Shown: in pieces, positions 1-64,000 of the stretch
How positions within the stretch are numbered: position 1 is the first letter of the stretch
How the letters are laid out: each line of letters opens with the position of its first letter
DNA from: Gammaproteobacteria bacterium
Lineage (GTDB): Bacteria > Pseudomonadota > Gammaproteobacteria > GCA-001735895
Assembly: GCA_050298595.1 (NCBI GenBank)
Contig: JBNKUM010000067.1
Location: 2,976-66,975, forward strand
Length of the DNA: 64,000 nucleotides
Direction: 5' to 3'
Position numbers and translations under genes: made by a program
The notes under the pieces: model-generated
The model's input: only the letters and a program-made list of their open reading frames with translations
What the model was told of the DNA's origin: nothing
Databases searched by the model: none

Positions 1-215
1 TCGTGACGATATTTGTTATCTTCCAGGCAATTAAAGGTGCTCACATTAGTTTTTAACCAACTGTATTTAAAGGATTAATTCGAAAAGGCGAGATTCGACA
101 TAAATTATGGAGCAAATTGTCATTGGATCATCATCGAAAAACCATCAATCTTCAGACTGATGCGATAACACCATCATGTTGTCATTTAAATCCACCTGAT
201 AAGAGCTTGAACGAC

Positions 216-2015
216 ATGTCTGAATATAAAGTCCCTCATCGAGATATGAGCTTTGTACTGAATGAAGTACTCGATTTACCGGCCCACTATAGTGAGCTAC
301 CCGATTGTGAGGAAGTCACACCAGATCTGGTAGAAGCTATTCTTGAAGAATGCGGAAAATTTTCCGAACGCGTACTTTCACCCTTAAACCAGATTGGCGA
401 CCAGCAGGGTTGCAAATTCAATGATGGCGAAGTTACCACGCCTGACGGTTTTAAAGAAGCATACCAGCAATATTGTGAGGCTGGCTGGCCTTCACTCCCA
501 CATAGCCCCGAATGGGGTGGCCAGGGTCTTCCTGAATCACTAGGTATCTTAGTCAGTGAAATGACGGGGACCGCTAACTGGTCCTGGAGCATGTATACTC
601 ATTTGAGTCATGGCGCCATGAACACTCTGGAGCAGCATGGCACGCAGCAACAGAAGGAAACCTACCTGCCTCCTCTGGTAAGCGGTGAATGGACCGGCAC
701 CATGTGCCTGACTGAACCACACTGCGGCACCGATCTGGGTATGTTGCGTACCAAAGCCGAACCTCAGGAAGATGGTAGCTACACTATCAATGGCAGCAAA
801 ATCTTTATCTCGGCCGGACAGCATGACATGTCCTCCAACATCGTGCATATAGTGCTGGCGCGTCTACCCGGCGCACCCGAAGGTACCAAAGGTATCTCGT
901 TATTTGTAGTGCCCAGACAGTTACCCGACGAACAAGGTAATGCAGGTGCAGCAAACGGCGTTAGCTGCGGCTCTATTGAACATAAGATGGGGATACATGG
1001 CAATGCAACCTGCACCATTAACTTCGATGACGCAAAGGGCTTTTTAATTGGCCCACCGAATAAAGGCCTCAACTGCATGTTTACCTTTATGAATGGTGCA
1101 CGTATAGGCACAGCTGTGCAGGGTCTGGGGCATGCTGAAATGAGTTTCCAGAACTCTTTGACCTATGCACGCGAACGCCTGCAAATGCGCGCACTGACAG
1201 GCCCCAAAGCACCCGACAAAGCGGCCGACCCCATCATTGTGCATCCTGAAGTCCGCAAGATGCTGCTGATCCAGAAATCAATCGCCGAAGGTGGTAGAGC
1301 CATGCTGTACTTCCTTGCCATGCAGGCAGATAAAGCGCTGCGCCTGAAAGATGAAAAGGAGCGTACCGAAGCAGATACCTTATTATCCTTCATGACCCCT
1401 ATTGCAAAAGCTTTTCTGACCGAAATGGGCTTTGAAGCAGCTAATCATGGACTGCAGGTTTTTGGTGGTCATGGCTATATCGCTGAACACGGCATGGAAC
1501 AAAATGTACGCGATTGCCGTATCTCCATGCTATACGAAGGTACCACTCAGATACAGGCGCTAGATTTACTGGGACGTAAAGTTCTGATGACCAAGGGCGA
1601 TTCATTAAAGATGTTCACCAAAATCATCCACCTGTTCTGTAAAGAGCATGCCAAAGACAAGGCGATGAAAGAATTCATCAAACCGCTTGAAGAGCTGAAC
1701 AAGGAATGGGGCTCCATCACCATGAAGATTGGTATGAAAGCGATGATGAACAAGGATGAAGTTGGTGCCGCCTCGGTGGATTACCTGATGTACTCTGGCT
1801 ATGCAGTACTGGCCTATTTCTGGGCGAGAATGGCCAAAACTGCGCAGTTAAAACTTGCCGAAGGTAGTTCTGAGACAGGCTTTTATCAGGCAAAAATCAC
1901 CACTGCTCGTTTTTATTATCAGCGTATGTTGCCGCGCACCCGCAGTCTGGTGGAAACCATGCAGTCAGGCGCAGATAACCTGATGTCGCTGGATGAAGAG
2001 AACTTTTCATTTTAA
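216..2015 (+). CDS. Long-form acyl-CoA dehydrogenase (about 600 aa family with C-terminal extension)
   Basis: The N-terminus MSEYKVPHRDMSFVLNEV matches the conserved start of roughly 600-aa acyl-CoA dehydrogenases. The ORF track begins at a TTG at 117, but the ATG at 216 is preceded by an AAGAG Shine-Dalgarno-like motif. The gene lies directly upstream of fadBA. Confidence 0.85.
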   Translation: MSEYKVPHRDMSFVLNEVLDLPAHYSELPDCEEVTPDLVEAILEECGKFSERVLSPLNQIGDQQGCKFNDGEVTTPDGFKEAYQQYCEAGWPSLPHSPEWGGQGLPESLGILVSEMTGTANWSWSMYTHLSHGAMNTLEQHGTQQQKETYLPPLVSGEWTGTMCLTEPHCGTDLGMLRTKAEPQEDGSYTINGSKIFISAGQHDMSSNIVHIVLARLPGAPEGTKGISLFVVPRQLPDEQGNAGAANGVSCGSIEHKMGIHGNATCTINFDDAKGFLIGPPNKGLNCMFTFMNGARIGTAVQGLGHAEMSFQNSLTYARERLQMRALTGPKAPDKAADPIIVHPEVRKMLLIQKSIAEGGRAMLYFLAMQADKALRLKDEKERTEADTLLSFMTPIAKAFLTEMGFEAANHGLQVFGGHGYIAEHGMEQNVRDCRISMLYEGTTQIQALDLLGRKVLMTKGDSLKMFTKIIHLFCKEHAKDKAMKEFIKPLEELNKEWGSITMKIGMKAMMNKDEVGAASVDYLMYSGYAVLAYFWARMAKTAQLKLAEGSSETGFYQAKITTARFYYQRMLPRTRSLVETMQSGADNLMSLDEENFSF

Positions 2016-2066
2016 AGCACAAAACACCCGCTTTAATGATGACACTAAACCCAAAAGGAGAACCCT

Positions 2067-2384
2067 ATGAGTGATGTAACAACGCTATTAGACACCATGC
2101 AACAGCGATTCAGCCCAGACGCAGCAGCCGGAATGGACGCTATTTTTCAATACGATATTACCGATGAAGGTAGCTGGCATATCTCGGTTAAGCAAAATCA
2201 ATGCGAGATTGCACCCGCCGATACCAGCGAAGCCACAGTCACGTTAAGCATGAGCAAAGACACTCTGGCTGAGGTTATCAGTGGTGAAACCGATGGCATG
2301 CAGGCATTTATGATGGGCGATATCACCGCCACTGGCGACGTGATGCTGGCTACACGCCTAAGTGATCTTTTTCCGCTGACTTAA
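2067..2384 (+). CDS. SCP2 sterol-binding domain protein
   Basis: A 105-aa protein with SCP-2-like sequence (AIFQYDITDEGSWHISV...GDITATGDVMLA). A good AAAAGGAG RBS is present. It sits between the acyl-CoA dehydrogenase and fadB. Confidence 0.7.
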   Translation: MSDVTTLLDTMQQRFSPDAAAGMDAIFQYDITDEGSWHISVKQNQCEIAPADTSEATVTLSMSKDTLAEVISGETDGMQAFMMGDITATGDVMLATRLSDLFPLT

Positions 2385-2442
2385 GGCAGTCAGTTACTAA
2401 CACATTTTATAAATAACTACTCTGATAAAGGAGACATATGCC

Positions 2443-5783
<3,341 letters not shown>

Positions 5784-5796
5784 GCAATATCCACTG

Positions 5797-5840
5797 GTGA
5801 CTATGGCCCGAAAGCCATGGTCACCATTTACAACTTATAT
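5797..5840 (+). terminator. Putative rho-independent terminator after fadA
   Basis: A 13-bp stem (tggtgactatggc / gccatggtcacca, one mismatch) with a ccgaaa loop, followed by a weak T-rich tract. Confidence 0.35.
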
Positions 5841-5960
5841 CACCAAAACTGCACTATCCTCCCACGGACTGGTTGCTATCAGCTTGACCGGGCATTCAAG
5901 CTAGATATTTGGAAACATAGTCTCTATACTTTCCAGATTAACAAATCGGGCTAAAAAGCT

Positions 5961-6662
5961 ATGGACTTCAACGCTTTATCTAAACGACTTATCACAATTG
6001 GTTTGCTTATCTTTTTAAATGCCTGCGCAGAAGATGGGGCCGAAAAAGATTCAAGGGTTGTTATTTCAGATTCTGATGTAATTTCTGATCTTACTGACTT
6101 ACAGTATCAACTGCCCATAGTCGTTCAGGTAGCTGACTCAGATGGATCTCCTCAGGCAAATGCAGAGGTGAAAATAACCTTAACGACCCTGGGCTACTAC
6201 AAAGGCTACTATACTTATCAGGATATCAAGCTGCCACTTGACGGCACCCCTGAGCAATGGGCAGAATTTACATCATCCGTCCTGTGTCCTGCTGAAGACA
6301 TTAACAATAATTTAATGATGGATGCGGGAGAAGATCTCAATGGAAACGGCCTGTTGGAACCAGAAACACCCACCATTACCACACACCCTTCCGAGATACC
6401 AACCCTGATAGCCGGCACATCTACCCTGATCACTGACAGCAATGGCTTTGGGTATTTCACTATCACTTACCCTAAATCTGAAGCCCATTGGGTTAGATAC
6501 AGGCTGACAGCAACTACTCAAGGTGGTTTATCTGAAAATAGAGATGTTTTCGAACGTAATTTACCAGTCTCTGTAGCCGATTTGGAAAAACCGCAGAATG
6601 AACCGCCAGCCTTTATGAAAAGTCCTTATGGTATCACCGCCAACTGCGCCAGCACTAACTAA
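5961..6662 (+). CDS. Hypothetical lipoprotein
   Basis: Signal peptide with a lipobox-like LNAC motif. I recognised no family. Confidence 0.5.
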   Translation: MDFNALSKRLITIGLLIFLNACAEDGAEKDSRVVISDSDVISDLTDLQYQLPIVVQVADSDGSPQANAEVKITLTTLGYYKGYYTYQDIKLPLDGTPEQWAEFTSSVLCPAEDINNNLMMDAGEDLNGNGLLEPETPTITTHPSEIPTLIAGTSTLITDSNGFGYFTITYPKSEAHWVRYRLTATTQGGLSENRDVFERNLPVSVADLEKPQNEPPAFMKSPYGITANCASTN

Positions 6663-6854
6663 AACAACCCAAAAGAAACCGAACTCGACATAATTTAACA
6701 GCCATTTAATCTAATTAAATAGCTATTAACTGGTAGATTCAGTCATTTCATCCAGCAGCTTTTTGGGATGAATCAGGGCATCCAGCTGGTTATCGTAAAT
6801 CTTGCCCAATAACTGAGCCACATGTTAAATCTTTATTTTTTATCTGACTTGAAC

Positions 6855-7095
6855 CTAGAATCCGCAGTTGGACGAATTGTAGTGCGTTTGTGGTGGTAAC
6901 GCAGAGATACGCCGCCTCAAACGTGCAATTCAGCTCGTAGCGGGACTCACCTGTTGGGTTTTCAGCATGGATGCTGTTATTTCGCGAATGCATGGAAGCA
7001 TAGGAGCGTGAAAATACAAACTGACTATGATCGTTTACGAAACAGTGGGTTACTCTCCAATGCGAGCGGTTAACTGCGGAATCCAGGTTAAAGGG
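6855..7095. repeat. Composite intergenic repeat: a roughly 103-nt ERIC-like conserved core (6897-6999) flanked by an inverted pair of REP-like GAATCCGCAGTTGG motifs
   Basis: The core is about 88% identical to 40247-40349. The flanking motifs are ctagaatccgcagttgg (6855-6871) and ccaactgcggaatccagg (about 7069-7089). Confidence 0.5.
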
Positions 7096-7140
7096 AGTTG
7101 CTATCACCTAAGAGATTATGACCCTTTGATGCTATTGATC

Positions 7141-7215
7141 AACTACTAAAAGATTATCCACGAAGCACACGAATATAAACCTCTATTAATCTTCTTGCTC
7201 TTCATGGTTAATAAT
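7141..7215. repeat. MITE-like element with a CCACGAAG / CTATTAATCTTC core (copy 1)
   Basis: The sequence aaagattatccacgaagcacac...aacctctattaatcttc recurs at 12636-12700. Confidence 0.35.
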
Positions 7216-7279
7216 ACTTTCTAACCATGAGAAAAGTATTCAATATAGGTTGTCCATGTTTGCATTAAATCCCTGAAAT

Positions 7280-7696
7280 TTATACTCCACTGTGTGAGTC
7301 ATTACTCGGCAGCAGGCTAGCAATAATCTTATCAACATCGTCGTAATCCTTTCCTTCATCCTCTACCGGGCAATTGTAGGTTACGAAGAGCATCAGCTGT
7401 CCACAGCAGAGATACCATTCACACCAATATTCTTCTTTAGTTGAATAGTCAAACCAGAATCCATGAAAATCATCCAGATCCAGCTCCTGTGGACTCGCGC
7501 CAGCTTGAAGATCTTCTTCTGCAATATGCATGAGATCATTCGGGGTTAATTCTTTATCGTGAATCACCGAACTGATGTGAACTTCGCCATGAGCGTTTTC
7601 GCCAAACAATACATCAATGCCTTCCTCATTGTCGTACTCCGAGTCCCAGGTGTCAGGTATGCTGACGGTAAAGTAGTTGCCTTGATGGATTTTCAT
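7280..7696 (-). CDS. Hypothetical acidic protein
   Basis: A 138-aa ORF with no recognised family and a coding-like composition. Confidence 0.45.
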   Translation of the reverse strand: MKIHQGNYFTVSIPDTWDSEYDNEEGIDVLFGENAHGEVHISSVIHDKELTPNDLMHIAEEDLQAGASPQELDLDDFHGFWFDYSTKEEYWCEWYLCCGQLMLFVTYNCPVEDEGKDYDDVDKIIASLLPSNDSHSGV

Positions 7697-7818
7697 AATG
7701 TGAATCTAATGATTGGGAGGAATGATCTGCATATTGTACAGCAGCTTGTTCACTCGGGCGAAATATCACAGCCGGTATGAGCGACTATTCCTGTATCATC
7801 TAAGGCTTTTAGTCTACC

Positions 7819-8829
7819 TTGATTTGTGTGATTCTCGCTCCCGAAAATAGCCCTGTGCCAGATTCTATTACTCCGCCTGCAAGAATTTTACTTGCACCTA
7901 TGGAAAGTGTGATCGATTTTAATATGCGCCACTTGTTGACGAAGATTGGGAGCTTTGATCGATGTGTGACTGAATTTATCCGGGTCACAAACACCGTATT
8001 GCCTGCTCGGGTATTCCAGCGTTATTGTCCCGAGCTGCATCAGGATAGTCGTACCAGCAATGGCACACCCGTATTTGTACAACTGATGGGTGGCGATCCA
8101 TTGATGATGGCAGCAAATGCCAAACGAGCCTCAGAACTGGGTAGTGCCGGTATTGATCTTAATTTTGGCTGCCCGGCAAAAACTGTCAACCGAAAAGACG
8201 GTGGCTCTATTTTGTTACAGACACCCGCACGAGTGAAGGCTATCGTACAGGCTGTGCGGGATATTGTTCCTGAGACCGTGCCGGTTAGCGCAAAAATCAG
8301 GTTGGGTTTTGATGACAGTCGTTTACTCACACAGCTCTGCACTGGAATAGAGCAGGCTGGTGCCGATGAACTCTGTATCCATGCCCGTACAAAGCAGGAT
8401 GGTTACAAACCGCCTGCATACTGGTCTCAAATAAAACCTGTCCGTGAGTTGCTTTCCATACCTGTAGTGGTCAACGGTGAAATATGGAATCCACATGATG
8501 CCGATAAGGCAATCTATGAAAGCCAATGTAGCGACCTGATGCTCGGCCGTGGCGCTATTGCCTGTCCCGATCTGTCGATGCAAATCCGCGCTCGCTTATC
8601 AGGAGTCGAATATACGCCATTACAATGGCCAGAGATTGTGGAGTTATTGCAGCAATCATTCGATAGTACCGTACATGTACGACAGAAACATACCGGTAAT
8701 CGTCTTAAACAATGGCTGGTTTATCTTAAACGACAATACCCCCAGGCTGGAGAGCTTTTGCAATCCATTAAGCCACTCAAGGAAATTCATGCGATTAATG
8801 TTGCAATCGAAAGGCATCGTTCACGGTGA
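7819..8829 (+). CDS. dusC: tRNA-dihydrouridine(16) synthase
   Basis: From ILLAPMESVIDF onward it is colinear with DusC (LLAPMEGV..., CITEFIRV, DLNFGCPAKTVN, VNGEIW). The exact start is uncertain, since the conserved region begins about 25 codons into the ORF. Confidence 0.85.
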   Translation: MICVILAPENSPVPDSITPPARILLAPMESVIDFNMRHLLTKIGSFDRCVTEFIRVTNTVLPARVFQRYCPELHQDSRTSNGTPVFVQLMGGDPLMMAANAKRASELGSAGIDLNFGCPAKTVNRKDGGSILLQTPARVKAIVQAVRDIVPETVPVSAKIRLGFDDSRLLTQLCTGIEQAGADELCIHARTKQDGYKPPAYWSQIKPVRELLSIPVVVNGEIWNPHDADKAIYESQCSDLMLGRGAIACPDLSMQIRARLSGVEYTPLQWPEIVELLQQSFDSTVHVRQKHTGNRLKQWLVYLKRQYPQAGELLQSIKPLKEIHAINVAIERHRSR

Positions 8830-8889
8830 ATTCACTTAACTCAGTGCCAAACATAAGGTCTGCCACCTAAGGACATACTACTTTCACCA

Positions 8890-11800
8890 TTATTTTAAAT
8901 ACTGTTTTATAAAAGTACTTATCCCCTCAAGATCAAACCCTTTGGCCAGTTTGTTAAGCTTTCGGGCAAAAGAAATGTAAACCTCATTCTCTGCTTGCAG
9001 ACGAGAGGCCAGCTCCTGTATTTCAAAGACTTGTCCTATATCGGCTAACTGATACAACTCACGCAGCTGGTCGCTGGGCGGTGCAACCAGTGCTGCCTCG
9101 TGGTCGCTTTCTTCCTCAGCGTATACCAGGGTCAATCCCAGTTGCTTTTCCAGGATGTGGTAGATCTCATCGAAGCGGTAGGGCTTGCTGACGTAGTCAT
9201 CCATGCCTGATGCACGTAAGGTTTCCTCCTCCTCTTTTAGGGCGGATGCGGTAACGGCGACGACCTTCACCTGGTCCCCACCCGGCAATTCGCGAATGCG
9301 ACGGGTGGCCTCGTCCCCATCCATGACTGGCATGCGTCTATCCATCAAGATCAGGTCTGGCCTCCATTGCTGGAATATCTGTATACACTCTTCGCCGTTC
9401 TGCGCCACCTTTACGTCCAGGCCGAGGTCAGTCATCACCCTGGCGAGCAGGATTTGACTGTCCCGCTGATCCTCGGCGATCAGGATGCGGCGGGTGGCCT
9501 GCCCCGGCGCGAGGCCTGCCACTGCTCCGTGAGTTTCAGCACTGAGGCGGATCATCTCCGCTTCATCGGGCTCATTCAGCGGCAGATCGACGCGAAACAG
9601 CGAGCCCTGGCCCGGTTTGCTTTCAACGGAGACACTTCCACCCATCAGTTGCACGAACTGGCGCACGATGGCAAGTCCCAGGCCGGTCCCCTCCTGCGAA
9701 GAAGTGCCTGCGGACAGCTGTTCGAAAGGCTTGAACAGACGCCGTTGATCCTTTTTGCTAATCCCTGGGCCATTATCCTCGACCTCGATCAGTAGATGGT
9801 GATGGGCATTGTGTTTGCTGCGCAGGCGCATGGTTACGCTGCCCTGTTTGGTGAACTTCACCGCATTGCTCACCAGGTTGACCAGGATTTGCCGTAGCCG
9901 CGCCTCGTCGCCCTTGATGTAGCGAGGAAACGCTGACGACTGATCCAGCTCTAGTTGCAGCCCCTTCTGTTGCGCCTTCAGTCTCATCATGTCACTTACC
10001 TCACGCACCAGTTCATGCAGGTCAAAGGTGGAGATCTCCAGTTGCTGTTTACCCGCCTCAATCTTGGAGATCTCCAGTACATCGTTGATCAGCTTGAGCA
10101 GGTGATCGCCACTTTTGTTGATGATTTCCAGGTTTTCCCGCTGGCTGGAATTCAGAGACTGGTCCTTACGCATCAGTTGCGAGAAGCCGAGGATGGCGTT
10201 GAGTGGGGTGCGCAACTCATGGCTCATGTTGGCGAGGAAGGTGCTCTTCGCTTTGTTGGCCGCCTCTGCCGCATCACGCGCCAGGCGCAGCTCATCAGTA
10301 CGTTGCTGCACCAGCTCTTCCAGCTCATCCTTGTGCCGACGTAACGTCTCCTCTGCCTGTTTTTGATAGGTGATGTCGTGTGCAATCCCCAGCACGCTGA
10401 CCACCTTGTCCTCCTCATCGTGCTCTGGCGCATACAGGACTTCAAAAGTGCGCGGACCGTCGACCGTTTGCCATTGCATCTGAAGCTTCTGTGTTTGTGC
10501 GGTCGCAAACACCTGAAGGATGGATTGCTCAAGTTCGTAATTTATTGCGTCATCACCCGGCTTACCAATTTGTGTCGGGCTTTTGCCGATGAAGGTCTTG
10601 CGCGGGATGCCAAACGTTTTTTCTACAGACGGATTGACGAACAGGTGACGGCAGTCAGGGGCGAAACGGGTGATACAGTCAGGCAGGTTCTCGATCAGTG
10701 TGCGATAGTCTCGCTCTCGCGCTACCAGTGTCTGTTCTGCAAGTTTGCGCTCGCTAATATCCCGTACCAGGGCAAGATTATAACTCTGTTCGGCATATTC
10801 AATGAAATTGGCGCTAATTTCGACCGGTATGATACGCCCATCCTTTGCTCTATGCCGTCCCTCGAAGGTGATTGATCTCTTTTCCTGCAGATCCCGCCAA
10901 TGCTCCGGCCAGCGAACGGCCGGCCAGTCAGGGTCGATATCCTCCACGCCAGAAGCAAGCAATTCATCGTGAGAATAGCCCAGAATGCGACAGGCCTCCT
11001 CGTTCACGAAGTGGAATCTGGCCCTTTCGTCGATCAGGAATGCCGCTTCATGCACACTATTCAGGGCAAAGCTCAGCAGAGTGACCTGATGTTCGGTCTG
11101 CTTACGCTCTGTGATATCTTCCGAAATCCCCAGTAGATAGACAGGTAGTCCCTCTTTGTTACGCAGGGCAAGTTTTCTGGTATGCAGAATGCGGGTGCCG
11201 TTTACCGTTTCGACAGGCTCTTCCGGGATGTCCACTACACCCGTCTGAGTCAGCACATCACGGTCCTTGCTAATGAAGAAATCGGCCTGTTCCTTCGGAA
11301 AGAAGTCGTAATCATGCCGTCCCAGCAACTCTTCGCGACTAAGTCCCAACAGTTCCTGACCTGTACGGTTGAAGCGGATGAAGCTGAGATCTGATGCACG
11401 TTTCAGAAAGACCATTACCGGGAGATTGTCGACGATGTCGTCGAGCAGGTTTCGGCTCTCCGTGAGGGACCTGTTTAGTAGCAGCATGCCGATGCCAAAG
11501 AACAGCAGTAGCGTAAACACCACCGCGACGGCAACAACCTTGTCTCGGTAAAGTTCGTAAAAGTTTACCGGACGGTTAATAACGACCGAACCTTCAGGCA
11601 GAGACTTATCTTGCAGGTCGAAGCGCTGCAACTGCTCGTAATCGAAGAGGTAACGGTTCGCACTCTCCCATTCGATCGGGATTGAGTCTGCTTCTTCACC
11701 ATTGAGGATACGTATAACCTGCTGGGCTGCCACTTCGCCGTGGGCCTCGCCAGAGGTCAGCTTTCCACCGACAATACCATCGCCAAACATGTAATCCCAG

Positions 11801-12552
11801 ACCGAAAAGACTGGCTGCCTGCTGGCGTCACTGATGGCACGTACGGCAGTACTGCTGTCGATGGTCTCGCCATCATCGTTGGTGGGCCGGTTCAAGATGA
11901 AAACAACTGTATCTGACCCAGCGAGCCTGACTCTCTCCTCAATGTGCGAGAGTACTGGATCATCGAAAAGTTCAAGTTCAGAGGGCCTGCTCCGTTGTTC
12001 ATTGTCCTTTTGCAGACTCGCGAAGTTTCCACGGAAAGTCGGCGACTGCTCACCGAGTACAAGTACACGCCGCCCGGGCAGCAACTTATCAATGATCTCC
12101 AGCGTTTCCTTGAACGCAGCCTCTTCGGCAACACCCGTCAGGTTTTTGTATCGGTCCCGAATGTTGGGACTGAGGCCATTAATTCCACAGAAAACCACAG
12201 GTACGTCGGGCGCCAGCAGTGGACGCACGTCCAGCACAAAATCCAGAGCATTGTTGTCCGTTACCGCAATGACCTCAGGGGGATTCCTCTTGAATTTGCT
12301 CTCAAGGGTCTGCAGGAGATCCTGACGCATGAGATCCTTTTGCTCGCGGTAGCGTAAGGAATCGAGATACTCGATGTGCAGGTCAACCGGTATACCGTTA
12401 TTGGCAAGGGCGTTGATGAACCCCTGATGCTGAGAATCGGTCCAGGGCATGCCGCTGTGATAGGAATGGATTAATAGCACACTGTGACTCTGAGCGACAG
12501 CCGTTGCCGACAGCCCCAGCAGAGCAATGAACAAGACAAGTAGTCGAATCAT
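8890..12552 (-). CDS. Hybrid sensor histidine kinase with a fused N-terminal periplasmic ABC-type solute-binding (PF04392/COG2984-like) domain, 3 PAS, HisKA, HATPase, REC and a C-terminal helical extension
   Basis: A 1220-aa protein. After the signal peptide it has an SBP-like domain (LLIHSYHSGMPWTD...) and then a TM segment. PAS-like segments follow, then an H-box ([17 protein letters not shown]), a G-box region, and REC (DLILMDRRMPVMDG). About 90 aa follow REC without an HxxKG motif. Confidence 0.9.
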   Translation of the reverse strand: MIRLLVLFIALLGLSATAVAQSHSVLLIHSYHSGMPWTDSQHQGFINALANNGIPVDLHIEYLDSLRYREQKDLMRQDLLQTLESKFKRNPPEVIAVTDNNALDFVLDVRPLLAPDVPVVFCGINGLSPNIRDRYKNLTGVAEEAAFKETLEIIDKLLPGRRVLVLGEQSPTFRGNFASLQKDNEQRSRPSELELFDDPVLSHIEERVRLAGSDTVVFILNRPTNDDGETIDSSTAVRAISDASRQPVFSVWDYMFGDGIVGGKLTSGEAHGEVAAQQVIRILNGEEADSIPIEWESANRYLFDYEQLQRFDLQDKSLPEGSVVINRPVNFYELYRDKVVAVAVVFTLLLFFGIGMLLLNRSLTESRNLLDDIVDNLPVMVFLKRASDLSFIRFNRTGQELLGLSREELLGRHDYDFFPKEQADFFISKDRDVLTQTGVVDIPEEPVETVNGTRILHTRKLALRNKEGLPVYLLGISEDITERKQTEHQVTLLSFALNSVHEAAFLIDERARFHFVNEEACRILGYSHDELLASGVEDIDPDWPAVRWPEHWRDLQEKRSITFEGRHRAKDGRIIPVEISANFIEYAEQSYNLALVRDISERKLAEQTLVARERDYRTLIENLPDCITRFAPDCRHLFVNPSVEKTFGIPRKTFIGKSPTQIGKPGDDAINYELEQSILQVFATAQTQKLQMQWQTVDGPRTFEVLYAPEHDEEDKVVSVLGIAHDITYQKQAEETLRRHKDELEELVQQRTDELRLARDAAEAANKAKSTFLANMSHELRTPLNAILGFSQLMRKDQSLNSSQRENLEIINKSGDHLLKLINDVLEISKIEAGKQQLEISTFDLHELVREVSDMMRLKAQQKGLQLELDQSSAFPRYIKGDEARLRQILVNLVSNAVKFTKQGSVTMRLRSKHNAHHHLLIEVEDNGPGISKKDQRRLFKPFEQLSAGTSSQEGTGLGLAIVRQFVQLMGGSVSVESKPGQGSLFRVDLPLNEPDEAEMIRLSAETHGAVAGLAPGQATRRILIAEDQRDSQILLARVMTDLGLDVKVAQNGEECIQIFQQWRPDLILMDRRMPVMDGDEATRRIRELPGGDQVKVVAVTASALKEEEETLRASGMDDYVSKPYRFDEIYHILEKQLGLTLVYAEEESDHEAALVAPPSDQLRELYQLADIGQVFEIQELASRLQAENEVYISFARKLNKLAKGFDLEGISTFIKQYLK

Positions 12553-12635
12553 CTGATGGTTCTCCGTCTAGACCGATACACCTTTACCAAAGGTGAAAAG
12601 TTCTTTGATTTAGGTTCCTAATAATTTTTCGCCTG

Positions 12636-12775
12636 TCAAAAGATTAACCACGAAGTACACAGAGCGCACGAAGAAAAACCTCTATTAATCTTCGTGACCT
12701 CGGCAACTGCTCGGCTCAGGCTTCCTGCGTTGTTCTAATTACGGGCATCCTGCCCTAATTCGTGGTTAATTAGAT
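12636..12775. repeat. MITE-like element with terminal inverted repeats TTAACCACGAAG...CTTCGTGGTTAAT (copy 2)
   Basis: It shares aaagatta(a/t)ccacgaag(c/t)acac...aaacctctattaatcttc with 7141-7200. It lies in the promoter region of the 1220-aa kinase. Confidence 0.35.
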
Positions 12776-12908
12776 TTTCGAGTCATTGCATTCACAACGA
12801 CAGCCTTGAACGAATTAATCGAAGACTCCTTGGTAGTAAAATATATCACTCCGTCATCTAACAATTTAAAATTCAAGAGTTCAGACGCGTGGGTCAATGC
12901 GCCAATAG

Positions 12909-13973
12909 CTACAAAACCACCGGGAATTCCCCATGATGGTAAAAGGCATCTAGCTGATTGCTGCAGGATTCCAGATCAAAGTTGTTATCCGCCAGCCATT
13001 CATCATTGTAGTAGGTATGCTGGTAGCGCTCGCCACTATCGCACAACAGTGATACCACGCTGCCACTTTGACCCTTTTTATGCATCTCTGCCATAACCTG
13101 GAACGATGCGTAAACATTTGTCCCTGTCGATCCTCCACAACGTCGGTTGAGTAATTTCTGCAGGTAGTGGATGGTGGCTATAGAGGCTTCATCTGGAACC
13201 TTTATCATGTTGTCGATAACGCCAGAGATGAATGATGGCTCTACCCTTGGACGACCGATGCCTTCTATACGCGAGCCGCTGTTGATGGCGATGGAAGTAT
13301 CGCCGGTTTTGAAGTAATCGTAAAAAACCGAGTTTTCAGGGTCGGCTACACAGAGCTGGGTATTATGTTTTTTGTAGCGCACATAGCGGCCTAAAGTGGC
13401 CGAGGTGCCTCCGGTGCCAGCACTCATGACCAGCCAGCTGGGTTCGGGAAAGCGTTCGCAGGACATCTGCGCGAATATCGAATCAGCAATATTGTTGTTA
13501 CCGCGCCAGTCGGTGACACGCTCGGCATTAGTGAATTGATCGACATAGTGTCCGTTTAAATCCTCTGCCAGTCGTCTGGCTTCGGTATAGATATCGCCAT
13601 TGTCTACCAGATGGCATTCGCCCTGATAGAAACAGATCTGGCCGATTTTTTCCTGCGAGGTGCCGCGTGGCATTACCGCGATAAAACGCAGGCCTAACAG
13701 CTTGGCAAAATAGGCTTCGGAAACCGCCGTACTACCGGATGAGGATTCAATAATTGCAGTATCTTCATTGATGTTACCGTTACACAGCCCATACAGGAAC
13801 AGGGATCTGGCGAGTCGATGTTTCAGACTGCCGGTAGGGTGAGTGGATTCGTCTTTCAGATAAAAATCTATCTCCGGCAGGGCGGGTAGATCGACCCGGA
13901 TCAGATGGGTATCGGATGAGCGTTGAAAATCGGCTTCTATGGTAGCTATAGCCTGGTTGACCCATTCTCGCAT
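12909..13973 (-). CDS. PLP-dependent cysteine synthase / tryptophan synthase beta-fold (fold type II) family enzyme
   Basis: A PTGSLKHR lysine motif and a glycine-rich [12 protein letters not shown] loop. It is about 354 aa. Confidence 0.7.
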
Positions 13974-14041
13974 TTTTGTCCTCGGTTTGTATACTGACTA
14001 ATTTTTAATTGCAATGATCTTTTATTGCAACTCAGTATAGT

Positions 14042-15244
14042 ATGCCCGCTAACGAAACTAAACAAGAACGCTATATGTTTAACCGCAATCAATTAATCAT
14101 TGTTTATTGCACCATCATTGCATTTGCGATTTTGTACGAGCATCAACCCCTGCTGCCGCTGCTCGCCAAACAATGGGGCCGCTCCTTGAGTGACGCTGCA
14201 CTGCTGACTACGGTAACTATGATTCCACTGGCCCTGGCCCCTTTGATTTACGGTTACTTTCTGGAACGTATTTCATCGCGCCACATGTTGATAGGCGGCT
14301 TTTCTCTATTACTGATCACTCAGGCAATTCTATCAACTGCGCCCGGTTATTCATGGTTTCTGGTATTACGTGCGCTTGAAGGTCTGCTTTTGCCCGCTAT
14401 CTTTACTTCACTGATGACCTATACCTCGGCCAGTGGAGGCTCTCATCATTCGCGCCGCAATATCAGCTTTTATATCGCAGCCACTATCATAGGCGGCTAT
14501 TGTGGTCGTACTCTGACCGGTCTGGTGACCGATCTGTATAACTGGCAAACCTCGTTCTGGATGTGGTCAACCCTGGCTCTGGTCGCTGTCCTCAGTCTAC
14601 TCAAGCTGGATACCGATCCTCGCGGTCAACTGGTTAAGATATCCCTGCCCGAAATACGAAAACTGATCCGTAAGCCGGTGAACCGAGAAGGTCTGATCGG
14701 TGCATTCCTGCTATTTTTTGTCTCAGCCGCGATGATGAACTTCCTGCCCTTTCGCATCTTTGAACTCAAGCCCGATATAACTACAGGTACCATGTCGCTG
14801 GTATATACCGGTTATCTGATAGGTGCTGTTATTTCTGTATTTTCTACCCGTATCATTCCCTTATTCGGTAGTGAAAAGCGTACGCTGCTCACTGCAGCGG
14901 TTATATACGCCACAGGAGCCTTGCTGTTTATGGCTGAACAGATTGCAGTACTTTATCTCGCCATGTTTGTGATGATGGCTGGGATGTTTAGTATCCACAG
15001 CGTGCTTTCAGGCTATCTCAATCATCTGGAATCTTCGCGCAAGGGTATGATTAATGGTTTGTATGTATCCTGTTACTATAGCGGTGGTGTTCTCGGGTCT
15101 TTTGTTCCAGGCCTGCTATACCAATCGGCAGGATGGGTCGCTTTTTGCCTGCTATTGATTAGCCTGATTGGCCTGCTGGGTGTTATGATCTTGCTGATGC
15201 CGAGTTCTGGCAATCACGCAAGTGATAAACTGGTGAGCAGATGA
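14042..15244 (+). CDS. MFS transporter
   Basis: A 400-aa protein with about 12 predicted TM segments. It is divergent from the PLP-enzyme gene. The start may instead be the Met at 14075. Confidence 0.8.
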   Translation: MPANETKQERYMFNRNQLIIVYCTIIAFAILYEHQPLLPLLAKQWGRSLSDAALLTTVTMIPLALAPLIYGYFLERISSRHMLIGGFSLLLITQAILSTAPGYSWFLVLRALEGLLLPAIFTSLMTYTSASGGSHHSRRNISFYIAATIIGGYCGRTLTGLVTDLYNWQTSFWMWSTLALVAVLSLLKLDTDPRGQLVKISLPEIRKLIRKPVNREGLIGAFLLFFVSAAMMNFLPFRIFELKPDITTGTMSLVYTGYLIGAVISVFSTRIIPLFGSEKRTLLTAAVIYATGALLFMAEQIAVLYLAMFVMMAGMFSIHSVLSGYLNHLESSRKGMINGLYVSCYYSGGVLGSFVPGLLYQSAGWVAFCLLLISLIGLLGVMILLMPSSGNHASDKLVSR

Positions 15245-15306
15245 TCTGCCTCATTTTCAAGCAACTACATGCGCCTAAACTGGCGTTTTTCTCTGGGAAC
15301 TGAGCT

Positions 15307-16518
15307 ATGGATTACGATTTAGCTATCATCGGAGCTGGCCCGGCCGGTCTGAGTTTTGCCCTTTCGCTACGCGACAGCGGGCTTAAAATCGTCGTTATTG
15401 AAAAATTGTCTCGCAAGGAACTGGCCGATCCACCGATAGATGGCCGTGATATCGCGCTCACCCATTTATCGCGCCGCCTGATGCAACAGCACGGTAGCTG
15501 GCAAAGAGTCGATGAGCATCAGATTTCACCGATTATCCGCGCCGAGGTTTTCGATGGCGATTCACCCTATACCCTGGGCTTTGATACCCCCTCTGACGAT
15601 ACCGATGCACTCGGCTTTATCATCTCTAACCACCTGATCCGCAAAGCCATCTATGAAGAATTCAGTACGCTGGACAATGCAACCCTGCTGGATGAGTGCA
15701 TGGTCAAACAGGTATCCACTGATGACAACTGCGGCAGTCTGGTGCTGGATAATGGACAAACTCTGCAGGTTAACCTGATTGTCGCTGCGGACACCCGTTT
15801 CTCTGATACGCGTCGCCAGATGGGCATCTCTGCCGGTTCATACGATTTTGGTCGTAGCGCGGTACTGTGCTGGATGGATCATGAACTCAGCCACAACAAC
15901 ACTGCATTTGAATGTTTTCATTATGGGCAGACCCTGGCGATCCTGCCACTGAGCGGCAACCGCAGCTCGGCAGTCATTACTATGCCCTCCAACGAGGTCA
16001 ACCAGATGCTGGGTATGAGCGAAGAGGATTTTAGTCTGGAGATAGAAAACCGTCTGGGTGGAAAACTCGGCAAGATGACTCAGGTTGGCGAACGCTTTAC
16101 CTATCCTCTGGTTGGTGTGCATGCAAACCGTTTTGCCGCCAGACGTTACGCACTCATCGGCGATGCTGCAGTCGGTATGCATCCGGTGACCGCGCATGGT
16201 TTTAATCTGGGGCTAAGTGGCCAGGACATACTCAAGGATGAAATCATCCACGCCATCCAGCATGGACATGCATACTGGGATATCAGTGTGCTTAGACGCT
16301 ACCAGCAACAACATATGCTATCCACCAGACCTCTATATCATGGCACCAATAGCGTGGTGACCCTGTTTACCAACGATAGCTTCCCTGCCACCCTGATTCG
16401 TAAGGCGGTACTACGCTTGAGTAATAACCTGCCACCAATCAAGTGGGCAATAACTCAGAAACTGATGACCAAGAATCATGTAAAACTGACATTGCCGGGG
16501 TTATTGGGACGCAGTTGA
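15307..16518 (+). CDS. FAD-dependent monooxygenase, UbiH/UbiF/VisC family
   Basis: An N-terminal DLAIIGAGPAGLSFAL dinucleotide-binding motif and a GDAAVGMHPVTAHGFNLG motif. Confidence 0.85.
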   Translation: MDYDLAIIGAGPAGLSFALSLRDSGLKIVVIEKLSRKELADPPIDGRDIALTHLSRRLMQQHGSWQRVDEHQISPIIRAEVFDGDSPYTLGFDTPSDDTDALGFIISNHLIRKAIYEEFSTLDNATLLDECMVKQVSTDDNCGSLVLDNGQTLQVNLIVAADTRFSDTRRQMGISAGSYDFGRSAVLCWMDHELSHNNTAFECFHYGQTLAILPLSGNRSSAVITMPSNEVNQMLGMSEEDFSLEIENRLGGKLGKMTQVGERFTYPLVGVHANRFAARRYALIGDAAVGMHPVTAHGFNLGLSGQDILKDEIIHAIQHGHAYWDISVLRRYQQQHMLSTRPLYHGTNSVVTLFTNDSFPATLIRKAVLRLSNNLPPIKWAITQKLMTKNHVKLTLPGLLGRS

Positions 16519-16712
16519 TCGGGCAGATGCAAATATAACTACCTGTCACCAACCATTGTCGCGAACGCAAGTGAATCGGTCTAACACAGCCAAGTTAAAA
16601 TCCACTGGCTTCGATAACCACCAACAGACTGCCGCGCCTGTCAATTCGTAGTAAAAACAGGAATTCCAGATAGTGTTCGTGAATCACCCTTTGAATGAGT
16701 TATCATTGATTC

Positions 16713-17099
16713 ATGATCACCAAGATACTTTTCACCATTACTATCATCGTTGCAGTTATATTTTATCTGCGCATGAGGAACACTTCAGAAGACTCTACTC
16801 CTGCCAGCGGCAGAGTTCACAGTAGCAAACCCACTGCACCCAGCGAAAATGAGAAAATGTTCCGTCAGGGTGCCTGGCTGTTCCTGATTTTTATGGGCAT
16901 TAGTGCGCTGGTGGTGGTCGTATTTGGCCTGAATGATCAATATACCACTGCCAATGTGCATGTGGTGAATACCCAGACCGGCCAAACAAAGACCTATCAG
17001 GCTGAGATGAAGGATATTAAATCCAACCAGTTCACGACGCTTGAAGGCCGTACCATCTACATCGCAGATATCGAAAGAATGGAAGTTGAACGCGATTAA
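16713..17099 (+). CDS. Small membrane protein, hypothetical
   Basis: Two hydrophobic segments. It is followed 8 bp later by the lipase gene. Confidence 0.45.
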   Translation: MITKILFTITIIVAVIFYLRMRNTSEDSTPASGRVHSSKPTAPSENEKMFRQGAWLFLIFMGISALVVVVFGLNDQYTTANVHVVNTQTGQTKTYQAEMKDIKSNQFTTLEGRTIYIADIERMEVERD

Positions 17100-17142
17100 C
17101 TTTTGATTGTCGAATTCACTTTATATCCACTACTTTGCATGG

Positions 17143-18045
17143 ATGTTTATGACTACAAAATTTTTCAGGTTTTCGCCCTTTCTGTTTTTCATCTTACTGG
17201 TTAATGTTCATATCTTTCAGTCGGCTAATGCCCAGCAGATTGACTTCAAACAGATTCGACAATTTGCCTCTTTGGCAAAAGCAGCCTATGAACCCGAAGA
17301 TATAATCAAACAGGCGGGGTATTTAGAAGGTTATACCCTAAAGCAGTATCGCAATATTCCTGAGGTTGAAGTCACCTACCTGATCGCTATTGATAAGCTT
17401 ACAAAGCAGCCCGTTATCGCGGTACGTGGCACTTCAAATGTCGAAAACGCCCTGGTCGATATCGCCGTTAAACTGCGTGACGATGAACATGCTGGCATCA
17501 AGTTGCACGAGGGTTTCTCACTATCTGCCAGTAAAATCTATCAGGATATTCAACCCCTGCTTGATAAATCTGGCAAAGTCCATTTAACCGGGCATAGTCT
17601 GGGTGGGGCTGTTGCCGTGATTCTGGCTATGTATCTTGATCATGATGGCTTTAATGTGGGTAAAGTTATTACCTTTGGTCAACCCAAGGTCACCAATATT
17701 GCGGGTAGTCGACAATATACCGATATCAATTTAATCCGCGTGGTAACGCCCAGAGATCTAGTGCCACTGGTACCGCCAATGGATCCATTGGATATTCAAA
17801 ATCTGGATGTCTACTGGCATGGTGGAACAGAAGTATTGCTCAACACCGATAACAGCTATTCAATTCTGCAAGGTACGGCCAGTATGTTACGTGCGACCAA
17901 ATTCACCCAACAGATGCTGGATGAGCAAAATCTGGTGAATCATAAGATGGATTTATATTTAAAGCTGATTGATTCGATGATAAAACAGTCTAAGCAGGTT
18001 CCCTTTGAGAATGACTTCAATCTGTTTAATTTGTTTGGTCAGTAA
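17143..18045 (+). CDS. Secreted class-3 lipase family protein (alpha/beta hydrolase)
   Basis: A signal peptide (MFMTTKFFRFSPFLFFILLVNVHIFQSANA) and a lipase_3 GHSLGGAVA nucleophile-elbow motif. The ORF track start at 17107 is probably too early. Confidence 0.8.
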   Translation: MFMTTKFFRFSPFLFFILLVNVHIFQSANAQQIDFKQIRQFASLAKAAYEPEDIIKQAGYLEGYTLKQYRNIPEVEVTYLIAIDKLTKQPVIAVRGTSNVENALVDIAVKLRDDEHAGIKLHEGFSLSASKIYQDIQPLLDKSGKVHLTGHSLGGAVAVILAMYLDHDGFNVGKVITFGQPKVTNIAGSRQYTDINLIRVVTPRDLVPLVPPMDPLDIQNLDVYWHGGTEVLLNTDNSYSILQGTASMLRATKFTQQMLDEQNLVNHKMDLYLKLIDSMIKQSKQVPFENDFNLFNLFGQ

Positions 18046-18079
18046 ACCGCTTTAAACCAGGTGACTTGATAACTAATAT

Positions 18080-18553
18080 CTACGACTGCGCTGCCTGCTC
18101 TTCTCTCAGTTTATCCCGAATCCCCATCAGCAACTTGCCAAAGGCGTTATTGCCGCGCATATCGCGGCCGCTGCCCCAGAAGTAGTCGTACTGGCTTACA
18201 TCAACAATTTCTACCTCGCCTGAATCCAGTAACATTTGCGCAACTTCCGGATGAGTGCGGCATTTGATATACATACCGCGTGTCATATAGGTCACCTTGA
18301 CCATATCCCAGTCCTTGCGCCTTTGGTGTTTTTTGCTTTTGCCCAATTTGGCTGCTTCTTTGGGATGGCTCGTCTGACGGATCTGCGCACTGTATTCGGC
18401 ATCTCCGAATTTCATCGCCTGATAGTAATGCTCAACCGAAGGCCACTCAAAACCATCAAGTTCGAATGCGTGTTTAGAGTAGGAAGCCAGCAGGTGATTG
18501 GGATCATTACGCGTGAGGGTCAGGAGTTTTTTCTCTTTTTGGTCAAAAAACAT
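18080..18553 (-). CDS. NADAR (YbiA-like, DUF1768) family protein
   Basis: WPSVEHYYQAMKF plus the other NADAR signatures. I preferred the internal Met (MFFDQKEK...) as the start, because it is preceded by a GGAAAAG RBS-like sequence. Confidence 0.7.
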   Translation of the reverse strand: MFFDQKEKKLLTLTRNDPNHLLASYSKHAFELDGFEWPSVEHYYQAMKFGDAEYSAQIRQTSHPKEAAKLGKSKKHQRRKDWDMVKVTYMTRGMYIKCRTHPEVAQMLLDSGEVEIVDVSQYDYFWGSGRDMRGNNAFGKLLMGIRDKLREEQAAQS

Positions 18554-18740
18554 TATGCTTTTCCAAATTAGCCATGTGTGGGTAAAATACCATAAAGATT
18601 CCTGATCCAGATTGTTATTCAATTATTGGAGCAAGAATGTCTGAGGCTTTAAACTCCATATTTGAATTTTAACGAATACCTGTTCTCAGTTATTGTCACT
18701 AAACAGGCGTTTATGTCAGTCACCGCTTCAAACAATAAGC

Positions 18741-20369
18741 TCAAGTTTTAACGTCACAGGTTTGACCGGCGATCTTATCTAAATAACTTCTAATATCTCT
18801 TAAAAATTTCTCAAATTTATTTCCAGGCATCTGCTTCAACTGCTCATCCATTACAAAAACAAGGCTTTTTCGGTAAGCATTTTTCGCCAGTCTTACCCTT
18901 TTCTGAAACGCAAAAAATTCATTTTGATCCGGTATTAGTATATGGCTTTTCTGACTATCCTGCTGTAGACGAATCTTGTGAGTAAGAACAAGATCATAAA
19001 TCGAAGATTTAACCGACAGGTTCATTATTTTGACAGGATTACCCGCAACAAAAGGATTTACTTCACCACTATTGTTAGTAATTTTAATAAATCCATCATC
19101 CGTTTCACTTTGTAATTCAACGTATCGAATAGTCTTCCACTTTCCTAAAACAACTAATAGCAACCAGGCAAGAAATGATGGCTTGAGCGGCTTTATTTCA
19201 ATTGCAGTTGCACTAATTTGACTATCACTGGATACAAAAAAACGCAGGAATACTCGTTTACCTAAATACGGCTTGAATCCTTTTGGCTCAAAATCACCCA
19301 ACTTTAAGAAACCCATCTTTTTAATTTCTTTTTCCACTTTATCACAGAATTTTCGCGCAGCCTTATCAAGCTTAGTCGGAGTGAAATCGGCATTCGGGTC
19401 ACGCACATTCTTTGGAATATTCTGAGCGATACTATTCGCAATTTTCTGGTCTGGATTATCCTGCATATCTATATTAATTAATGCGCTGTCTTTTGCTTGA
19501 GTTAATTGATTTTCCTTAACATCTGGTAAATTATTTGCTATAGCACTGTCCTTTAAAACTTCACTCTTTGCTTTAATGTTAAGCAACTCTCCGCGTAGTG
19601 GATTTTCAATCTCCTCAGCGTCATTAAGGCTAACATTCAGACAGTCGTCTCTTTCCTGCTGGATGCTTATTCTAAACTCTTCTGCCTCACTACTAAGAGC
19701 GCTTAAAGCGCTGTCGTATGTGAAAATGGCTAGTTCGAAATCTTTCAGTTGTTTATATAAGCGGGCAATCTTCAGTGGTATTCTGAAATCCTCTTCGTCG
19801 CAATCCATCGCATCATTTAAATCATTTATTGCTTTTTTCAGAGGCCCGACTGCGTAAACTATGCCACAACAATCTTTTAGCTGCTCTTCTGCATCATCAG
19901 GGTGAAGGGAAAGACGTTGGTAAATCGATGCGCGTTCAATGAGTAGATCTTTTTTATTGTCTGGATGCTTTTTGATGGTAGCGTCAACCAGTGATCGCAT
20001 CTCATCGACTCGGTCTAAATCAGCAAGCAAATGAGATTTCTGGGCCAGCAGGGGTAAATTGTTCGGATTATAAAACAGTCCTTTATTAAGCGCTTTAAGC
20101 GCAGTTTCCAGATTTTTGTCTGCCTGATAGATGCGGGATAAACGAATCCATAAACCATAATTTTGTGGGAAAAGCCTGATGCCTTTGCTCAGCATGGCTC
20201 GGGCTTTTCCACGTTCGCCCAAATTTTCGAAGCCAGTAACTACTTCCAGGATGATGTCTAAATTGCTGGCATCTAATTTATACAAATTCTTGAGTATGTT
20301 TAATGCTGCTCTTGGTTTGCCCTCTTTATTCAGCGACCTCGCTTTTTTTAATTCCGCAATACTACCCAT
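18741..20369 (-). CDS. TPR-repeat protein with an uncharacterised C-terminal domain
   Basis: N-terminal TPR repeats. The C-terminal roughly 220 aa have no recognised family. Confidence 0.65.
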   Translation of the reverse strand: MGSIAELKKARSLNKEGKPRAALNILKNLYKLDASNLDIILEVVTGFENLGERGKARAMLSKGIRLFPQNYGLWIRLSRIYQADKNLETALKALNKGLFYNPNNLPLLAQKSHLLADLDRVDEMRSLVDATIKKHPDNKKDLLIERASIYQRLSLHPDDAEEQLKDCCGIVYAVGPLKKAINDLNDAMDCDEEDFRIPLKIARLYKQLKDFELAIFTYDSALSALSSEAEEFRISIQQERDDCLNVSLNDAEEIENPLRGELLNIKAKSEVLKDSAIANNLPDVKENQLTQAKDSALINIDMQDNPDQKIANSIAQNIPKNVRDPNADFTPTKLDKAARKFCDKVEKEIKKMGFLKLGDFEPKGFKPYLGKRVFLRFFVSSDSQISATAIEIKPLKPSFLAWLLLVVLGKWKTIRYVELQSETDDGFIKITNNSGEVNPFVAGNPVKIMNLSVKSSIYDLVLTHKIRLQQDSQKSHILIPDQNEFFAFQKRVRLAKNAYRKSLVFVMDEQLKQMPGNKFEKFLRDIRSYLDKIAGQTCDVKT

Positions 20370-20458
20370 TTAAATATCCTGATACAAAAATCTATGGATT
20401 TATATCAAAGCCTTATTTGATAACATTGCTTGTCCTGAAGATAGCCCATGCTCTAACT

Positions 20459-21217
20459 TCAAAAATCATTACTAACTTCTATAATGTCACTCTCCTGAAT
20501 CAAATCACTATAGCGGTCAGTCTCTATTATCTCTATTGCCAGTCCGGCAAAATGTGCAACCTGCTTCTTGTCATTGATGGTATAAGCAACCCATTGCCAT
20601 TCGCCCGGCCAGAGGGCTGATTTTTCATTCGGGCAGATTTCTTCATCAACAAATAAAAATTCTGGTTCCAACTCCTGTGCCATGATGCGATTCTCATCAC
20701 TCCACTCGGGCAACACCCAGCCAACACGTAGATCCTTATCTTTCTGTTTTGCGTAGGCCAGGGCATCATATTCATAAGAAATTAGCACAGCCTGTGAGTG
20801 AATTTTATTGAGCTGTTTTAGAACGAGCTCGACTGCCTTTAATCCAAAGTTATTCAGGCTGGCTTCTTTCAATTCAATAAAACAGATGGCATCCGGCCAC
20901 TGTGACATGAGTTCAATAAACTGCTCTAGCGTTGCAATTCGGCAATCCTGATATTTATTGCCAAAACGCTCAGCATGCCCTGCGGGGAGATCTTTAATCA
21001 CACTATACGCATGATCAGCAACTATGATTTGCTTCCCGGTCACTTTTAGCAGATGAGCGTCATGACTTAGAACCGGGATCGCATCGGCGGTGATCTGTAC
21101 ATCAGTTTCAACATATTTAGCACCAGACTTGAGTGCATGGCTGAAGCCCTGCAGGCTATTTTCAGGGAAAGTTGAGGGTTGGCCTCTATGTGCCACTAAA
21201 GAAACTCGACCCATCAT
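20459..21217 (-). CDS. Glycerophosphodiester phosphodiesterase (GDPD family)
   Basis: An HRG motif (LVAHRGQP), E..D.Q and the other GDPD signatures. Confidence 0.85.
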   Translation of the reverse strand: MMGRVSLVAHRGQPSTFPENSLQGFSHALKSGAKYVETDVQITADAIPVLSHDAHLLKVTGKQIIVADHAYSVIKDLPAGHAERFGNKYQDCRIATLEQFIELMSQWPDAICFIELKEASLNNFGLKAVELVLKQLNKIHSQAVLISYEYDALAYAKQKDKDLRVGWVLPEWSDENRIMAQELEPEFLFVDEEICPNEKSALWPGEWQWVAYTINDKKQVAHFAGLAIEIIETDRYSDLIQESDIIEVSNDF

Positions 21218-21423
21218 GGGGCATACTCCTCTTTTATAGTTTCAGGTTGTTTTTTTAGAGAGTATTCAGTATAGCGACAAATCACATGATCTAGTTCAAG
21301 AATGCAGATATTTGTGAATTTTTTTAGAGTGCGTTTAGGTTAAGGGCGAAGCGGGAAGCCAGAGCCAAGCAAAAATCTGTCACTGCGCTCGTGATATACA
21401 GTACATCCTGTACATAACAATGG

Positions 21424-21765
21424 TTAATTCATATAGGCTCTGGCTTCTTCGCCGGGATTGGGTAATCCAGCCATTTTCCACAGATTCAGACAGCTACCAA
21501 ACTGCTGCTTAAGCTCACGTTTATCGAGACCAGCCGACTTACATACGCTACGCATGGGCGGTAATGCACCTAGTCTCATGTATTTATCTCGAATAATGTC
21601 GATCAAATGCCAGTGCTGTTGAACCAGTTCGATGCCAGCTTCTTCCGCTCTACGTACAGTAAAGGATTCGGTCCAGTCGACTGGATTAATCAGATAACCG
21701 TCTTCGTCCAGTATTTGCTTATTCTGCAAATTTTCTATGTTGTTTTCAGTTTGTATATGAAGCAT
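21424..21765 (-). CDS. TusE/DsrC/DsvC family protein lacking the C-terminal catalytic cysteine
   Basis: A 113-aa protein with the DsrC-like core (DEDGYLINPVDWTE...ELVQQHWHLIDIIRDKY). The C-terminus is AGLPNPGEEARAYMN rather than AGLPKPxxC. Confidence 0.65.
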   Translation of the reverse strand: MLHIQTENNIENLQNKQILDEDGYLINPVDWTESFTVRRAEEAGIELVQQHWHLIDIIRDKYMRLGALPPMRSVCKSAGLDKRELKQQFGSCLNLWKMAGLPNPGEEARAYMN

Positions 21766-21869
21766 TTTGGTGCCTCCAATATGGGGTGAGGAGATTATAG
21801 TCAGGCTGCATATATTAAATAAAATAATAAATAATGATTCAATATCATAGTTATTGATACACTCCGCTT

Positions 21870-22790
21870 ATGGAAATCCGTCAACTACAGACTCTGATCA
21901 CCCTGATCAATAATGACTTCAATGTTTCGGTCACTGCTGAAAAGCTATTTCTGGTTCAATCAGCAGTATCTCAACAGTTAAAACGTCTGGAGCTGGAGCT
22001 GGGTAGCGGTTTATTTATACGCAAGGGTAAGCGTATGACCGGCCTCACCCCATTTGGCGAACAGGTCGAACAACTGGCGTATGAAGCAATTCAGGTATTT
22101 AAAAATATTGAACGCCTGGCAGAGGATCAACTGCAACACAGCCAGGGCATACTACGTATTGGCTGTACGCATACTCAGGCGCGCTATATATTGCCAGCCG
22201 TAATCAATCTGTTCAATCGCAGCTACCCGGATGTTGAGCTACAGATGCATCAGGGCAATCCGCAACAGCTGGTTGAATGGGCCGTCCACGATGTAGTGGA
22301 TTTTTCTATCTGCACGGAAGAACTTGCTCAATCAGATAAGCTTGAGAGCATCCCCTGTTATCGTTGGAATCGTTGTCTTATCACTCTGCCTGATCATCCG
22401 ATTCAGCAACTGCAAAAGCCCACACTGGCTGACCTGTGCAAATATCCCATTGTTACCTATGTCGTGGGGTTTACCGGGCGTAAAAGTTTTAATCAAACCT
22501 TCGAAAAAGAAAAGCTTAAACCCAACACCGTACTCAGTGCTGCGGATACCGATATCATCAAGACCTATGTGCTGGATGGATTAGGCATTGGGGTCATCGC
22601 CAGTATGGCTTACAATGAAAACATTGACAAACAGCTTTGCTTTAAAGATTTAAGCCATCTTTTCCCCTGGGAAACCACCCGCATCGCCTACCTGAAAAAT
22701 AAGTATATTCGACGTTATCAGCAAACCTTTATCGATTTGTTTCTGGAAACCATCCGCAAAGATCAAAGCTCCCGGTTCGAAGCCTTATAG
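21870..22790 (+). CDS. LysR-family transcriptional regulator (CysB/Cbl-like)
   Basis: The N-terminal HTH (NVSVTAEKLFLVQSAVSQQLKRLE) is similar to CysB. A LysR substrate-binding domain follows. Confidence 0.8.
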   Translation: MEIRQLQTLITLINNDFNVSVTAEKLFLVQSAVSQQLKRLELELGSGLFIRKGKRMTGLTPFGEQVEQLAYEAIQVFKNIERLAEDQLQHSQGILRIGCTHTQARYILPAVINLFNRSYPDVELQMHQGNPQQLVEWAVHDVVDFSICTEELAQSDKLESIPCYRWNRCLITLPDHPIQQLQKPTLADLCKYPIVTYVVGFTGRKSFNQTFEKEKLKPNTVLSAADTDIIKTYVLDGLGIGVIASMAYNENIDKQLCFKDLSHLFPWETTRIAYLKNKYIRRYQQTFIDLFLETIRKDQSSRFEAL

Positions 22791-22791
22791 G

Positions 22792-23217
22792 TTAATCAGT
22801 ATCGCGCACCTTCGAACGCAGATTTTTGATCTGTCCTTTATGAGTTTTTGAATCCATACGTTTTCGTTTTGCCGCTCTGGAGGGTTTAGTTGCAATTCGC
22901 TTCTTCTGACTGATGTTGACACTCTTTATCAATTCAGCCAATCGAGCGAATGCATCATCACGATTTTTTTCCTGAGTCCGATATCGTTGCGCCTTAATCA
23001 CTATGACGCCTTCTTTACTGATACGTTTATCCTTCAGATTAAGCAGGCGCTGTTTATAAAAGTCAGGCAGGGACGAACTTTCAATATCAAAGCGGCAATG
23101 TATCGCACTGGAAACCTTATTGACGTTCTGGCCACCTGGACCCTGTGCGCGGATGGCTTCGAGCTCTATCTCGGTTTCGGGCAGTGAAACGTTAGAAGAA
23201 ATCTTTAACGCAATCAT
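22792..23217 (-). CDS. arfB: Alternative ribosome-rescue factor, peptidyl-tRNA hydrolase ArfB
   Basis: A GGQ motif (GPGGQNVNK) and a basic C-terminal tail. Confidence 0.85.
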   Translation of the reverse strand: MIALKISSNVSLPETEIELEAIRAQGPGGQNVNKVSSAIHCRFDIESSSLPDFYKQRLLNLKDKRISKEGVIVIKAQRYRTQEKNRDDAFARLAELIKSVNISQKKRIATKPSRAAKRKRMDSKTHKGQIKNLRSKVRDTD

Positions 23218-23271
23218 ATTGTTCGCATGGGAGGTTAGATATTAATACCTGTATAGCCTTTTGTAGGTTGG

Positions 23272-24741
23272 TCATTCTCCACGCTGTTGATCAATACGTC
23301 GTCTGAACGAAGCCATAATGCTTTTATATAACTGATGCCCCAACACCTTGTCTTCTACTTCGGAATCTATACTGGGGTTATCATTCACTTCGATCACAAA
23401 TACACCCGCATCGGTTTCTTTTAGATCTACTCCATATAGACCATCACCAATCAGGTTAGCTGCTTTGACTGCGGTCTTAACTACCTTTTTGGGTGCAGCT
23501 TCTATGGTCATAGTTTCAAAGTCACCGCTATAGTTTTCACCTGCCGCATGATCGTAGATTTGCCAATGTCCGGAAGACATCATGTATTTACACACAAACA
23601 GAGGTTTACGATCGAGTACTCCTACGCGCCAGTCATAATCTGTGTACATGTATTCCTGCGCGAGGATAAGGTCAGAATCGCGAAACAGCTTTTGACAGGT
23701 AGATTTCAGCTCTTTTAAGTTTTCAGCCTTGTAAACACCACGAGAAAAGGAGCCGTCGGGTATCTTTAGAATAATAGGGAAACTAATATCCTTACTGAGT
23801 TGCTTTTCCTGACCCTTGCTCAGGATTAATGTCTTTGGTGTCGGCACCTTATTGGCACGTAATAATTCTTCCAGAAACACCTTGTTAGTACAGCGCAATA
23901 TCGAATCAGGATCATCCATCACCACCAGTCCTTCATTCTGCGCCCGGCGCGCAAAACGAAAGGTATGGTGATCTATGGAAGTCGTTTCACGAATAAACAG
24001 GGCATCATATTCAGCAATGCGACCGTAATCTTTTTTAGTGATCAATTCTGCGGACATGCCTGACTCGTTTGCCGCCTTAATAAAGCACCCGAGTGCCTCT
24101 GCATCTGATGGCGGTAATTTCTCCGCTGGATTGTGCAAGATTGCCAGTTCATATTTATATTGGCGCTGAGCTTTTGGTTTACGCCAGGGTTTACTCAGAT
24201 AAGCCTGTAACGCTGAGACAAAAGTAATCTTTTCCTGATCATCAAGAGACTTGAGTGAAACTGGCCGAACATCTTCTATCCTCCAACCTTTTTTATACCT
24301 GAAATCTACTCGCAGTAAAGGCGTACTAAAGATCTCAAAAATCTGTTGCCCCAGTTCCTGTAACTCAGGAATAGAGGAACGACCAAACATCACTTTGATT
24401 TTCAGGCGTGTTATTTCCGAAGATAGTCCTTTTTTACTGATGGCTTTTTCCACCTGGTTTTCAAGATTTCGTGTCATCAGGCTATAGATAGAGCGTCGAC
24501 TCAAATCCTGAATAGTGCGCACCGACGGTATTACCTTATGGTTCCTGGCTTCGGCTAGCAGTGAACAGTAATAGCCCAGACTGGCATAGCGATGACTGCG
24601 ACACAGATTGACGATGCGCAAGCGCTGCTCGGGGGGATAGCTTTTGCCTGTCAGGTATTCATTTACGGTAATCACTTTCAGATCCGGAAATTGCTTAGGC
24701 CAGTGTGACAGCTTTTCGACGATGACTATGTGCTCTGACAT
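23272..24741 (-). CDS. RimK-family ATP-grasp ligase with an N-terminal roughly 200-aa (RLAN-like) extension
   Basis: The C-terminal half is an ATP-grasp with RimK-like motifs (ILKIPDGSFSRGV, DGLYGVDL...VIEVNDNPSID). The N-terminal half is unassigned. Confidence 0.8.
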   Translation of the reverse strand: MSEHIVIVEKLSHWPKQFPDLKVITVNEYLTGKSYPPEQRLRIVNLCRSHRYASLGYYCSLLAEARNHKVIPSVRTIQDLSRRSIYSLMTRNLENQVEKAISKKGLSSEITRLKIKVMFGRSSIPELQELGQQIFEIFSTPLLRVDFRYKKGWRIEDVRPVSLKSLDDQEKITFVSALQAYLSKPWRKPKAQRQYKYELAILHNPAEKLPPSDAEALGCFIKAANESGMSAELITKKDYGRIAEYDALFIRETTSIDHHTFRFARRAQNEGLVVMDDPDSILRCTNKVFLEELLRANKVPTPKTLILSKGQEKQLSKDISFPIILKIPDGSFSRGVYKAENLKELKSTCQKLFRDSDLILAQEYMYTDYDWRVGVLDRKPLFVCKYMMSSGHWQIYDHAAGENYSGDFETMTIEAAPKKVVKTAVKAANLIGDGLYGVDLKETDAGVFVIEVNDNPSIDSEVEDKVLGHQLYKSIMASFRRRIDQQRGE

Positions 24742-24762
24742 TCTTTTTCTCAGCCCGGGTAA

Positions 24763-25866
24763 TTATTTTTTGTGGTTATTCGAAATCAATACGACAGCCT
24801 GCAGGCCAGAACGACCGAAACGTGCCATGCGTGAGAACTCCCTGCGCGGGATAGCGATATTGATTGAGTCAGTTGGTGTTTCTCCTTCCTCACGATCAAC
24901 AAAAGGGTCATTCACGTATACCAGATGCTGGTCAAATCCACAAACGACTACCCAGTGAGGATTCTTTTCACCATAAATACGGTAAGAACTGATCAGTACA
25001 ATCGGAATCGCACCTGAGTTAAGCCTGGCTTCCATCTCCGGTTGTTCCAGGTTCTGGTAATGCACCGGGATCTGGTAATCTTTGATCTCCCCCAGCATCT
25101 CTTCATGTACCAGACGCATGACTTCTTTCTTTTCTGGGCTACGTACTGTTTCCACAAATGGCACGCCCTGATCATTAACATGAATAACTGCATTGAATCC
25201 ACGCTTATGAGCCGCTAGCGCCAGACCAAAGGGGCCGCAGCCGCCATGGCCGGATGTCATAAATATCGTAGTCGCTTCACGCCATAGACGGATTTCCAGT
25301 GTTCTATCCAGTGTCAATTCAGGTTGCAGACTTTTCATTGCCATCATCAAAGCAGAAGCACCGCAGGTAAATTCCAGTGTCTGCTCGTAAAAAGGCATAT
25401 TGGCTAATTGTGGAGGCTGATCTGGTTGCAGGCTTTTCTCGAAGCGTAGTGCGGGCATATGATCTTCATAATAATCTGCCAGTACGCCAAAGCGATGGTA
25501 GCCCAGTCCTTCAAACAGTCGCAATGACGCAGCATTGTCTTCTCGTATTTCAAGGCGAATATAAAAACGTCCCTGATCACGTGCCGCGGTTTCGGCAGCA
25601 TTGACCAGCCGCCTGCCTATTCCCATGCCACGAGCGCGTTCCTCGATGGCAATAGAATACAGACGTGCAACCGAGGTTGCCCGGTTATATAGCACCATGA
25701 CATATCCAGCCAGCCCTTCATTATCTTCAGATAACAGTATATCCGCATGAGAGCGGGTCAGCAGATAACGCCATTGTCGACGTGAAATCAGGTCTGTCTC
25801 GAAACAACGTTTTTCTATACCCGTGAGCTGGTCAATATCAGAAAGTTTGGCAGGGCGGATCAACAA
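24763..25866 (-). CDS. Bifunctional GNAT N-acetyltransferase / C39-like cysteine peptidase
   Basis: The N-terminal half is GNAT (RARGMGIGRRLV). The C-terminal half has a papain-like Cys motif (FTCGASALMMAM) and a His (HWVVVCGFD). It lies 22 bp upstream of the RimK-family gene. Confidence 0.8.
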   Translation of the reverse strand: MLIRPAKLSDIDQLTGIEKRCFETDLISRRQWRYLLTRSHADILLSEDNEGLAGYVMVLYNRATSVARLYSIAIEERARGMGIGRRLVNAAETAARDQGRFYIRLEIREDNAASLRLFEGLGYHRFGVLADYYEDHMPALRFEKSLQPDQPPQLANMPFYEQTLEFTCGASALMMAMKSLQPELTLDRTLEIRLWREATTIFMTSGHGGCGPFGLALAAHKRGFNAVIHVNDQGVPFVETVRSPEKKEVMRLVHEEMLGEIKDYQIPVHYQNLEQPEMEARLNSGAIPIVLISSYRIYGEKNPHWVVVCGFDQHLVYVNDPFVDREEGETPTDSINIAIPRREFSRMARFGRSGLQAVVLISNNHKK

Positions 25867-26155
25867 AGTATCGCAATTGGGATATTTAGAAATCTTATCT
25901 TAGCAACTTTGAATAAAAAGGAAATGGATATTTTTTAAAGTTGGAATAGCTACTATGACTGTTATTTTTGGCATTAAATTGAATTCCTGACCAATATGAA
26001 AATCCGATAAAACTACTTTTTTGTGATCGTGCTCGTTAAAATACAGCCTTAACCACCAGATGAACCACAACAGTGATCAGTTTTTTTATCTGTTACATGA
26101 TGCCGTATCGTAAGCAACCACACACTTTACTTGCAAAAGAACATCGGGGTTCCTG

Positions 26156-27283
26156 ATGAGTTTCTGCCGCTTTTACGATAATGCAGACTGCCGTTCCTGT
26201 TCGTTGCTTGAGCTCTCCTACCCAATGCAATTGCAACAGAAAGAACAACAACTGCATCAGATTCTCGATCACTTCAAACCAGCCCACTGGCTTGCGCCGA
26301 TAACCGGATCTCAAACAGGTTTCCGCAACAAAGCAAAAATGGTCGCTACAGCGTCACCCCAGGGTATCGTACTCGGATTGTCTGGTGGCATTAGTCTGAT
26401 CGAATGTCCACTGTATGAAAGCAACATGCAAAGGGTATTGCAGCAGGTGCAGCGCTGGTTGAATACTATAGGGGTCAAAGCATATGACGTAAAACGTAAA
26501 AGCGGTGAATTAAAGTATGTATTATTCACCCGCAGCACATACGATAACTCGATGATGCTGCGTTTTGTATTACGCTCGACGTCCAGTATTGATGTTCTGC
26601 GCAAATCTCTCAACTTACTACTCAATAGCGCAACTGAATTAAAAGTAGTCAGTGTCAATCTACAACCTGTACACATGGCGATACTCGAGGGTGATGAAGA
26701 GATTTTTCTCACAGAGCAAACTGTGCTGGAGGAATCCCTGAATGGAATCCCGCTGTTCATCCGGCCCAAAAGCTTTTTCCAGACCAATCCTGAAGTAGCG
26801 GCAAAGCTATACCAGAGCGCAGCTGAATGGGTCGACTCTACCGGCGCTAAAACTATTATGGATCTGTTTTGCGGTGTCGGCGGATTTGCCCTGCATGTCG
26901 CGAATAATGATCGTAACGTCATTGGCATTGAAATCGAAGAGGAAGCCATCATCTGTGCGTCCAAATCTGCCAGGCGACTCGGCATCAATACTCTGAGCTT
27001 TAAAGCACTGGATGCAACGAGTTACAGCACAGAAACATCTACTCCGCCTGAGGTACTCATTGTCAATCCTCCGCGCAGAGGATTAGGCCAACAGCTATGC
27101 AACTGGATAGAAAGCAGTTCGCCTCAGCATATTATTTATTCAAGCTGTAATGCCGCCAGTCTCGGCCAGGATCTGACTGCAATGGAATCTTACAGTGTTG
27201 CCAAAGTACAGATGTTTGATATGTTCCCTCACTCGCGGCATTTCGAGACACTGGTTTATCTGGTAAAAAAAACAGGTAAATGA
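26156..27283 (+). CDS. rlmC: 23S rRNA (uracil747-C5)-methyltransferase
   Basis: An N-terminal Cys cluster (CRSCS) and near-colinear similarity to E. coli RlmC (GFRNKAKMV, LFCGVGGF, NPPRRG). Confidence 0.9.
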   Translation: MSFCRFYDNADCRSCSLLELSYPMQLQQKEQQLHQILDHFKPAHWLAPITGSQTGFRNKAKMVATASPQGIVLGLSGGISLIECPLYESNMQRVLQQVQRWLNTIGVKAYDVKRKSGELKYVLFTRSTYDNSMMLRFVLRSTSSIDVLRKSLNLLLNSATELKVVSVNLQPVHMAILEGDEEIFLTEQTVLEESLNGIPLFIRPKSFFQTNPEVAAKLYQSAAEWVDSTGAKTIMDLFCGVGGFALHVANNDRNVIGIEIEEEAIICASKSARRLGINTLSFKALDATSYSTETSTPPEVLIVNPPRRGLGQQLCNWIESSSPQHIIYSSCNAASLGQDLTAMESYSVAKVQMFDMFPHSRHFETLVYLVKKTGK

Positions 27284-27286
27284 TAT

Positions 27287-30100
27287 TTAGTCTTTCAATG
27301 CTTTTAATATGGTCGTGTAGTCAAAGTTCCTGGCGAGCTGAGTCAGTTTGCTCTGTAATTCCTGGTCGTGCATCGAAACCTGCTGGATGACCGCCTCAAT
27401 GCGCTTGGACTCCAGGCTTTCTAGCACTTCAACGAACTCATTGCGCAGTGCTTCAGGCAGGCTATTCAACATCTGCGGCGTTAACGATATATCCGGTTCT
27501 ATTACGTCTGATTCCACAGCGCTCTCATAAAGATATTTCACGCCTAGCTGTCTTGAAAGGCAATCATAAATCTCGCCCGGTCGGTAGGGCTTGCGCACAT
27601 AGTCATCCATGCCACTAGCAAGCATTTCGTCCCGCTCTTCGTCAAACGCCGATGCAGTCACTGCAGCAATCTTAACCTCCTTGCCACCCGCTAATTCACG
27701 GATGCGCCGTGTCGCCTGTATGCCATCCATCACAGGCATGCGTCTATCCATCCAGATGAAATGTGGATGCCAGCTCTCAAACAGTTGTACCCCCTGCTCA
27801 CCGTTCTCGGCTATCCTGACCTTAAAACCAACAGATTCCATAAACCTGCTCAGTAGCAACTGATTATCACGCTGGTCTTCCACGATCAAAATACGATACT
27901 CGCCCTGGTCAGGGGCCAGCGCCATCACTTCGTCCTTGACGATCACCTGCTCTGCCATAGTAATATCTGCCTCCTGTGCTTCAATCAGGGGTAGGTCGAG
28001 CCTGAACAACGAGCCTTTACCTGGAGCACTTTCCAGCCAGATATTCCCGCCCATCATCTTTACAAATTGACGCGTAATCGTTAATCCCAGCCCGGTGCCT
28101 TTATTGGTACCCTGTTCGCCAAGTTGCACAAAAGGCTCGAAAACCTTTTGCTGGTCTTCAACCGCTATGCCAATGCCAGTGTCCTCTACATCGATCAGCA
28201 GATGAGAGATCTTATTATCCTTTGTGTCCAGGCGTAGCGTGACCCCCCCCTGCTCAGTATTTTTGATGGCGTTGCTTACCAGATTGATCAGAATCTGCCG
28301 TAGACGGGCCTGATCACCGACAATGAAACGTGGGAATAGAGAACTCTGGTCGATCCTTAATTGCAGGCCTTTGTTGAAAGCACGTTGCTGCATCATGTCA
28401 ATAATATCGCGCACCAGAGTACCCAGATCGAAGGCTGCATTTTCCAGATTCACCTGTCCCGCTTCGATCTTGGCCATATCTAGCACATCGTTAATCAGCG
28501 CCAGCAGATGTTTACCGCTACGACTAATAATTTCGATGTTCTCACGCAGGGATTCGTGTAGTAATGGATTATTGGTCATGAGTTCGGAGAACCCGAGGAT
28601 GGCGTTCAGAGGTGTGCGAAGTTCATGACTCATATTGGCCAGGAAGGCACTCTTGGCACGGCTGGCTGATTCAGCGTGTTCCTTGGCAGATAGCAACTGC
28701 CGATTTGAATCGGCTAACTCGTGAGTACGTTCATTCACCTTTGCCTCCAGGCCCCCAATTAATGCATGCAATTGACCTGCAATATTATTAAAGACGGATG
28801 TCAGCTCACTGATTTCATCTTCCGATTGGGGTGCTATTGGATGCTGTAGATAACGTCTCAGAGCAATACGCTGGCTATACTCTCTATCTACTTCTTCTTC
28901 CACCATCTCAGGTTTCTCCAGACCCATCGCAGATACTGCCCTGGTAAGCGCCCTGATCGGTGCAACGATTCTACTGATCAAGGAGTATCCGACGGCACCT
29001 CCCAACACAAGAATAAACACAGACGCGGCAATAATGCCCATGACGGTTTGGCGGATGGTGGCAATGGTGTTTTCCCTCGAAAGTGCCTGACTCAGAATAA
29101 GCGAGCTACCATCCTCTGCTATCTGCCAGGGCATAGAAGCCTGGTAGTAGGAATCCCCTCCTATATTTACGGTATGCAACTGGATAAGCGGGTCTCTTTG
29201 CGCAGACAAAACTTCAGTTGGTGTAGCCAGATCTACCAATTGAACACGCTGCTGCCCATCTGCGGAGATAATAGCCGGCAACAAACCCGTCTTCTCAGTA
29301 AGATTTTGCAGAAAGCCTTTGTCAAATACCTGAGTAAAAACAAACATACCGATCCTGACCGGTAAGTCCTCCTGCGTTAGCTGGGCTTGCAAAGCTGTCG
29401 TAGGCGTGGCTATGCTCAGGTTTTCGGCAATGACTTCGTTAAAAGACTGGCGAATCATACCTTGAATCGGCACTATCACGTGCAGCTCGATAACCTCTTG
29501 TGCAGGAAAATCGAAGCTTACCGTCACCCTGTCCACATTGGGAAAGTGGCGATGGATTGATCCTGGCAGTGGGATTTCTGACCAGTTACGCCAGTCATCC
29601 AGCGGTACCTTACCATTTCTGTACTGCTGAATCCCAACCACCCTAGTTTGACTATCGTGTCGCTTTATCATGCCCGCCGCCTGCGGCGTCACAAAATGTG
29701 ACAGGTCATCATCTAGATACACCGCCACACTGGACAGGCGTGCGGAGAGCAGGATTAACTGTAAGCGGTTTAAGGATGTGACCCGGTTAAGACTTACAGC
29801 GCTGTCGAGAGGAGCGCTAGGTTGATTTTTCAGCTTGAGTAGCTGGCTGTATAAAACAGCCATATCGCTAAGATTCTTTTCGTCACGCGCGGCTTGCATA
29901 GACACATTAGACATACGGTTGCGCATTTCCTGTAGATCGTTTTGAAATACGATCAACTCACGTGACAATCGGTTATAGGCTTCTGCCTGACTCTCGCGGT
30001 TAATCAGGTATGAAGCCAGCAGGGCATTAAGCAGCGTAACCGCTAACAGAAATGCCGCAAAGATAGCCAGTAGCTTGTATTTAATACTTACAATTTTCAC
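27287..30100 (-). CDS. Hybrid sensor histidine kinase (periplasmic domain of about 310 aa, HAMP, HisKA, HATPase, REC, C-terminal helical extension), paralog 1
   Basis: A 937-aa protein. Two TM segments flank the large periplasmic domain. It has an H-box ([17 protein letters not shown]) and REC (FIWMDRRMPVMDG). Confidence 0.9.
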   Translation of the reverse strand: MKIVSIKYKLLAIFAAFLLAVTLLNALLASYLINRESQAEAYNRLSRELIVFQNDLQEMRNRMSNVSMQAARDEKNLSDMAVLYSQLLKLKNQPSAPLDSAVSLNRVTSLNRLQLILLSARLSSVAVYLDDDLSHFVTPQAAGMIKRHDSQTRVVGIQQYRNGKVPLDDWRNWSEIPLPGSIHRHFPNVDRVTVSFDFPAQEVIELHVIVPIQGMIRQSFNEVIAENLSIATPTTALQAQLTQEDLPVRIGMFVFTQVFDKGFLQNLTEKTGLLPAIISADGQQRVQLVDLATPTEVLSAQRDPLIQLHTVNIGGDSYYQASMPWQIAEDGSSLILSQALSRENTIATIRQTVMGIIAASVFILVLGGAVGYSLISRIVAPIRALTRAVSAMGLEKPEMVEEEVDREYSQRIALRRYLQHPIAPQSEDEISELTSVFNNIAGQLHALIGGLEAKVNERTHELADSNRQLLSAKEHAESASRAKSAFLANMSHELRTPLNAILGFSELMTNNPLLHESLRENIEIISRSGKHLLALINDVLDMAKIEAGQVNLENAAFDLGTLVRDIIDMMQQRAFNKGLQLRIDQSSLFPRFIVGDQARLRQILINLVSNAIKNTEQGGVTLRLDTKDNKISHLLIDVEDTGIGIAVEDQQKVFEPFVQLGEQGTNKGTGLGLTITRQFVKMMGGNIWLESAPGKGSLFRLDLPLIEAQEADITMAEQVIVKDEVMALAPDQGEYRILIVEDQRDNQLLLSRFMESVGFKVRIAENGEQGVQLFESWHPHFIWMDRRMPVMDGIQATRRIRELAGGKEVKIAAVTASAFDEERDEMLASGMDDYVRKPYRPGEIYDCLSRQLGVKYLYESAVESDVIEPDISLTPQMLNSLPEALRNEFVEVLESLESKRIEAVIQQVSMHDQELQSKLTQLARNFDYTTILKALKD

Positions 30101-30184
30101 TATTAATTAGCATCAGTAATCGATGCACGTCCCTCAATCAATCAGCTGATAAAAAACAGGGGCTCGTTGCACATCCGTTCAACA

Positions 30185-31546
30185 CTACCGATGAGCATAA
30201 CCGTTATGATCTTGAATGTCCTGATCAATCTTTTCGGCTGCTTTACTGAGTTCGGCCTGCACATCAGCCCCTTTAATTATATTATCTACCGCCTCGGCGA
30301 AGACTTTGGTGATAGTTGCATAGGCTGGCGTGAGGGGACGAGGCACAGCCCAACCGGCTTCTATCTGTTGAACATACACGTTTAAAGGGCCACCTGGCTG
30401 GTAAAGCTCTGACCTGGCAAATGCCGATTTACGCGCCGGTACACCAGGGTGAATACCTGTCCAACGCACAATCTTGTCGGGTTGCAGAATATAGTCCAGG
30501 ATCGCCCAGCTCCCTTCAGGATTCTGGCAGGAGCTGGTGATACCAAAATTCCAGGCACCCAAACCAGTTTTGGGTCCATTGCCAAAGTCAGGCATGGGGA
30601 TGACAACCAAATCTTCGCCCAAAGCATCCGCATAGCTGCTATAGGTCCAGTGTCCTACCCAGGAAAGCGCCGCTTTGCCAGAAGCAAAATCCGTATCTCC
30701 CTGTGGGCTGGGGTTAGCCCAGCCCTTCTGGAACCAGCTCTGGAAATGCTGCATAGCTGTGACGGATTGAGGTCCATCCAGTACGCCTTTGGCAGACTGG
30801 TAGTTATTGCGATCAATCAAGTCACCGCCGAAAGACTGCAGGATGGGTGAAAAACCATAGGTAAAGAATTCACCGCGCCCATAGTTGATTTTCATATCCA
30901 GTGGATATTCAACGTCTGGGACGGCGGCCAGTTTTTCTAAAGCCGCTTCAAACTCAGCCAGATCCCATGGCTGCTGGATGGTAGGTATGCGCACGCCAGC
31001 TGCCTTTAGGTACTGGCGATTGCCATACATCGCCAGACCAGAGTCAACTATACCCAGTGTATACAGATTATTATTGTAGGTTCCCTGGGCAATGATAGAG
31101 GGCAGGAAATCGGCCTTCATCTGTGCTGACACAAAGCGGTCTATGGGTTGCAGGTAACCCAGCCAGGCCAGATATGAGACCATAGGTCCGTCAAAGAAAA
31201 GCAGGCAGGGCAGATCACCTGTGCGCCCGGCAGCCAGGATGCGGTCGGTGTAAATGCCTTCTGGCACCAGTGTCATCTCGGCTGAGTAGCGATCCTGCTC
31301 CTTGTTAAAGTCCTTCAGATTGAGTTCCATTGCTTTTAAGGCATTACCGGTACCGGCATTGAACCATACCGTCACGATTTGATTCCTGCTAACTGCGGCT
31401 GATGGAGGCTTAATCTTAGTGGGCGCTGGTTCAGGCGCTATACTGGCTGGTGGGCTTTTAGCAGTGGGTTCACTGGGTGGATCGCAAGCCGTTAGCACGG
31501 ATGCTAGCATGAATAAAATTATTAGATAACTAACCTTCTTGTGCAT
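30185..31546 (-). CDS. Orphan extracellular solute-binding lipoprotein (family-1, sugar-type SBP fold), paralog 1
   Basis: A 453-aa protein with a lipoprotein signal (LTAC). It has a MalE/UgpB-like architecture. There are no adjacent permease or ATPase genes. Confidence 0.85.
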   Translation of the reverse strand: MHKKVSYLIILFMLASVLTACDPPSEPTAKSPPASIAPEPAPTKIKPPSAAVSRNQIVTVWFNAGTGNALKAMELNLKDFNKEQDRYSAEMTLVPEGIYTDRILAAGRTGDLPCLLFFDGPMVSYLAWLGYLQPIDRFVSAQMKADFLPSIIAQGTYNNNLYTLGIVDSGLAMYGNRQYLKAAGVRIPTIQQPWDLAEFEAALEKLAAVPDVEYPLDMKINYGRGEFFTYGFSPILQSFGGDLIDRNNYQSAKGVLDGPQSVTAMQHFQSWFQKGWANPSPQGDTDFASGKAALSWVGHWTYSSYADALGEDLVVIPMPDFGNGPKTGLGAWNFGITSSCQNPEGSWAILDYILQPDKIVRWTGIHPGVPARKSAFARSELYQPGGPLNVYVQQIEAGWAVPRPLTPAYATITKVFAEAVDNIIKGADVQAELSKAAEKIDQDIQDHNGYAHR

Positions 31547-31765
31547 GACTTTTCACCTGTAAATGAATCGAATACCTTTTCAATCGTCGAGCTCTAATGA
31601 TCTGCCTGTCAGCAGCGGGATGCATGCGCTACTGCTTTTACTTTTATCTTCATACCCTTCAGACTCCTGAGTGTGAAAACCTATTTCTTACTTACGCGAT
31701 ATATAGCCCAGTTTGCACAGCGGTGTATGAATAATAAACGCCTCAGCCTTAGATCGACAGGCCAA

Positions 31766-34588
31766 TTATTCAGCCTTATTTAGTGCTCTTAATATAGCAG
31801 GGTAATCAAACTTACTGGCGAGCTGGCTGAGTGCCCTGTGTAACGCCGGGTCAATCGCCTCGGTGCGCTGGATCACTGCCTCAATGCTCTCGGGCTCCAG
31901 ACTTTCCAGTACCTCAATAAGCTCACTACGTAACACTTCTGGTAACTTTTCCAGCATCTGTGGCGTTAATACTACATGCTCATCTTGCGCCTTTGACGCA
32001 GTACTTCCGTACAGATATTTAACGCCCAGGTGTTTTGATATCACATCGTAGATTAGCGTCGCTCTGTATGGTTTGCTCACGTAATCGTCCATACCGATTT
32101 TTAGAATTTCATTGCGCTCCTCTTCAAAGGCCGAGGCGGTCACCGCGACAATCTTTACCTCTTTGCCGTCAGGCAATTCCCGGATACGTCGTGTTGCCTG
32201 CATGCCATCCATCACCGGCATATGTATATCCATCCAGATTAAATGTGGATGCCAGCTCTGAAACAGTTGTACACCCTGCTCACCATTTTCCGCCAGCTTT
32301 ATCTGGAAACCAACACTCTCCATAATTTCAGAAAGAAGGAGTTGATTGTCGCTCTGGTCTTCGACGATCAGGATACGGTATTCGGGTTGTCCCGGCGCAA
32401 GGCTAGTCACAACCCCCCTGCCAATCTGATCCGGTTTGCTGATATCCTGTTCCAGTGCTTCCTGCAAGATCAGTTCTATGCTGAATACCGTGCCTTTATC
32501 AATCTCGCTTTGCAGGCTGATACTGCCACCCATCATTTGCACGAACTGGCGCGTAATAGCCAGCCCGAGTCCCGTGCCCTTACTGCTATCCTTTTCACCC
32601 ACCTGTACGAAGGGGTCGAAGATAAGTTGTTGATCTTCAGGGCTGATACCTATGCCTGTATCCTCAACCTCGATCAGCAGATGAGATATTCTGTTTTGCT
32701 TTGTGGCCAGACGCAGAGTCACGCCCCCCTGCTGGGTAGCTCTGATGGCATTCCCTATCAGATTGATCAGAATCTGGCGCAGGCGCGACTCGTCGCCTAC
32801 GATGTAACGAGGGAACTGCGATGACTGGTCGACATGTAATTGCAGATCCTTATTTTCCGCGCGTATGCGCATCATATCGATAACATCTCGTAGCATACCG
32901 CCCAGATCAAAAGGCTCATTCTCCAGTTGTACCCGCCCGGCTTCTATCTTGGCCATTTCCAACACATCGTTGATCAGCGTTAGCAGGTATTCGCCACTAC
33001 GATTAATAATATTATTATTGTGCTGTAATCTTTCAGGCAGTGATGGATCCTGGTTCATCAGGTTGGAAAACCCGAGGATAGCGTTCAATGGGGTACGCAG
33101 TTCGTGGCTCATGTTGGCAAGGAAAGTACTCTTGGCTCGGTTGGCAACTTCGGCCTTTTCTTTGGCCGCCTGTAACTCCTGAGTGCGTTCGTCAACGCGT
33201 TGCTCCAGTGTTTCAAACGATTGCCGCAGTTGCCTGATCATGGCATTGAAGGCGGCGGCCAGTTGCCCTACTTCATCACTGGCTTTAAGGTCAATCTCGA
33301 TCAGCTTATCCGAGACTACAGGCGTATCTTTCGCTGTGGAACTATTAATCTGGGTGTTCAGACCGATGCGTGAAACGCTTTCCGTTAAGGCCACAATCGG
33401 TTTGACCAGACGATCTAACAGTATATAGCCCAATATCCAGACCACGATCAAAACCAGAGTAGCCAGGCCAATGAGTGCAGTAACGGTTTCTCGTATCTTC
33501 TGGGAGGCGCTCGCCCCTGATTGCGTAAACCCGATAATCAGCCGGGCTTTATCGCCATAGTGCAACAGGGTCAGGGCCTGGTAATAGGTTTCATCATCCA
33601 CGCTCAGAATCCTTTGTTGCATCGGTTGTTCAGGTGTCGCCTGACTCTGTTGCACCCATTGCACCAGATCTTCCGGCTTCATCTTCATTTTGACGATTTC
33701 GATTTGATGCATCCCATCTAACGAATACAGTGCTGGTAATAAACCACTTTTCTGCGCAATGCCTTGCAAAAATGCCTGGTCAAAGACCTTCTTGAATACA
33801 AAGGCACCAATGAGAACTGGTTTGATTTGGTCGGGATTTTTCTGGTTAAGCGCTTCCTGAGAAGCGATGACTGGATTGTTGACCACAAATCCTTCGGAGG
33901 AACCCAGGGTAATATTGTTTCGCATTACCGTTCGAGTAATTGCCTGTACCGGGACAACGATTTGCAATACCAACGCCTGCTGTTCAGAAAAATAAAAGGA
34001 AATCATGGGTTGCCTGGGTAATGTAATTTGAGATGAGATTAATGGAGGAGGGGTACCCAGCGGCCATATTGGCCAGTTATTGAACTTCATCTCTCCGCTC
34101 TGATCTGGATCAGTTTTAATCAGCCTCTGCTGCCCCTCCCGAAACACACTGATGCCAGCCTCAGTAGTAGTCACGAAATGACTTAACTCATTGCCCGTGT
34201 AAACGGCGGCGCTGGAAAATCCGGCCGTACGCAGAATAATCTGAAACCGATTCAGTGAAATGGTTTTATCGAACAGGAATCCGCGTTCATTCTTTGATGC
34301 TAGCTCAGGATAGTTCTTAAATTGCTGTGTTTTTGCATACAGCGTAGCCAGATCACTCAAGTTATCGATTCCGGTAACATTTTTTTCGGCAACCCTGCGC
34401 AGATCAGTTATCGTTTCCTGCAACTCGTACTGTAACAGGTCGGTCTGTTTGGTCAGGCTGCTAAACGCCTCTCGCTCGCTTTGTTGCGTGGTCAGGTAGA
34501 TGGCGAGTGCTACATTAAGCCCAGCGATAATGATCAGGGCCGTGCTAAACGCCAGCAGCAATTTCGTCTTGATACCCGATATGTTCAC
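31766..34588 (-). CDS. Hybrid sensor histidine kinase, paralog 2
   Basis: A 940-aa protein with the same architecture as 27287-30100 and clear similarity along its full length. Confidence 0.9.
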
Positions 34589-34614
34589 TGTAACTTGTCA
34601 GCTTTTTCTGTGCA

Positions 34615-35982
34615 CTATTTGATCGGATAGCCGCCGTGATCTTTTATATCCTGGTCAATTTCCTGCGCCGCCCGGTGAAGTTCCGTTTTGACGTCTGCGC
34701 CATTAATAATATTCTCCATCGCTTCGGCAAAGACCTTTGAGATCACGGCATACGCTGGAGTGATCGGACGAGGAATGGCGCGCTCGCTTTCCAGTTGTTG
34801 TGCAATCAAATGTAAGGGGCCTGATTCACCATACAATTTTGACTGTGCCAGCACTGACTTCCGGGCCGGTGGGCCTCCGTTTTCGTTCGTCATACGTAAC
34901 ATTTCCTGCGGGGATAGCAGGAACTCGATGAATGTCCAGGCGCCAGTGGGATCCGGGCAATTGCTGGATATCCCCCAGCTCCAGCTACCCATCGCGGTTT
35001 TTGACCCATACCCAAAATCAGGCTGCGGTAACAACACCAGATCTTCCCCCAGAGCCTCGGCATGCGGTTTGTACATCCAGTGCCCCACCCAGGCGAGGGC
35101 CGCTTTTTTAGATCCGTAAAAATCGTCGTCCGTGGTCCTGGATTTGCCGGCCCAGCCCTTTTCAAACCAGCTCTGAAAGTGTTGCATGGCCTCAATCGAC
35201 TGGGGACTATCCAGCACGCCAGTTGCATGCTGGTAGCTGCTGCGATCAATCAGATCACCACCAAATGACTGGATGATGGGCGTAAAACACCATGAATAAA
35301 ACTCGCCAGGACCATAATTAATTTTCATATCAATTGCATACTCTACGTCAGGCAGGGCGGTCAGTTTTGCCAGCGCCTCTTCAAATTCGACCAGATTCCA
35401 CGGTTTTTCAAAGGTCGGTATGCGGATTCCAGCCGCGTTCAGATAGCGGCGATTGCCGTAGATTACCAGCCCTGAGTCAAACTGTCCGAGGCTATAGAGC
35501 TGTCCGTTGAAGGTTCCCTGGGTGAGAATCGAGGGCAATAAGTCGGCTTTTAGATCTGCTGAAACAAAACGGTCAATCGGCTGCAGATAGCCTGGCCATG
35601 CAAAGTTATAGAGGTATGGACCGTCAAACTCCAGGGCGCAGGCCAAACTACCAGACTGTGCGCTGCCAATGATCCGGTCAGCATAGATTTCCGGTGCAAT
35701 CGGCACATATTCTATGGTGTATTTATTTTGAGCCTGCTCAAAGGCTTCCACCGACTTAGCAAACACATCACCTTCTATGCTGCCAGGTAACATATGCGTC
35801 CAGACGCTGATCACTTTGCGCCTGTCTGTCTGGGGCGAGGGTGTTGAAGGTAGCGCTGTTGGTACTGAAGAGGGAGCGGCTAAAGCAGTGGATGTAGTCA
35901 AGTCCGAAATCCTGCAAAAAGTTAGTATCATGGCCACCAGAATCAGCTTATTTTGATAAAGTATTTTCTTTCTCATTTTCAC
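34615..35982 (-). CDS. Orphan extracellular solute-binding protein, paralog 2
   Basis: A 455-aa protein, roughly 60% identical to SBP paralog 1 (QPIDRFVSA..KAD.LPSI..QGT, YGNR.YL.AAG.RIPT). Confidence 0.85.
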   Translation of the reverse strand: MKMRKKILYQNKLILVAMILTFCRISDLTTSTALAAPSSVPTALPSTPSPQTDRRKVISVWTHMLPGSIEGDVFAKSVEAFEQAQNKYTIEYVPIAPEIYADRIIGSAQSGSLACALEFDGPYLYNFAWPGYLQPIDRFVSADLKADLLPSILTQGTFNGQLYSLGQFDSGLVIYGNRRYLNAAGIRIPTFEKPWNLVEFEEALAKLTALPDVEYAIDMKINYGPGEFYSWCFTPIIQSFGGDLIDRSSYQHATGVLDSPQSIEAMQHFQSWFEKGWAGKSRTTDDDFYGSKKAALAWVGHWMYKPHAEALGEDLVLLPQPDFGYGSKTAMGSWSWGISSNCPDPTGAWTFIEFLLSPQEMLRMTNENGGPPARKSVLAQSKLYGESGPLHLIAQQLESERAIPRPITPAYAVISKVFAEAMENIINGADVKTELHRAAQEIDQDIKDHGGYPIK

Positions 35983-36121
35983 TCCCCTCTAATGTACTTC
36001 AATACCAATGAGTAATTTCGGGCTCCTGACAAGCCGGCTCTGCTTATAATTAGGGCACCTCCGATGTAAATATTATGCCTTTCATATGTATCCAAATTAT
36101 GATTTGCCTGCTACATCATTA

Positions 36122-37927
36122 TTATTTCTGGAAATTTTCGGGTGAAATCCCCTTGCTGCACATCTCCAGAATTTTGTCTCCTGATACGGACTTGCTGTAA
36201 TAAAACCCTTGCGCAACATCACAATCCACGGATTTCAGAAATTCCTGCTGAGTACCCATCTCAACGCCTTCAGCAACCACTTTCAGATTCAGGCTATGGG
36301 CCATGGCAATAATGGCCAACGGAATCGCATTGCCATGCTCAGTACCAATGTTTTTTATAAAGGACTTATCGATCTTCAGTTCGTTGACGGGGAAATCCTG
36401 CAAATAGGCTAGACTTGAATATCCTGTTCCGAAATCATCAACTGAAAGCCCAACACCTAAATCATGCAGCTTGTTTAGAATATCCAGATTAGTTTTACTG
36501 TACTGCATCAGCAGACTTTCGGTTATCTCCAGTCCAAGCCTGGAGGGCGGTATCTGAAACTCTTCAATAGTACGATGCACGGTATCTTCAAAGCCATCTG
36601 AGTGTAATTGCGGCACTGAGATATTTACCGAGATAGATAAATCATCATAACCAGCATCATGCCATCGTCTTAATTCTGCACAACTCTCACGTAAGCCAAA
36701 CGCTCCAAGTTCCTTGATCAGTCCATTCGCTTCTGCTACCGGGATAAATTCTGCCGGGGATATCAACGTTCCATTGGCGAGACGCCATCGCATTAGCGCT
36801 TCAGCACCTATGATTTTATTTGTAGTTAAATCAATCTGTGGTTGATACTCCATAAACAGTTCCTGATTATGAATCGCATCTATGAGCAAATTGGAAAGGT
36901 TAAGATGATCCTGCACAGTCCTGTTTAATTCGCTGGTATACAGTTTGATTTCGGCTCGACCAGATTGCTTGGCGTGATACATGGCGGTATCGGCATTGCT
37001 CAACAGGGTATCCACATCCGTGCCGTCCTCCGGGTAAACAGCTATACCAATGCTAGCACCTATATGAAAATTCAAATCATTCATTTGAAATGGTATTCGA
37101 AGAGAATCAAATATTTTTCTGGCCATAGCCATGATATCTTGATTTTTCTGATGCAATGGTAGACAAATTACAAACTCATCTCCACCCAGCCTGGCAACAA
37201 TATCTTCATCACGTATGGCACTTTTAAGTCTATCGGCAACTTTACTTAGCAGCTTGTCGCCAGCATGATGTCCTAACGAATCGTTAATAATTTTAAATTG
37301 ATCCAGATCGAGAAACATCAATGCAATATTCTCATCACATCGTTTCGCTCGAGTGATTAGCTGGTTAAGTCGCTCCACCAACAATATACGATTGGGCATG
37401 TCGGTTAACGAATCATGAGTAGCGATATACCTGACCTGTTCTTCAACTCGCTTTCGCTCCTCAATTTCATGGCGTAATAAAACGTTAGCATCAACTAGCT
37501 CCTGAGTGCGCTCGCTAATACGTATATCAAGCTCTTTGCGTAAACCCGAAAGCTCGAGATGAGTATTGATTCGAGCCATTACTTCCGCAAAATTGATCGG
37601 TTTGGTAATGTAATCGACAGCACCCACGGCAAAACCATGCACCATATCGGATGTTTCTGTAGCAGCGCTTAAGAATATGATAGGGATATCTATCAGATCC
37701 TGTTCTAATCTGATGCGACGACAGGTCTCATAGCCATCAATACCCGGCATCATAATATCAAGCAGAATAAGGTCTGGCTTAGGGAGATTGGCCAGTTTTA
37801 GGCGTCGAAGTGCCTGTTCTCCACTTTGCGCGACTGCTATCTTGAGATTCTGCCCCTCAAGACCGTCAACTAGCAACTTCAGATTGGCAGGATTATCGTC
37901 AACTAGCAGGATAATTTTACTTACCAT
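36122..37927 (-). CDS. Response regulator with REC, GGDEF and EAL domains
   Basis: A CheY-like REC (LILLDIMMPG) and intact GGDEF (RLGGDEFVI) and EAL (GAEALMRW) motifs. Confidence 0.9.
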   Translation of the reverse strand: MVSKIILLVDDNPANLKLLVDGLEGQNLKIAVAQSGEQALRRLKLANLPKPDLILLDIMMPGIDGYETCRRIRLEQDLIDIPIIFLSAATETSDMVHGFAVGAVDYITKPINFAEVMARINTHLELSGLRKELDIRISERTQELVDANVLLRHEIEERKRVEEQVRYIATHDSLTDMPNRILLVERLNQLITRAKRCDENIALMFLDLDQFKIINDSLGHHAGDKLLSKVADRLKSAIRDEDIVARLGGDEFVICLPLHQKNQDIMAMARKIFDSLRIPFQMNDLNFHIGASIGIAVYPEDGTDVDTLLSNADTAMYHAKQSGRAEIKLYTSELNRTVQDHLNLSNLLIDAIHNQELFMEYQPQIDLTTNKIIGAEALMRWRLANGTLISPAEFIPVAEANGLIKELGAFGLRESCAELRRWHDAGYDDLSISVNISVPQLHSDGFEDTVHRTIEEFQIPPSRLGLEITESLLMQYSKTNLDILNKLHDLGVGLSVDDFGTGYSSLAYLQDFPVNELKIDKSFIKNIGTEHGNAIPLAIIAMAHSLNLKVVAEGVEMGTQQEFLKSVDCDVAQGFYYSKSVSGDKILEMCSKGISPENFQK

Positions 37928-38508
37928 ACTGAGTTAATCCCGACAGCACAAAACAGATAATTTGAGAGACAATATAGTTTTATTTTTTTCACAAAACTGC
38001 CTGCATAATTGATGAGTTCCTTATTTATTAAGCTGACGCTGTAAAACCCCGGATATCTATGCGCTCTGGAAGCGCCACCTTTTTGAGGACTTATCTATCA
38101 TTAAAAAAAGGTGAGAAAAACAACATCCTGCTATATTGTTTTCCTGTTAACCCTGAGATTCTTATACTGCAATATACTTTATAGCAAAATTTCAGGGAAT
38201 TCGCCTAAAAGGATTTTAAAGATTATTCAGGTAGTCTAAATCAAGTACATAGATTGAAATATGAGCCTGTTTATATTTTTATATTCAATAACTTATAGGA
38301 AATAGTTAGCTTTCTGATCAGTATTTTCAGGTTTATACAGGCATCCCAAAAAATTCAACTATGCGTGAGTCTGTCGGTACTTTTTCAGAGCTTCCTTAAA
38401 TGATGTTGTTCAAACCCACCACTGGAAAGCCAAATGTACTTGAAAAGTAAAAGCCAGGGATAGATCATCAGGGTTTAATTTTCATCCATTCCCAGAGAGC
38501 GGAAACCC

Positions 38509-38934
38509 ATGCATCATAATTCCAGCAAAGCTTATCGTGGTTCCTGCCTGTGTCGAGCTATTCAATTCGAAGCAAGTAACCTGTCACCACAAATGGGGCA
38601 TTGCCATTGCAGTATGTGCCGTAAGTTTCACGGTGCGGCTTTTGCTACCTTTGGCGAAACAACCTCTGAAAATTTTCGCTGGCTAAACGGAGCAGAGCTT
38701 CTTAAGAGTTATCAGGCCCCCAATGGAACCACCCGTCAGTTTTGTAGCGTCTGTGGCTCCAGTCTTACCTTTAAACCCAGTGGCGAGGATACCGGCCTGG
38801 TTGAATTTGCTCTGGGTGCACTGGATGGTCCAATTAGCGAACGGCCGGATGCTCACATCTTCACCGCCTACAAAGCTGACTGGATGGATCTTTGTGATGA
38901 TCTGCCTAAATTTAAGGAAGGCAGAGATGGTTGA
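38509..38934 (+). CDS. GFA-family (glutathione-dependent formaldehyde-activating / CENP-V-like) protein
   Basis: The family's Cys-rich zinc-binding pattern (CLCRAIQF, CHCSMCRKFHG, CSVCGS). Confidence 0.8.
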   Translation: MHHNSSKAYRGSCLCRAIQFEASNLSPQMGHCHCSMCRKFHGAAFATFGETTSENFRWLNGAELLKSYQAPNGTTRQFCSVCGSSLTFKPSGEDTGLVEFALGALDGPISERPDAHIFTAYKADWMDLCDDLPKFKEGRDG

Positions 38935-39430
38935 CGCTAATACCATCAAGATTCGTGATTTTCATCCTTCTGATGTAAACCTGATTGTTACGTTAAATTA
39001 TCAATCGGTTGCGGTTTTAAGTGCGATGGATGAACAGCGTTTTGATCTTTTGCGGGAACAAAGCAGTGTATTGTGGATTGCCGAACTTAACCAGCAGCCG
39101 GTTGGATTTTTGATGGGTTTTGGCGATGGAAGCAACTACGACAGTGTTAATTATCAGTGGTTTAATGAGCGGTATGATAGTTTTGTGTATATCGACCGAG
39201 TGGTAGTTGGGGTCGAAGTGCGTAGTGCTGGCATAGGCAGCGCCTTTTATGCCCGGCTTGAGCAATGGGCATATGAGCAACAAAAGTCCTGCCTTGTAGC
39301 TGAGGTAGATATTGTTCCTCTTAATCAGGGTTCTCTCAATTTTCATCTGCGCCTGGGGTTTGTTGAAGCTGGGCAGCAGGTGTATGGAAATCCGCAAAAG
39401 AAGGTTTCATTGATGAGAAAAAATCTATGA
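38927..39430 (+). CDS. GNAT family N-acetyltransferase
   Basis: GNAT motif A (VVGVEVRSAGIGSAFYARL). The ATG at 38927 overlaps the GFA stop by 8 bp. The longer ORF-track version that starts at 38723 is an out-of-frame overlap with the GFA gene. Confidence 0.75.
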   Translation: MVDANTIKIRDFHPSDVNLIVTLNYQSVAVLSAMDEQRFDLLREQSSVLWIAELNQQPVGFLMGFGDGSNYDSVNYQWFNERYDSFVYIDRVVVGVEVRSAGIGSAFYARLEQWAYEQQKSCLVAEVDIVPLNQGSLNFHLRLGFVEAGQQVYGNPQKKVSLMRKNL

Positions 39431-39533
39431 GCTTTCACAGCCGATTGATTTTCAGGCTTTGGGGTCACGAAACCCTGCGATAAGCTTAAATTCTATACGT
39501 AAGATAATCTGACTTACCTTCTATCCATTAATA

Positions 39534-40202
39534 ATGAAACGAACCATTAAGTCACTATCATTCAGGGCTGAATTTTCAATTGTGATCCTTATCGCTTTTG
39601 GATACTTCATGTTATCCAGCCTGCTTTTCATTTTTATCCCATACACTAACGCACCTGTTTCTGAGTCTCATCTCAGGTTTTTATTGGTCTACGAAACTTT
39701 GGTAACCATAGCGCTTTGGAAATTTTTATCTTTTCGAGGGTGGAAGATTCAACAGTTAGGATTAGTGCCTTCGATTCGAGATACTCTTATCGGTATTGGA
39801 CTTTTCGTTGTAGCGTACACTGCCTACCTGGTTGTATGGCTAATTTTTAACAACATAGTCACTGGGTTGGAGGATCAATCACGCGGACTTGTTTCTTCCG
39901 GACTAAGTCTGACAACCGTGCTGATAGTTTCCATTCTGAATCCGATCTTTGAAGAGGTCTTTGTGTGTGGCTATATCATCACGGCTCTAAGAAAAATGCG
40001 AAGTATCTCATTCGCTATTAACATGAGTATAGGTATAAGACTTGTTTACCACCTTTATCAAGGTTCGGTCGGGGTTATTGGTATAATCCCGCTGGGATTT
40101 ATCTTTGCGTATTGGTATGCAAAGACGGGACGTTTGTGGCCTGTAGTTATCGCACATGGTCTAATTGACTTTCTGGGCTTATTTGCCTATACGCAAAAGT
40201 AA
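39534..40202 (+). CDS. CPBP-family intramembrane metalloprotease (CAAX protease / Abi)
   Basis: An EExxxR-type motif (IFEEVF), a conserved His in the final helices (HGLIDFLG) and 6 TM helices. Confidence 0.75.
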   Translation: MKRTIKSLSFRAEFSIVILIAFGYFMLSSLLFIFIPYTNAPVSESHLRFLLVYETLVTIALWKFLSFRGWKIQQLGLVPSIRDTLIGIGLFVVAYTAYLVVWLIFNNIVTGLEDQSRGLVSSGLSLTTVLIVSILNPIFEEVFVCGYIITALRKMRSISFAINMSIGIRLVYHLYQGSVGVIGIIPLGFIFAYWYAKTGRLWPVVIAHGLIDFLGLFAYTQK

Positions 40203-40246
40203 GGCTTCCGCGTCCTGCTCACGCCCCTTGCCAATGTCCCGACAGG

Positions 40247-40445
40247 TAAGGTAGAGATACTCCGCCGCAAACGAGCAATTCAGCTCGTAGCAGAATTCAC
40301 CTATTTGGTTTTCAGCATGGATGATGTTATTTCGCGAATGCATGGACGCCTACATGGACGTAGGTGGTACGAGCTCAGGGGTGAGCGAAGGTAGGACAAT
40401 GCAGGACGCCTAAAGGGATTTAGGTGATAGAGCGAAAGCTGGATG
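40247..40445. repeat. ERIC-like conserved intergenic element, copy B
   Basis: 40247-40349 is about 88% identical to 6897-6999. It continues into a palindromic segment (cctacatggacgtagg) and a divergent tail. Confidence 0.5.
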
Positions 40446-40700
40446 CCAGAGCAAACCGGTATCCAGAGAGTCAATTGCTGGATTGTCATACCCTGTGGTT
40501 GCACCAGCAAAGGCATAATCGGAAAGGATGGCGGAATAATGATTAACCAAATGCTCGACCCAGATGGTACCGTCAGAAAATCTCTTTACGTTGCCGTTAT
40601 CCGTAAGACTGTCACCGAATGTCAAACAGTACTATAACCCAGAGCACTCCCTGAGGTAAAAAGAGAAAAAAACAGAACAAGTACTAAATATTGCATATGA
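40410..40700 (-). pseudogene. GDSL (SGNH) lipase gene fragment, frameshifted and 3-prime truncated
   Basis: A signal peptide (MQYLVLVLFFSLFTSGSALG) in one frame ends at a stop. The GDSL motif (FGDSLTDNGN) continues in another frame. The ORF runs into repeat element B after about 70 codons. Confidence 0.55.
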
Positions 40701-41325
40701 TTCAGGCCCATACGCGGTCCTCTTTCAACATTATTTGGATATCCAGGAACTTCTGGTCTCGCAGGATCCAGCTCCTGGTACTCTGCAGATTATTTTTGTC
40801 ATTTATGAGTAGCCTTCGTTTAGTAAATCTATATAAACTGATTGTGATTGATGCGATATGTAGGCAGGTTCAAGAACAAACGTAACCCACCCCGTCTTTA
40901 TCATTTTTTGCCCGATTCAAAGTGCTAAATGCTTTGAAATTGACACCATTACCAGGATTAATGGAATCTGCTTGCGTTGCGACGAGAAATGCCGTTGTAA
41001 TGACGGTAACTTGATATGTATTCATCTTCTTTCCATAAGTACTATTGACACTTAGTTAACAGATATTGAATAGGCATACTCTAACGTAAGAGACAAAAAA
41101 CAATAAAAATGGTTGATCTAGCTTGATAGAATAAAAGTTGAGAAGCCGATATTCTAGCAACTCCTTATAACGTTTAACTGCATTAATTCAGAGCTGCTTA
41201 TTCCGCGCGTGTTTTGATTAAAAAAAGTGTCATTTTTGTAGATGACAAGAATCAGGTACACATAAAGTTATTCTTTGAGTGATTCGAAGTGTACCTATCT
41301 AAATACTCAGTACATGTGAACGGCT

Positions 41326-43018
41326 GCTCCTGGCACAGCCTGTGTGAAAACCCTACTTAGGAGTATAATAAGTCATTCAAATAGACAGGTGAAACAATGA
41401 CTGGATTCATTGAAGGCGTAGCCAGAATACAAGCCACCTTATTTCCTGAATTACTTGACGATTACATCAGCGAAGAAAATCCCGTTCGCGTTATTGATGC
41501 CTTTGTCGATAATCTTGACCTCGATAAATTGGGTTTCAAAACCTACCCAGCAATAACCGGTCGTCCTGGTTACCACCCATCCAGCATGCTCAAGCTGTTT
41601 ATCTACGGTTACCTCAATCGTATCCAGTCTTCTCGTCGTTTAGAAAGGGAGTCGGGGCGTAATGTCGAGTTAATGTGGTTACTCGGTCGTCTATCTCCCG
41701 ACTTTAAAACCATAGCTGACTTTAGAAAAGATAATGGTAAAGGCATTAAAAATACCTGTCGAACCTTTATCGATTTGTGCAGACAATTAAATATGTTCAC
41801 CGATGCTATTGTCGCCATTGATGGCAGTAAATTTAAAGCAGTCAATAGTAAAGAAAATAATTACACACCCAAGAAACTACAATTTCATATAGACCGGGTT
41901 GAGAAGCATATCGAAGACTATTTACAACAACTCGATACCGCTGACAGGGCAGAAAAACCAGAGACTGATGGCAGGTCTATCGAAGATAAAATCACCTGGC
42001 TTAAGAAAAGACTCGCTGAGTTAAAGGCACTGGAAGGTGAGGTGGACAATCATCCTGACAAACAACTATCAACAACGGATCCGGACTCTCGATTAATGAA
42101 AACACAAGGGATGACCAGAGTGGTTTGTTACAATGTACAAACGGCCGTTGACCCCAAAAACCACCTGATTGTAGCCCATAAGGTAACGAATACACCTGAT
42201 CGTGGACAACTCTGCGGTGTAGGTAAACTGGCTCAAGACGCACTGGATACTAAAGGGATCACTGTTATTGCTGACAAAGGTTATTACAGTGGCCAGGATA
42301 TCAAAGATGCTCAGGATGCGGGTATGACGGTACTTGTACCCAAAGGTGATACTTCTGGCAGCGAGAAAAAAGGCATATTTAACCGATCCCGGTTCGAATA
42401 CGATGCAGAGCAAGATAGATATATTTGCCCCGCCAAACAAGAGTTATCCTATCGATTCACTTCGGTTGAGAAAGGACTATCGTTAAAGAAGTATTGGGCC
42501 TATGAACCCACTTGTAGGGCTTGCTCGATGAAACCACAATGCTCTAACAGTAATCAGGCTCGTAGAATCACTCGTTGGGTTCATCAGGATAGATTGGATC
42601 AAATGGACAAGTTACTCTCTTCTCAGCCAGAGTGCATGCTCATCAGAAAGCAAACCGTTGAACACCCTTATGGCACGATTAAATGCTGGATGGGATCAAC
42701 TCATTTTTTAACGAGACAATTCAAAAATGTCAGCACCGAAATGAGTCTGCATGTTTTGGCTTACAATTTAAAACGCATGATGTCGTTATTTGGACAGGCT
42801 GGATTAGTCGCCGCAATGACAAAGGTATAGGGATTAATGGCCCATAGTAATTGCATCTATAAAATACGTCGATATGACGTGTTTATTCTTTTGTGTAAGC
42901 CAGACAATTTTCTTATTCATAAAAAGGACTCTGAAAATAAGGAAGCTCAGGACTTAGCATAAGAAGTCTGAATAATGACTGGAGGACGAAATTATTAAGA
43001 TAATAGTTTTTACACAGC
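41326..43018 (+). mobile_element. IS1182-family (IS5-related) insertion sequence with imperfect terminal inverted repeats
   Basis: A single transposase ORF. The left end is cagcctgtgtgaaaac (about 41332) and the right end is gttttacacagcctg (about 42998), matching at 14 of 16 positions as an inverted repeat. The exact ends are uncertain. Confidence 0.55.
41397..42830 (+). CDS. IS1182-family transposase
   Basis: A 477-aa protein with the family's characteristic N-terminus (RIQATLFPELLDDYISEENPVRVIDAFVDNLDL...LGF) and a DDE region. Confidence 0.85.
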   Translation: MTGFIEGVARIQATLFPELLDDYISEENPVRVIDAFVDNLDLDKLGFKTYPAITGRPGYHPSSMLKLFIYGYLNRIQSSRRLERESGRNVELMWLLGRLSPDFKTIADFRKDNGKGIKNTCRTFIDLCRQLNMFTDAIVAIDGSKFKAVNSKENNYTPKKLQFHIDRVEKHIEDYLQQLDTADRAEKPETDGRSIEDKITWLKKRLAELKALEGEVDNHPDKQLSTTDPDSRLMKTQGMTRVVCYNVQTAVDPKNHLIVAHKVTNTPDRGQLCGVGKLAQDALDTKGITVIADKGYYSGQDIKDAQDAGMTVLVPKGDTSGSEKKGIFNRSRFEYDAEQDRYICPAKQELSYRFTSVEKGLSLKKYWAYEPTCRACSMKPQCSNSNQARRITRWVHQDRLDQMDKLLSSQPECMLIRKQTVEHPYGTIKCWMGSTHFLTRQFKNVSTEMSLHVLAYNLKRMMSLFGQAGLVAAMTKV

Positions 43019-43224
43019 CTGGGCACATACCTCCCTTTGCACGGCACATCTTGAACGTCCTCAATTGCATCCCTGTCCCCCACCACCGCCGGGGAGATAC
43101 AAAATCAAACGCAGATGTGCAATCCAGGTATATTTATATCCCTAAACTATTGGCTTGACATTGGAGTAAACTGGAATAGTATATCTGGATATCCGTATAT
43201 GCGTATTACCACAACAGATCTACT

Positions 43225-43566
43225 ATGAATGAATTCTTTAAAGTTCTGGCCGATGAGACAAGATTAAGGTGTCTGGCATTAATTTTTGAAAACGATGAGC
43301 TTTGTGTATGTGAATTAATACATGCGCTGGATCTACCGCAATCTAAAATATCGCGTCATTTATCCATCATCAAGTTGAATAATCTAATCACCCAGAGGCG
43401 TGAAGGTCAATGGGTGTTATATTCAAAAGAACCGACGTTATCAGACTTCAAGACAGGTTTGATCAAAATGACTATCGATGAGTTAAGTAAAACCAGCATC
43501 TTCAAGCAGGATAAGAAAAGATTAGCCACTATGAATAATCGACCAGCCTTGAGTTGCTGTAAGTAA
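43225..43566 (+). CDS. arsR: ArsR/SmtB family metalloregulator
   Basis: A winged HTH with the ELCVCEL metal(loid)-binding Cys motif. Confidence 0.85.
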   Translation: MNEFFKVLADETRLRCLALIFENDELCVCELIHALDLPQSKISRHLSIIKLNNLITQRREGQWVLYSKEPTLSDFKTGLIKMTIDELSKTSIFKQDKKRLATMNNRPALSCCK

Positions 43567-44519
43567 TGTTTGAGTTATTAGCCGACTTGATAGCCTACCA
43601 ATTACTGGGCCTTTCGACAGAATCCCAGTTTGGACAGAGCATGCACTTTTTTGTTATGGATGTAACCAAAATCTTCTTCATGCTGATTGCAGTTATTTAT
43701 GTGATGGGTTTATTTCGCTCCTTTGTTTCTGCGGAAAGAGTCAGGGATTATGTACGCGGAAAATCAAGCTTAGTCGCCAGGATTTTAGCAATATTTCTGG
43801 GAGCGATTACCCCTTTTTGCTCCTGTTCATCGGTTCCTTTATTTATCGGTTTTGTAGAAGCAGGTATACCGCTAGGCGTCACCTTTTCTTTTCTGATTGC
43901 CAGTCCGATGATTAATGAAATCGCGGTCGTGATGCTGTGGGGAATTGTCGGTTGGAAAATCACCGTGTTGTATGTAGTGTCGGGTATGTTCGCCGCATTT
44001 TTTGGCGGCATGGTGATGGAAAAATTCAAACCCGAAAGATGGGTTGAAGATTATGTGTGGAAAATCAAGGTGGGTGAGGCTGCAAGATTAGAGCAGGATA
44101 ACTCACTCAAAGCGAGACATTATTATGCTTATGCACAGGTCGATGAAATTGTCACGCGTATCTGGAAGTGGGTAATCCTGGGGGTTGGTGCAGGAGCCTT
44201 ATTTCATGGCTATTTTCCAGAAGCATGGGCTACAAACCTAAGCGATAGTAATAATTTCTTCGCGGTACCGATGGCAGTGCTTATCGGCGTTCCGCTCTAC
44301 TCGAATGCTGTTGGTGTTATCCCCTTAGCCGAAGCGATGTTGTTAAAAGGTGTTGCGATTGGAACAACGCTCAGTTTTATGATGAGTATTGCGGCCATAT
44401 CATTGCCAGAATTATTGATTCTAAAGAAGGTCATAAAATGGCAGGCTCTGGCACTATTTACTGCTATAGTGGCTATATCAATTATTTTAGTTGGCTGGTT
44501 TTTTAATATTATTCTGTGA
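43566..44519 (+). CDS. arsP: ArsP-type organoarsenical efflux permease (DUF318 permease family)
   Basis: A 317-aa protein with about 8 TM segments and a TPFCSCS motif (GAITPFCSCSSVPLF). Its start overlaps the arsR stop. Confidence 0.75.
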   Translation: MFELLADLIAYQLLGLSTESQFGQSMHFFVMDVTKIFFMLIAVIYVMGLFRSFVSAERVRDYVRGKSSLVARILAIFLGAITPFCSCSSVPLFIGFVEAGIPLGVTFSFLIASPMINEIAVVMLWGIVGWKITVLYVVSGMFAAFFGGMVMEKFKPERWVEDYVWKIKVGEAARLEQDNSLKARHYYAYAQVDEIVTRIWKWVILGVGAGALFHGYFPEAWATNLSDSNNFFAVPMAVLIGVPLYSNAVGVIPLAEAMLLKGVAIGTTLSFMMSIAAISLPELLILKKVIKWQALALFTAIVAISIILVGWFFNIIL

Positions 44520-44527
44520 GGTGAAAA

Positions 44528-44794
44528 ATGATAGAAGTTAAGGTTTTAGGTTCTGGTTGTGCTAATTGTAAAAACACACAAAAGTTGATCGAAGAGGTTA
44601 CCGATGAAAATGGCATAGCCATAAACCTGCAGAAGGTAGAGGATATGGCTGAGATAATGTCGTATGGCATTATGTCAACGCCGGGTGTCATCGTTGATGG
44701 TAAAATAGCTCACGCAGGTGGCGTGCCAGATAAAAAAACAATCCTGTCCTGGTTTAAGGCATCCTGTTGCCCAGGTGATGATAATTGCTGTTAG
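44528..44794 (+). CDS. Thioredoxin-family redox-active disulfide protein with a Cys-rich C-terminal tail
   Basis: An 88-aa protein with a CANC active site near the N-terminus (GSGCANCK). The C-terminus is SCCPGDDNCC. Confidence 0.75.
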   Translation: MIEVKVLGSGCANCKNTQKLIEEVTDENGIAINLQKVEDMAEIMSYGIMSTPGVIVDGKIAHAGGVPDKKTILSWFKASCCPGDDNCC

Positions 44795-44802
44795 TTAAAA
44801 AA

Positions 44803-44918
44803 ATTTACCACAGAGGGTTAAAAAAGGTGTTCTTAAAATTAAGGAACATTTCAAAATTCTGATAACTAGTGAATTTAAATGGCAATATTACGCTAATAGC
44901 CCTTCTCTGTGTCCTCTC
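44803..44918. repeat. REP-like inverted repeat (AACCACAGAGG family) between convergent genes
   Basis: ttaccacagagggtt (44803-44817) and cccttctctgtgtcctctctgtggtttt (44890-44917). The same motif occurs at 63894-63954. Confidence 0.4.
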
Positions 44919-44935
44919 TGTGGTTTTAAAAGCTT

Positions 44936-47001
44936 TTATAGGTTGTTCCGTAACCCTTCAATAGCCAATTTAAACTCATTAATGTCAGTAACGGGTTCAC
45001 GGCAGATCATGCCTTCGCAAAGATATGCTGATACCTGATCATTAATCGGTTTCTTATCATGGAATATGTCTGAAACTTCTGCCTGTTCGTCTACTGGAAA
45101 ACACAGAACATCAGGCAGGTAATATTGGTTAACTATCTGCTGCCATTCCTTTATTGCCTTGTGCTCACCACGAAGAATGACAATGGTAACAGAGTGAAGA
45201 TGGATATCGACCGCATTAAGCATAGAGGCATAGGCTATTGGTTGTTTGGCCAGCTGTAAAGAAGCTGCGCTTATGGTTTTTTCTGCGACATCAAGATAAC
45301 GGGGTTCAGTGCACAGATAACCCAGATAGTATAAAGCCTGAGCAGCAATCGCGTTGCCAGAAGGCATGGCATCATCATTAAATGTCTGGCTGCGCAGAAT
45401 CAGGTTTTCATGGTCATTGCGGGTGAAATAAAACCACCACTTTTCTTATTGGCAAAATCATCGATTAGGCTATCTGCCAGTTCAACACACCATGTAAATA
45501 TATCTTTATCCCATTTTGCCTGTAGCGCTTCGATACAGCTGAGCAACAAGTAGGCGTAATCATCCAGATAGGCATTCAGATGAGCCTTGCCATCTTTCCA
45601 GGTTGCAAGCAATCGGCCATCATGCCAGATATATTGGCGCACAAAGTCGAGTGCGCGGAATGCAGATTTTGCATAGTCAGGACGATTGAGTATACGTGCG
45701 GCAATCAACATGCCACGTATCATCAGCGCATTCCATGAGGTTAGTACCTTGTCATCGGTGCCAGGTTTGATACGCCGATTACGGTGTTCAAACAATTGAT
45801 GACGCGAGCTTTCCAGTGATTCAATTATTTCAACTTCTTTCAGGCCGAATTTTTGACTGAGTTGTGTGTAGGTACGGTAGATGTGCGGATACCAGCTACC
45901 CTCAAAATTCGCTGGGCGATCCAGTCCGTAGGTTTTTATAAAAATATCAAACTCAAATTCGGATAGCAGGTGCTTAACCTCCTCTACCTGCCAGATATAA
46001 TATTTACCTTCCTCACCTTCAGAATCTGCATCCTGTGAGGAATAGTAACCACCCGCAGGTGATTGCATTTCACGCATAAGCCAGTCAGCGGTTAGAGATA
46101 TTGCCCGTTCATAATAGTGGTTTCGTCGTAGTTGATTAGCCCAGACATATATCGGCATCAACTGTCCATTGTCATAAAGCATTTTTTCAAAGTGCGGTAT
46201 CATCCATTGATCGTCAGTAGAGTATCGACAGAAGCCGCCGCCAATCTGATCGAATAAACCACCCTGAGCCATTTTTTCTGCTGTAAATAAACCGGCCTCA
46301 AGTAAGTTAGCATAATCACTCCCATAGAGTGAAAACTGACGCAGACAGCGTTCAACAAAACAGGCATGTGGGAACTTGGGTCTAGGCGTAAAGCCGCCAT
46401 CATCCGCATCGAATTGCTCCAGCAATTGTTGGGACATTACTGCAAAAATATTATCGCTTAACTCGGCCTGATGCTTCGCTGGTTGATTGATATGTTGCAG
46501 TTGTTCAAGTAACGACCGGTTTTGAAATTCGATATCGTTGCGTTTTGTATTATAGGCATTGTGCACAGCCTGAATAATGGACCTGAAAGATTGCATGCCA
46601 TAACGTTCCTGCGGTGGAAAGTAGGTACCCGCAAGAAAAGGCGTCTGGTCATCTGGCATCAGGAACAGGGTTAGTGGCCAGCCACCGCCGCGATGGGTTA
46701 ATACTTGATGCGCCAGTTGATAGATCTTGTCCAGATCCGGGCGTTCTTCACGATCAACCTTGATATTGATGAAATACTCATTCATCAATGCTGCTGTTTG
46801 TTCATCTTCGAAAGATTCATGCGCCATCACATGGCACCAGTGGCAGGCGGAATAACCAATGGATAATAGTACAGGCTTATCCTGTTCTAGAGCTAGTCTT
46901 AAGGCTTCATCTCCCCAGGGGTGCCAGTCCACAGGATTGTGTTTGTGCTGTAAAAGATAAGGACTGGTTTCATCGGCCAGTCGGTTTTCATGCGTATTCA
47001 T
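44936..47001 (-). pseudogene. DUF255 thioredoxin-domain protein (YyaL / SSP411-like), interrupted by a -1 frameshift near 45430
   Basis: The 533-aa N-terminal ORF (thioredoxin-like CHWCHVM motif) and the 143-aa C-terminal ORF (AMPSGNAIAAQAL) are one gene. The expected [29 protein letters not shown] is restored by adding one T to the T4 run at about 45432-45436 (an A-run on the + strand). Confidence 0.7.
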
Positions 47002-47179
47002 GATTCAGTTTCATCCGCAGGGCCTGAACTGGAACCTTGCTGTGACTTTAAAGTTTCAGTGTGTCTTCCTGGAGGTGGCGTCCAGCCTCGTTCGCTACCA
47101 TCATGAAACTGATTGTGATCTTTTTCTAGCAGGCCGCTCAATGTGTCCATATGCTCTCTGCTATGGGAAAGAAAATCAT

Positions 47180-47640
47180 GTTCTTTGAGACCTCTTCGTG
47201 TTCATCCTAAAGTTCATACAGATGTTCTATGCCATGATAGTCGTGTTCGTGAAACGCCATGACCATTTTCTCCACCTTAGAAGGGGTAATCCGAGAAGTT
47301 TTAAAGCCAGCGGTCCTGTTTCAACAAGGCTATCAAATAGTTCTCGAAACGCATAATCAACGCTGGCTTTTTTAGTAAATAAAGATGCCCTACATCAAAG
47401 GCTCTGGCGAGAACCTTTATGTGAGGGTGATGTCGTTTTACATGCTCAAGCAGTTCTACAGCACGATCTTTGTCATCTATGGCAACAATAAGCGATAATG
47501 TTTTACCTGGTTCTACTGAGATTACGTGATATAGAGCAATTATCGTTTTCCCTGGTTGATGAATTTTGATTCTATACCGACATACCAGCCTCAACAAAAA
47601 CAGTGCGGTTAAACCGCGCCACAGTTCGGACATATAATCT
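47180..47640 (-). pseudogene. Remnant of a Kef-type K+/H+ antiporter (TrkA-N / C-terminal region only)
   Basis: A 110-aa ORF containing AIDDKDRAVELLEHVKRHHPHIKVLARAFDVGHLY, which resembles the KefB/KefC regulatory domain. The membrane domain is absent and the downstream region is frameshifted. Confidence 0.45.
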
Positions 47641-47833
47641 ATCCATCAGTTAAAAATTGGTAAATCATGCTAGTCCTGGGGACAAAAATCGATTTGAGAG
47701 CAGGATAAAGGTAAAAAAGTATTAATTTGCAGTAAAAATAGTAAATATTTCTACTTTTGTTGTTTATTAACAGGAGTATAAGGAACGAAAAACATAAAAC
47801 AAACATGGCAGGCATTTGGCTAGGGAGATCGCA

Positions 47834-48295
47834 ATGTTACGTTTAACAGGCTTTATTCTTCTATTTCTGACTTTCAACACATGTTTCGCAGACAGGTTGT
47901 GTGACACGGGATGCCGTCTGGATATAGACTTTCCAACAGGCGGGGATATACAGGCAGTTAATGATCTGACCATTGTTTTTGGGCAGTCGGGTCTGATAAA
48001 TACTGTTGCTACCACTGTAGGCTTCGTTAACAGGGATAGTCTGGTTTTACACGCTGGCGAACGACTTTTGTTTTTACCGGGTGGCAGCTTCAACCTTGGG
48101 GAAGGCGGAAATCTGGATTATTCACAGTTAATCATTCAAAGCGATGGCGAAATTCAGTTATCAGCGATAGGTGGAACAAGAACACTCTTCATATCGGCTG
48201 GTTCAAGTTTTATCTTATCAGGAAAGGCGAGAATTGAATTTGATGCATATAACCTCATTCTTGATGGAATCCTGACCCGTGTCGACAAAGAATAG
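47834..48295 (+). CDS. Secreted hypothetical protein
   Basis: A signal peptide (MLRLTGFILLFLTFNTCFA). No recognised family. Confidence 0.5.
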   Translation: MLRLTGFILLFLTFNTCFADRLCDTGCRLDIDFPTGGDIQAVNDLTIVFGQSGLINTVATTVGFVNRDSLVLHAGERLLFLPGGSFNLGEGGNLDYSQLIIQSDGEIQLSAIGGTRTLFISAGSSFILSGKARIEFDAYNLILDGILTRVDKE

Positions 48296-48420
48296 AGGTC
48301 ACAATAAAGTAGTTACCGATATAGGATATGGAATGTAGTAATAAGTCGCAGCGCTTATCTTAAAAATTAGCCTTTATACATTTCGCGACAACACTTTTTA
48401 TACAGCAGGAGTTACCACTG

Positions 48421-48834
48421 ATGAATCTATTCGCGTATGGGACATTGATGGATGAGGCCATTATGCACAATGTCTGTGGTGAGCGGTTTCAATCACGAGT
48501 GGCTACTTTATCAGGCTATATGCGCAAAAAACTATGCGGTGAGGTTTATCCAGGGATTATTAGGCAGGCCGATTCAAAGGTTAAAGGGCGGGTATATCTT
48601 GATGTGACCGCGCAGGCTTTGCAGTATCTAGACCAGTTTGAAGGTTCGTTTTATCAAAGACAGCTCGTGTCAGCTGTTTTTGATGATGGCGCAAGCATGG
48701 AGGTTGAAACTTATGTGCTAACCAAAAGCTGTGCCAAACTGCTATCTGCGGAAGACTGGAGCCTGGAAGAGTTTCTAAACCGTGATAAGCCACTATTTGT
48801 GGATAAATATGGCGGTTATGAAAAGCTGGTTTAA
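48421..48834 (+). CDS. Gamma-glutamylcyclotransferase (AIG2/GGCT-like) family protein
   Basis: The N-terminal signature LFAYGTLM, with YGT and an E-containing core. Confidence 0.8.
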   Translation: MNLFAYGTLMDEAIMHNVCGERFQSRVATLSGYMRKKLCGEVYPGIIRQADSKVKGRVYLDVTAQALQYLDQFEGSFYQRQLVSAVFDDGASMEVETYVLTKSCAKLLSAEDWSLEEFLNRDKPLFVDKYGGYEKLV

Positions 48835-49050
48835 ACACAAAAACAAGCACCTTTAGGCTGAAGGCTAAACTGACCAGGCTATTTATCTTAGTGTAATAAA
48901 GTCCTTACAAATAACTTGCTAAAATCAGAATTTATCCTAGAATTCGCGCCACTTTAATATCCATCGAGGATTTATGTTATTTCGCTAACCGTGCGCTAAT
49001 TCAAAACAGCGCCGGAACTATTTTTTCTGACGTTATTTTGAGGCTCTTTA

Positions 49051-49353
49051 GTGGAACACTTAACTTCTCAGGCACTGGATCGTGTGATCCAGATGTTGAT
49101 TCATCTCTCAATTCCTGCCATCGCCTACTCAGCTGATGATGAATTTGAGAATCATTTCATGACACACAATGGTATCGAATATGCTGGTATTCCTATCAGT
49201 GTGCCTGGCTTACCGGAACACAACTACGCGGCTTTCGATGCGTTTACTTGTACAGATGGCTGTCCAGAGACAGTGCTGCCCGTATTAAAACCACCTTTCT
49301 TCCCTCGGAGCATGGAAGTCACCGAGCAGCCACGTGGTATTATCCGAGATTAA
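49051..49353 (+). CDS. Small protein with a class-1A S-adenosylmethionine decarboxylase (SpeH)-like C-terminal signature, possibly degenerate
   Basis: [17 protein letters not shown] matches the SpeH motif PEyGYAAiDlFTCG. The proenzyme ESH cleavage site and the N-terminal conserved residues are not evident. Confidence 0.4.
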
Positions 49354-49370
49354 AATTGGAGAATAGACCT

Positions 49371-50225
49371 ATGAAAGAATTCGAAGAAACTTTGTACGAT
49401 GCACTGGCACAGACCTTTCGTATCGATAAGCTGTATTTTGAACATAAAACCGATCATCAGCATCTGATGATTTTCCACAATGCTTTTCTTGGTCGTGTGA
49501 TGACCCTGGACGGAGTAGTTCAAACTACGGAAAAAGATGAGTTTTTCTATCATGAAATGCTGACACATGTGCCTGTTCTGGCGCATGGTAATGTAAAAAA
49601 GGTATTGATTATTGGTGGTGGTGATGGCGGCATGCTGCGAGAAGTGTTAAAGCATGCATCTGTGGAGCAGGTTACTATGGTCGAGATTGATGACAAAGTA
49701 ATCGAGATGGCGAAACAGTATTTACCCAACCACTCAGCCGGTGCATTTGACGATGCGCGAGCTAACATTGTGATTGCCGACGGTATAGATTTTGTGCGGA
49801 ATACTGACGAATGTTTTGATGTCATTATCTCTGACAGCACCGACCCTGTGGGTCCTGGTGAAGTACTGTTTACGGATAATTTTTATTCCGCCTGTCAGAA
49901 AATCCTGAATTCAGGTGGCGTTATGGTGACACAAAATGGCGTTCCTTTTTTTCAAATGGATGAATTAATTAATACGCAGAAGCGTATGGGCGCACAATTT
50001 AAGGATCAAACCTTTTATAGCGCCGCAGTACCTACCTATTACGGTGGGATTATGACATTCGCCTGGGGTAGCGATGATGAAACACTGAGACAGCAGGATA
50101 TCAGTGTTCTTCAACAGCGGTTTATTGATAGCGGTATTAAAACCCGTTACTACACACCGCAAATTCATCAGGCATCTTTTGCTTTACCAGCATATGTACT
50201 GGATAAACTGGAGAAAAACAGTTAG
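49371..50225 (+). CDS. speE: Spermidine synthase (polyamine aminopropyltransferase)
   Basis: Aminopropyltransferase signatures ([28 protein letters not shown]). The ATG at 49371 has a GGAGA RBS. The ORF-track start at 49248 is an upstream in-frame extension. Confidence 0.9.
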
Positions 50226-51367
50226 TGAACAAACGCTCTGTCAGATATGGTGCCAGTCCCGAAGAGAATGAATATTTCCAGGGGCTAGTGTCAAAGTATG
50301 GTTCTCCTTTATTGGTCATCAGTCGTAGTAAACTGATTCAACAGTATCAGAGTCTTAAAAACTACCTGCCCGGCGTGTCGCTATATTACGCCATCAAGGC
50401 TTTTCCTCACCCTGATGTGATTCGAATTCTGGCTGAACAGGGGTGTAATTTTGATGTGGCTTCAGAAGGCGAGATTGAGTTACTTAAGCCACAGCAAATC
50501 AGTGGTCGCAAAACTATCCATACTCATCCTATTAAGAAGGAAGCTCATATCAAGGCAGCATTGCGTGGCGGCTCAACCACTTTTGTAGTGGATAATATTG
50601 ATGAACTGAAAAAAATGATTCCATTTCGACAGCGAGTCGGTGTACTACTACGAGTTAGTTTTCGCAGTGATACCGCGAGTGTCGATCTATCGCGCAAGTT
50701 TGGTTGTAGCCCCGCCCAGGTCAGGGATCTGGTATTAGAGGCACAACAGTATGATATTCATATACGTGGACTGTCATTCCATGTAGGCTCACAGAGCCTG
50801 TCTTCAAATACGCATGTCGATGCGATTCAAAAATGTGCACAACTCATTGAAGAGATTAACGAAGATATTCCGAACCCGATGAATGTACTGGATATAGGCG
50901 GAGGTTTTCCAGTGGATTATGCTCAGGAAAATCCAGATCTGGAAGGATTCTTTAAGCCGATTCAACAGGCACTGTCTGAACTGCCAGATTATCTGGACAT
51001 TATCGCTGAGCCCGGACGTTATCTGGTGGCACCTGCAGTAACCGGCATCAGCAGTGTCACCGGTATCGCCAGGCGAGGGGAGTATATGTGGTATTACCTG
51101 GACGACGGTGTATATGGTTCTTATAGTGGGCAATTGTTTGACCATGTTCTGTACCCCCTGCAAATTCCGAATGATGCCGAACCACGCACTCTATCAATTC
51201 TATCTGGACCAACCTGCGACAGCATCGATATCATCTCCGAAGATATCATGCTGCCCGACCTGCGCGAAGGCGAACTGGTTATAGGCCACATGATGGGCGC
51301 CTATTCGGCAGCCACATCGACGCATTTTAATTCATTGTCGGGTGCCAGGATTATTCTTGAGGACTAG
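50225..51367 (+). CDS. Fold-type III PLP-dependent decarboxylase (ornithine/lysine decarboxylase-like)
   Basis: A PLP Lys motif (YAIKAF), a glycine-rich DIGGGFP and a C-terminal CDS.D motif (GPTCDSID). It has a GTG start overlapping the speE stop. Confidence 0.85.
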   Translation: MNKRSVRYGASPEENEYFQGLVSKYGSPLLVISRSKLIQQYQSLKNYLPGVSLYYAIKAFPHPDVIRILAEQGCNFDVASEGEIELLKPQQISGRKTIHTHPIKKEAHIKAALRGGSTTFVVDNIDELKKMIPFRQRVGVLLRVSFRSDTASVDLSRKFGCSPAQVRDLVLEAQQYDIHIRGLSFHVGSQSLSSNTHVDAIQKCAQLIEEINEDIPNPMNVLDIGGGFPVDYAQENPDLEGFFKPIQQALSELPDYLDIIAEPGRYLVAPAVTGISSVTGIARRGEYMWYYLDDGVYGSYSGQLFDHVLYPLQIPNDAEPRTLSILSGPTCDSIDIISEDIMLPDLREGELVIGHMMGAYSAATSTHFNSLSGARIILED

Positions 51368-51624
51368 GCAAGTGGGCCAACAACAGGTGCATTTTGTTAT
51401 CCCCTTTTTTTTATTCATATTTATTTTTCACTGCTATACTTTGAGGACTAAAAATACCCAGGGCCAGGCGTATTGTTTTACATCAGCCAGGAATATGAAA
51501 TCTAATAAATAGAACGGAGTAGTCAGGTGCTATCTATCTCCTTAATTAAACTGGGTTATCTCAAAGACAATTGTTGTGACTTTTTACATTCACAGGCTGT
51601 GAGCTGCAAAGTACTTTTGTCGCA

Positions 51625-53700
51625 ATGAATAGCTGGAAGTTATGCATTTTGCTCTGTGCATCCGCCTTTTCTTTATCGGCTGTGGCAGGTAGTGATGACA
51701 GGCTCGATCACTTTCTTTCCTTAAGTTTTGAAGATCTGGTGAATCTGGAAACCAGTATAGCCACAGCATCTCGTCAAACCATTTCTCGAGCACCAGCAGT
51801 TGTTTCAGTAATAACAGCAGATGATATCAAGGCAACTGGAGCGGTAAATCTGGTTGACGCTTTACGTACAGTGCCGGGTCTTCACATCAGGACAGACCCC
51901 TTTGGCAACCGCCCCCTCATCCACTTCCGTGGTTCAAAAGCGGTAAATACTTTGTTAATGGTCAACGGAAACCCAATGAAAGATCTTATGTGGGTATTTG
52001 GCATATTCTGGAAAGGATTACCCGCCAGTATAATTGATCGCATAGAGATTATCCGAGGACCTGGTTCAGCACTATTTGGTGCCGATGCAGCTGCCGGTGT
52101 TATTAATGTGATCACTAAAACAGCAGGCAAGACCGAAGGTACAGAAGCAGGCTTACGTATCGGCAGCTTTAACAGCAAAACCAGCTGGCTACAGCATGGT
52201 GGTAACCTTAATGGCTTCGATATTGGGCTCACGGCCAATATTCATGATACGGATGGATATAGTCCGTTTATCTCAAGCGACAACCAAACCCTCTATGATC
52301 AGGCGCAGACAAGCAATGTTTCGCTTGCACCATCCAATGTGCATTATGGTTGGCATGGCGAAGATCTTCGGCTCTCTATTGGCAAAGGAAACTGGCGATT
52401 ACTGGCGGATTATATGGGTCATAACGATATTCAAACCGGCATGACTGGAACTGCTGTGATCGATCCGCTTACTGTGGCCAGTGATAGCAGATATAACATT
52501 GATGTACTGTATAGCAATGATAACCTGTATGAAGACTGGTTGATCAATGCTGATTTTGGATATGAGCATTTGCAGTATGATTCCGGTGAAGGGTTTCAGG
52601 AACGGCCACCAGGCTTTGTTGATTCCAGTGGCGTTTACCCGAACGGTCTTATCAACCAGATGGAATCGGCTGAGCGTAGTCTGTCTTTTGAAGCCAGCGG
52701 TTTGTATAGTGGTTTTGAAAACCATGTACTTCGCGTCGGTGCGGGTTATTCGGTAAAAGATTTATACTCAGTCGTGCAACGGGTGAACTTTGGACTGGGA
52801 CCCGATGGCAATCAGTTGCCCGCTGGTGGACCGCTGGTTGATGTATCGGATACGCCGTACGCATTCGCCCCTGAAAAAAAACGTGAAATTGCTCATCTGT
52901 TTATTCAGGATATCTGGACTATTACTGACGACTGGGAGCTGACTGCTGGTGCGCGCTACGACGACTATTCTGATTTTGGCGATACGCTGAATCCACGTCT
53001 GGCTCTGGTATGGCAAACTACCGATAAACTAACTAGTAAGTTCATGTATGGAAAAGCATTCCGGGCGCCTTCTTTCCAGCAGCTTTTTTCTGAAACCTCT
53101 CGCGCCCTGCCTAACGACCAGCTTGATGCAGAAGAGTTTGATACGACTGAACTATCACTTTCATATGCCGCAACACAAAAACTTCAACTATCGATGAATA
53201 TGTTCCACCTTAATCAGGAAAATATTATTCAGCGTGTGGCAGTCAGCGGTCTAACCAAGAATCAATATAATAACATTGGAGATCACTGGACCAGGGGCTT
53301 CGAACTCGAAATGAAGTGGCAGACACTGCCGGATCTTAGAATGTCGGCAAACTATGCAGTTCAGCAGCAGAAAGATGATGAGTTTCGATATTTTCTGGTT
53401 CCAGAACAGTCTGCCTACCTGCGTGCTGACTGGTCATTTCACCCCAAATGGAACTGGGATTTTCAGGCAAACTGGATTGGTGAGCGGGTACGCCCATCTA
53501 CTGACACCCGCCCCTCACTTGCCGCTTATACGATTAGCGATACAACGCTTCGTTACACCGATTCAAACTCCTGGTCATTTGCCGCTTCGGTAAGAAATCT
53601 TTTTGACGAGGAGGCAAAAGAATATAGTTCGGGTTCTCTTGAGGATGACCTGCCATTACCAGAACGTAGTTTTTATGTTGAGATGCAATATAAATTTTAA
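51625..53700 (+). CDS. TonB-dependent outer-membrane receptor
   Basis: A signal peptide, a plug domain and a C-terminal beta-barrel ending in a terminal Phe (YVEMQYKF). Confidence 0.9.
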   Translation: MNSWKLCILLCASAFSLSAVAGSDDRLDHFLSLSFEDLVNLETSIATASRQTISRAPAVVSVITADDIKATGAVNLVDALRTVPGLHIRTDPFGNRPLIHFRGSKAVNTLLMVNGNPMKDLMWVFGIFWKGLPASIIDRIEIIRGPGSALFGADAAAGVINVITKTAGKTEGTEAGLRIGSFNSKTSWLQHGGNLNGFDIGLTANIHDTDGYSPFISSDNQTLYDQAQTSNVSLAPSNVHYGWHGEDLRLSIGKGNWRLLADYMGHNDIQTGMTGTAVIDPLTVASDSRYNIDVLYSNDNLYEDWLINADFGYEHLQYDSGEGFQERPPGFVDSSGVYPNGLINQMESAERSLSFEASGLYSGFENHVLRVGAGYSVKDLYSVVQRVNFGLGPDGNQLPAGGPLVDVSDTPYAFAPEKKREIAHLFIQDIWTITDDWELTAGARYDDYSDFGDTLNPRLALVWQTTDKLTSKFMYGKAFRAPSFQQLFSETSRALPNDQLDAEEFDTTELSLSYAATQKLQLSMNMFHLNQENIIQRVAVSGLTKNQYNNIGDHWTRGFELEMKWQTLPDLRMSANYAVQQQKDDEFRYFLVPEQSAYLRADWSFHPKWNWDFQANWIGERVRPSTDTRPSLAAYTISDTTLRYTDSNSWSFAASVRNLFDEEAKEYSSGSLEDDLPLPERSFYVEMQYKF

Positions 53701-53761
53701 GGATTGATATCATCAGGATGAAAAGACAAAAAAGAATGGCAAGGCATCTGGCCAACCGGGA

Positions 53762-54334
53762 ATGGAGTATCTGTTGAAGCCTATGATAAGGACATGGATG
53801 CTGTGGCTTCTACTATGCCTGTTGTCAGGCATGAAAAATATTGCTGTTGCTGAACAATACCCCGCTGAGGTTCATTTATTTAAAGCTGCTTACATCTACA
53901 ATTTTGGCAAACTGGTGAGTTGGCCAGAGGGAACCTGGCAATCTCAGGAAAGCCCCTTCACTCTATGTACTCTTGGTCAGGATGATGTTATCAATGCGCT
54001 AAATAAATTAGGTGGAAGGAAAATTCAAGGCCACCGTGTCACTATTCAATCGTTTAAAAATAATTTCCCTACAGGTCATTGTCAGATACTGTATATCGCT
54101 AAGAGCAGCGCCCACAACTATCCAGATAAACAGGATAAAGCCTCCCAGCAGGCACTATTAACGGTTAGTGAAATTCCTGGCTTTATAGATCAGGGTGGCA
54201 TTATCGAGCTCTATCGAGAAGATAATCGAACCCGCTTTAAGATTAATCTTGGCAAAGCTCGTGAACTGGGTCTCGAGATCAGTTCTCGATTGTTGACCCT
54301 GGCAACATCTGTTGAGGATAAAATAAAACAATGA
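53762..54334 (+). CDS. YfiR-family (DUF4154) periplasmic protein
   Basis: A 190-aa protein with a signal peptide and DUF4154-like conserved blocks ([24 protein letters not shown]). It overlaps the downstream kinase by 4 bp. Confidence 0.7.
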
Positions 54335-56232
54335 TCCTCAGAAATGCCAAAATACAGCAAAAGCTGGAAGCTATCATGCTCATCACCACGGCAGCTGTAT
54401 TAGTGCCGTGTATCCTTGCATTCATGTTTCTTGAGGCCTCATCGGCACGTGATGAGGCCATCATACGTTTAGAATCTCTGGCAACTGTTTTAGCGGTCAA
54501 CAGTAGTGCCGCAATTGCTTTCAGGGATGAGAAGGCAGCATCCGAAGTTATCAACAGCCTTTCTTCTCAGGGTGATATCATCTGGTCAGGCATTCGACTG
54601 ATGAATGGGGAGCTGTTTATCGTGACTAAATCCGGAAGTTTCGAGAAAACCCGTATCCCAAATATCTGGCTTTCAATGTTCAAATCTTTACTGGGTAATA
54701 TCGAGGTAAAAAAAGCGATTGTATTCGATGGGTCCAAGCTTGGTGATTTCATCATTATTGGTGATATGAGTCGGCTGTATCATCATCTCATTCAGCAAAT
54801 ATACGTCGGCCTGGGCATGTTTGTTATCGCCATGCTAATAGCTCTGGTTCTGGCTGATCGGCTGCAACTGGTAGTTTCTGTGCCGGTAAAGAGATTGCTA
54901 GAAACCATGGAAAAAGTCATAGCAGGAAAAGGTTTTGGCTTTAGAGCTGAACGAGTCAGTAATGACGAACTTGGTATTTTGGTCGATGGGTTCAACGAGA
55001 TGCTGCAAAAGATTCAATCCTATGATGAAGAACTGAATAGTCAGCAGAAAAATCTTGAGCTGCAGGTTATAGAGAGAACCCAGCAGCTACAGGAGTCAAA
55101 GATACAGGCTGAATCAGCCAATAAGGCAAAAAGTCTTTTTCTTGCCACCATGAGTCATGAGATACGAACGCCTTTGAATGGTGTGGTGGGGATGATTCAG
55201 GTGTTACGCGAAACGGCGCTGGATAAAGAGCAGCAAAAGTATATCGAGACTCTGGATAGCTCAAGTAAGAGTCTGATGATGCTGATTGATGACCTGCTTG
55301 ATCTTTCAAAAATCGAGTCGGGGAAACTGATATTGGACATTGAACCTTTCTCAAGTAGACAGTGGATAGGCGATATTAGAAATCTGGTCAGCCCTCTTTT
55401 TGACGGTACTCAGGTCGAATTCGACATTAAAGTAAGCAATAACTTGCCGGCCTATCTGCAAGGAGATGCTGCCCGACTGCTTCAGATCGTAGTGAATCTT
55501 GTGACTAATGCGGCCAAATTTACCCGATTTGGAAGGGTGACATTAGATATAGGCGGCCAGCCAGCAAAACAGGGTTATTATGATTTGAGGCTATCCGTTG
55601 AAGATACCGGAATTGGCATACAGGAAGATAAGCTGGATCTCATCTTCAAAGCTTTTCAACAATTAGAAGTGGACCAGATCACCAATAAAGGGGTCGGCCT
55701 TGGGCTTGCGATATGCAAGAGGTTGGCAGATATCATGCAAGGAAGCCTGCGCGTTACCTCTCAACCTGAAGAGGGAAGTTGCTTTACCTTAGAGGTGACT
55801 CTGGCTGAAGCTGAAGTAGGCAGTGATAGCGTCAATAGTGACAATATGCTGGTCATAAACCGGAACCTTTCGGTTCTATTGGTTGATGATGACAATATAA
55901 ATCGTTTTGTTGCACGGTCATTACTGGAAAATGTCGGAATAAAAATCACTGAAGCTCAGAATGGTCAAATTGCCTATGACAAAGTCAAACAGCAGGCATT
56001 TGACCTGATTTTAATGGATATTCAAATGCCTGTAGTGGATGGCATAACAGCGACAAAAATGATTCGAGAATCCGAGGGTGAGGCTCATCGAGTTCCTATC
56101 ATCGGTATAAGTGCCAGCGTCATGAGTGATGAAAAAATTCGCTATCTTGATTCGGGTATGGATGCTGTAGTTGAGAAACCATTGGTGGTCGAGAAGCTGT
56201 TTAAAACTATTCAATCCCTGCTGTATAAGTAG
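54331..56232 (+). CDS. Hybrid sensor histidine kinase (small periplasmic domain, HAMP, HisKA, HATPase, REC)
   Basis: An H-box ([17 protein letters not shown]), HATPase G-boxes and a C-terminal REC ([13 protein letters not shown]). No Hpt domain. Confidence 0.9.
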
Positions 56233-56283
56233 TCGTCCCTGAAAAAGTTTTCAGGGCGCGTTCCATAGTGTTGTGAATAACTA

Positions 56284-56412
<129 letters not shown>

Positions 56413-56538
56413 TCAGTTAGAAAAAGAGCAAACAGATAACTTGTTGAAAAATAGGTAAAAATCAATGCGATTGCCTGCAAATTCTGTTCACTCATTGGGC
56501 AACCTGATAAAGCTATAAGCATTTGTGAAAAATACATG

Positions 56539-56560
56539 TCCAACTGCGGAATCCAGGATT
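56539..56560. repeat. REP-like motif CCAACTGCGGAATCCAGG
   Basis: The same 18-mer occurs at 7069-7086. Its reverse complement is at 6855-6871. A palindromic variant lies at 62651-62685. Confidence 0.4.
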
Positions 56561-56745
56561 ATTTTGCCAATCCTCGAATTGTCCGTAGAGAGCTATACGG
56601 AATAGCTACTTATCGCTGCTTTACCAAAAAGTAATTGCTGAGTTTAATTGACGCAATATGCATATATCTTAAATAATTAATGCGACATGATATTTAATAA
56701 GCTACAGTACGCAATATAAACAACAATTACACATATGTCGACATC

Positions 56746-58236
56746 ATGAAAGATACGAATCTACCTCCATCTGTCCTCCACAATCGGCTCGATAGCCATG
56801 GCAAAGCTATAGCCTGGGACACTCAGTCATTTCATGACGCACTGATCGCTGCTGGTGCCAACCACTCGTTGCGGACTTCGGAAAGAGAGCTGGAGAATCT
56901 ACTCCCTGCTGCCGTATCGGTGGACAATCTGATCGATGAGACAGGTCGTCAAGCTCTGAAGCTGGTCGTCAGGCAACTGCTGGATGATGTTAAACGCAAG
57001 CGCCACCAGTCCTTGATCCTGCAGCTTGTTGCCTTGCCTGAATCCGGATATCTGTTGCTGGCAAACGATGGTCGTTCTGGCAGGAGATGGATTTTTATTA
57101 ATGAGCTGGATCATCAGACGCTGATAGATGCACTGGACTTATTGGCCGCCGGAAAAACTACATTGTTCTGGCCACATGGCGAGGTGACAAAATATTGCAG
57201 AGATCTGGTGCGGGTACAGGGCAGCATCAAACTCGATTTAGCATCAGGAACTGCTGCATCTCTGGCTACCGTAATATACCGTGAGCCCCTTACGCTACAG
57301 ACCCAGACTCGCCAGAGTGCCGAGTTGATCGAGAAGGCACAACTCTCGCACCTGGACAGGTTAGAGGCCGAGAGCATCTATATCATCCGGGAGGTTGTTG
57401 CCCAGGCGGAAAACCCTGTCATGCTCTACTCAATCGGCAAAGACTCATCTGTGATGTTGCATCTGGCCAAAAAGGCGTTCTACCCCAGCCCGCCTCCATT
57501 CCCGTTGATGCATGTAGATACGCGCTGGAAATTCACCGCTATGTATGACTTTCGGGATCGCATGGCAGAAGAAGTAGGTATGGATCTGATTGTTCACACC
57601 AATCCTGAAGGCATAGAAAAAAATATCAACCCCTACGACCATGGCAGTGCGCTACACACCGACGTGATGAAAACTCAGGGCCTGAAACAGGCACTGGACA
57701 AATACAAATTTGATGCTGCCCTTGGTGGGGCCAGAAGAGACGAGGAAAAAAGCAGAGCGAAGGAAAGGGTCTTCTCGTTCAGATCCACAGCCCATCGCTG
57801 GGACCCGAAGAACCAGAGGCCAGAGCTGTGGAATCTATACAACGGGTACAAGAAAAAGGATGAAAGCATCCGCGTGTTTCCTTTGTCCAACTGGACAGAG
57901 CTGGATATCTGGCAATACATATATCGAGAGAGCATACCCATCGTTCCTCTTTATTTCGCGGCAGAACGGCCAGTTGTTATGCAGGATGGCATGCTGGTGC
58001 TGGTGGACGATGACAGAATGCACCTGTTTGAAGATGACAAGATTGAAATCCGCAAGGTACGTTTCCGTACACTGGGTTGCTATCCGCTGACCGGTGCCGT
58101 CGAATCAGAGGCGGACAATCTCTCCTCTATCGTTCTTGAACTGCTACAGAGCAGAACCAGCGAACGAGAGGGTCGAGCCATAGATAGTGATTCATCTGCA
58201 TCCATGGAAAAGAAAAAACAGGAGGGCTACTTCTGA
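56746..58236 (+). CDS. cysD: Sulfate adenylyltransferase subunit 2 (CysD) with an unusual N-terminal extension of about 190 aa
   Basis: The C-terminal 300 aa are colinear with E. coli CysD ([42 protein letters not shown]). The 570 nt upstream of the conserved region are in frame, contain no stop codon, and begin at the only ATG. Confidence 0.75.
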
Positions 58237-60104
58237 TGAACGAGCTTATTAAACAGGTCGATGACTACATAGAAACTCAGTCAAAACTTGACCTTCTCAG
58301 ATTCATCACTTGCGGTAGCGTGGATGACGGCAAGAGCACACTTATCGGCAGGATGCTGTATGATGCTCAGTTACTCTTTGAAGATCAGGTTAGCGCTCTT
58401 CAGAGCGATTCCAGAAAGATGGGAACCCAGGGGGGCGATATAGACTTCGCGTTGCTGGTCGATGGACTGGGAGCCGAACGGGAACAGGGAATTACCATTG
58501 ATGTAGCCTACCGCTACTTCAATACCGACAGACGAAAGTTTATCGTGGCGGATACACCGGGGTACGAACAGTACACCCGTAACATGGTAACCGGGGCCTC
58601 TACTGCAGACGTCGCTGTGATACTTGTGGATGCATCGCAGGGGATTCTTAGTCAGACCCGCAGGCACTCATTCATCGCTTCGCTGCTGGGTATCAAGCAT
58701 GTGGTCCTTGCGATCAACAAAATGGATATAGTCGACTATAAAGAAACGATATTCGATCAAATCCATGAAGCCTACCTGAATTTTGCCGAGCTACTGAACT
58801 TTGAGGCTATCACAGCCATTCCGCTATCGGCACTGAAGGGCGACAACGTTATTCAGCGCTCCAAAATGACAGACTGGTATCACGGCCCAACCTTGCTGGG
58901 TTTCCTGGAAACCGTTGATGTTCGAAAATCCCAGCTAGACTATCCATTCCGCTACCCGGTTCAGTGGGTTAATCGTCCAAATTCTGAATTCCGTGGTTTT
59001 TCTGGTACTGTCGTCGCTGGCAGTATTGCGCGCGGCGAAGCAGTCAGAGTGCTGCCTTCTGGAGAAGTCGCCAATGTGAAGGAAATCGTACTGTATCAGG
59101 ATCAGCTCAGCCGCTGTGTTGCTGATCAGTCCGTTACCATTACCCTGGACAGGGAGATCGATATTTCACGCGGAGACATACTCGTTACCGCTGATGACCC
59201 CTGTGAAGTATCCGACCAGTTTGAGGTTACCCTCGTCTGGATGGATCAGGAAGAAGGTTTTGCCGGTCGCTCCTACCTGATGAAAATTGGCACCCAGCTG
59301 GTTAATGCCACAATCACAGACATCAAATACAAGTACGACATCAATACACACGACCGGCTCTCCTCCAAGACATTGCACCTCAATGAAATTGGTCGCGCCA
59401 CCATAAGTCTCGACAAAGCAGTACCTTTTGAGGCCTACGAAAAATGCAGGCAAATGGGAGCCTTCGTACTAATTGACCGCTACCGTTTCGCCACGGTATC
59501 AGCCGGGATGATTTCTTTCGCCCTGCGTCGCGCGAGTAATGTACACACCCAGGCCCTCACTGTTGACAGAGCAGCACGGGAACGGCTGAATAATCACAGC
59601 GGCAAGGTCATCTGGTTTACAGGGCTGAGCGGATCAGGAAAGTCGACGCTGGCTAACGCCATGGAACAACAGCTGTACAAACGGGGTATTCGCACCTACA
59701 TACTGGATGGTGACAATGTCCGACAGGGACTCAACAAGGATCTAGGCTTTACCGATGCAGACAGAGTCGAAAATATCCGGCGCATTGCCGAGGTGGCCAA
59801 ACTCATGGTTGATGCTGGTCTGGTGGTGATGACCGCCTTCATTTCTCCATTCCGTTCAGAGCGCGACATGGCGCGCTCTCTGTTCGGCGAAGGTGAGTTT
59901 ATAGAGGTGTTTGTCGATACGCCACTGGCGATAGCTGAGGAGCGAGATCCGAAAGGACTGTACAGGAAAGCTCGTCGTGGAGAACTACCCCACTTTACCG
60001 GCATAGACAGCCCTTACGAAGCACCGGAAGCGCCCGAACTTGATTTGAATACAGGAAGCTTATCGATTGACGAATGTGTCGAGAAGTTGCTGAAATTATT
60101 CTGA
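58236..60104 (+). CDS. cysNC: Bifunctional sulfate adenylyltransferase subunit 1 / adenylyl-sulfate kinase (CysN-CysC fusion, NodQ-like)
   Basis: An N-terminal GTPase ([18 protein letters not shown]) and a C-terminal APS kinase P-loop (GLSGSGKST). The start overlaps the cysD stop. Confidence 0.9.
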
Positions 60105-60321
60105 TGAATAAGTCCTACTACAGAGAAACGCATCTCTAAAGCATGGCAAAAGTACTGTCCTGGTGGGTGACGGCAACGCTCACCAGGGGCCTCATTGCGT
60201 TCTTTATAACCAGTGATTTTATACGGCTCTGACCATCCAGTGATCATGGCAAAGGATACCCTTGAAATGAGGCAGGATGCCGGTTTCATCGGCCTGAGCC
60301 AGTTTGTCTTTAGTCAACTGT

Positions 60322-60636
60322 TCAAATTGGAATAAACTCGACGATATAGGGATCATCCGTCTTTTTCAGCATCTTGCCCATATACCCTGTTTGAGCTCCT
60401 GAGGGTTTGTCTGATTTCTTGTGTGAGGTCTTTAAACGATTTGGATCACTCGACGGTGGCTTGCTGCTGTTTTTACTGGTCAGTGTTGTGCGGTTTATCA
60501 GCACAGAAACTAACAGCAGCAGAACCTTTAAAGCGGCTCGAACAGAAGATGACAGTCCAAGTTCCTGGTCAATCAGTTGCCGGGCATTATGGAGAGTCTT
60601 TTCAACCTCAATCGAATCTATTTTCAATGGATACAC
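60322..60636 (-). pseudogene. IS66-family transposase N-terminal fragment (remnant)
   Basis: The characteristic NSSKPPSSD...GAQTGYMG segment. The ORF ends after 104 aa and the downstream frames are degenerate. Confidence 0.5.
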
Positions 60637-61154
60637 CCGTCCCTTTCAGTACAGGGGTATTCTCGTATGACTTTTCAGGGGCGACTTTTTCTCTTTGTAT
60701 AGCTCTGTGCGCCGTTAAAAAAATGAATTCATGAATGGGGTCACTGTCATGCTGTTAAAGCAATTAAACATTATCAGGTACGACCTGAGTACGCTTTATT
60801 ATACGATTGATAATTCTTGTGAAATTTTCAAAAAACCTATGAAATCCACCCAAGCTTTTTTTATGATTAATTTACGGTGAGTAGTTACACTTAAATTTTA
60901 AATAAGTGTTATAAATCTGTGCATAAATATGGGGCAGAGAGCATTATTCTCTAATGCTGGAATCAATGGCTCTATGCTCCGGACTTTAGCAGTAATCTTT
61001 CACCAGCTCTGAATAATATTAAGCGCGCTCGGTTAGAACTTGATTTTGTCCATGTTTCTATATAAATACACTGTATTGAGTATTTGTATAGAAAGAATTT
61101 GATTATTGAGTAGTATCGTGGCCACAATGTTCCTATTCACTAAGATCTTAAGCT

Positions 61155-62648
61155 ATGGCAAATAAAAATATAGACGTCCTTTTAGTCGGTGCGGGAGCAA
61201 TGAGCGCGACTTTAGGCTCTATGCTCAACCAGCTCGATCAAAACCTTACTATCACCATGGTAGAAAAGCTCGATAAGCCATTACAGGAAAGTAGCGATGG
61301 CTGGAATAATGCAGGCACTGGACATGCCGCTTATTGCGAACTCAACTACACGCCAGAGAAAGAGGACGGAAGTATCGACGTCCATAGAGCCTATGGTATC
61401 AATGCGCGCTACGAAGTAAGCCTGCAATACTGGTCACATCTGGTTAAGAGTGGAGCACTACCATCGCCAGAAAAGTTCATTAACCCTGTCCCGCATATTA
61501 GTTTTGTATGGGGTGAGGCAAACGTAGAGTTTTTACGTAAACGTCATCAGTTATTAATTGAACACCCGATGTTTGAACAAATGGAGTTTACCGAAGACCA
61601 CGAAGTTTTAAAGCAGTGGCTCCCTTTAATGATGAAAAACAGAGATCCTGCGCAAAAGCTCGCTGCTACCAGGGTTTCTTATGGAACCGATGTGAATTTT
61701 GCTGCCGTAAGTAGAGGCATGATTAATCACCTGAAAACTCAGGATAGCTTCAACCTACTACTTAACAGCTCGGTTGAAGATTTAGTACAAAACCCTGACT
61801 CAAGCTGGCAAGCCACTATAAAGAATATTCAGACTGGAGAGACTGAAAAAATTAACGCAAAATTTGTATTTATAGGAGCTGGTGGGGCAGCACTTCCTCT
61901 ATTGCAAAAATCAGGGATTGAGAATATTAATGGTTATGCCGGTTTTCCGGTGAGTGGTCAGTGGCTGGTGTGCAAAAATCCGGATATTGTTAATCAGCAC
62001 ATGGCGAAGGCGTATGGTAAAGCACCGTTAAACGGGCCACCGATGTCTGTACCCCATCTGGACACGCGAATAATCGACGGTGAAAAAGCCTTATTATTTG
62101 GCCCTTTTGCCGGGTTCACTACCAAATTTTTAATCCATGGTTCTATTTTTGATTTATTTAAATCTATTCGTTTAGACAACCTCTGGCCGTTATTAAATGT
62201 TGGCTTAAGAAACTTTGCCCTGATTAAATACCTGATCACTGAAGTCCTGCAAACACATAAGTCGCGCATGGTTGCTTTACGAGATTTCTATCCTGATGCC
62301 AAAAGTTCTGACTGGAAGCTGGCTAAAGCTGGCCAACGCGTTCAAATCATCAAAAAATGTCCCGAAAAGGGTGGCAAATTAGAGTTTGGAACAGAGGTTG
62401 TACACTCGAATGATGGCACATTAGCAGGCTTACTGGGCGCATCTCCTGGCGCATCATTACTGGTACCAATTATTTTAGAAGTTATTGAAGATTGTTTTAG
62501 CGAAAAGCTGGCGACACCGGAATGGCATAAAAAGATTAGACAAATTATCCCATCCTATGGAATATCCATCGTTTCCCATAAGGATTTATTTATGTCGATT
62601 CGTGAAGACACTTTATCTACGCTAAAATTAAACAGGAATTTAAATTGA
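61155..62648 (+). CDS. mqo: Malate:quinone oxidoreductase
   Basis: A 497-aa protein with an N-terminal FAD-binding DVLLVGAGAMSATLG motif and typical MQO length and motifs. Confidence 0.9.
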   Translation: MANKNIDVLLVGAGAMSATLGSMLNQLDQNLTITMVEKLDKPLQESSDGWNNAGTGHAAYCELNYTPEKEDGSIDVHRAYGINARYEVSLQYWSHLVKSGALPSPEKFINPVPHISFVWGEANVEFLRKRHQLLIEHPMFEQMEFTEDHEVLKQWLPLMMKNRDPAQKLAATRVSYGTDVNFAAVSRGMINHLKTQDSFNLLLNSSVEDLVQNPDSSWQATIKNIQTGETEKINAKFVFIGAGGAALPLLQKSGIENINGYAGFPVSGQWLVCKNPDIVNQHMAKAYGKAPLNGPPMSVPHLDTRIIDGEKALLFGPFAGFTTKFLIHGSIFDLFKSIRLDNLWPLLNVGLRNFALIKYLITEVLQTHKSRMVALRDFYPDAKSSDWKLAKAGQRVQIIKKCPEKGGKLEFGTEVVHSNDGTLAGLLGASPGASLLVPIILEVIEDCFSEKLATPEWHKKIRQIIPSYGISIVSHKDLFMSIREDTLSTLKLNRNLN

Positions 62649-62650
62649 AC

Positions 62651-62685
62651 CTGAATCCGCAGTGGCTCAACTGCGGATCCAGCTT
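62651..62685. terminator. Palindromic REP-like hairpin between convergent mqo and prpF (possible bidirectional terminator)
   Basis: gaatccgcagtggctcaactgcggatcc is a stem of about 10 bp with a 6-nt loop. The flanking T/A runs are weak. Confidence 0.4.
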
Positions 62686-62697
62686 GAAAGAAGTTTC

Positions 62698-63876
62698 CTA
62701 AAAACAATCCCCCGGCACACGAACCCAGCCTTCCATCAATACTCGTGCACTGCGACTCATAGCGACTTTCTTTACTGCCCATAGTCCATCAACTTCAGTG
62801 GCTTCTGCGCCCACCTTTAAGGTACCTGAAGGATGTCCAAAAACAACAGAATCCCGTTCACCGCCACCGGCGGCCAGATTAACCAGCGTACCGGGTATGG
62901 TTGCAGCGGTACCGATGGCAACTGCCGCTGTGCCCATCATCGCATGGTGTAATTTGCCCATGGATAAGGCGCGAACATTAAGGTCAATATCTGTGGCATT
63001 AATCTGTTTGGCGCTGGATGAGGTATAAGCCTGGGCTGGTGACACAAAAGCCACCTTGGGTGTATGCTGGCGCGCAGCAGCATCTTCCAGTTTCTCAATC
63101 AAGCCCATTCTGATCGCGCCATGTGCGCGGATGCTTTCAAACATCGCCAGTGCTTTTTCGTCGCTATTAATGCTGTCCTGTAATTCGGTGCCAGAGTAAC
63201 CGATATCGGCGGCATTCAGGAATATAGTCGGGATACCGGCATTGATCATAGTGGCGTTAAATGTGCCAATGCCTGGAACCTCAAGTTTGTCGACCAGATT
63301 TCCAGTGGGGAACATATCGCCTTCACCATCGGCGGGATCGAGAAACTCAACCTTCACTTCGGCAGCAGGGAAGGTGACGCCATCCAGCTCAAAATCTCCG
63401 GTTTCCTGAACCTCACCATTGGTCATGGGTACATGCGCAATAATGGTTTTTTTGATATTGGCCTGCCAGATGCGCACCACTGCGGTACCATTTACAGGTA
63501 CTCGCTCAGGGTCTACCAGTCCACTGCTGATGGCAAATGAACCAACCGCTGCGGTCAGGTTGCCACAGTTACCACTCCAGTCTACGAAAGGCCTGTCGAT
63601 GGAGACCTGTCCGAACAGGTAATCCACGTCATGCTCCGGCTGGCTGCTTTTGGACAGGATAACGGTCTTGCTGGTGCTTGAAGTCGCACCACCCATACCA
63701 TCGGTTTGTTTGCCGTAAGGGTCCGGGCTGCCGATAACACGCAATAATAATTTATCGCGCGCTTCACCGGGAACCTGTGCCGATTCGGGTAAATCACTCA
63801 GGTTAAAGAAAACGCCCTTGCTGGTACCGCCACGAATATAGGTAGCAGGTATCTTAATTTGTGGTACGTGGGTCAT
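62698..63876 (-). CDS. prpF: PrpF/AcnD-accessory family protein (2-methylaconitate isomerase-like)
   Basis: A 392-aa protein with the N-terminal signature IRGGTSKG and conserved catalytic regions of the PrpF family. Confidence 0.85.
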   Translation of the reverse strand: MTHVPQIKIPATYIRGGTSKGVFFNLSDLPESAQVPGEARDKLLLRVIGSPDPYGKQTDGMGGATSSTSKTVILSKSSQPEHDVDYLFGQVSIDRPFVDWSGNCGNLTAAVGSFAISSGLVDPERVPVNGTAVVRIWQANIKKTIIAHVPMTNGEVQETGDFELDGVTFPAAEVKVEFLDPADGEGDMFPTGNLVDKLEVPGIGTFNATMINAGIPTIFLNAADIGYSGTELQDSINSDEKALAMFESIRAHGAIRMGLIEKLEDAAARQHTPKVAFVSPAQAYTSSSAKQINATDIDLNVRALSMGKLHHAMMGTAAVAIGTAATIPGTLVNLAAGGGERDSVVFGHPSGTLKVGAEATEVDGLWAVKKVAMSRSARVLMEGWVRVPGDCF

Positions 63877-63893
63877 AGTTATTTGATCTCTTG

Positions 63894-63954
63894 TTTAACC
63901 ACAGAGGGCACAGAGGTAATTAATAAATAAAATCTCTGTGTTCTCTGTGGTTGA
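63894..63954. repeat. 19-bp inverted repeat (AACCACAGAGG family) immediately upstream of prpF
   Basis: ttaaccacagagggcacagagg ... 18-nt AT-rich spacer ... ctctgtgttctctgtggttga, with 19 of 20 positions complementary. A T6 run follows on the + strand. Confidence 0.5.
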
Positions 63955-64000
63955 TATGTTTTTTAATGATTCGATTCAAGAAAGTCCTGTGCGAAGCGCT

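Follow-up and report, generated by a model that had tools for sequence, protein, structure and literature searches.

A conserved gene pair encoding a GNAT–cysteine peptidase fusion and an RLAN-RimK ligase in a gammaproteobacterium, and its candidate role in the metabolism of an N-acetylated acidic peptide

Organization of the locus

The locus lies in a 64,000-nucleotide stretch (hereafter, the window) of contig JBNKUM010000067.1 from a Gammaproteobacteria bacterium (GenBank assembly GCA_050298595.1). Two adjacent genes on the minus strand, identified by their open reading frames and Pfam domains, form the pair considered here. The features of the pair and its flanks are as follows:

24763..25866, minus strand: gene 1, GNAT–DUF3335 (C39-like cysteine peptidase) fusion, 367 aa, apparent TTG start
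25423..25866, minus strand: GNAT domain of gene 1, aa 1–148, similar to RimI and N-terminal acetyltransferases (Pfam Acetyltransf_1)
24784..25398, minus strand: papain-like/C39-like cysteine peptidase domain of gene 1, aa 157–361
25363..25365, minus strand: codon of Cys168
24955..24957, minus strand: codon of His304
24742..24762, minus strand: untranslated spacer of 21 nt between the genes (ttacccgggctgagaaaaaga), with a weak purine-rich stretch ahead of the ATG of gene 2
23272..24741, minus strand: gene 2, RLAN–RimK-type ATP-grasp ligase, 489 aa, ATG start, named 'RimK family protein' by NCBI
24157..24741, minus strand: RLAN domain of gene 2 (PF14401), aa 1–195 (Pfam match 27–175, E 1.2e-49)
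23362..24150, minus strand: complete RimK/LysX-clade ATP-grasp module of gene 2, aa 198–460 (Pfam RimK, NCBIfam, and PDB alignments to LysX and RimK)
22792..23217: arfB (NCBIfam ArfB, 193 bits; cutoff 100)
26156..27283: rlmC (TIGR02085, 476 bits; cutoff 429)

The first-pass annotation of this DNA had placed both open reading frames at these positions, and the spacer between them measures 21 nt. It had also described gene 1 as a fusion of a GNAT acetyltransferase with a C39-like peptidase and gene 2 as a RimK-type ATP-grasp, an architecture borne out by Pfam, and had named the flanking arfB and rlmC, both of which score above their NCBIfam cutoffs. The 367-aa form of gene 1 recurs on four public contigs. 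No terminator-like site was found on the minus strand within 22600..26400, inspection of the N-termini revealed no hydrophobic segment in either gene product, and PADLOC gave no meaningful match to anti-phage defence systems.

Domain structure of the ligase

The ATP-grasp module of gene 2 carries the ATP-binding lysines and the D/E/N Mg2+ triad that define carboxylate-amine ligases of the RimK/LysX clade. The Pfam RimK domain (PF08443) covers residues 286–460 (E 7.5e-12), and the active site, whose mutation would have spoken against a working ligase, is intact: K287, K326, Q362-E363, R372, D439, E451, and N453 are all present. Five of these (K287, K326, D439, E451, N453) are invariant across 14 sequences and align to K100, K141, D248, E260, and N262 of E. 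coli RimK; the match range is consistent with the PDB alignment. Gene 2 scores below the curated NCBIfam cutoffs of every characterised RimK-clade equivalog (rimK_fam, 83 bits; LysX, 82 bits), and hence the incoming amino acid is not settled by the sequence. Assignment to RimK proper, the ligase that adds glutamate to S6, was rejected on both score (NF007764, 23.7 vs. 331 bits; TIGR00768, 83 vs. 143.4) and architecture, i.e., 489 aa with RLAN vs. approximately 300 aa without an extra domain.

The N-terminal part of the ligase, approximately 200 residues that had been left unassigned, corresponds to a named Pfam domain, RLAN, itself functionally uncharacterised. Gene 2 has the N-terminal RLAN followed by a RimK-like ATP-grasp that define the RLAN-RimK family, and it shares 53–89% identity with hundreds of proteins that have this two-domain layout and a length of about 490 aa. 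RLAN is basic, with a pI of 9.9 in gene 2 and a median of 9.3 across 137 homologues, which would fit an anionic ligand. Its near-invariant motif is N45-L-C-R...G56-Y-Y-C-S-L-L-A-E-A-R-x-H68...P72..R75-T76. In an AF2 model of moderate confidence, RLAN resembles a truncated, non-catalytic ATP-grasp that retains the pre-ATP-grasp and central parts; ArgX and LysX/ArgX are among its best fold matches. A search of the RLAN profile against PDB sequences returned only noise. Sequence support for RLAN as an internal duplicate of the ATP-grasp was not significant: the hhalign alignment was collinear and scored 20.9 (E 0.036), while column shuffles reached 22.3.

Domain structure of the GNAT–peptidase protein

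In gene 1, Acetyltransf_1 (PF00583) spans residues 22–123 (E 8e-16), and the acetyl-CoA motif R/Q-x-x-G-x-G/A characteristic of GNAT proteins is present as RGMGIGRRL (aa 79–87), where G82 is at least 95% conserved among 57 homologues. The domain also contains a conserved Y132-Y133-x-D135. Its top NCBIfam match is rimI (TIGR01575), at 67.8 bits below the cutoff of 86.4; given also 28.7 vs. 173 bits for NF007025, gene 1 was rejected as RimI, the S18 alanine acetyltransferase equivalog. The best PDB matches are Ard1, Naa20, Naa30, and RimI. The domain is closer to such protein N-terminal acetyltransferases (Ard1, Naa, RimI) than to amino-acid acetyltransferases, and hence a protein substrate would fit equally well.

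The second domain, DUF3335 ('Peptidase_C39 like family'), occupies residues 157–361 (E 8.5e-88). It has the features of papain-like (clan CA) peptidases of the C39-like/DUF3335 type: the fold, the oxyanion Gln162, Cys168 on the N-terminal helix, His304, and Asp320. The peptidase Cys and downstream His noticed previously are Cys168, in the motif FTCGASALMMAM (residues 166–177), and His304, each at least 95% conserved among the 57 homologues. A Gly-rich loop is formed by G206-H-G-G-C210. Homologues of gene 1 carry the name 'GNAT family N-acetyltransferase/peptidase C39 family protein'. DUF3335 has been placed near Guanylate_cyc_2 (PMC10318531).

Conservation of the pair and its genomic context

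Separation of the two genes in related genomes would have spoken against the first-pass reading; instead they are strongly conserved together: a GNAT gene adjoins RLAN-RimK in 77 of 80 genomic loci. The genes are co-directional in 26 of these pairs and divergently transcribed in 51, and the description 'operonic' does not hold as a general property. The peptidase domain is missing from 18 of the 77 partners, which consist of GNAT only; the partner in the window is the fused form. The GNAT and the ligase are the obligate core of the module and the peptidase is optional, as expected of a turnover or editing function.

Single-chain GNAT-RLAN-RimK proteins are encoded in Maridesulfovibrio RefSeq genomes (e.g., WP_415716254.1), and we also found one GNAT-C39-RLAN-RimK read-through ORF and one DUF3335-RLAN fragment. 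Adjacency in two orientations, combined with such fusions, is the pattern expected for two steps of one pathway. A SET-domain gene lies 12 nt after the Maridesulfovibrio fusion gene. Within Gammaproteobacteria the module is found widely, among others in Pseudomonas, Marinobacter, and sulfur oxidisers, and at least 591 species-representative genomes among those scanned carry it. Clustering yields about 1000 RLAN groups at 50% identity and, for RLAN-RimK, at least 8000 homologous groups at 90% identity.

When the ORFs of the 80 loci were clustered all against all, no third conserved gene emerged, only synteny at the level of taxa. The next largest cluster comprises 13 loci, and the immediate downstream neighbours are heterogeneous. 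The same loci contain no conserved transporter (ABC exporters included) or other biosynthetic gene, and no amidotransferase was found among the neighbours. A precursor peptide encoded nearby had been considered, but no conserved small ORF was found outside the two genes, all hits being alternative frames within them. The previously suggested link to the ribosome through arfB and rlmC does not survive the comparison, as neither gene neighbours the pair in any of the 80 loci or in the closest, 73%-identical relatives; their presence here is a coincidence. Neighbouring genes for RsmF or JmjC_2 occur sporadically, no more than expected by chance. A polyamine neighbourhood, found at one locus only, is not a conserved feature.

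Comparison with known systems

The RimK/RimB system resembles the pair in having a ligase of the same clade, whose ATP and Mg2+ ligands are all retained in gene 2, and a partner peptidase that could reverse the ligation. Such opposition of ligase and protease is described for RimK with RimB and for RloC with RloA (PMC12239564). On the other hand, gene 2 is only about 21% identical to RimK over 224 residues and has the additional 195-aa RLAN, its partner is a GNAT–cysteine peptidase rather than a retropepsin, and no link of the pair to rpsF or the ribosome emerged. Among PDB sequences, the ATP-grasp part matches LysX/ArgX best (E 1.7e-7), but the score of 82 bits is far from the cutoff of 275.6, and a gene for a LysW-like carrier is absent nearby.

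The Ngg/NAGGN locus (PA3459–PA3461), which encodes an amidotransferase, the GNAT–ATP-grasp protein Ngg, and PA3461, likewise combines an acetyltransferase, ATP-grasp peptide-bond formation, and a peptidase, and single-chain GNAT-ligase fusions exist in both systems. PA3461 is presumably an M42 peptidase, as in the TIGRFAM 'trio' models. Ngg N-acetylates Gln and forms the NAGG peptide bond, and its operon includes PA3461 (PMC8070244). The peptidase of our pair belongs to another clan (papain-like), and its ATP-grasp is RimK-like with RLAN. The GNAT domain matches the Ngg model TIGR03103 weakly (E 1.2e-5); orthology to Ngg, the N-acetylglutaminylglutamine synthetase, was rejected, given 24 bits vs. 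a cutoff of 569 and no neighbouring asnO-type amidotransferase.

In mammals, NAT8L produces an N-acetyl amino acid that a RimK-like ligase extends with glutamate; RIMKLA and RIMKLB add Glu to N-acetyl-aspartate, giving N-acetylaspartylglutamate (PMC3872778). By analogy of activity, no other system comes closer in mechanism to the pathway proposed below, although the GNAT here is RimI-like. Finally, the peptidase domain shares the papain-like fold cluster and the Gln/Cys/His/Asp residues with C39 double-glycine peptidases, the C39-like protein 3erv, PeiR, and Alr0975, but it forms its own Pfam family and is fused to a GNAT, not to an ABC transporter. It was rejected as a bacteriocin-processing C39 peptidase, since the 80 loci show neither an ABC transporter nor a conserved small ORF.

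Proposed function and alternative explanations

We tentatively propose, at somewhat less than even confidence, that the pair is a self-contained cytosolic module for the non-ribosomal synthesis and turnover of a small N-acetylated acidic peptide. The ATP-grasp of gene 2 would use ATP to convert a carboxylate into an acyl-phosphate and then couple it to an incoming amino acid through the latter's alpha-amino group, in one or several rounds; L-glutamate is the most likely candidate. The RimI-like GNAT would transfer an acetyl group from acetyl-CoA to a free alpha-amino group. If this group belonged to the starter amino acid, an N-acetyl 'primer' would result as the acceptor; alternatively, the finished peptide would be acetylated. 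Where present, the fused cysteine peptidase may hydrolyse or trim the product, opposing the ligase. The basic RLAN, as a catalytically dead half-ATP-grasp, could hold the anionic acceptor or growing chain, or dock the GNAT partner. By analogy with Ngg/NAGGN, NAT8L with RIMKLA, and RimK-RimB, the product would be an N-acetylated (oligo)glutamyl peptide. In a more specific and rather doubtful version, the product would be an N-acetylated peptide or polymer of oligo-alpha-glutamyl (or a related acidic) type that has not been described so far, with RLAN as a pseudo-enzyme, half of a duplicated ATP-grasp, that holds the primer or chain, and the C39-like domain as a dedicated depolymerase.

The main rival to a small-peptide product is the tailing of a protein encoded elsewhere, which we consider possible but on the whole unlikely. 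RLAN-RimK would extend a specific target, docked by RLAN, with glutamates or some other residue at its C-terminus or on a side chain, the C39-like peptidase would remove the tail in the manner of RimB, and the GNAT would acetylate the same or a partner protein. S6 and LysW, the proteins served by the founding members of the RimK/LysX clade, are indeed modified at their C-termini; the GNAT, in both structure and sequence, comes closest to protein N-terminal acetyltransferases; and an acidic tail or the ribosome could be a docking partner for a basic RLAN. The gene next to the Maridesulfovibrio fusion encodes a SET domain, a type that usually methylates protein lysines. The antagonism of RimK and RimB is an established precedent (PMC12239564). 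Yet no candidate target conserved nearby was found, genes with a link to the ribosome are not a conserved feature of the neighbourhood (arfB and rlmC, 0 of 80 loci; RsmF and JmjC_2, sporadic), and the strict requirement for a GNAT together with the GNAT-ligase fusions is more simply explained by two steps on one small molecule.

Two further explanations fit the comparative data less well. Conjugates of the glutathionylspermidine type, in which the ligase joins an amino acid or peptide carboxylate to a polyamine or other amine, a papain-like amidase opposes it (cf. the CHAP amidase of Gsp synthetase/amidase), and the GNAT acetylates the amine, appear improbable: the ATP-grasp is of the RimK/LysX clade, not of the Gsp synthetase type, and the only polyamine neighbourhood is not conserved. 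Least plausible is maturation of a RiPP or bacteriocin, with the C39-like domain cutting a double-glycine leader from a ribosomal precursor and the ATP-grasp and GNAT modifying the peptide. The missing precursor and exporter genes already largely refute it; moreover, the loci share no further biosynthetic gene, 18 of 77 systems lack the peptidase, and the ATP-grasp is RimK-like rather than of the graspetide type.

Implications

The pair is a typical representative of a two-gene module that is widespread and already has a name; systems of this kind were reportedly defined by Iyer et al. in 2009. In line with its initial description as experimentally uncharacterised, the literature searched contained no experiments on DUF3335, RLAN, or 'RimK family protein'. 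The module is common in well-studied genera (Pseudomonas, Marinobacter), yet it has no assigned function; its most likely task is the synthesis and trimming of a small N-acetylated acidic peptide. Of the other RimK-type systems, RimK/RimB control ribosome function and RloABC controls stress tolerance, biofilm formation, and antibiotic resistance. Ngg makes a major osmoprotectant. The obligate GNAT-ligase core, the optional peptidase, and the natural fusions offer biochemistry a clear, testable design, and the modelled likeness of RLAN to a dead half-ATP-grasp provides a structural hypothesis for substrate handling. If the depolymerase version of the proposed pathway is true, the module would join RimK-RimB and RloABC as a third RimK-type ligase/peptidase system, with a mechanism of its own.

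Organization of the locus

Both minus-strand ORFs that the first-pass annotation had claimed are present exactly at the positions it gave, separated by a 21-nt spacer, and no terminator-like site was found on the minus strand in the scanned segment 22600..26400. Gene 1 apparently starts with a TTG codon (25864..25866), and public gene calls agree on its 367-aa product. The N-terminal 200 residues of the ligase encoded by gene 2 had been described as unassigned; this extension is in fact already named, since Pfam matches the RLAN domain there, though RLAN is functionally uncharacterized. Several MAG contigs carry identical proteins in the same local gene order, and among the matches listed the closest named homolog of the ligase is that of Achromatium (67% identity).

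The two genes and their domains
24763..25866, minus strand: gene 1, GNAT-DUF3335, 367 aa
Gene 1, residues 22-123: GNAT domain (Pfam)
Gene 1, residues 157-361: DUF3335, "Peptidase_C39 like family" (Pfam, E 8.5e-88)
23272..24741, minus strand: gene 2, RLAN-RimK ATP-grasp, 489 aa
Gene 2, residues 27-175: RLAN, "RimK-like ATPgrasp N-terminal domain" (Pfam, E 1.2e-49)
Gene 2, residues 286-460: RimK-type ATP-grasp (Pfam)

Conservation of the gene pair

Clustered at 90% identity, the ligase family still comprises at least 8000 groups, and the RLAN profile retrieves 1023 clusters when the identity level is set at 50%. Species-representative genomes were scanned and gave at least 591 matches; neighborhoods were counted in 80 loci fetched from among these. 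The proposed conservation of the pair was borne out, as a homolog of the GNAT gene directly adjoins the ligase in 77 of the 80 loci, and one of the three remaining loci is cut off by a contig end. Co-directional pairs, arranged as in the window, account for 26/77 (median gap 36 nt), and divergent pairs for 51/77 (median gap 209 nt). The peptidase domain is found on 59 of the 77 GNAT partners, whereas 18 are GNAT-only, with no peptidase within 6 kb. Because the pairing is nearly universal while these 18 partners lack the peptidase, the conserved core is GNAT plus RLAN-RimK, and the peptidase is accessory.

The link between the GNAT and the ligase is strengthened by natural fusions. Single-chain GNAT-RLAN-RimK proteins of 663 aa were observed, one of them a RefSeq protein from a 4.3-Mb Maridesulfovibrio contig, and a DUF3335-RLAN fragment was also found. 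At an uncultured gammaproteobacterial MAG locus (L001, 4978..7479), GNAT-C39 reads through into RLAN-RimK as one 833-aa ORF without an intervening stop; this ORF represents either a genuine fusion of all four domains or a fault in the assembly.

Genomic neighborhood

The arfB and rlmC genes were correctly identified by the first-pass annotation (NCBIfam scores above the cutoffs), but the ribosomal link drawn from them does not hold: ArfB and RlmC neighbor the pair in 0/80 loci and are absent beside it in relatives at 72-73% identity. The ribosomal context of the pair is spurious. Sporadic ribosome-related neighbors, namely, RsmF at two loci and a JmjC_2 gene at one, occur by rough estimate at about chance level among some 160 neighboring genes. 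JmjC_2 is the family of ribosomal-protein hydroxylases. In a 73%-identical relative (L086, 334..2460), the pair is immediately preceded, on its upstream side, by a JmjC_2 gene together with a small GNAT and a DUF7931 gene.

Clustering of ORFs from the 80 loci revealed no third conserved gene beyond taxon-level synteny, and downstream neighbors of the ligase are heterogeneous. A search of the same loci for a precursor-peptide ORF, as had been suggested, returned as conserved small ORFs only alternative frames within the two genes. AstE/AspA-family genes (succinylglutamate desuccinylase/aspartoacylase) lie directly downstream of the ligase in 2/69 loci, and these rare neighbors would fit N-acyl amino acid metabolism. 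At the Maridesulfovibrio locus (L085), a SET-domain gene (8004..8600) begins 12 nt beyond the GNAT-RLAN-RimK fusion gene (6001..7992), and a polyamine biosynthesis cluster (8679..13881) flanks the fusion gene on the opposite strand.

Further neighbors in the window encode a LysR regulator, a DsrC/TusE-like protein, and a GDPD phosphodiesterase. The window also contains another adjacency of an acetyltransferase and a protease, as well as a tandemly duplicated module (27287..35982, minus strand). A response-regulator gene on that strand adjoins the module and lies upstream of its two copies.

Other features of the window
18080..18622, minus strand: NADAR-domain protein, 180 aa
30185..31546 and 27287..30100, minus strand: periplasmic solute-binding protein (SBP_bac_8) and hybrid histidine kinase, copy A
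34615..35982 and 31766..34588, minus strand: the same, copy B
36122..37927, minus strand: response-regulator-GGDEF-EAL protein
38723..39430, plus strand: second GNAT, 235 aa, directly upstream of the following gene
39534..40202, plus strand: Rce1-like (CPBP) intramembrane protease
41397..42830, plus strand: DDE transposase (DUF772/DDE_Tnp_1)

Catalytic residues and the RLAN domain

Residues K287, K326, Q362, R372, D439, E451, and N453 of the ATP-grasp domain are invariant in a 14-sequence alignment and line up with the canonical LysX motifs. They also align with K100, K141, D248, E260, and N262 of E. coli RimK, over a range that agrees with the PDB match. The GNAT domain retains the acetyl-CoA motif RGMGIGRRL and a conserved Y132-Y133-x-D135; its best relatives are the protein N-terminal acetyltransferases Ard1, Naa20, Naa30, and RimI, and its best NCBIfam match, rimI, falls under the cutoff. 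In the peptidase, a Gly-rich loop T-S-G-H-G-G-C (residues 203-208; nt ~25243..25260) is near-invariant and forms the only low-confidence segment of the domain model (pLDDT <50). This segment is possibly a mobile loop of the active site, resembling the one mentioned in the title of the streptopain entry 4d8b.

An AF2 model of ligase residues 1-205 (pLDDT 77, pTM 0.74) was compared with PDB. Foldseek returned almost solely ATP-grasp structures (E from 2.5e-3, query-normalized TM-score 0.45-0.53), a likeness at the level of the fold of a predicted model. Since, in addition, RLAN is too short for the C-terminal catalytic subdomain and conserves no equivalents of the ATP-binding lysines, it looks like a truncated, catalytically dead ATP-grasp-like module preceding a complete ATP-grasp. 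The RLAN profile matched no PDB sequence. When profiles of the two halves of the ligase were aligned with each other, the alignment was plausible and collinear but scored within the range of column-shuffled controls. The domain contains a near-invariant patch (N45-L-C-R ... G56-Y-Y-C-S-L-L-A-E-A-R-x-H68 ... P72 ... R75-T76) and is basic (pI 9.9 in the window; median 9.3 over 137 homologs), in contrast to the acidic ATP-grasp half.

Predicted function

To our knowledge, every characterized member of the RimK/LysX clade (RimK, LysX/ArgX, MptN, CofF, RIMKLA/B) attaches glutamate (or alpha-aminoadipate), through its alpha-amino group, to a carboxylate. The activities of the pair are also combined in three known systems, one of which includes PA3461, an M42 peptidase in the TIGRFAM "trio" models. 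Ngg, encoded in an operon with PA3461, acts on glutamine as an N-acetyltransferase and also makes the peptide bond in NAGG, an osmolyte precursor (PMC8070244); in mammals, an acetyltransferase provides N-acetylaspartate, to which the RimK-like RIMKLA/B then add glutamate (PMC3872778); and RimK and RloC are each partnered by an oligoglutamate-cleaving protease (PMC12239564). By analogy, the most economical reading, which we favor tentatively, is that the pair may constitute a cytosolic, non-ribosomal pathway to an N-acetylated acidic peptide. The GNAT would supply or cap an N-acetylated starter, RLAN-RimK would add one or more glutamates to it, and the C39-like domain, where present, would hydrolytically cleave the ligase product, while RLAN would bind the anionic acceptor or else the partner.

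The resemblance of the GNAT to protein N-terminal acetyltransferases and the SET-domain gene adjoining the Maridesulfovibrio fusion favor the main rival, in which the ligase would tail a protein from another locus much as RimK does; we regard this as less likely than the reading above. A system producing glutathionylspermidine-like amine conjugates is less likely than such tailing and seems improbable. Maturation of a RiPP, also less likely than tailing, would have to proceed without a precursor, an exporter, or a constant peptidase, and is very improbable.

The architecture and gene neighborhood were reportedly described through comparative genomics by Iyer et al. in 2009, said to be the source of the Pfam family RLAN. 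The DUF3335-GNAT fusion is on record (PMC10318531), both proteins already bear NCBI names, and full-text literature searches found no experimental work on the family, in line with the first-pass description of the module as experimentally uncharacterized. Hence, the locus is a typical representative of a described, experimentally uncharacterized module. To this description our analysis adds that no precursor or third partner was found in 80 loci, that the ribosomal context is spurious, that RLAN looks like a dead half-ATP-grasp, and that the GNAT and the ligase form an obligate core, which also occurs as single-chain fusions.

Follow-up and report, generated by a model that had tools for sequence, protein, structure and literature searches.

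We found two copies of a two-gene cassette, each encoding a sugar-type solute-binding protein (SBP) and a hybrid histidine kinase (HK), next to a REC-GGDEF-EAL response regulator in a 64-kb window (the whole stretch of DNA analyzed here). Our favored reading, to which we assign a probability of roughly 0.6, is that these are two ancient paralogous copies of a periplasmic sugar-sensing cassette in which the SBP would dock on its kinase and the output would pass through the regulator. What the analysis shows directly is which genes are present, how their domains fold, how strictly synteny is kept, how the clades are arranged, and that the paired genes are co-inherited.

Gene cluster and solute-binding proteins

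The cluster and its main features are as follows:

27287-30100, minus strand: HK1, hybrid histidine kinase, 937 aa (Pfam and motif scan)
29066-29998, minus strand: HK1 periplasmic sensor domain, about aa 35-345, homologous to the HK2 sensor
30185-31546, minus strand: SBP1, 453 aa (Pfam), of the "SBP1-type" sub-clade
31766-34588, minus strand: HK2, hybrid histidine kinase, 940 aa (Pfam and motif scan)
33500-34483, minus strand: HK2 periplasmic sensor domain, about aa 36-363, divergent double-Cache fold
34615-35982, minus strand: SBP2, 455 aa counted from GTG, of the "SBP2-type" sub-clade
36122-37927, minus strand: REC-GGDEF-EAL response regulator, 601 aa (Pfam and motif scan)
37928-38508, no strand assigned: intergenic region between the regulator gene and a divergent GFA-family gene, about 580 bp (ORF map)

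A first-pass annotation had placed the five genes on the minus strand at these positions, and the ORF map confirmed this. They are separated by 139 bp (regulator/SBP2), 26 bp (SBP2/HK2), 219 bp (HK2/SBP1), and 84 bp (SBP1/HK1). Judged by its position, the intergenic region probably contains the cluster's promoter; a promoter scan of 37928-38508 returned sites no more numerous than in shuffled sequence. The same annotation had described the SBPs as lacking ABC partners, which holds within the 64-kb window: neither the Pfam annotation of the scanned ORFs of at least 150 aa nor the precomputed Pfam annotation of two further stretches showed an ABC permease or ATPase, and four cognate permeases of relatives, used as tblastn queries, had no match in the window.

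Both SBPs belong to the family-1 sugar type that had been proposed for them, with scores above the curated Pfam cut-offs (SBP_bac_8, 82.5 and 84.6 bits, cut-off 27; SBP_bac_1, 60.9 and 74.1 bits, cut-off 26) and a two-lobe, MalE-like fold; the predicted model (pLDDT 85.8) gave target-normalized TM-scores mostly of 0.8-0.87 against oligosaccharide SBPs. Lipidation, previously claimed for both, stood for one of the two when a lipobox was defined as [LVI][ASTVI][GAS]C ending a signal peptide. SBP1 has a canonical LTAC lipobox (Cys21, Asp at +2), followed by a disordered proline-rich tether of ∼35 residues (aa 22-55) and then the sugar-type SBP body. SBP2 carries an atypical LTFC, with Phe at -1, and an Ala-x-Ala site (ALA|AP) ∼12 residues downstream, features shared by its gammaproteobacterial orthologues, and is probably not lipidated, cleavage by signal peptidase I and release as a soluble periplasmic protein being more likely. 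Because of Shine-Dalgarno spacing, we consider the ATG at 35976, two codons inside the listed GTG, its probable true start.

The paralogy of the two modules was upheld, whereas the local, recent event that the term "tandemly duplicated" implies was rejected. SBP1 and SBP2 are 53% identical rather than roughly 60% as first estimated, fall in different deep sub-clades, and were sisters in 0/200 bootstraps, while SBP2 shares 76-77% identity with its closest Thiodiazotropha and Anaerolineae orthologues. By phylogeny, the modules are ancient paralogues of one two-gene cassette.

Kinases and their sensor domain

HK1 and HK2 (49% identical overall) share one architecture, described here for HK2: TM1, a periplasmic dCache-like domain, TM2, HAMP, HisKA, HATPase_c, REC, and an unannotated tail of ∼85 aa. 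Pfam recovered HAMP-HisKA-HATPase_c-REC in both, and the phosphorelay motifs of HisKA, HATPase_c, and REC were present (Pfam, motif scan), with the H-box starting at residue 494 in HK2 (SHELRTP) and 491 in HK1. HK2 is 100% identical to a kinase on a 66.6-kb NCBI contig (P0125). As had been claimed, the periplasmic domains are paralogous, and their divergence is old (31% identity over 304 aa, E = 1e-47).

In both kinases this domain has a divergent dCache (double-Cache) fold that goes unannotated by profiles: a long N-terminal helix and two stacked PAS-like alpha/beta modules lie between two TM helices. Neither domain was matched by Cache-family profiles or by the LuxQ-periplasm profile PF09308, even at E ≤ 10, and a PDB sequence search with the sensor domain gave no match. 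The HK2 sensor additionally has a helical insert (about aa 74-122), and two invariant tryptophans, W172 and W175, lie in a conserved loop. Structures show a dCache fold in the SBP-dependent kinases LuxQ and HptS, and ChiS, VirA, and MbaA have been assigned as dCache-like (PMC8050422).

Kinase-linked and transporter-linked SBPs

We surveyed 79 reference-genome loci plus two others, counting SBP homologues with readable downstream sequence. A kinase with this sensor domain lay directly downstream in 25 pairs, including both window pairs, and ABC permeases, two of them, did so at 55 loci; no SBP homologue in the surveyed loci was followed by both. In the reverse direction, an SBP_bac_1/8 gene lay directly upstream of 3/3 distant kinases (28-35% sensor identity). 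The first-pass annotation had suggested checking the phyletic co-occurrence of SBP and kinase, and adjacency proved strict in both directions (25/25 kinase-type pairs, 3/3 reverse look-ups). It holds in Chloroflexota, Gamma- and Betaproteobacteria, and Verrucomicrobiota, the two genes lying tens of bases apart. The kinase-linked SBPs group into one clade (187/200 neighbor-joining bootstraps), and distances among SBPs and among their partner sensors correlate at r = 0.94, a value reached by 0/2000 Mantel permutations, which means co-inheritance and is not contact. Because of this strict adjacency across phyla, single clade, and shared phylogeny, we read the SBPs as transporter-less kinase partners. 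The proposed co-sensor role is thus well supported on comparative genomic grounds, with docking itself an inferred step.

In an alternative reading there is no docking: the kinases would sense a small ligand in their own dCache pocket, and the SBPs would have another task, for example to buffer or scavenge sugar. Most dCache domains among the listed structures do bind small ligands directly, the W172/W175 loop could be a candidate sugar site, and neighboring sbp and kinase genes need not work together, as documented for P. aeruginosa AgtS and AruS (PMC11113362). However, two-way synteny over four such lineages is hard to explain without joint function; transmitter modules vary between loci while the SBP and sensor pair persists, and the sensor domain was observed exclusively beside this SBP clade (28/28 cases). 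We consider direct sensing without docking very unlikely.

A dual role, in which the SBPs signal to the kinase while still feeding an ABC transporter whose genes lie elsewhere in the genome, seems unlikely to a somewhat lesser degree. Several characterized kinase-stimulating SBPs, such as GltB, CBP, ChvE, and BctC, also serve transporters (PMC8050422), kinase-type and transporter-type SBPs are still 50-60% identical with many conserved residues in common, and the visible part of the genome amounts to 64 kb. Against this, no permeases occurred beside the SBP or within the fetched flanks in any of the 25 kinase-type pairs or the three reverse-test loci, and kinase-type SBPs form a separate clade in which conservation is relaxed at 13 positions that the transporter type keeps (ten of them at residues 62-126). 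Lipid tethering on a long linker, as in SBP1, would also be unusual for a gammaproteobacterial transport SBP. The transporter-less partnership remains our preferred reading.

Ligand

Sugar binding is argued to be retained in the kinase-type SBPs, since 29 of the 74 columns at least 90% conserved in both these and the near transporter-type SBPs are aromatic or polar. The ligand is likely sucrose or a related disaccharide, as judged from the sister clade, because the transporter-type sister SBPs travel with genes for GH32 invertases, LacI regulators, and sucrose-phosphate synthase. Among 22 near transporter-type loci, LacI regulators lay near 14-16 and GH32 occurred in 9 by Pfam and 11 by tblastn, and the neighbors also included PfkB and ROK kinases, an invertase of family GH100, and a fusion of sucrose-phosphate synthase and phosphatase that passed NCBIfam cut-offs. 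GH32 was the commonest catabolic neighbor in near and distant transporter-type clades. The fetched flanks of kinase-type loci contained no GH32, LacI, or ABC components, and included LamB-family porins (4) and TonB-dependent receptors (4). Of the ligand classes offered by the first-pass annotation, sugars fit this picture, while glycerophosphodiesters and polyamines find no support; the sister transporter clade is embedded in sucrose/fructoside genes.

The same mechanism with another ligand, whether maltose/maltodextrin, trehalose, or another neutral oligosaccharide, is a tentative possibility. A Herpetosiphon transporter-type SBP gene has an alpha-glucan phosphorylase gene on one side and, on the other, a GH13 gene whose product best matches TreS, one kinase-type locus has a trehalase, and Thiodiazotropha kinase-type loci have LamB-family porins. 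Structural neighbors of the SBPs bind varied oligosaccharides, the closest including maltotriose-, isomalto-, and cello-oligosaccharide binders, and specificity could have been altered by the kinase-type substitutions W227F, Y276W, N257D, and N447H and by 12 substitutions of the SBP1 type. The predominance of GH32 and the occurrence of sucrose-phosphate synthase, GH100, and fructokinase-type kinases weigh against this alternative, and the LamB family itself includes the sucrose porin ScrY.

Regulator and proposed signaling route

The regulator gave Pfam scores of 99.8, 179.2, and 241.9 bits for its REC-GGDEF-EAL domains, and its receiver, catalytic, and I-site motifs are intact at the sequence level: the phospho-acceptor Asp lies within LLDIMMPG, GGDEF (residue 248) is preceded at a distance of five residues by an RxxD I-site (RDED), and EAL, DDFGTG, and EGVE lie at 376, 497, and 553, respectively. 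Its closest NCBIfam model is DibA, with a score under the model's cut-off. Upstream of the cassette there is a GGDEF-EAL gene in the window and at 4/9 other distinct gammaproteobacterial kinase-type loci (L004, L005, L003, and L028), some of the nine ending at contig edges; it was absent at Chloroflexota loci and at several gammaproteobacterial ones. Cyclic di-GMP is a plausible, only partly conserved output. Neither an Hpt domain in the kinases nor an Hpt-like ORF anywhere in the window was found. The C-terminal tail of the kinases does not resemble Hpt (hhalign probability 0.6%), and one distant family member (P0207) has a fused Hpt.

In the mechanism we propose, the cassette SBP would belong to a clade that diverged from the SBPs of disaccharide ABC importers, most likely importers of sucrose/beta-fructosides, and lost the adjacent permease genes, and the kinase would be its membrane partner, with the divergent dCache domain facing the periplasm. 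Sugar entering the periplasm would close the SBP, SBP1 being held at the inner membrane by its lipid and flexible proline-rich linker and SBP2 probably being soluble. The closed SBP would then dock on its own kinase at the dCache domain, in the manner of LuxP with LuxQ or HptA with HptS, shifting the transmembrane helices and HAMP and so altering the kinase/phosphatase balance. Phosphoryl groups would start on the H-box histidine, move to the receiver of the same kinase, and then probably pass to the co-transcribed regulator, via an Hpt protein encoded elsewhere or directly from the histidine, so that c-di-GMP would change with sugar availability. Each cassette probably has a specificity of its own. 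The parts of this scheme that we infer are the docking itself, which sugar binds, whether regulation is positive or negative, and how the signal gets to the regulator.

Comparison with known systems

In the window pairs, the SBP gene adjoins the kinase gene in the same direction, an arrangement kept across lineages and expected of the functional class of SBP-dependent sensor kinases (LuxPQ, HptAS, TorTS, XylFII-LytS, and others). Two closer assignments were rejected. TorS identity (TIGR02956 / PRK11466) fails at 375 and 380 bits against a cut-off of 676.5, with the match beginning after the periplasmic domain. The sucrose/beta-fructoside ABC-importer SBP class does not accommodate the window SBPs either, as neither permeases nor GH32 lie beside them and only the sister clade has both.

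TorT/TorS likewise combines a dedicated SBP with a hybrid kinase, and TorS is the best NCBIfam match to the cytoplasmic half of both window kinases; however, TorS has a helical-bundle sensor and an Hpt, whereas the window kinases have dCache and no Hpt. In the Vibrio AI-2 system LuxP/LuxQ, LuxP is Peripla_BP_4 (type I), in contrast to the SBP_bac_1/8 sugar type of the window SBPs. The window sensor exceeds that of LuxQ by ∼100 aa, contains an additional helical insert, and has no PF09308 match, and the window kinases fall far under the cut-off of the LuxQ NCBIfam model, matching it in the cytoplasmic part only. The glucose-6-phosphate system HptA/HptS of Staphylococcus aureus differs in its SBP (SBP_bac_11), its non-hybrid, LytS/YesM-type kinase, and its Firmicute host.

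GltB/GtrS of Pseudomonas aeruginosa likewise has an SBP_bac_1 sugar SBP, here for glucose, that stimulates a sensor kinase (PMC8050422), but GltB is part of the gltBFGK ABC transporter, while the window SBPs have no adjacent permease and belong to a kinase-only clade. The Vibrio chitin system CBP/ChiS also pairs an oligosaccharide SBP with a hybrid kinase that has a dCache-like periplasmic domain (PMC8050422); CBP, however, is of the SBP_bac_5 family and works for an ABC transporter as well, and ChiS binds DNA directly. NspS/MbaA of Vibrio cholerae similarly couples a transporter-less SBP_bac_8 protein to a dCache-like domain and controls c-di-GMP (PMC8050422). MbaA is itself the GGDEF-EAL enzyme, whereas in the window a hybrid kinase comes in between and the REC-GGDEF-EAL protein is a distinct one. 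The ligands of NspS/MbaA are polyamines, in contrast to the sugars predicted here. The first-pass annotation knew of no characterized system with this architecture, and none in the review matches it (PMC8050422). The cassettes thus probably represent a new cross-phylum family within the SBP-dependent sensor kinases, probably for sucrose-like sugars.

Results

The cluster consists of five minus-strand genes whose positions on the ORF map are identical to those first annotated and whose content is borne out by Pfam.

Genes of the cluster (window coordinates)
27287-30100, minus strand: HK1, hybrid kinase of module 1 (HAMP-HisKA-HATPase_c-REC)
30185-31546, minus strand: SBP1, solute-binding protein of module 1 (SBP_bac_8 and SBP_bac_1)
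31766-34588, minus strand: HK2, hybrid kinase of module 2 (HAMP-HisKA-HATPase_c-REC)
34615-35982, minus strand: SBP2, solute-binding protein of module 2 (SBP_bac_8 and SBP_bac_1)
36122-37927, minus strand: regulator (REC-GGDEF-EAL)

Intergenic gaps are 139, 26, 219 and 84 bp, and operon structure is taken from this spacing only, since a promoter and terminator scan gave sites no more numerous than in shuffled sequence. Motif scans found the GGDEF, I-site, EAL, DDFGTG and EGVE motifs of the regulator all intact and the acceptor aspartate kept in all receivers of the cluster. In line with the first-pass annotation, no ABC permease or ATPase partner of the SBPs was found in the 64-kb window by Pfam, precomputed Pfam or tblastn with cognate permeases. 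The SBP and kinase genes have a G+C content of ~0.49 vs 0.42 in the regulator gene and right flank, which could mean that the cassettes are of foreign origin.

The first-pass annotation had suggested a phyletic co-occurrence check, and the SBP-sensor pairing is indeed kept across phyla. Of the candidates scored, 2120 proteins belonged to the SBP family at E ≤ 1e-10, and a scan with the SBP alignment, one genome per species, gave 79 loci, whose partners were typed by tblastn, the queries being domains of the window and permeases of relatives. Directly after each homologous SBP with readable downstream sequence came either a kinase with the same sensor domain (25 pairs, both window pairs included) or ABC permeases (55 loci), and no SBP locus in this tblastn set had both. 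Kinase pairs occurred in gammaproteobacterial MAGs, Thiodiazotropha, Anaerolineae/Promineifilaceae, Azoarcus, Massilia, Piscinibacter, Pseudoduganella and Opitutaceae, and the closest relatives of the window were uncultured Gammaproteobacteria MAGs (SBP1 identity 96% and 93%). The kinase-linked SBPs formed a single clade in 187 of 200 neighbor-joining bootstraps, with transporter-type SBPs of Chloroflexota, Deinococcota and Spirochaetes as its sister group. Reverse look-up placed an SBP_bac_1/8 gene directly upstream of all three distant kinases considered (28–35% sensor identity). Pairwise distances of the SBPs and of their partner sensors were correlated (r = 0.94, a value reached in 0 of 2000 Mantel permutations), indicating joint inheritance of the two genes, although correlation alone does not prove contact. 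Neighboring sbp and kinase genes are sometimes functionally uncoupled (PMC11113362); the coupling proposed for the window family draws on synteny across phyla, not on a single genome. The transmitter behind the sensor varies, from a plain HisKA-HATPase in Anaerolineae to a hybrid kinase in Gammaproteobacteria and, in P0207, a distant member of the family, a form with an additional REC and with Hpt fused to it. What is conserved is therefore the combination of SBP and periplasmic domain. In locus L085 (1530-10369), the P0207 gene follows genes for a TonB-dependent receptor, a tannase-family protein and an SBP, and the ligand of this branch may be something other than a simple sugar.

The periplasmic stretch of HK1 and HK2, ~310–330 residues between two hydrophobic segments in each, matched no Pfam model even at E ≤ 10, and Pfam holds no entry for this sensor domain. 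A confident AlphaFold model of HK2 residues 1–370 (44 sequences, pLDDT 87.6, pTM 0.83) predicts a long N-terminal helix, extra helices at ~74–122 and two modules rich in beta structure. Few proteins have this domain: among 1.84 billion cluster representatives, phmmer found 47 at E ≤ 1e-3, and the domain lies at or near the N-terminus in all of them except one weak match (E 4.8e-4). For homologues, the sensor domain alone yielded four fragments only, and the full-length kinase was used as query instead.

The two modules had been described as tandemly duplicated. A recent local duplication is rejected by the tree: SBP1 and SBP2 were sisters in 0 of 200 replicates and fell into separate sub-clades with 200/200 support each. 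HK1 and HK2 share 49% identity as whole proteins, and their periplasmic domains are paralogous as claimed (E = 1e-47). The SBPs, put at ~60% identity in the first-pass annotation, proved to be more distant; SBP2 and its sensor share only 53% and 31% identity with SBP1 and the HK1 sensor, vs 77% and 68% with a Thiodiazotropha pair (L012) and 77% and 63% with an Anaerolineae pair (L009). The two-module layout is ancestral within the window's lineage. Over 11.96 kb, locus L004 is collinear with the window and 84% identical to it in DNA sequence, and L005, from another MAG, is without exactly one SBP-kinase module. That an ancestor with one module gained module 2 by insertion was considered as an account of this difference and rejected for the window's lineage, because the 5' end of SBP2 (signal-peptide region) survives in L005 at ~7830-8000 as a frameshifted remnant, joined to the SBP1 upstream region at a short microhomology. 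One whole module has been deleted in this MAG, a second contig of which (L013) holds a module-2-like pair. Between the window and L004, divergence is far greater in module 2 (SBP 70%, sensor 52%) than in module 1 (SBP 96%, sensor 95%), which may reflect replacement or fast evolution. A Thiodiazotropha MAG carries a more elaborate version of the window's sensing system (L003, 4990-15799), in which a LamB-family porin occurs with three SBP paralogues in tandem, one of them apparently split, and two hybrid kinases, and a REC-PAS-GGDEF-EAL gene lies upstream.

The gene for a GGDEF-EAL regulator precedes the cassette in the window and at loci L004, L005, L003 and L028, and is absent from the other gammaproteobacterial loci, some of which are cut by contig ends, and from the Chloroflexota loci. 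Neither HK1 nor HK2 has an Hpt domain, and the window has no Hpt ORF. Both kinases end, after the receiver, in a conserved helical tail of ~85 residues (27290-27544 and 31769-32026, minus strand) common to Thiodiazotropha orthologues (45–54% identity). This tail was considered as a degenerate Hpt and rejected, with no Pfam match, an hhalign probability of 0.6% and helices that lack a conserved histidine. With no Hpt in the kinases or the window and a tail that is not Hpt-like, we infer the route from kinase to regulator from gene order only.

Both SBPs had been described as lipidated, which holds for SBP1, with its canonical lipobox, Asp at +2 and disordered proline-rich tether of ~35 residues, but probably not for SBP2. 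In E. coli, Asp at +2 retains a lipoprotein on the inner membrane, and by this rule SBP1 would be held there beside the kinase. SBP2 and its gammaproteobacterial orthologues are probably soluble, as judged from their degenerate lipobox and Ala-x-Ala site.

Sequence and structure placed SBP1 and SBP2 among di-/oligosaccharide binders with no finer discrimination, and a structure search from the SBP1 model did not single out a ligand. More informative is the gene context of the sister transporter clade. Among 110 neighbor genes at 22 near transporter-type loci, Pfam identified LacI-type regulators (14–16) and GH32 (9), as well as PfkB, ROK, GH13, GT4 and GH100. GH32 genes, found by tblastn and Pfam after a 'WMNDPNG' regex had missed most of them, lay directly 3' of the permeases in several loci, and also adjoin more distant actinobacterial transporter-type SBPs. 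One transporter-type locus had a sucrose-phosphate synthase/phosphatase fusion above NCBIfam cut-offs and another a GH100 invertase; Herpetosiphon departed from this pattern, its locus having an alpha-glucan phosphorylase and a TreS-like GH13. Maltodextrin, the first ligand considered on account of the Herpetosiphon locus and the LamB porin, was downgraded given the GH32, LacI and sucrose-phosphate synthase genes of the wider census. The kinase-type loci encode outer-membrane channels (LamB-family porin in four, TonB-dependent receptors in four), not catabolic genes, and this, together with the sister transporter context, favors a sucrose-type ligand. We give roughly even odds to sucrose, or to a fructoside or disaccharide related to it; a neutral di- or oligosaccharide is a much safer assignment. 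Literature searches for a characterized sucrose-sensing SBP-kinase pair, or for Thiodiazotropha and sucrose, returned nothing relevant.

Kinase-type and near transporter-type SBPs have in common 74 columns at least 90% conserved in both, 29 of them aromatic or polar. Only four switches are specific to the kinase type (W227F, N257D, Y276W and N447H), while 13 transporter-conserved positions are relaxed in the kinase clade, 10 of these at residues 62–126. SBP1-type proteins also differ at 12 more positions that are conserved in the other SBPs, H63N, Y124S, F167V and W334F among them, which fits two specificities that are related but distinct.

Elsewhere in the window, an IS-type transposase gene (DUF772 and DDE_Tnp_1; 41397-42830, plus strand) lies ~3.5 kb from the cluster. 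Rfam and tRNA scans of the window gave no matches. A 1220-aa hybrid histidine kinase (8890-12552, minus strand) has ~370 residues without Pfam match, possibly another unannotated sensor domain, before three or four PAS, HisKA, HATPase_c and REC domains. A three-gene cluster (51625-56232, plus strand) encodes a TonB-dependent receptor (691 aa), a DUF4154 protein (190 aa) and a CHASE8 hybrid histidine kinase (633 aa). A GNAT acetyltransferase-DUF3335 (peptidase C39-like) fusion beside a RimK-like ATP-grasp protein with RLAN domain (23272-25866, minus strand) is kept as a pair in L005. A DsrC-family gene (21424-21765, minus strand) and a PAPS-reductase-domain gene with a sulfate adenylyltransferase/APS kinase fusion (56746-60104, plus strand), together with the Thiodiazotropha-like relatives, point to a sulfur-metabolizing gammaproteobacterium.

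Discussion

The evolutionary story is clear: an SBP that once served a transporter would have become part of a sensor. The clade would represent a clean switch from transport to signaling, for which a few candidate residues can be listed, and the sister transporters allow a guess at its likely ligand, so that the family is directly testable. These SBPs are currently annotated as 'multiple sugar transport system substrate-binding protein', a label that is probably wrong for the kinase-linked clade.

Our fullest reading, to which we give about one chance in four, is that an importer SBP was captured by a dCache kinase and became a dedicated receptor for sucrose or another plant- or host-derived disaccharide. 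The SBP and sensor would form a two-gene input cassette that moved between phyla onto different transmitters; in Thiodiazotropha-related sulfur-oxidizing Gammaproteobacteria, two cassettes of different specificity would feed the REC-GGDEF-EAL protein, and exuded sugar would govern c-di-GMP and, near roots or hosts, whether the cells live attached or free. Hosts of the family include uncultured sulfur oxidizers and Thiodiazotropha symbionts, on whose sensing of organic carbon or hosts almost nothing is known to us, and a link from sucrose to c-di-GMP, if true, would offer a concrete handle on it.

About a dozen systems are known in which a partner SBP mediates sensing, few of them with sugar-type family-1 SBPs. 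The first-pass annotation, which knew of no characterized system with this exact architecture, was right that the arrangement is real, and it is cross-phylum and absent from domain databases, but its unusualness was overstated. The window family is an uncharacterized, putative SBP-dependent sensor family of an already known kind, a further one defined here by sequence, fold and synteny. Its kinases fall outside the TorS, LuxQ and Pfam dCache families by those families' own models. GltB/GtrS and NspS/MbaA are closest by SBP family, and LuxP/LuxQ and HptA/HptS are closest in working principle, with a dedicated SBP and a dCache kinase as proposed for the window's modules.
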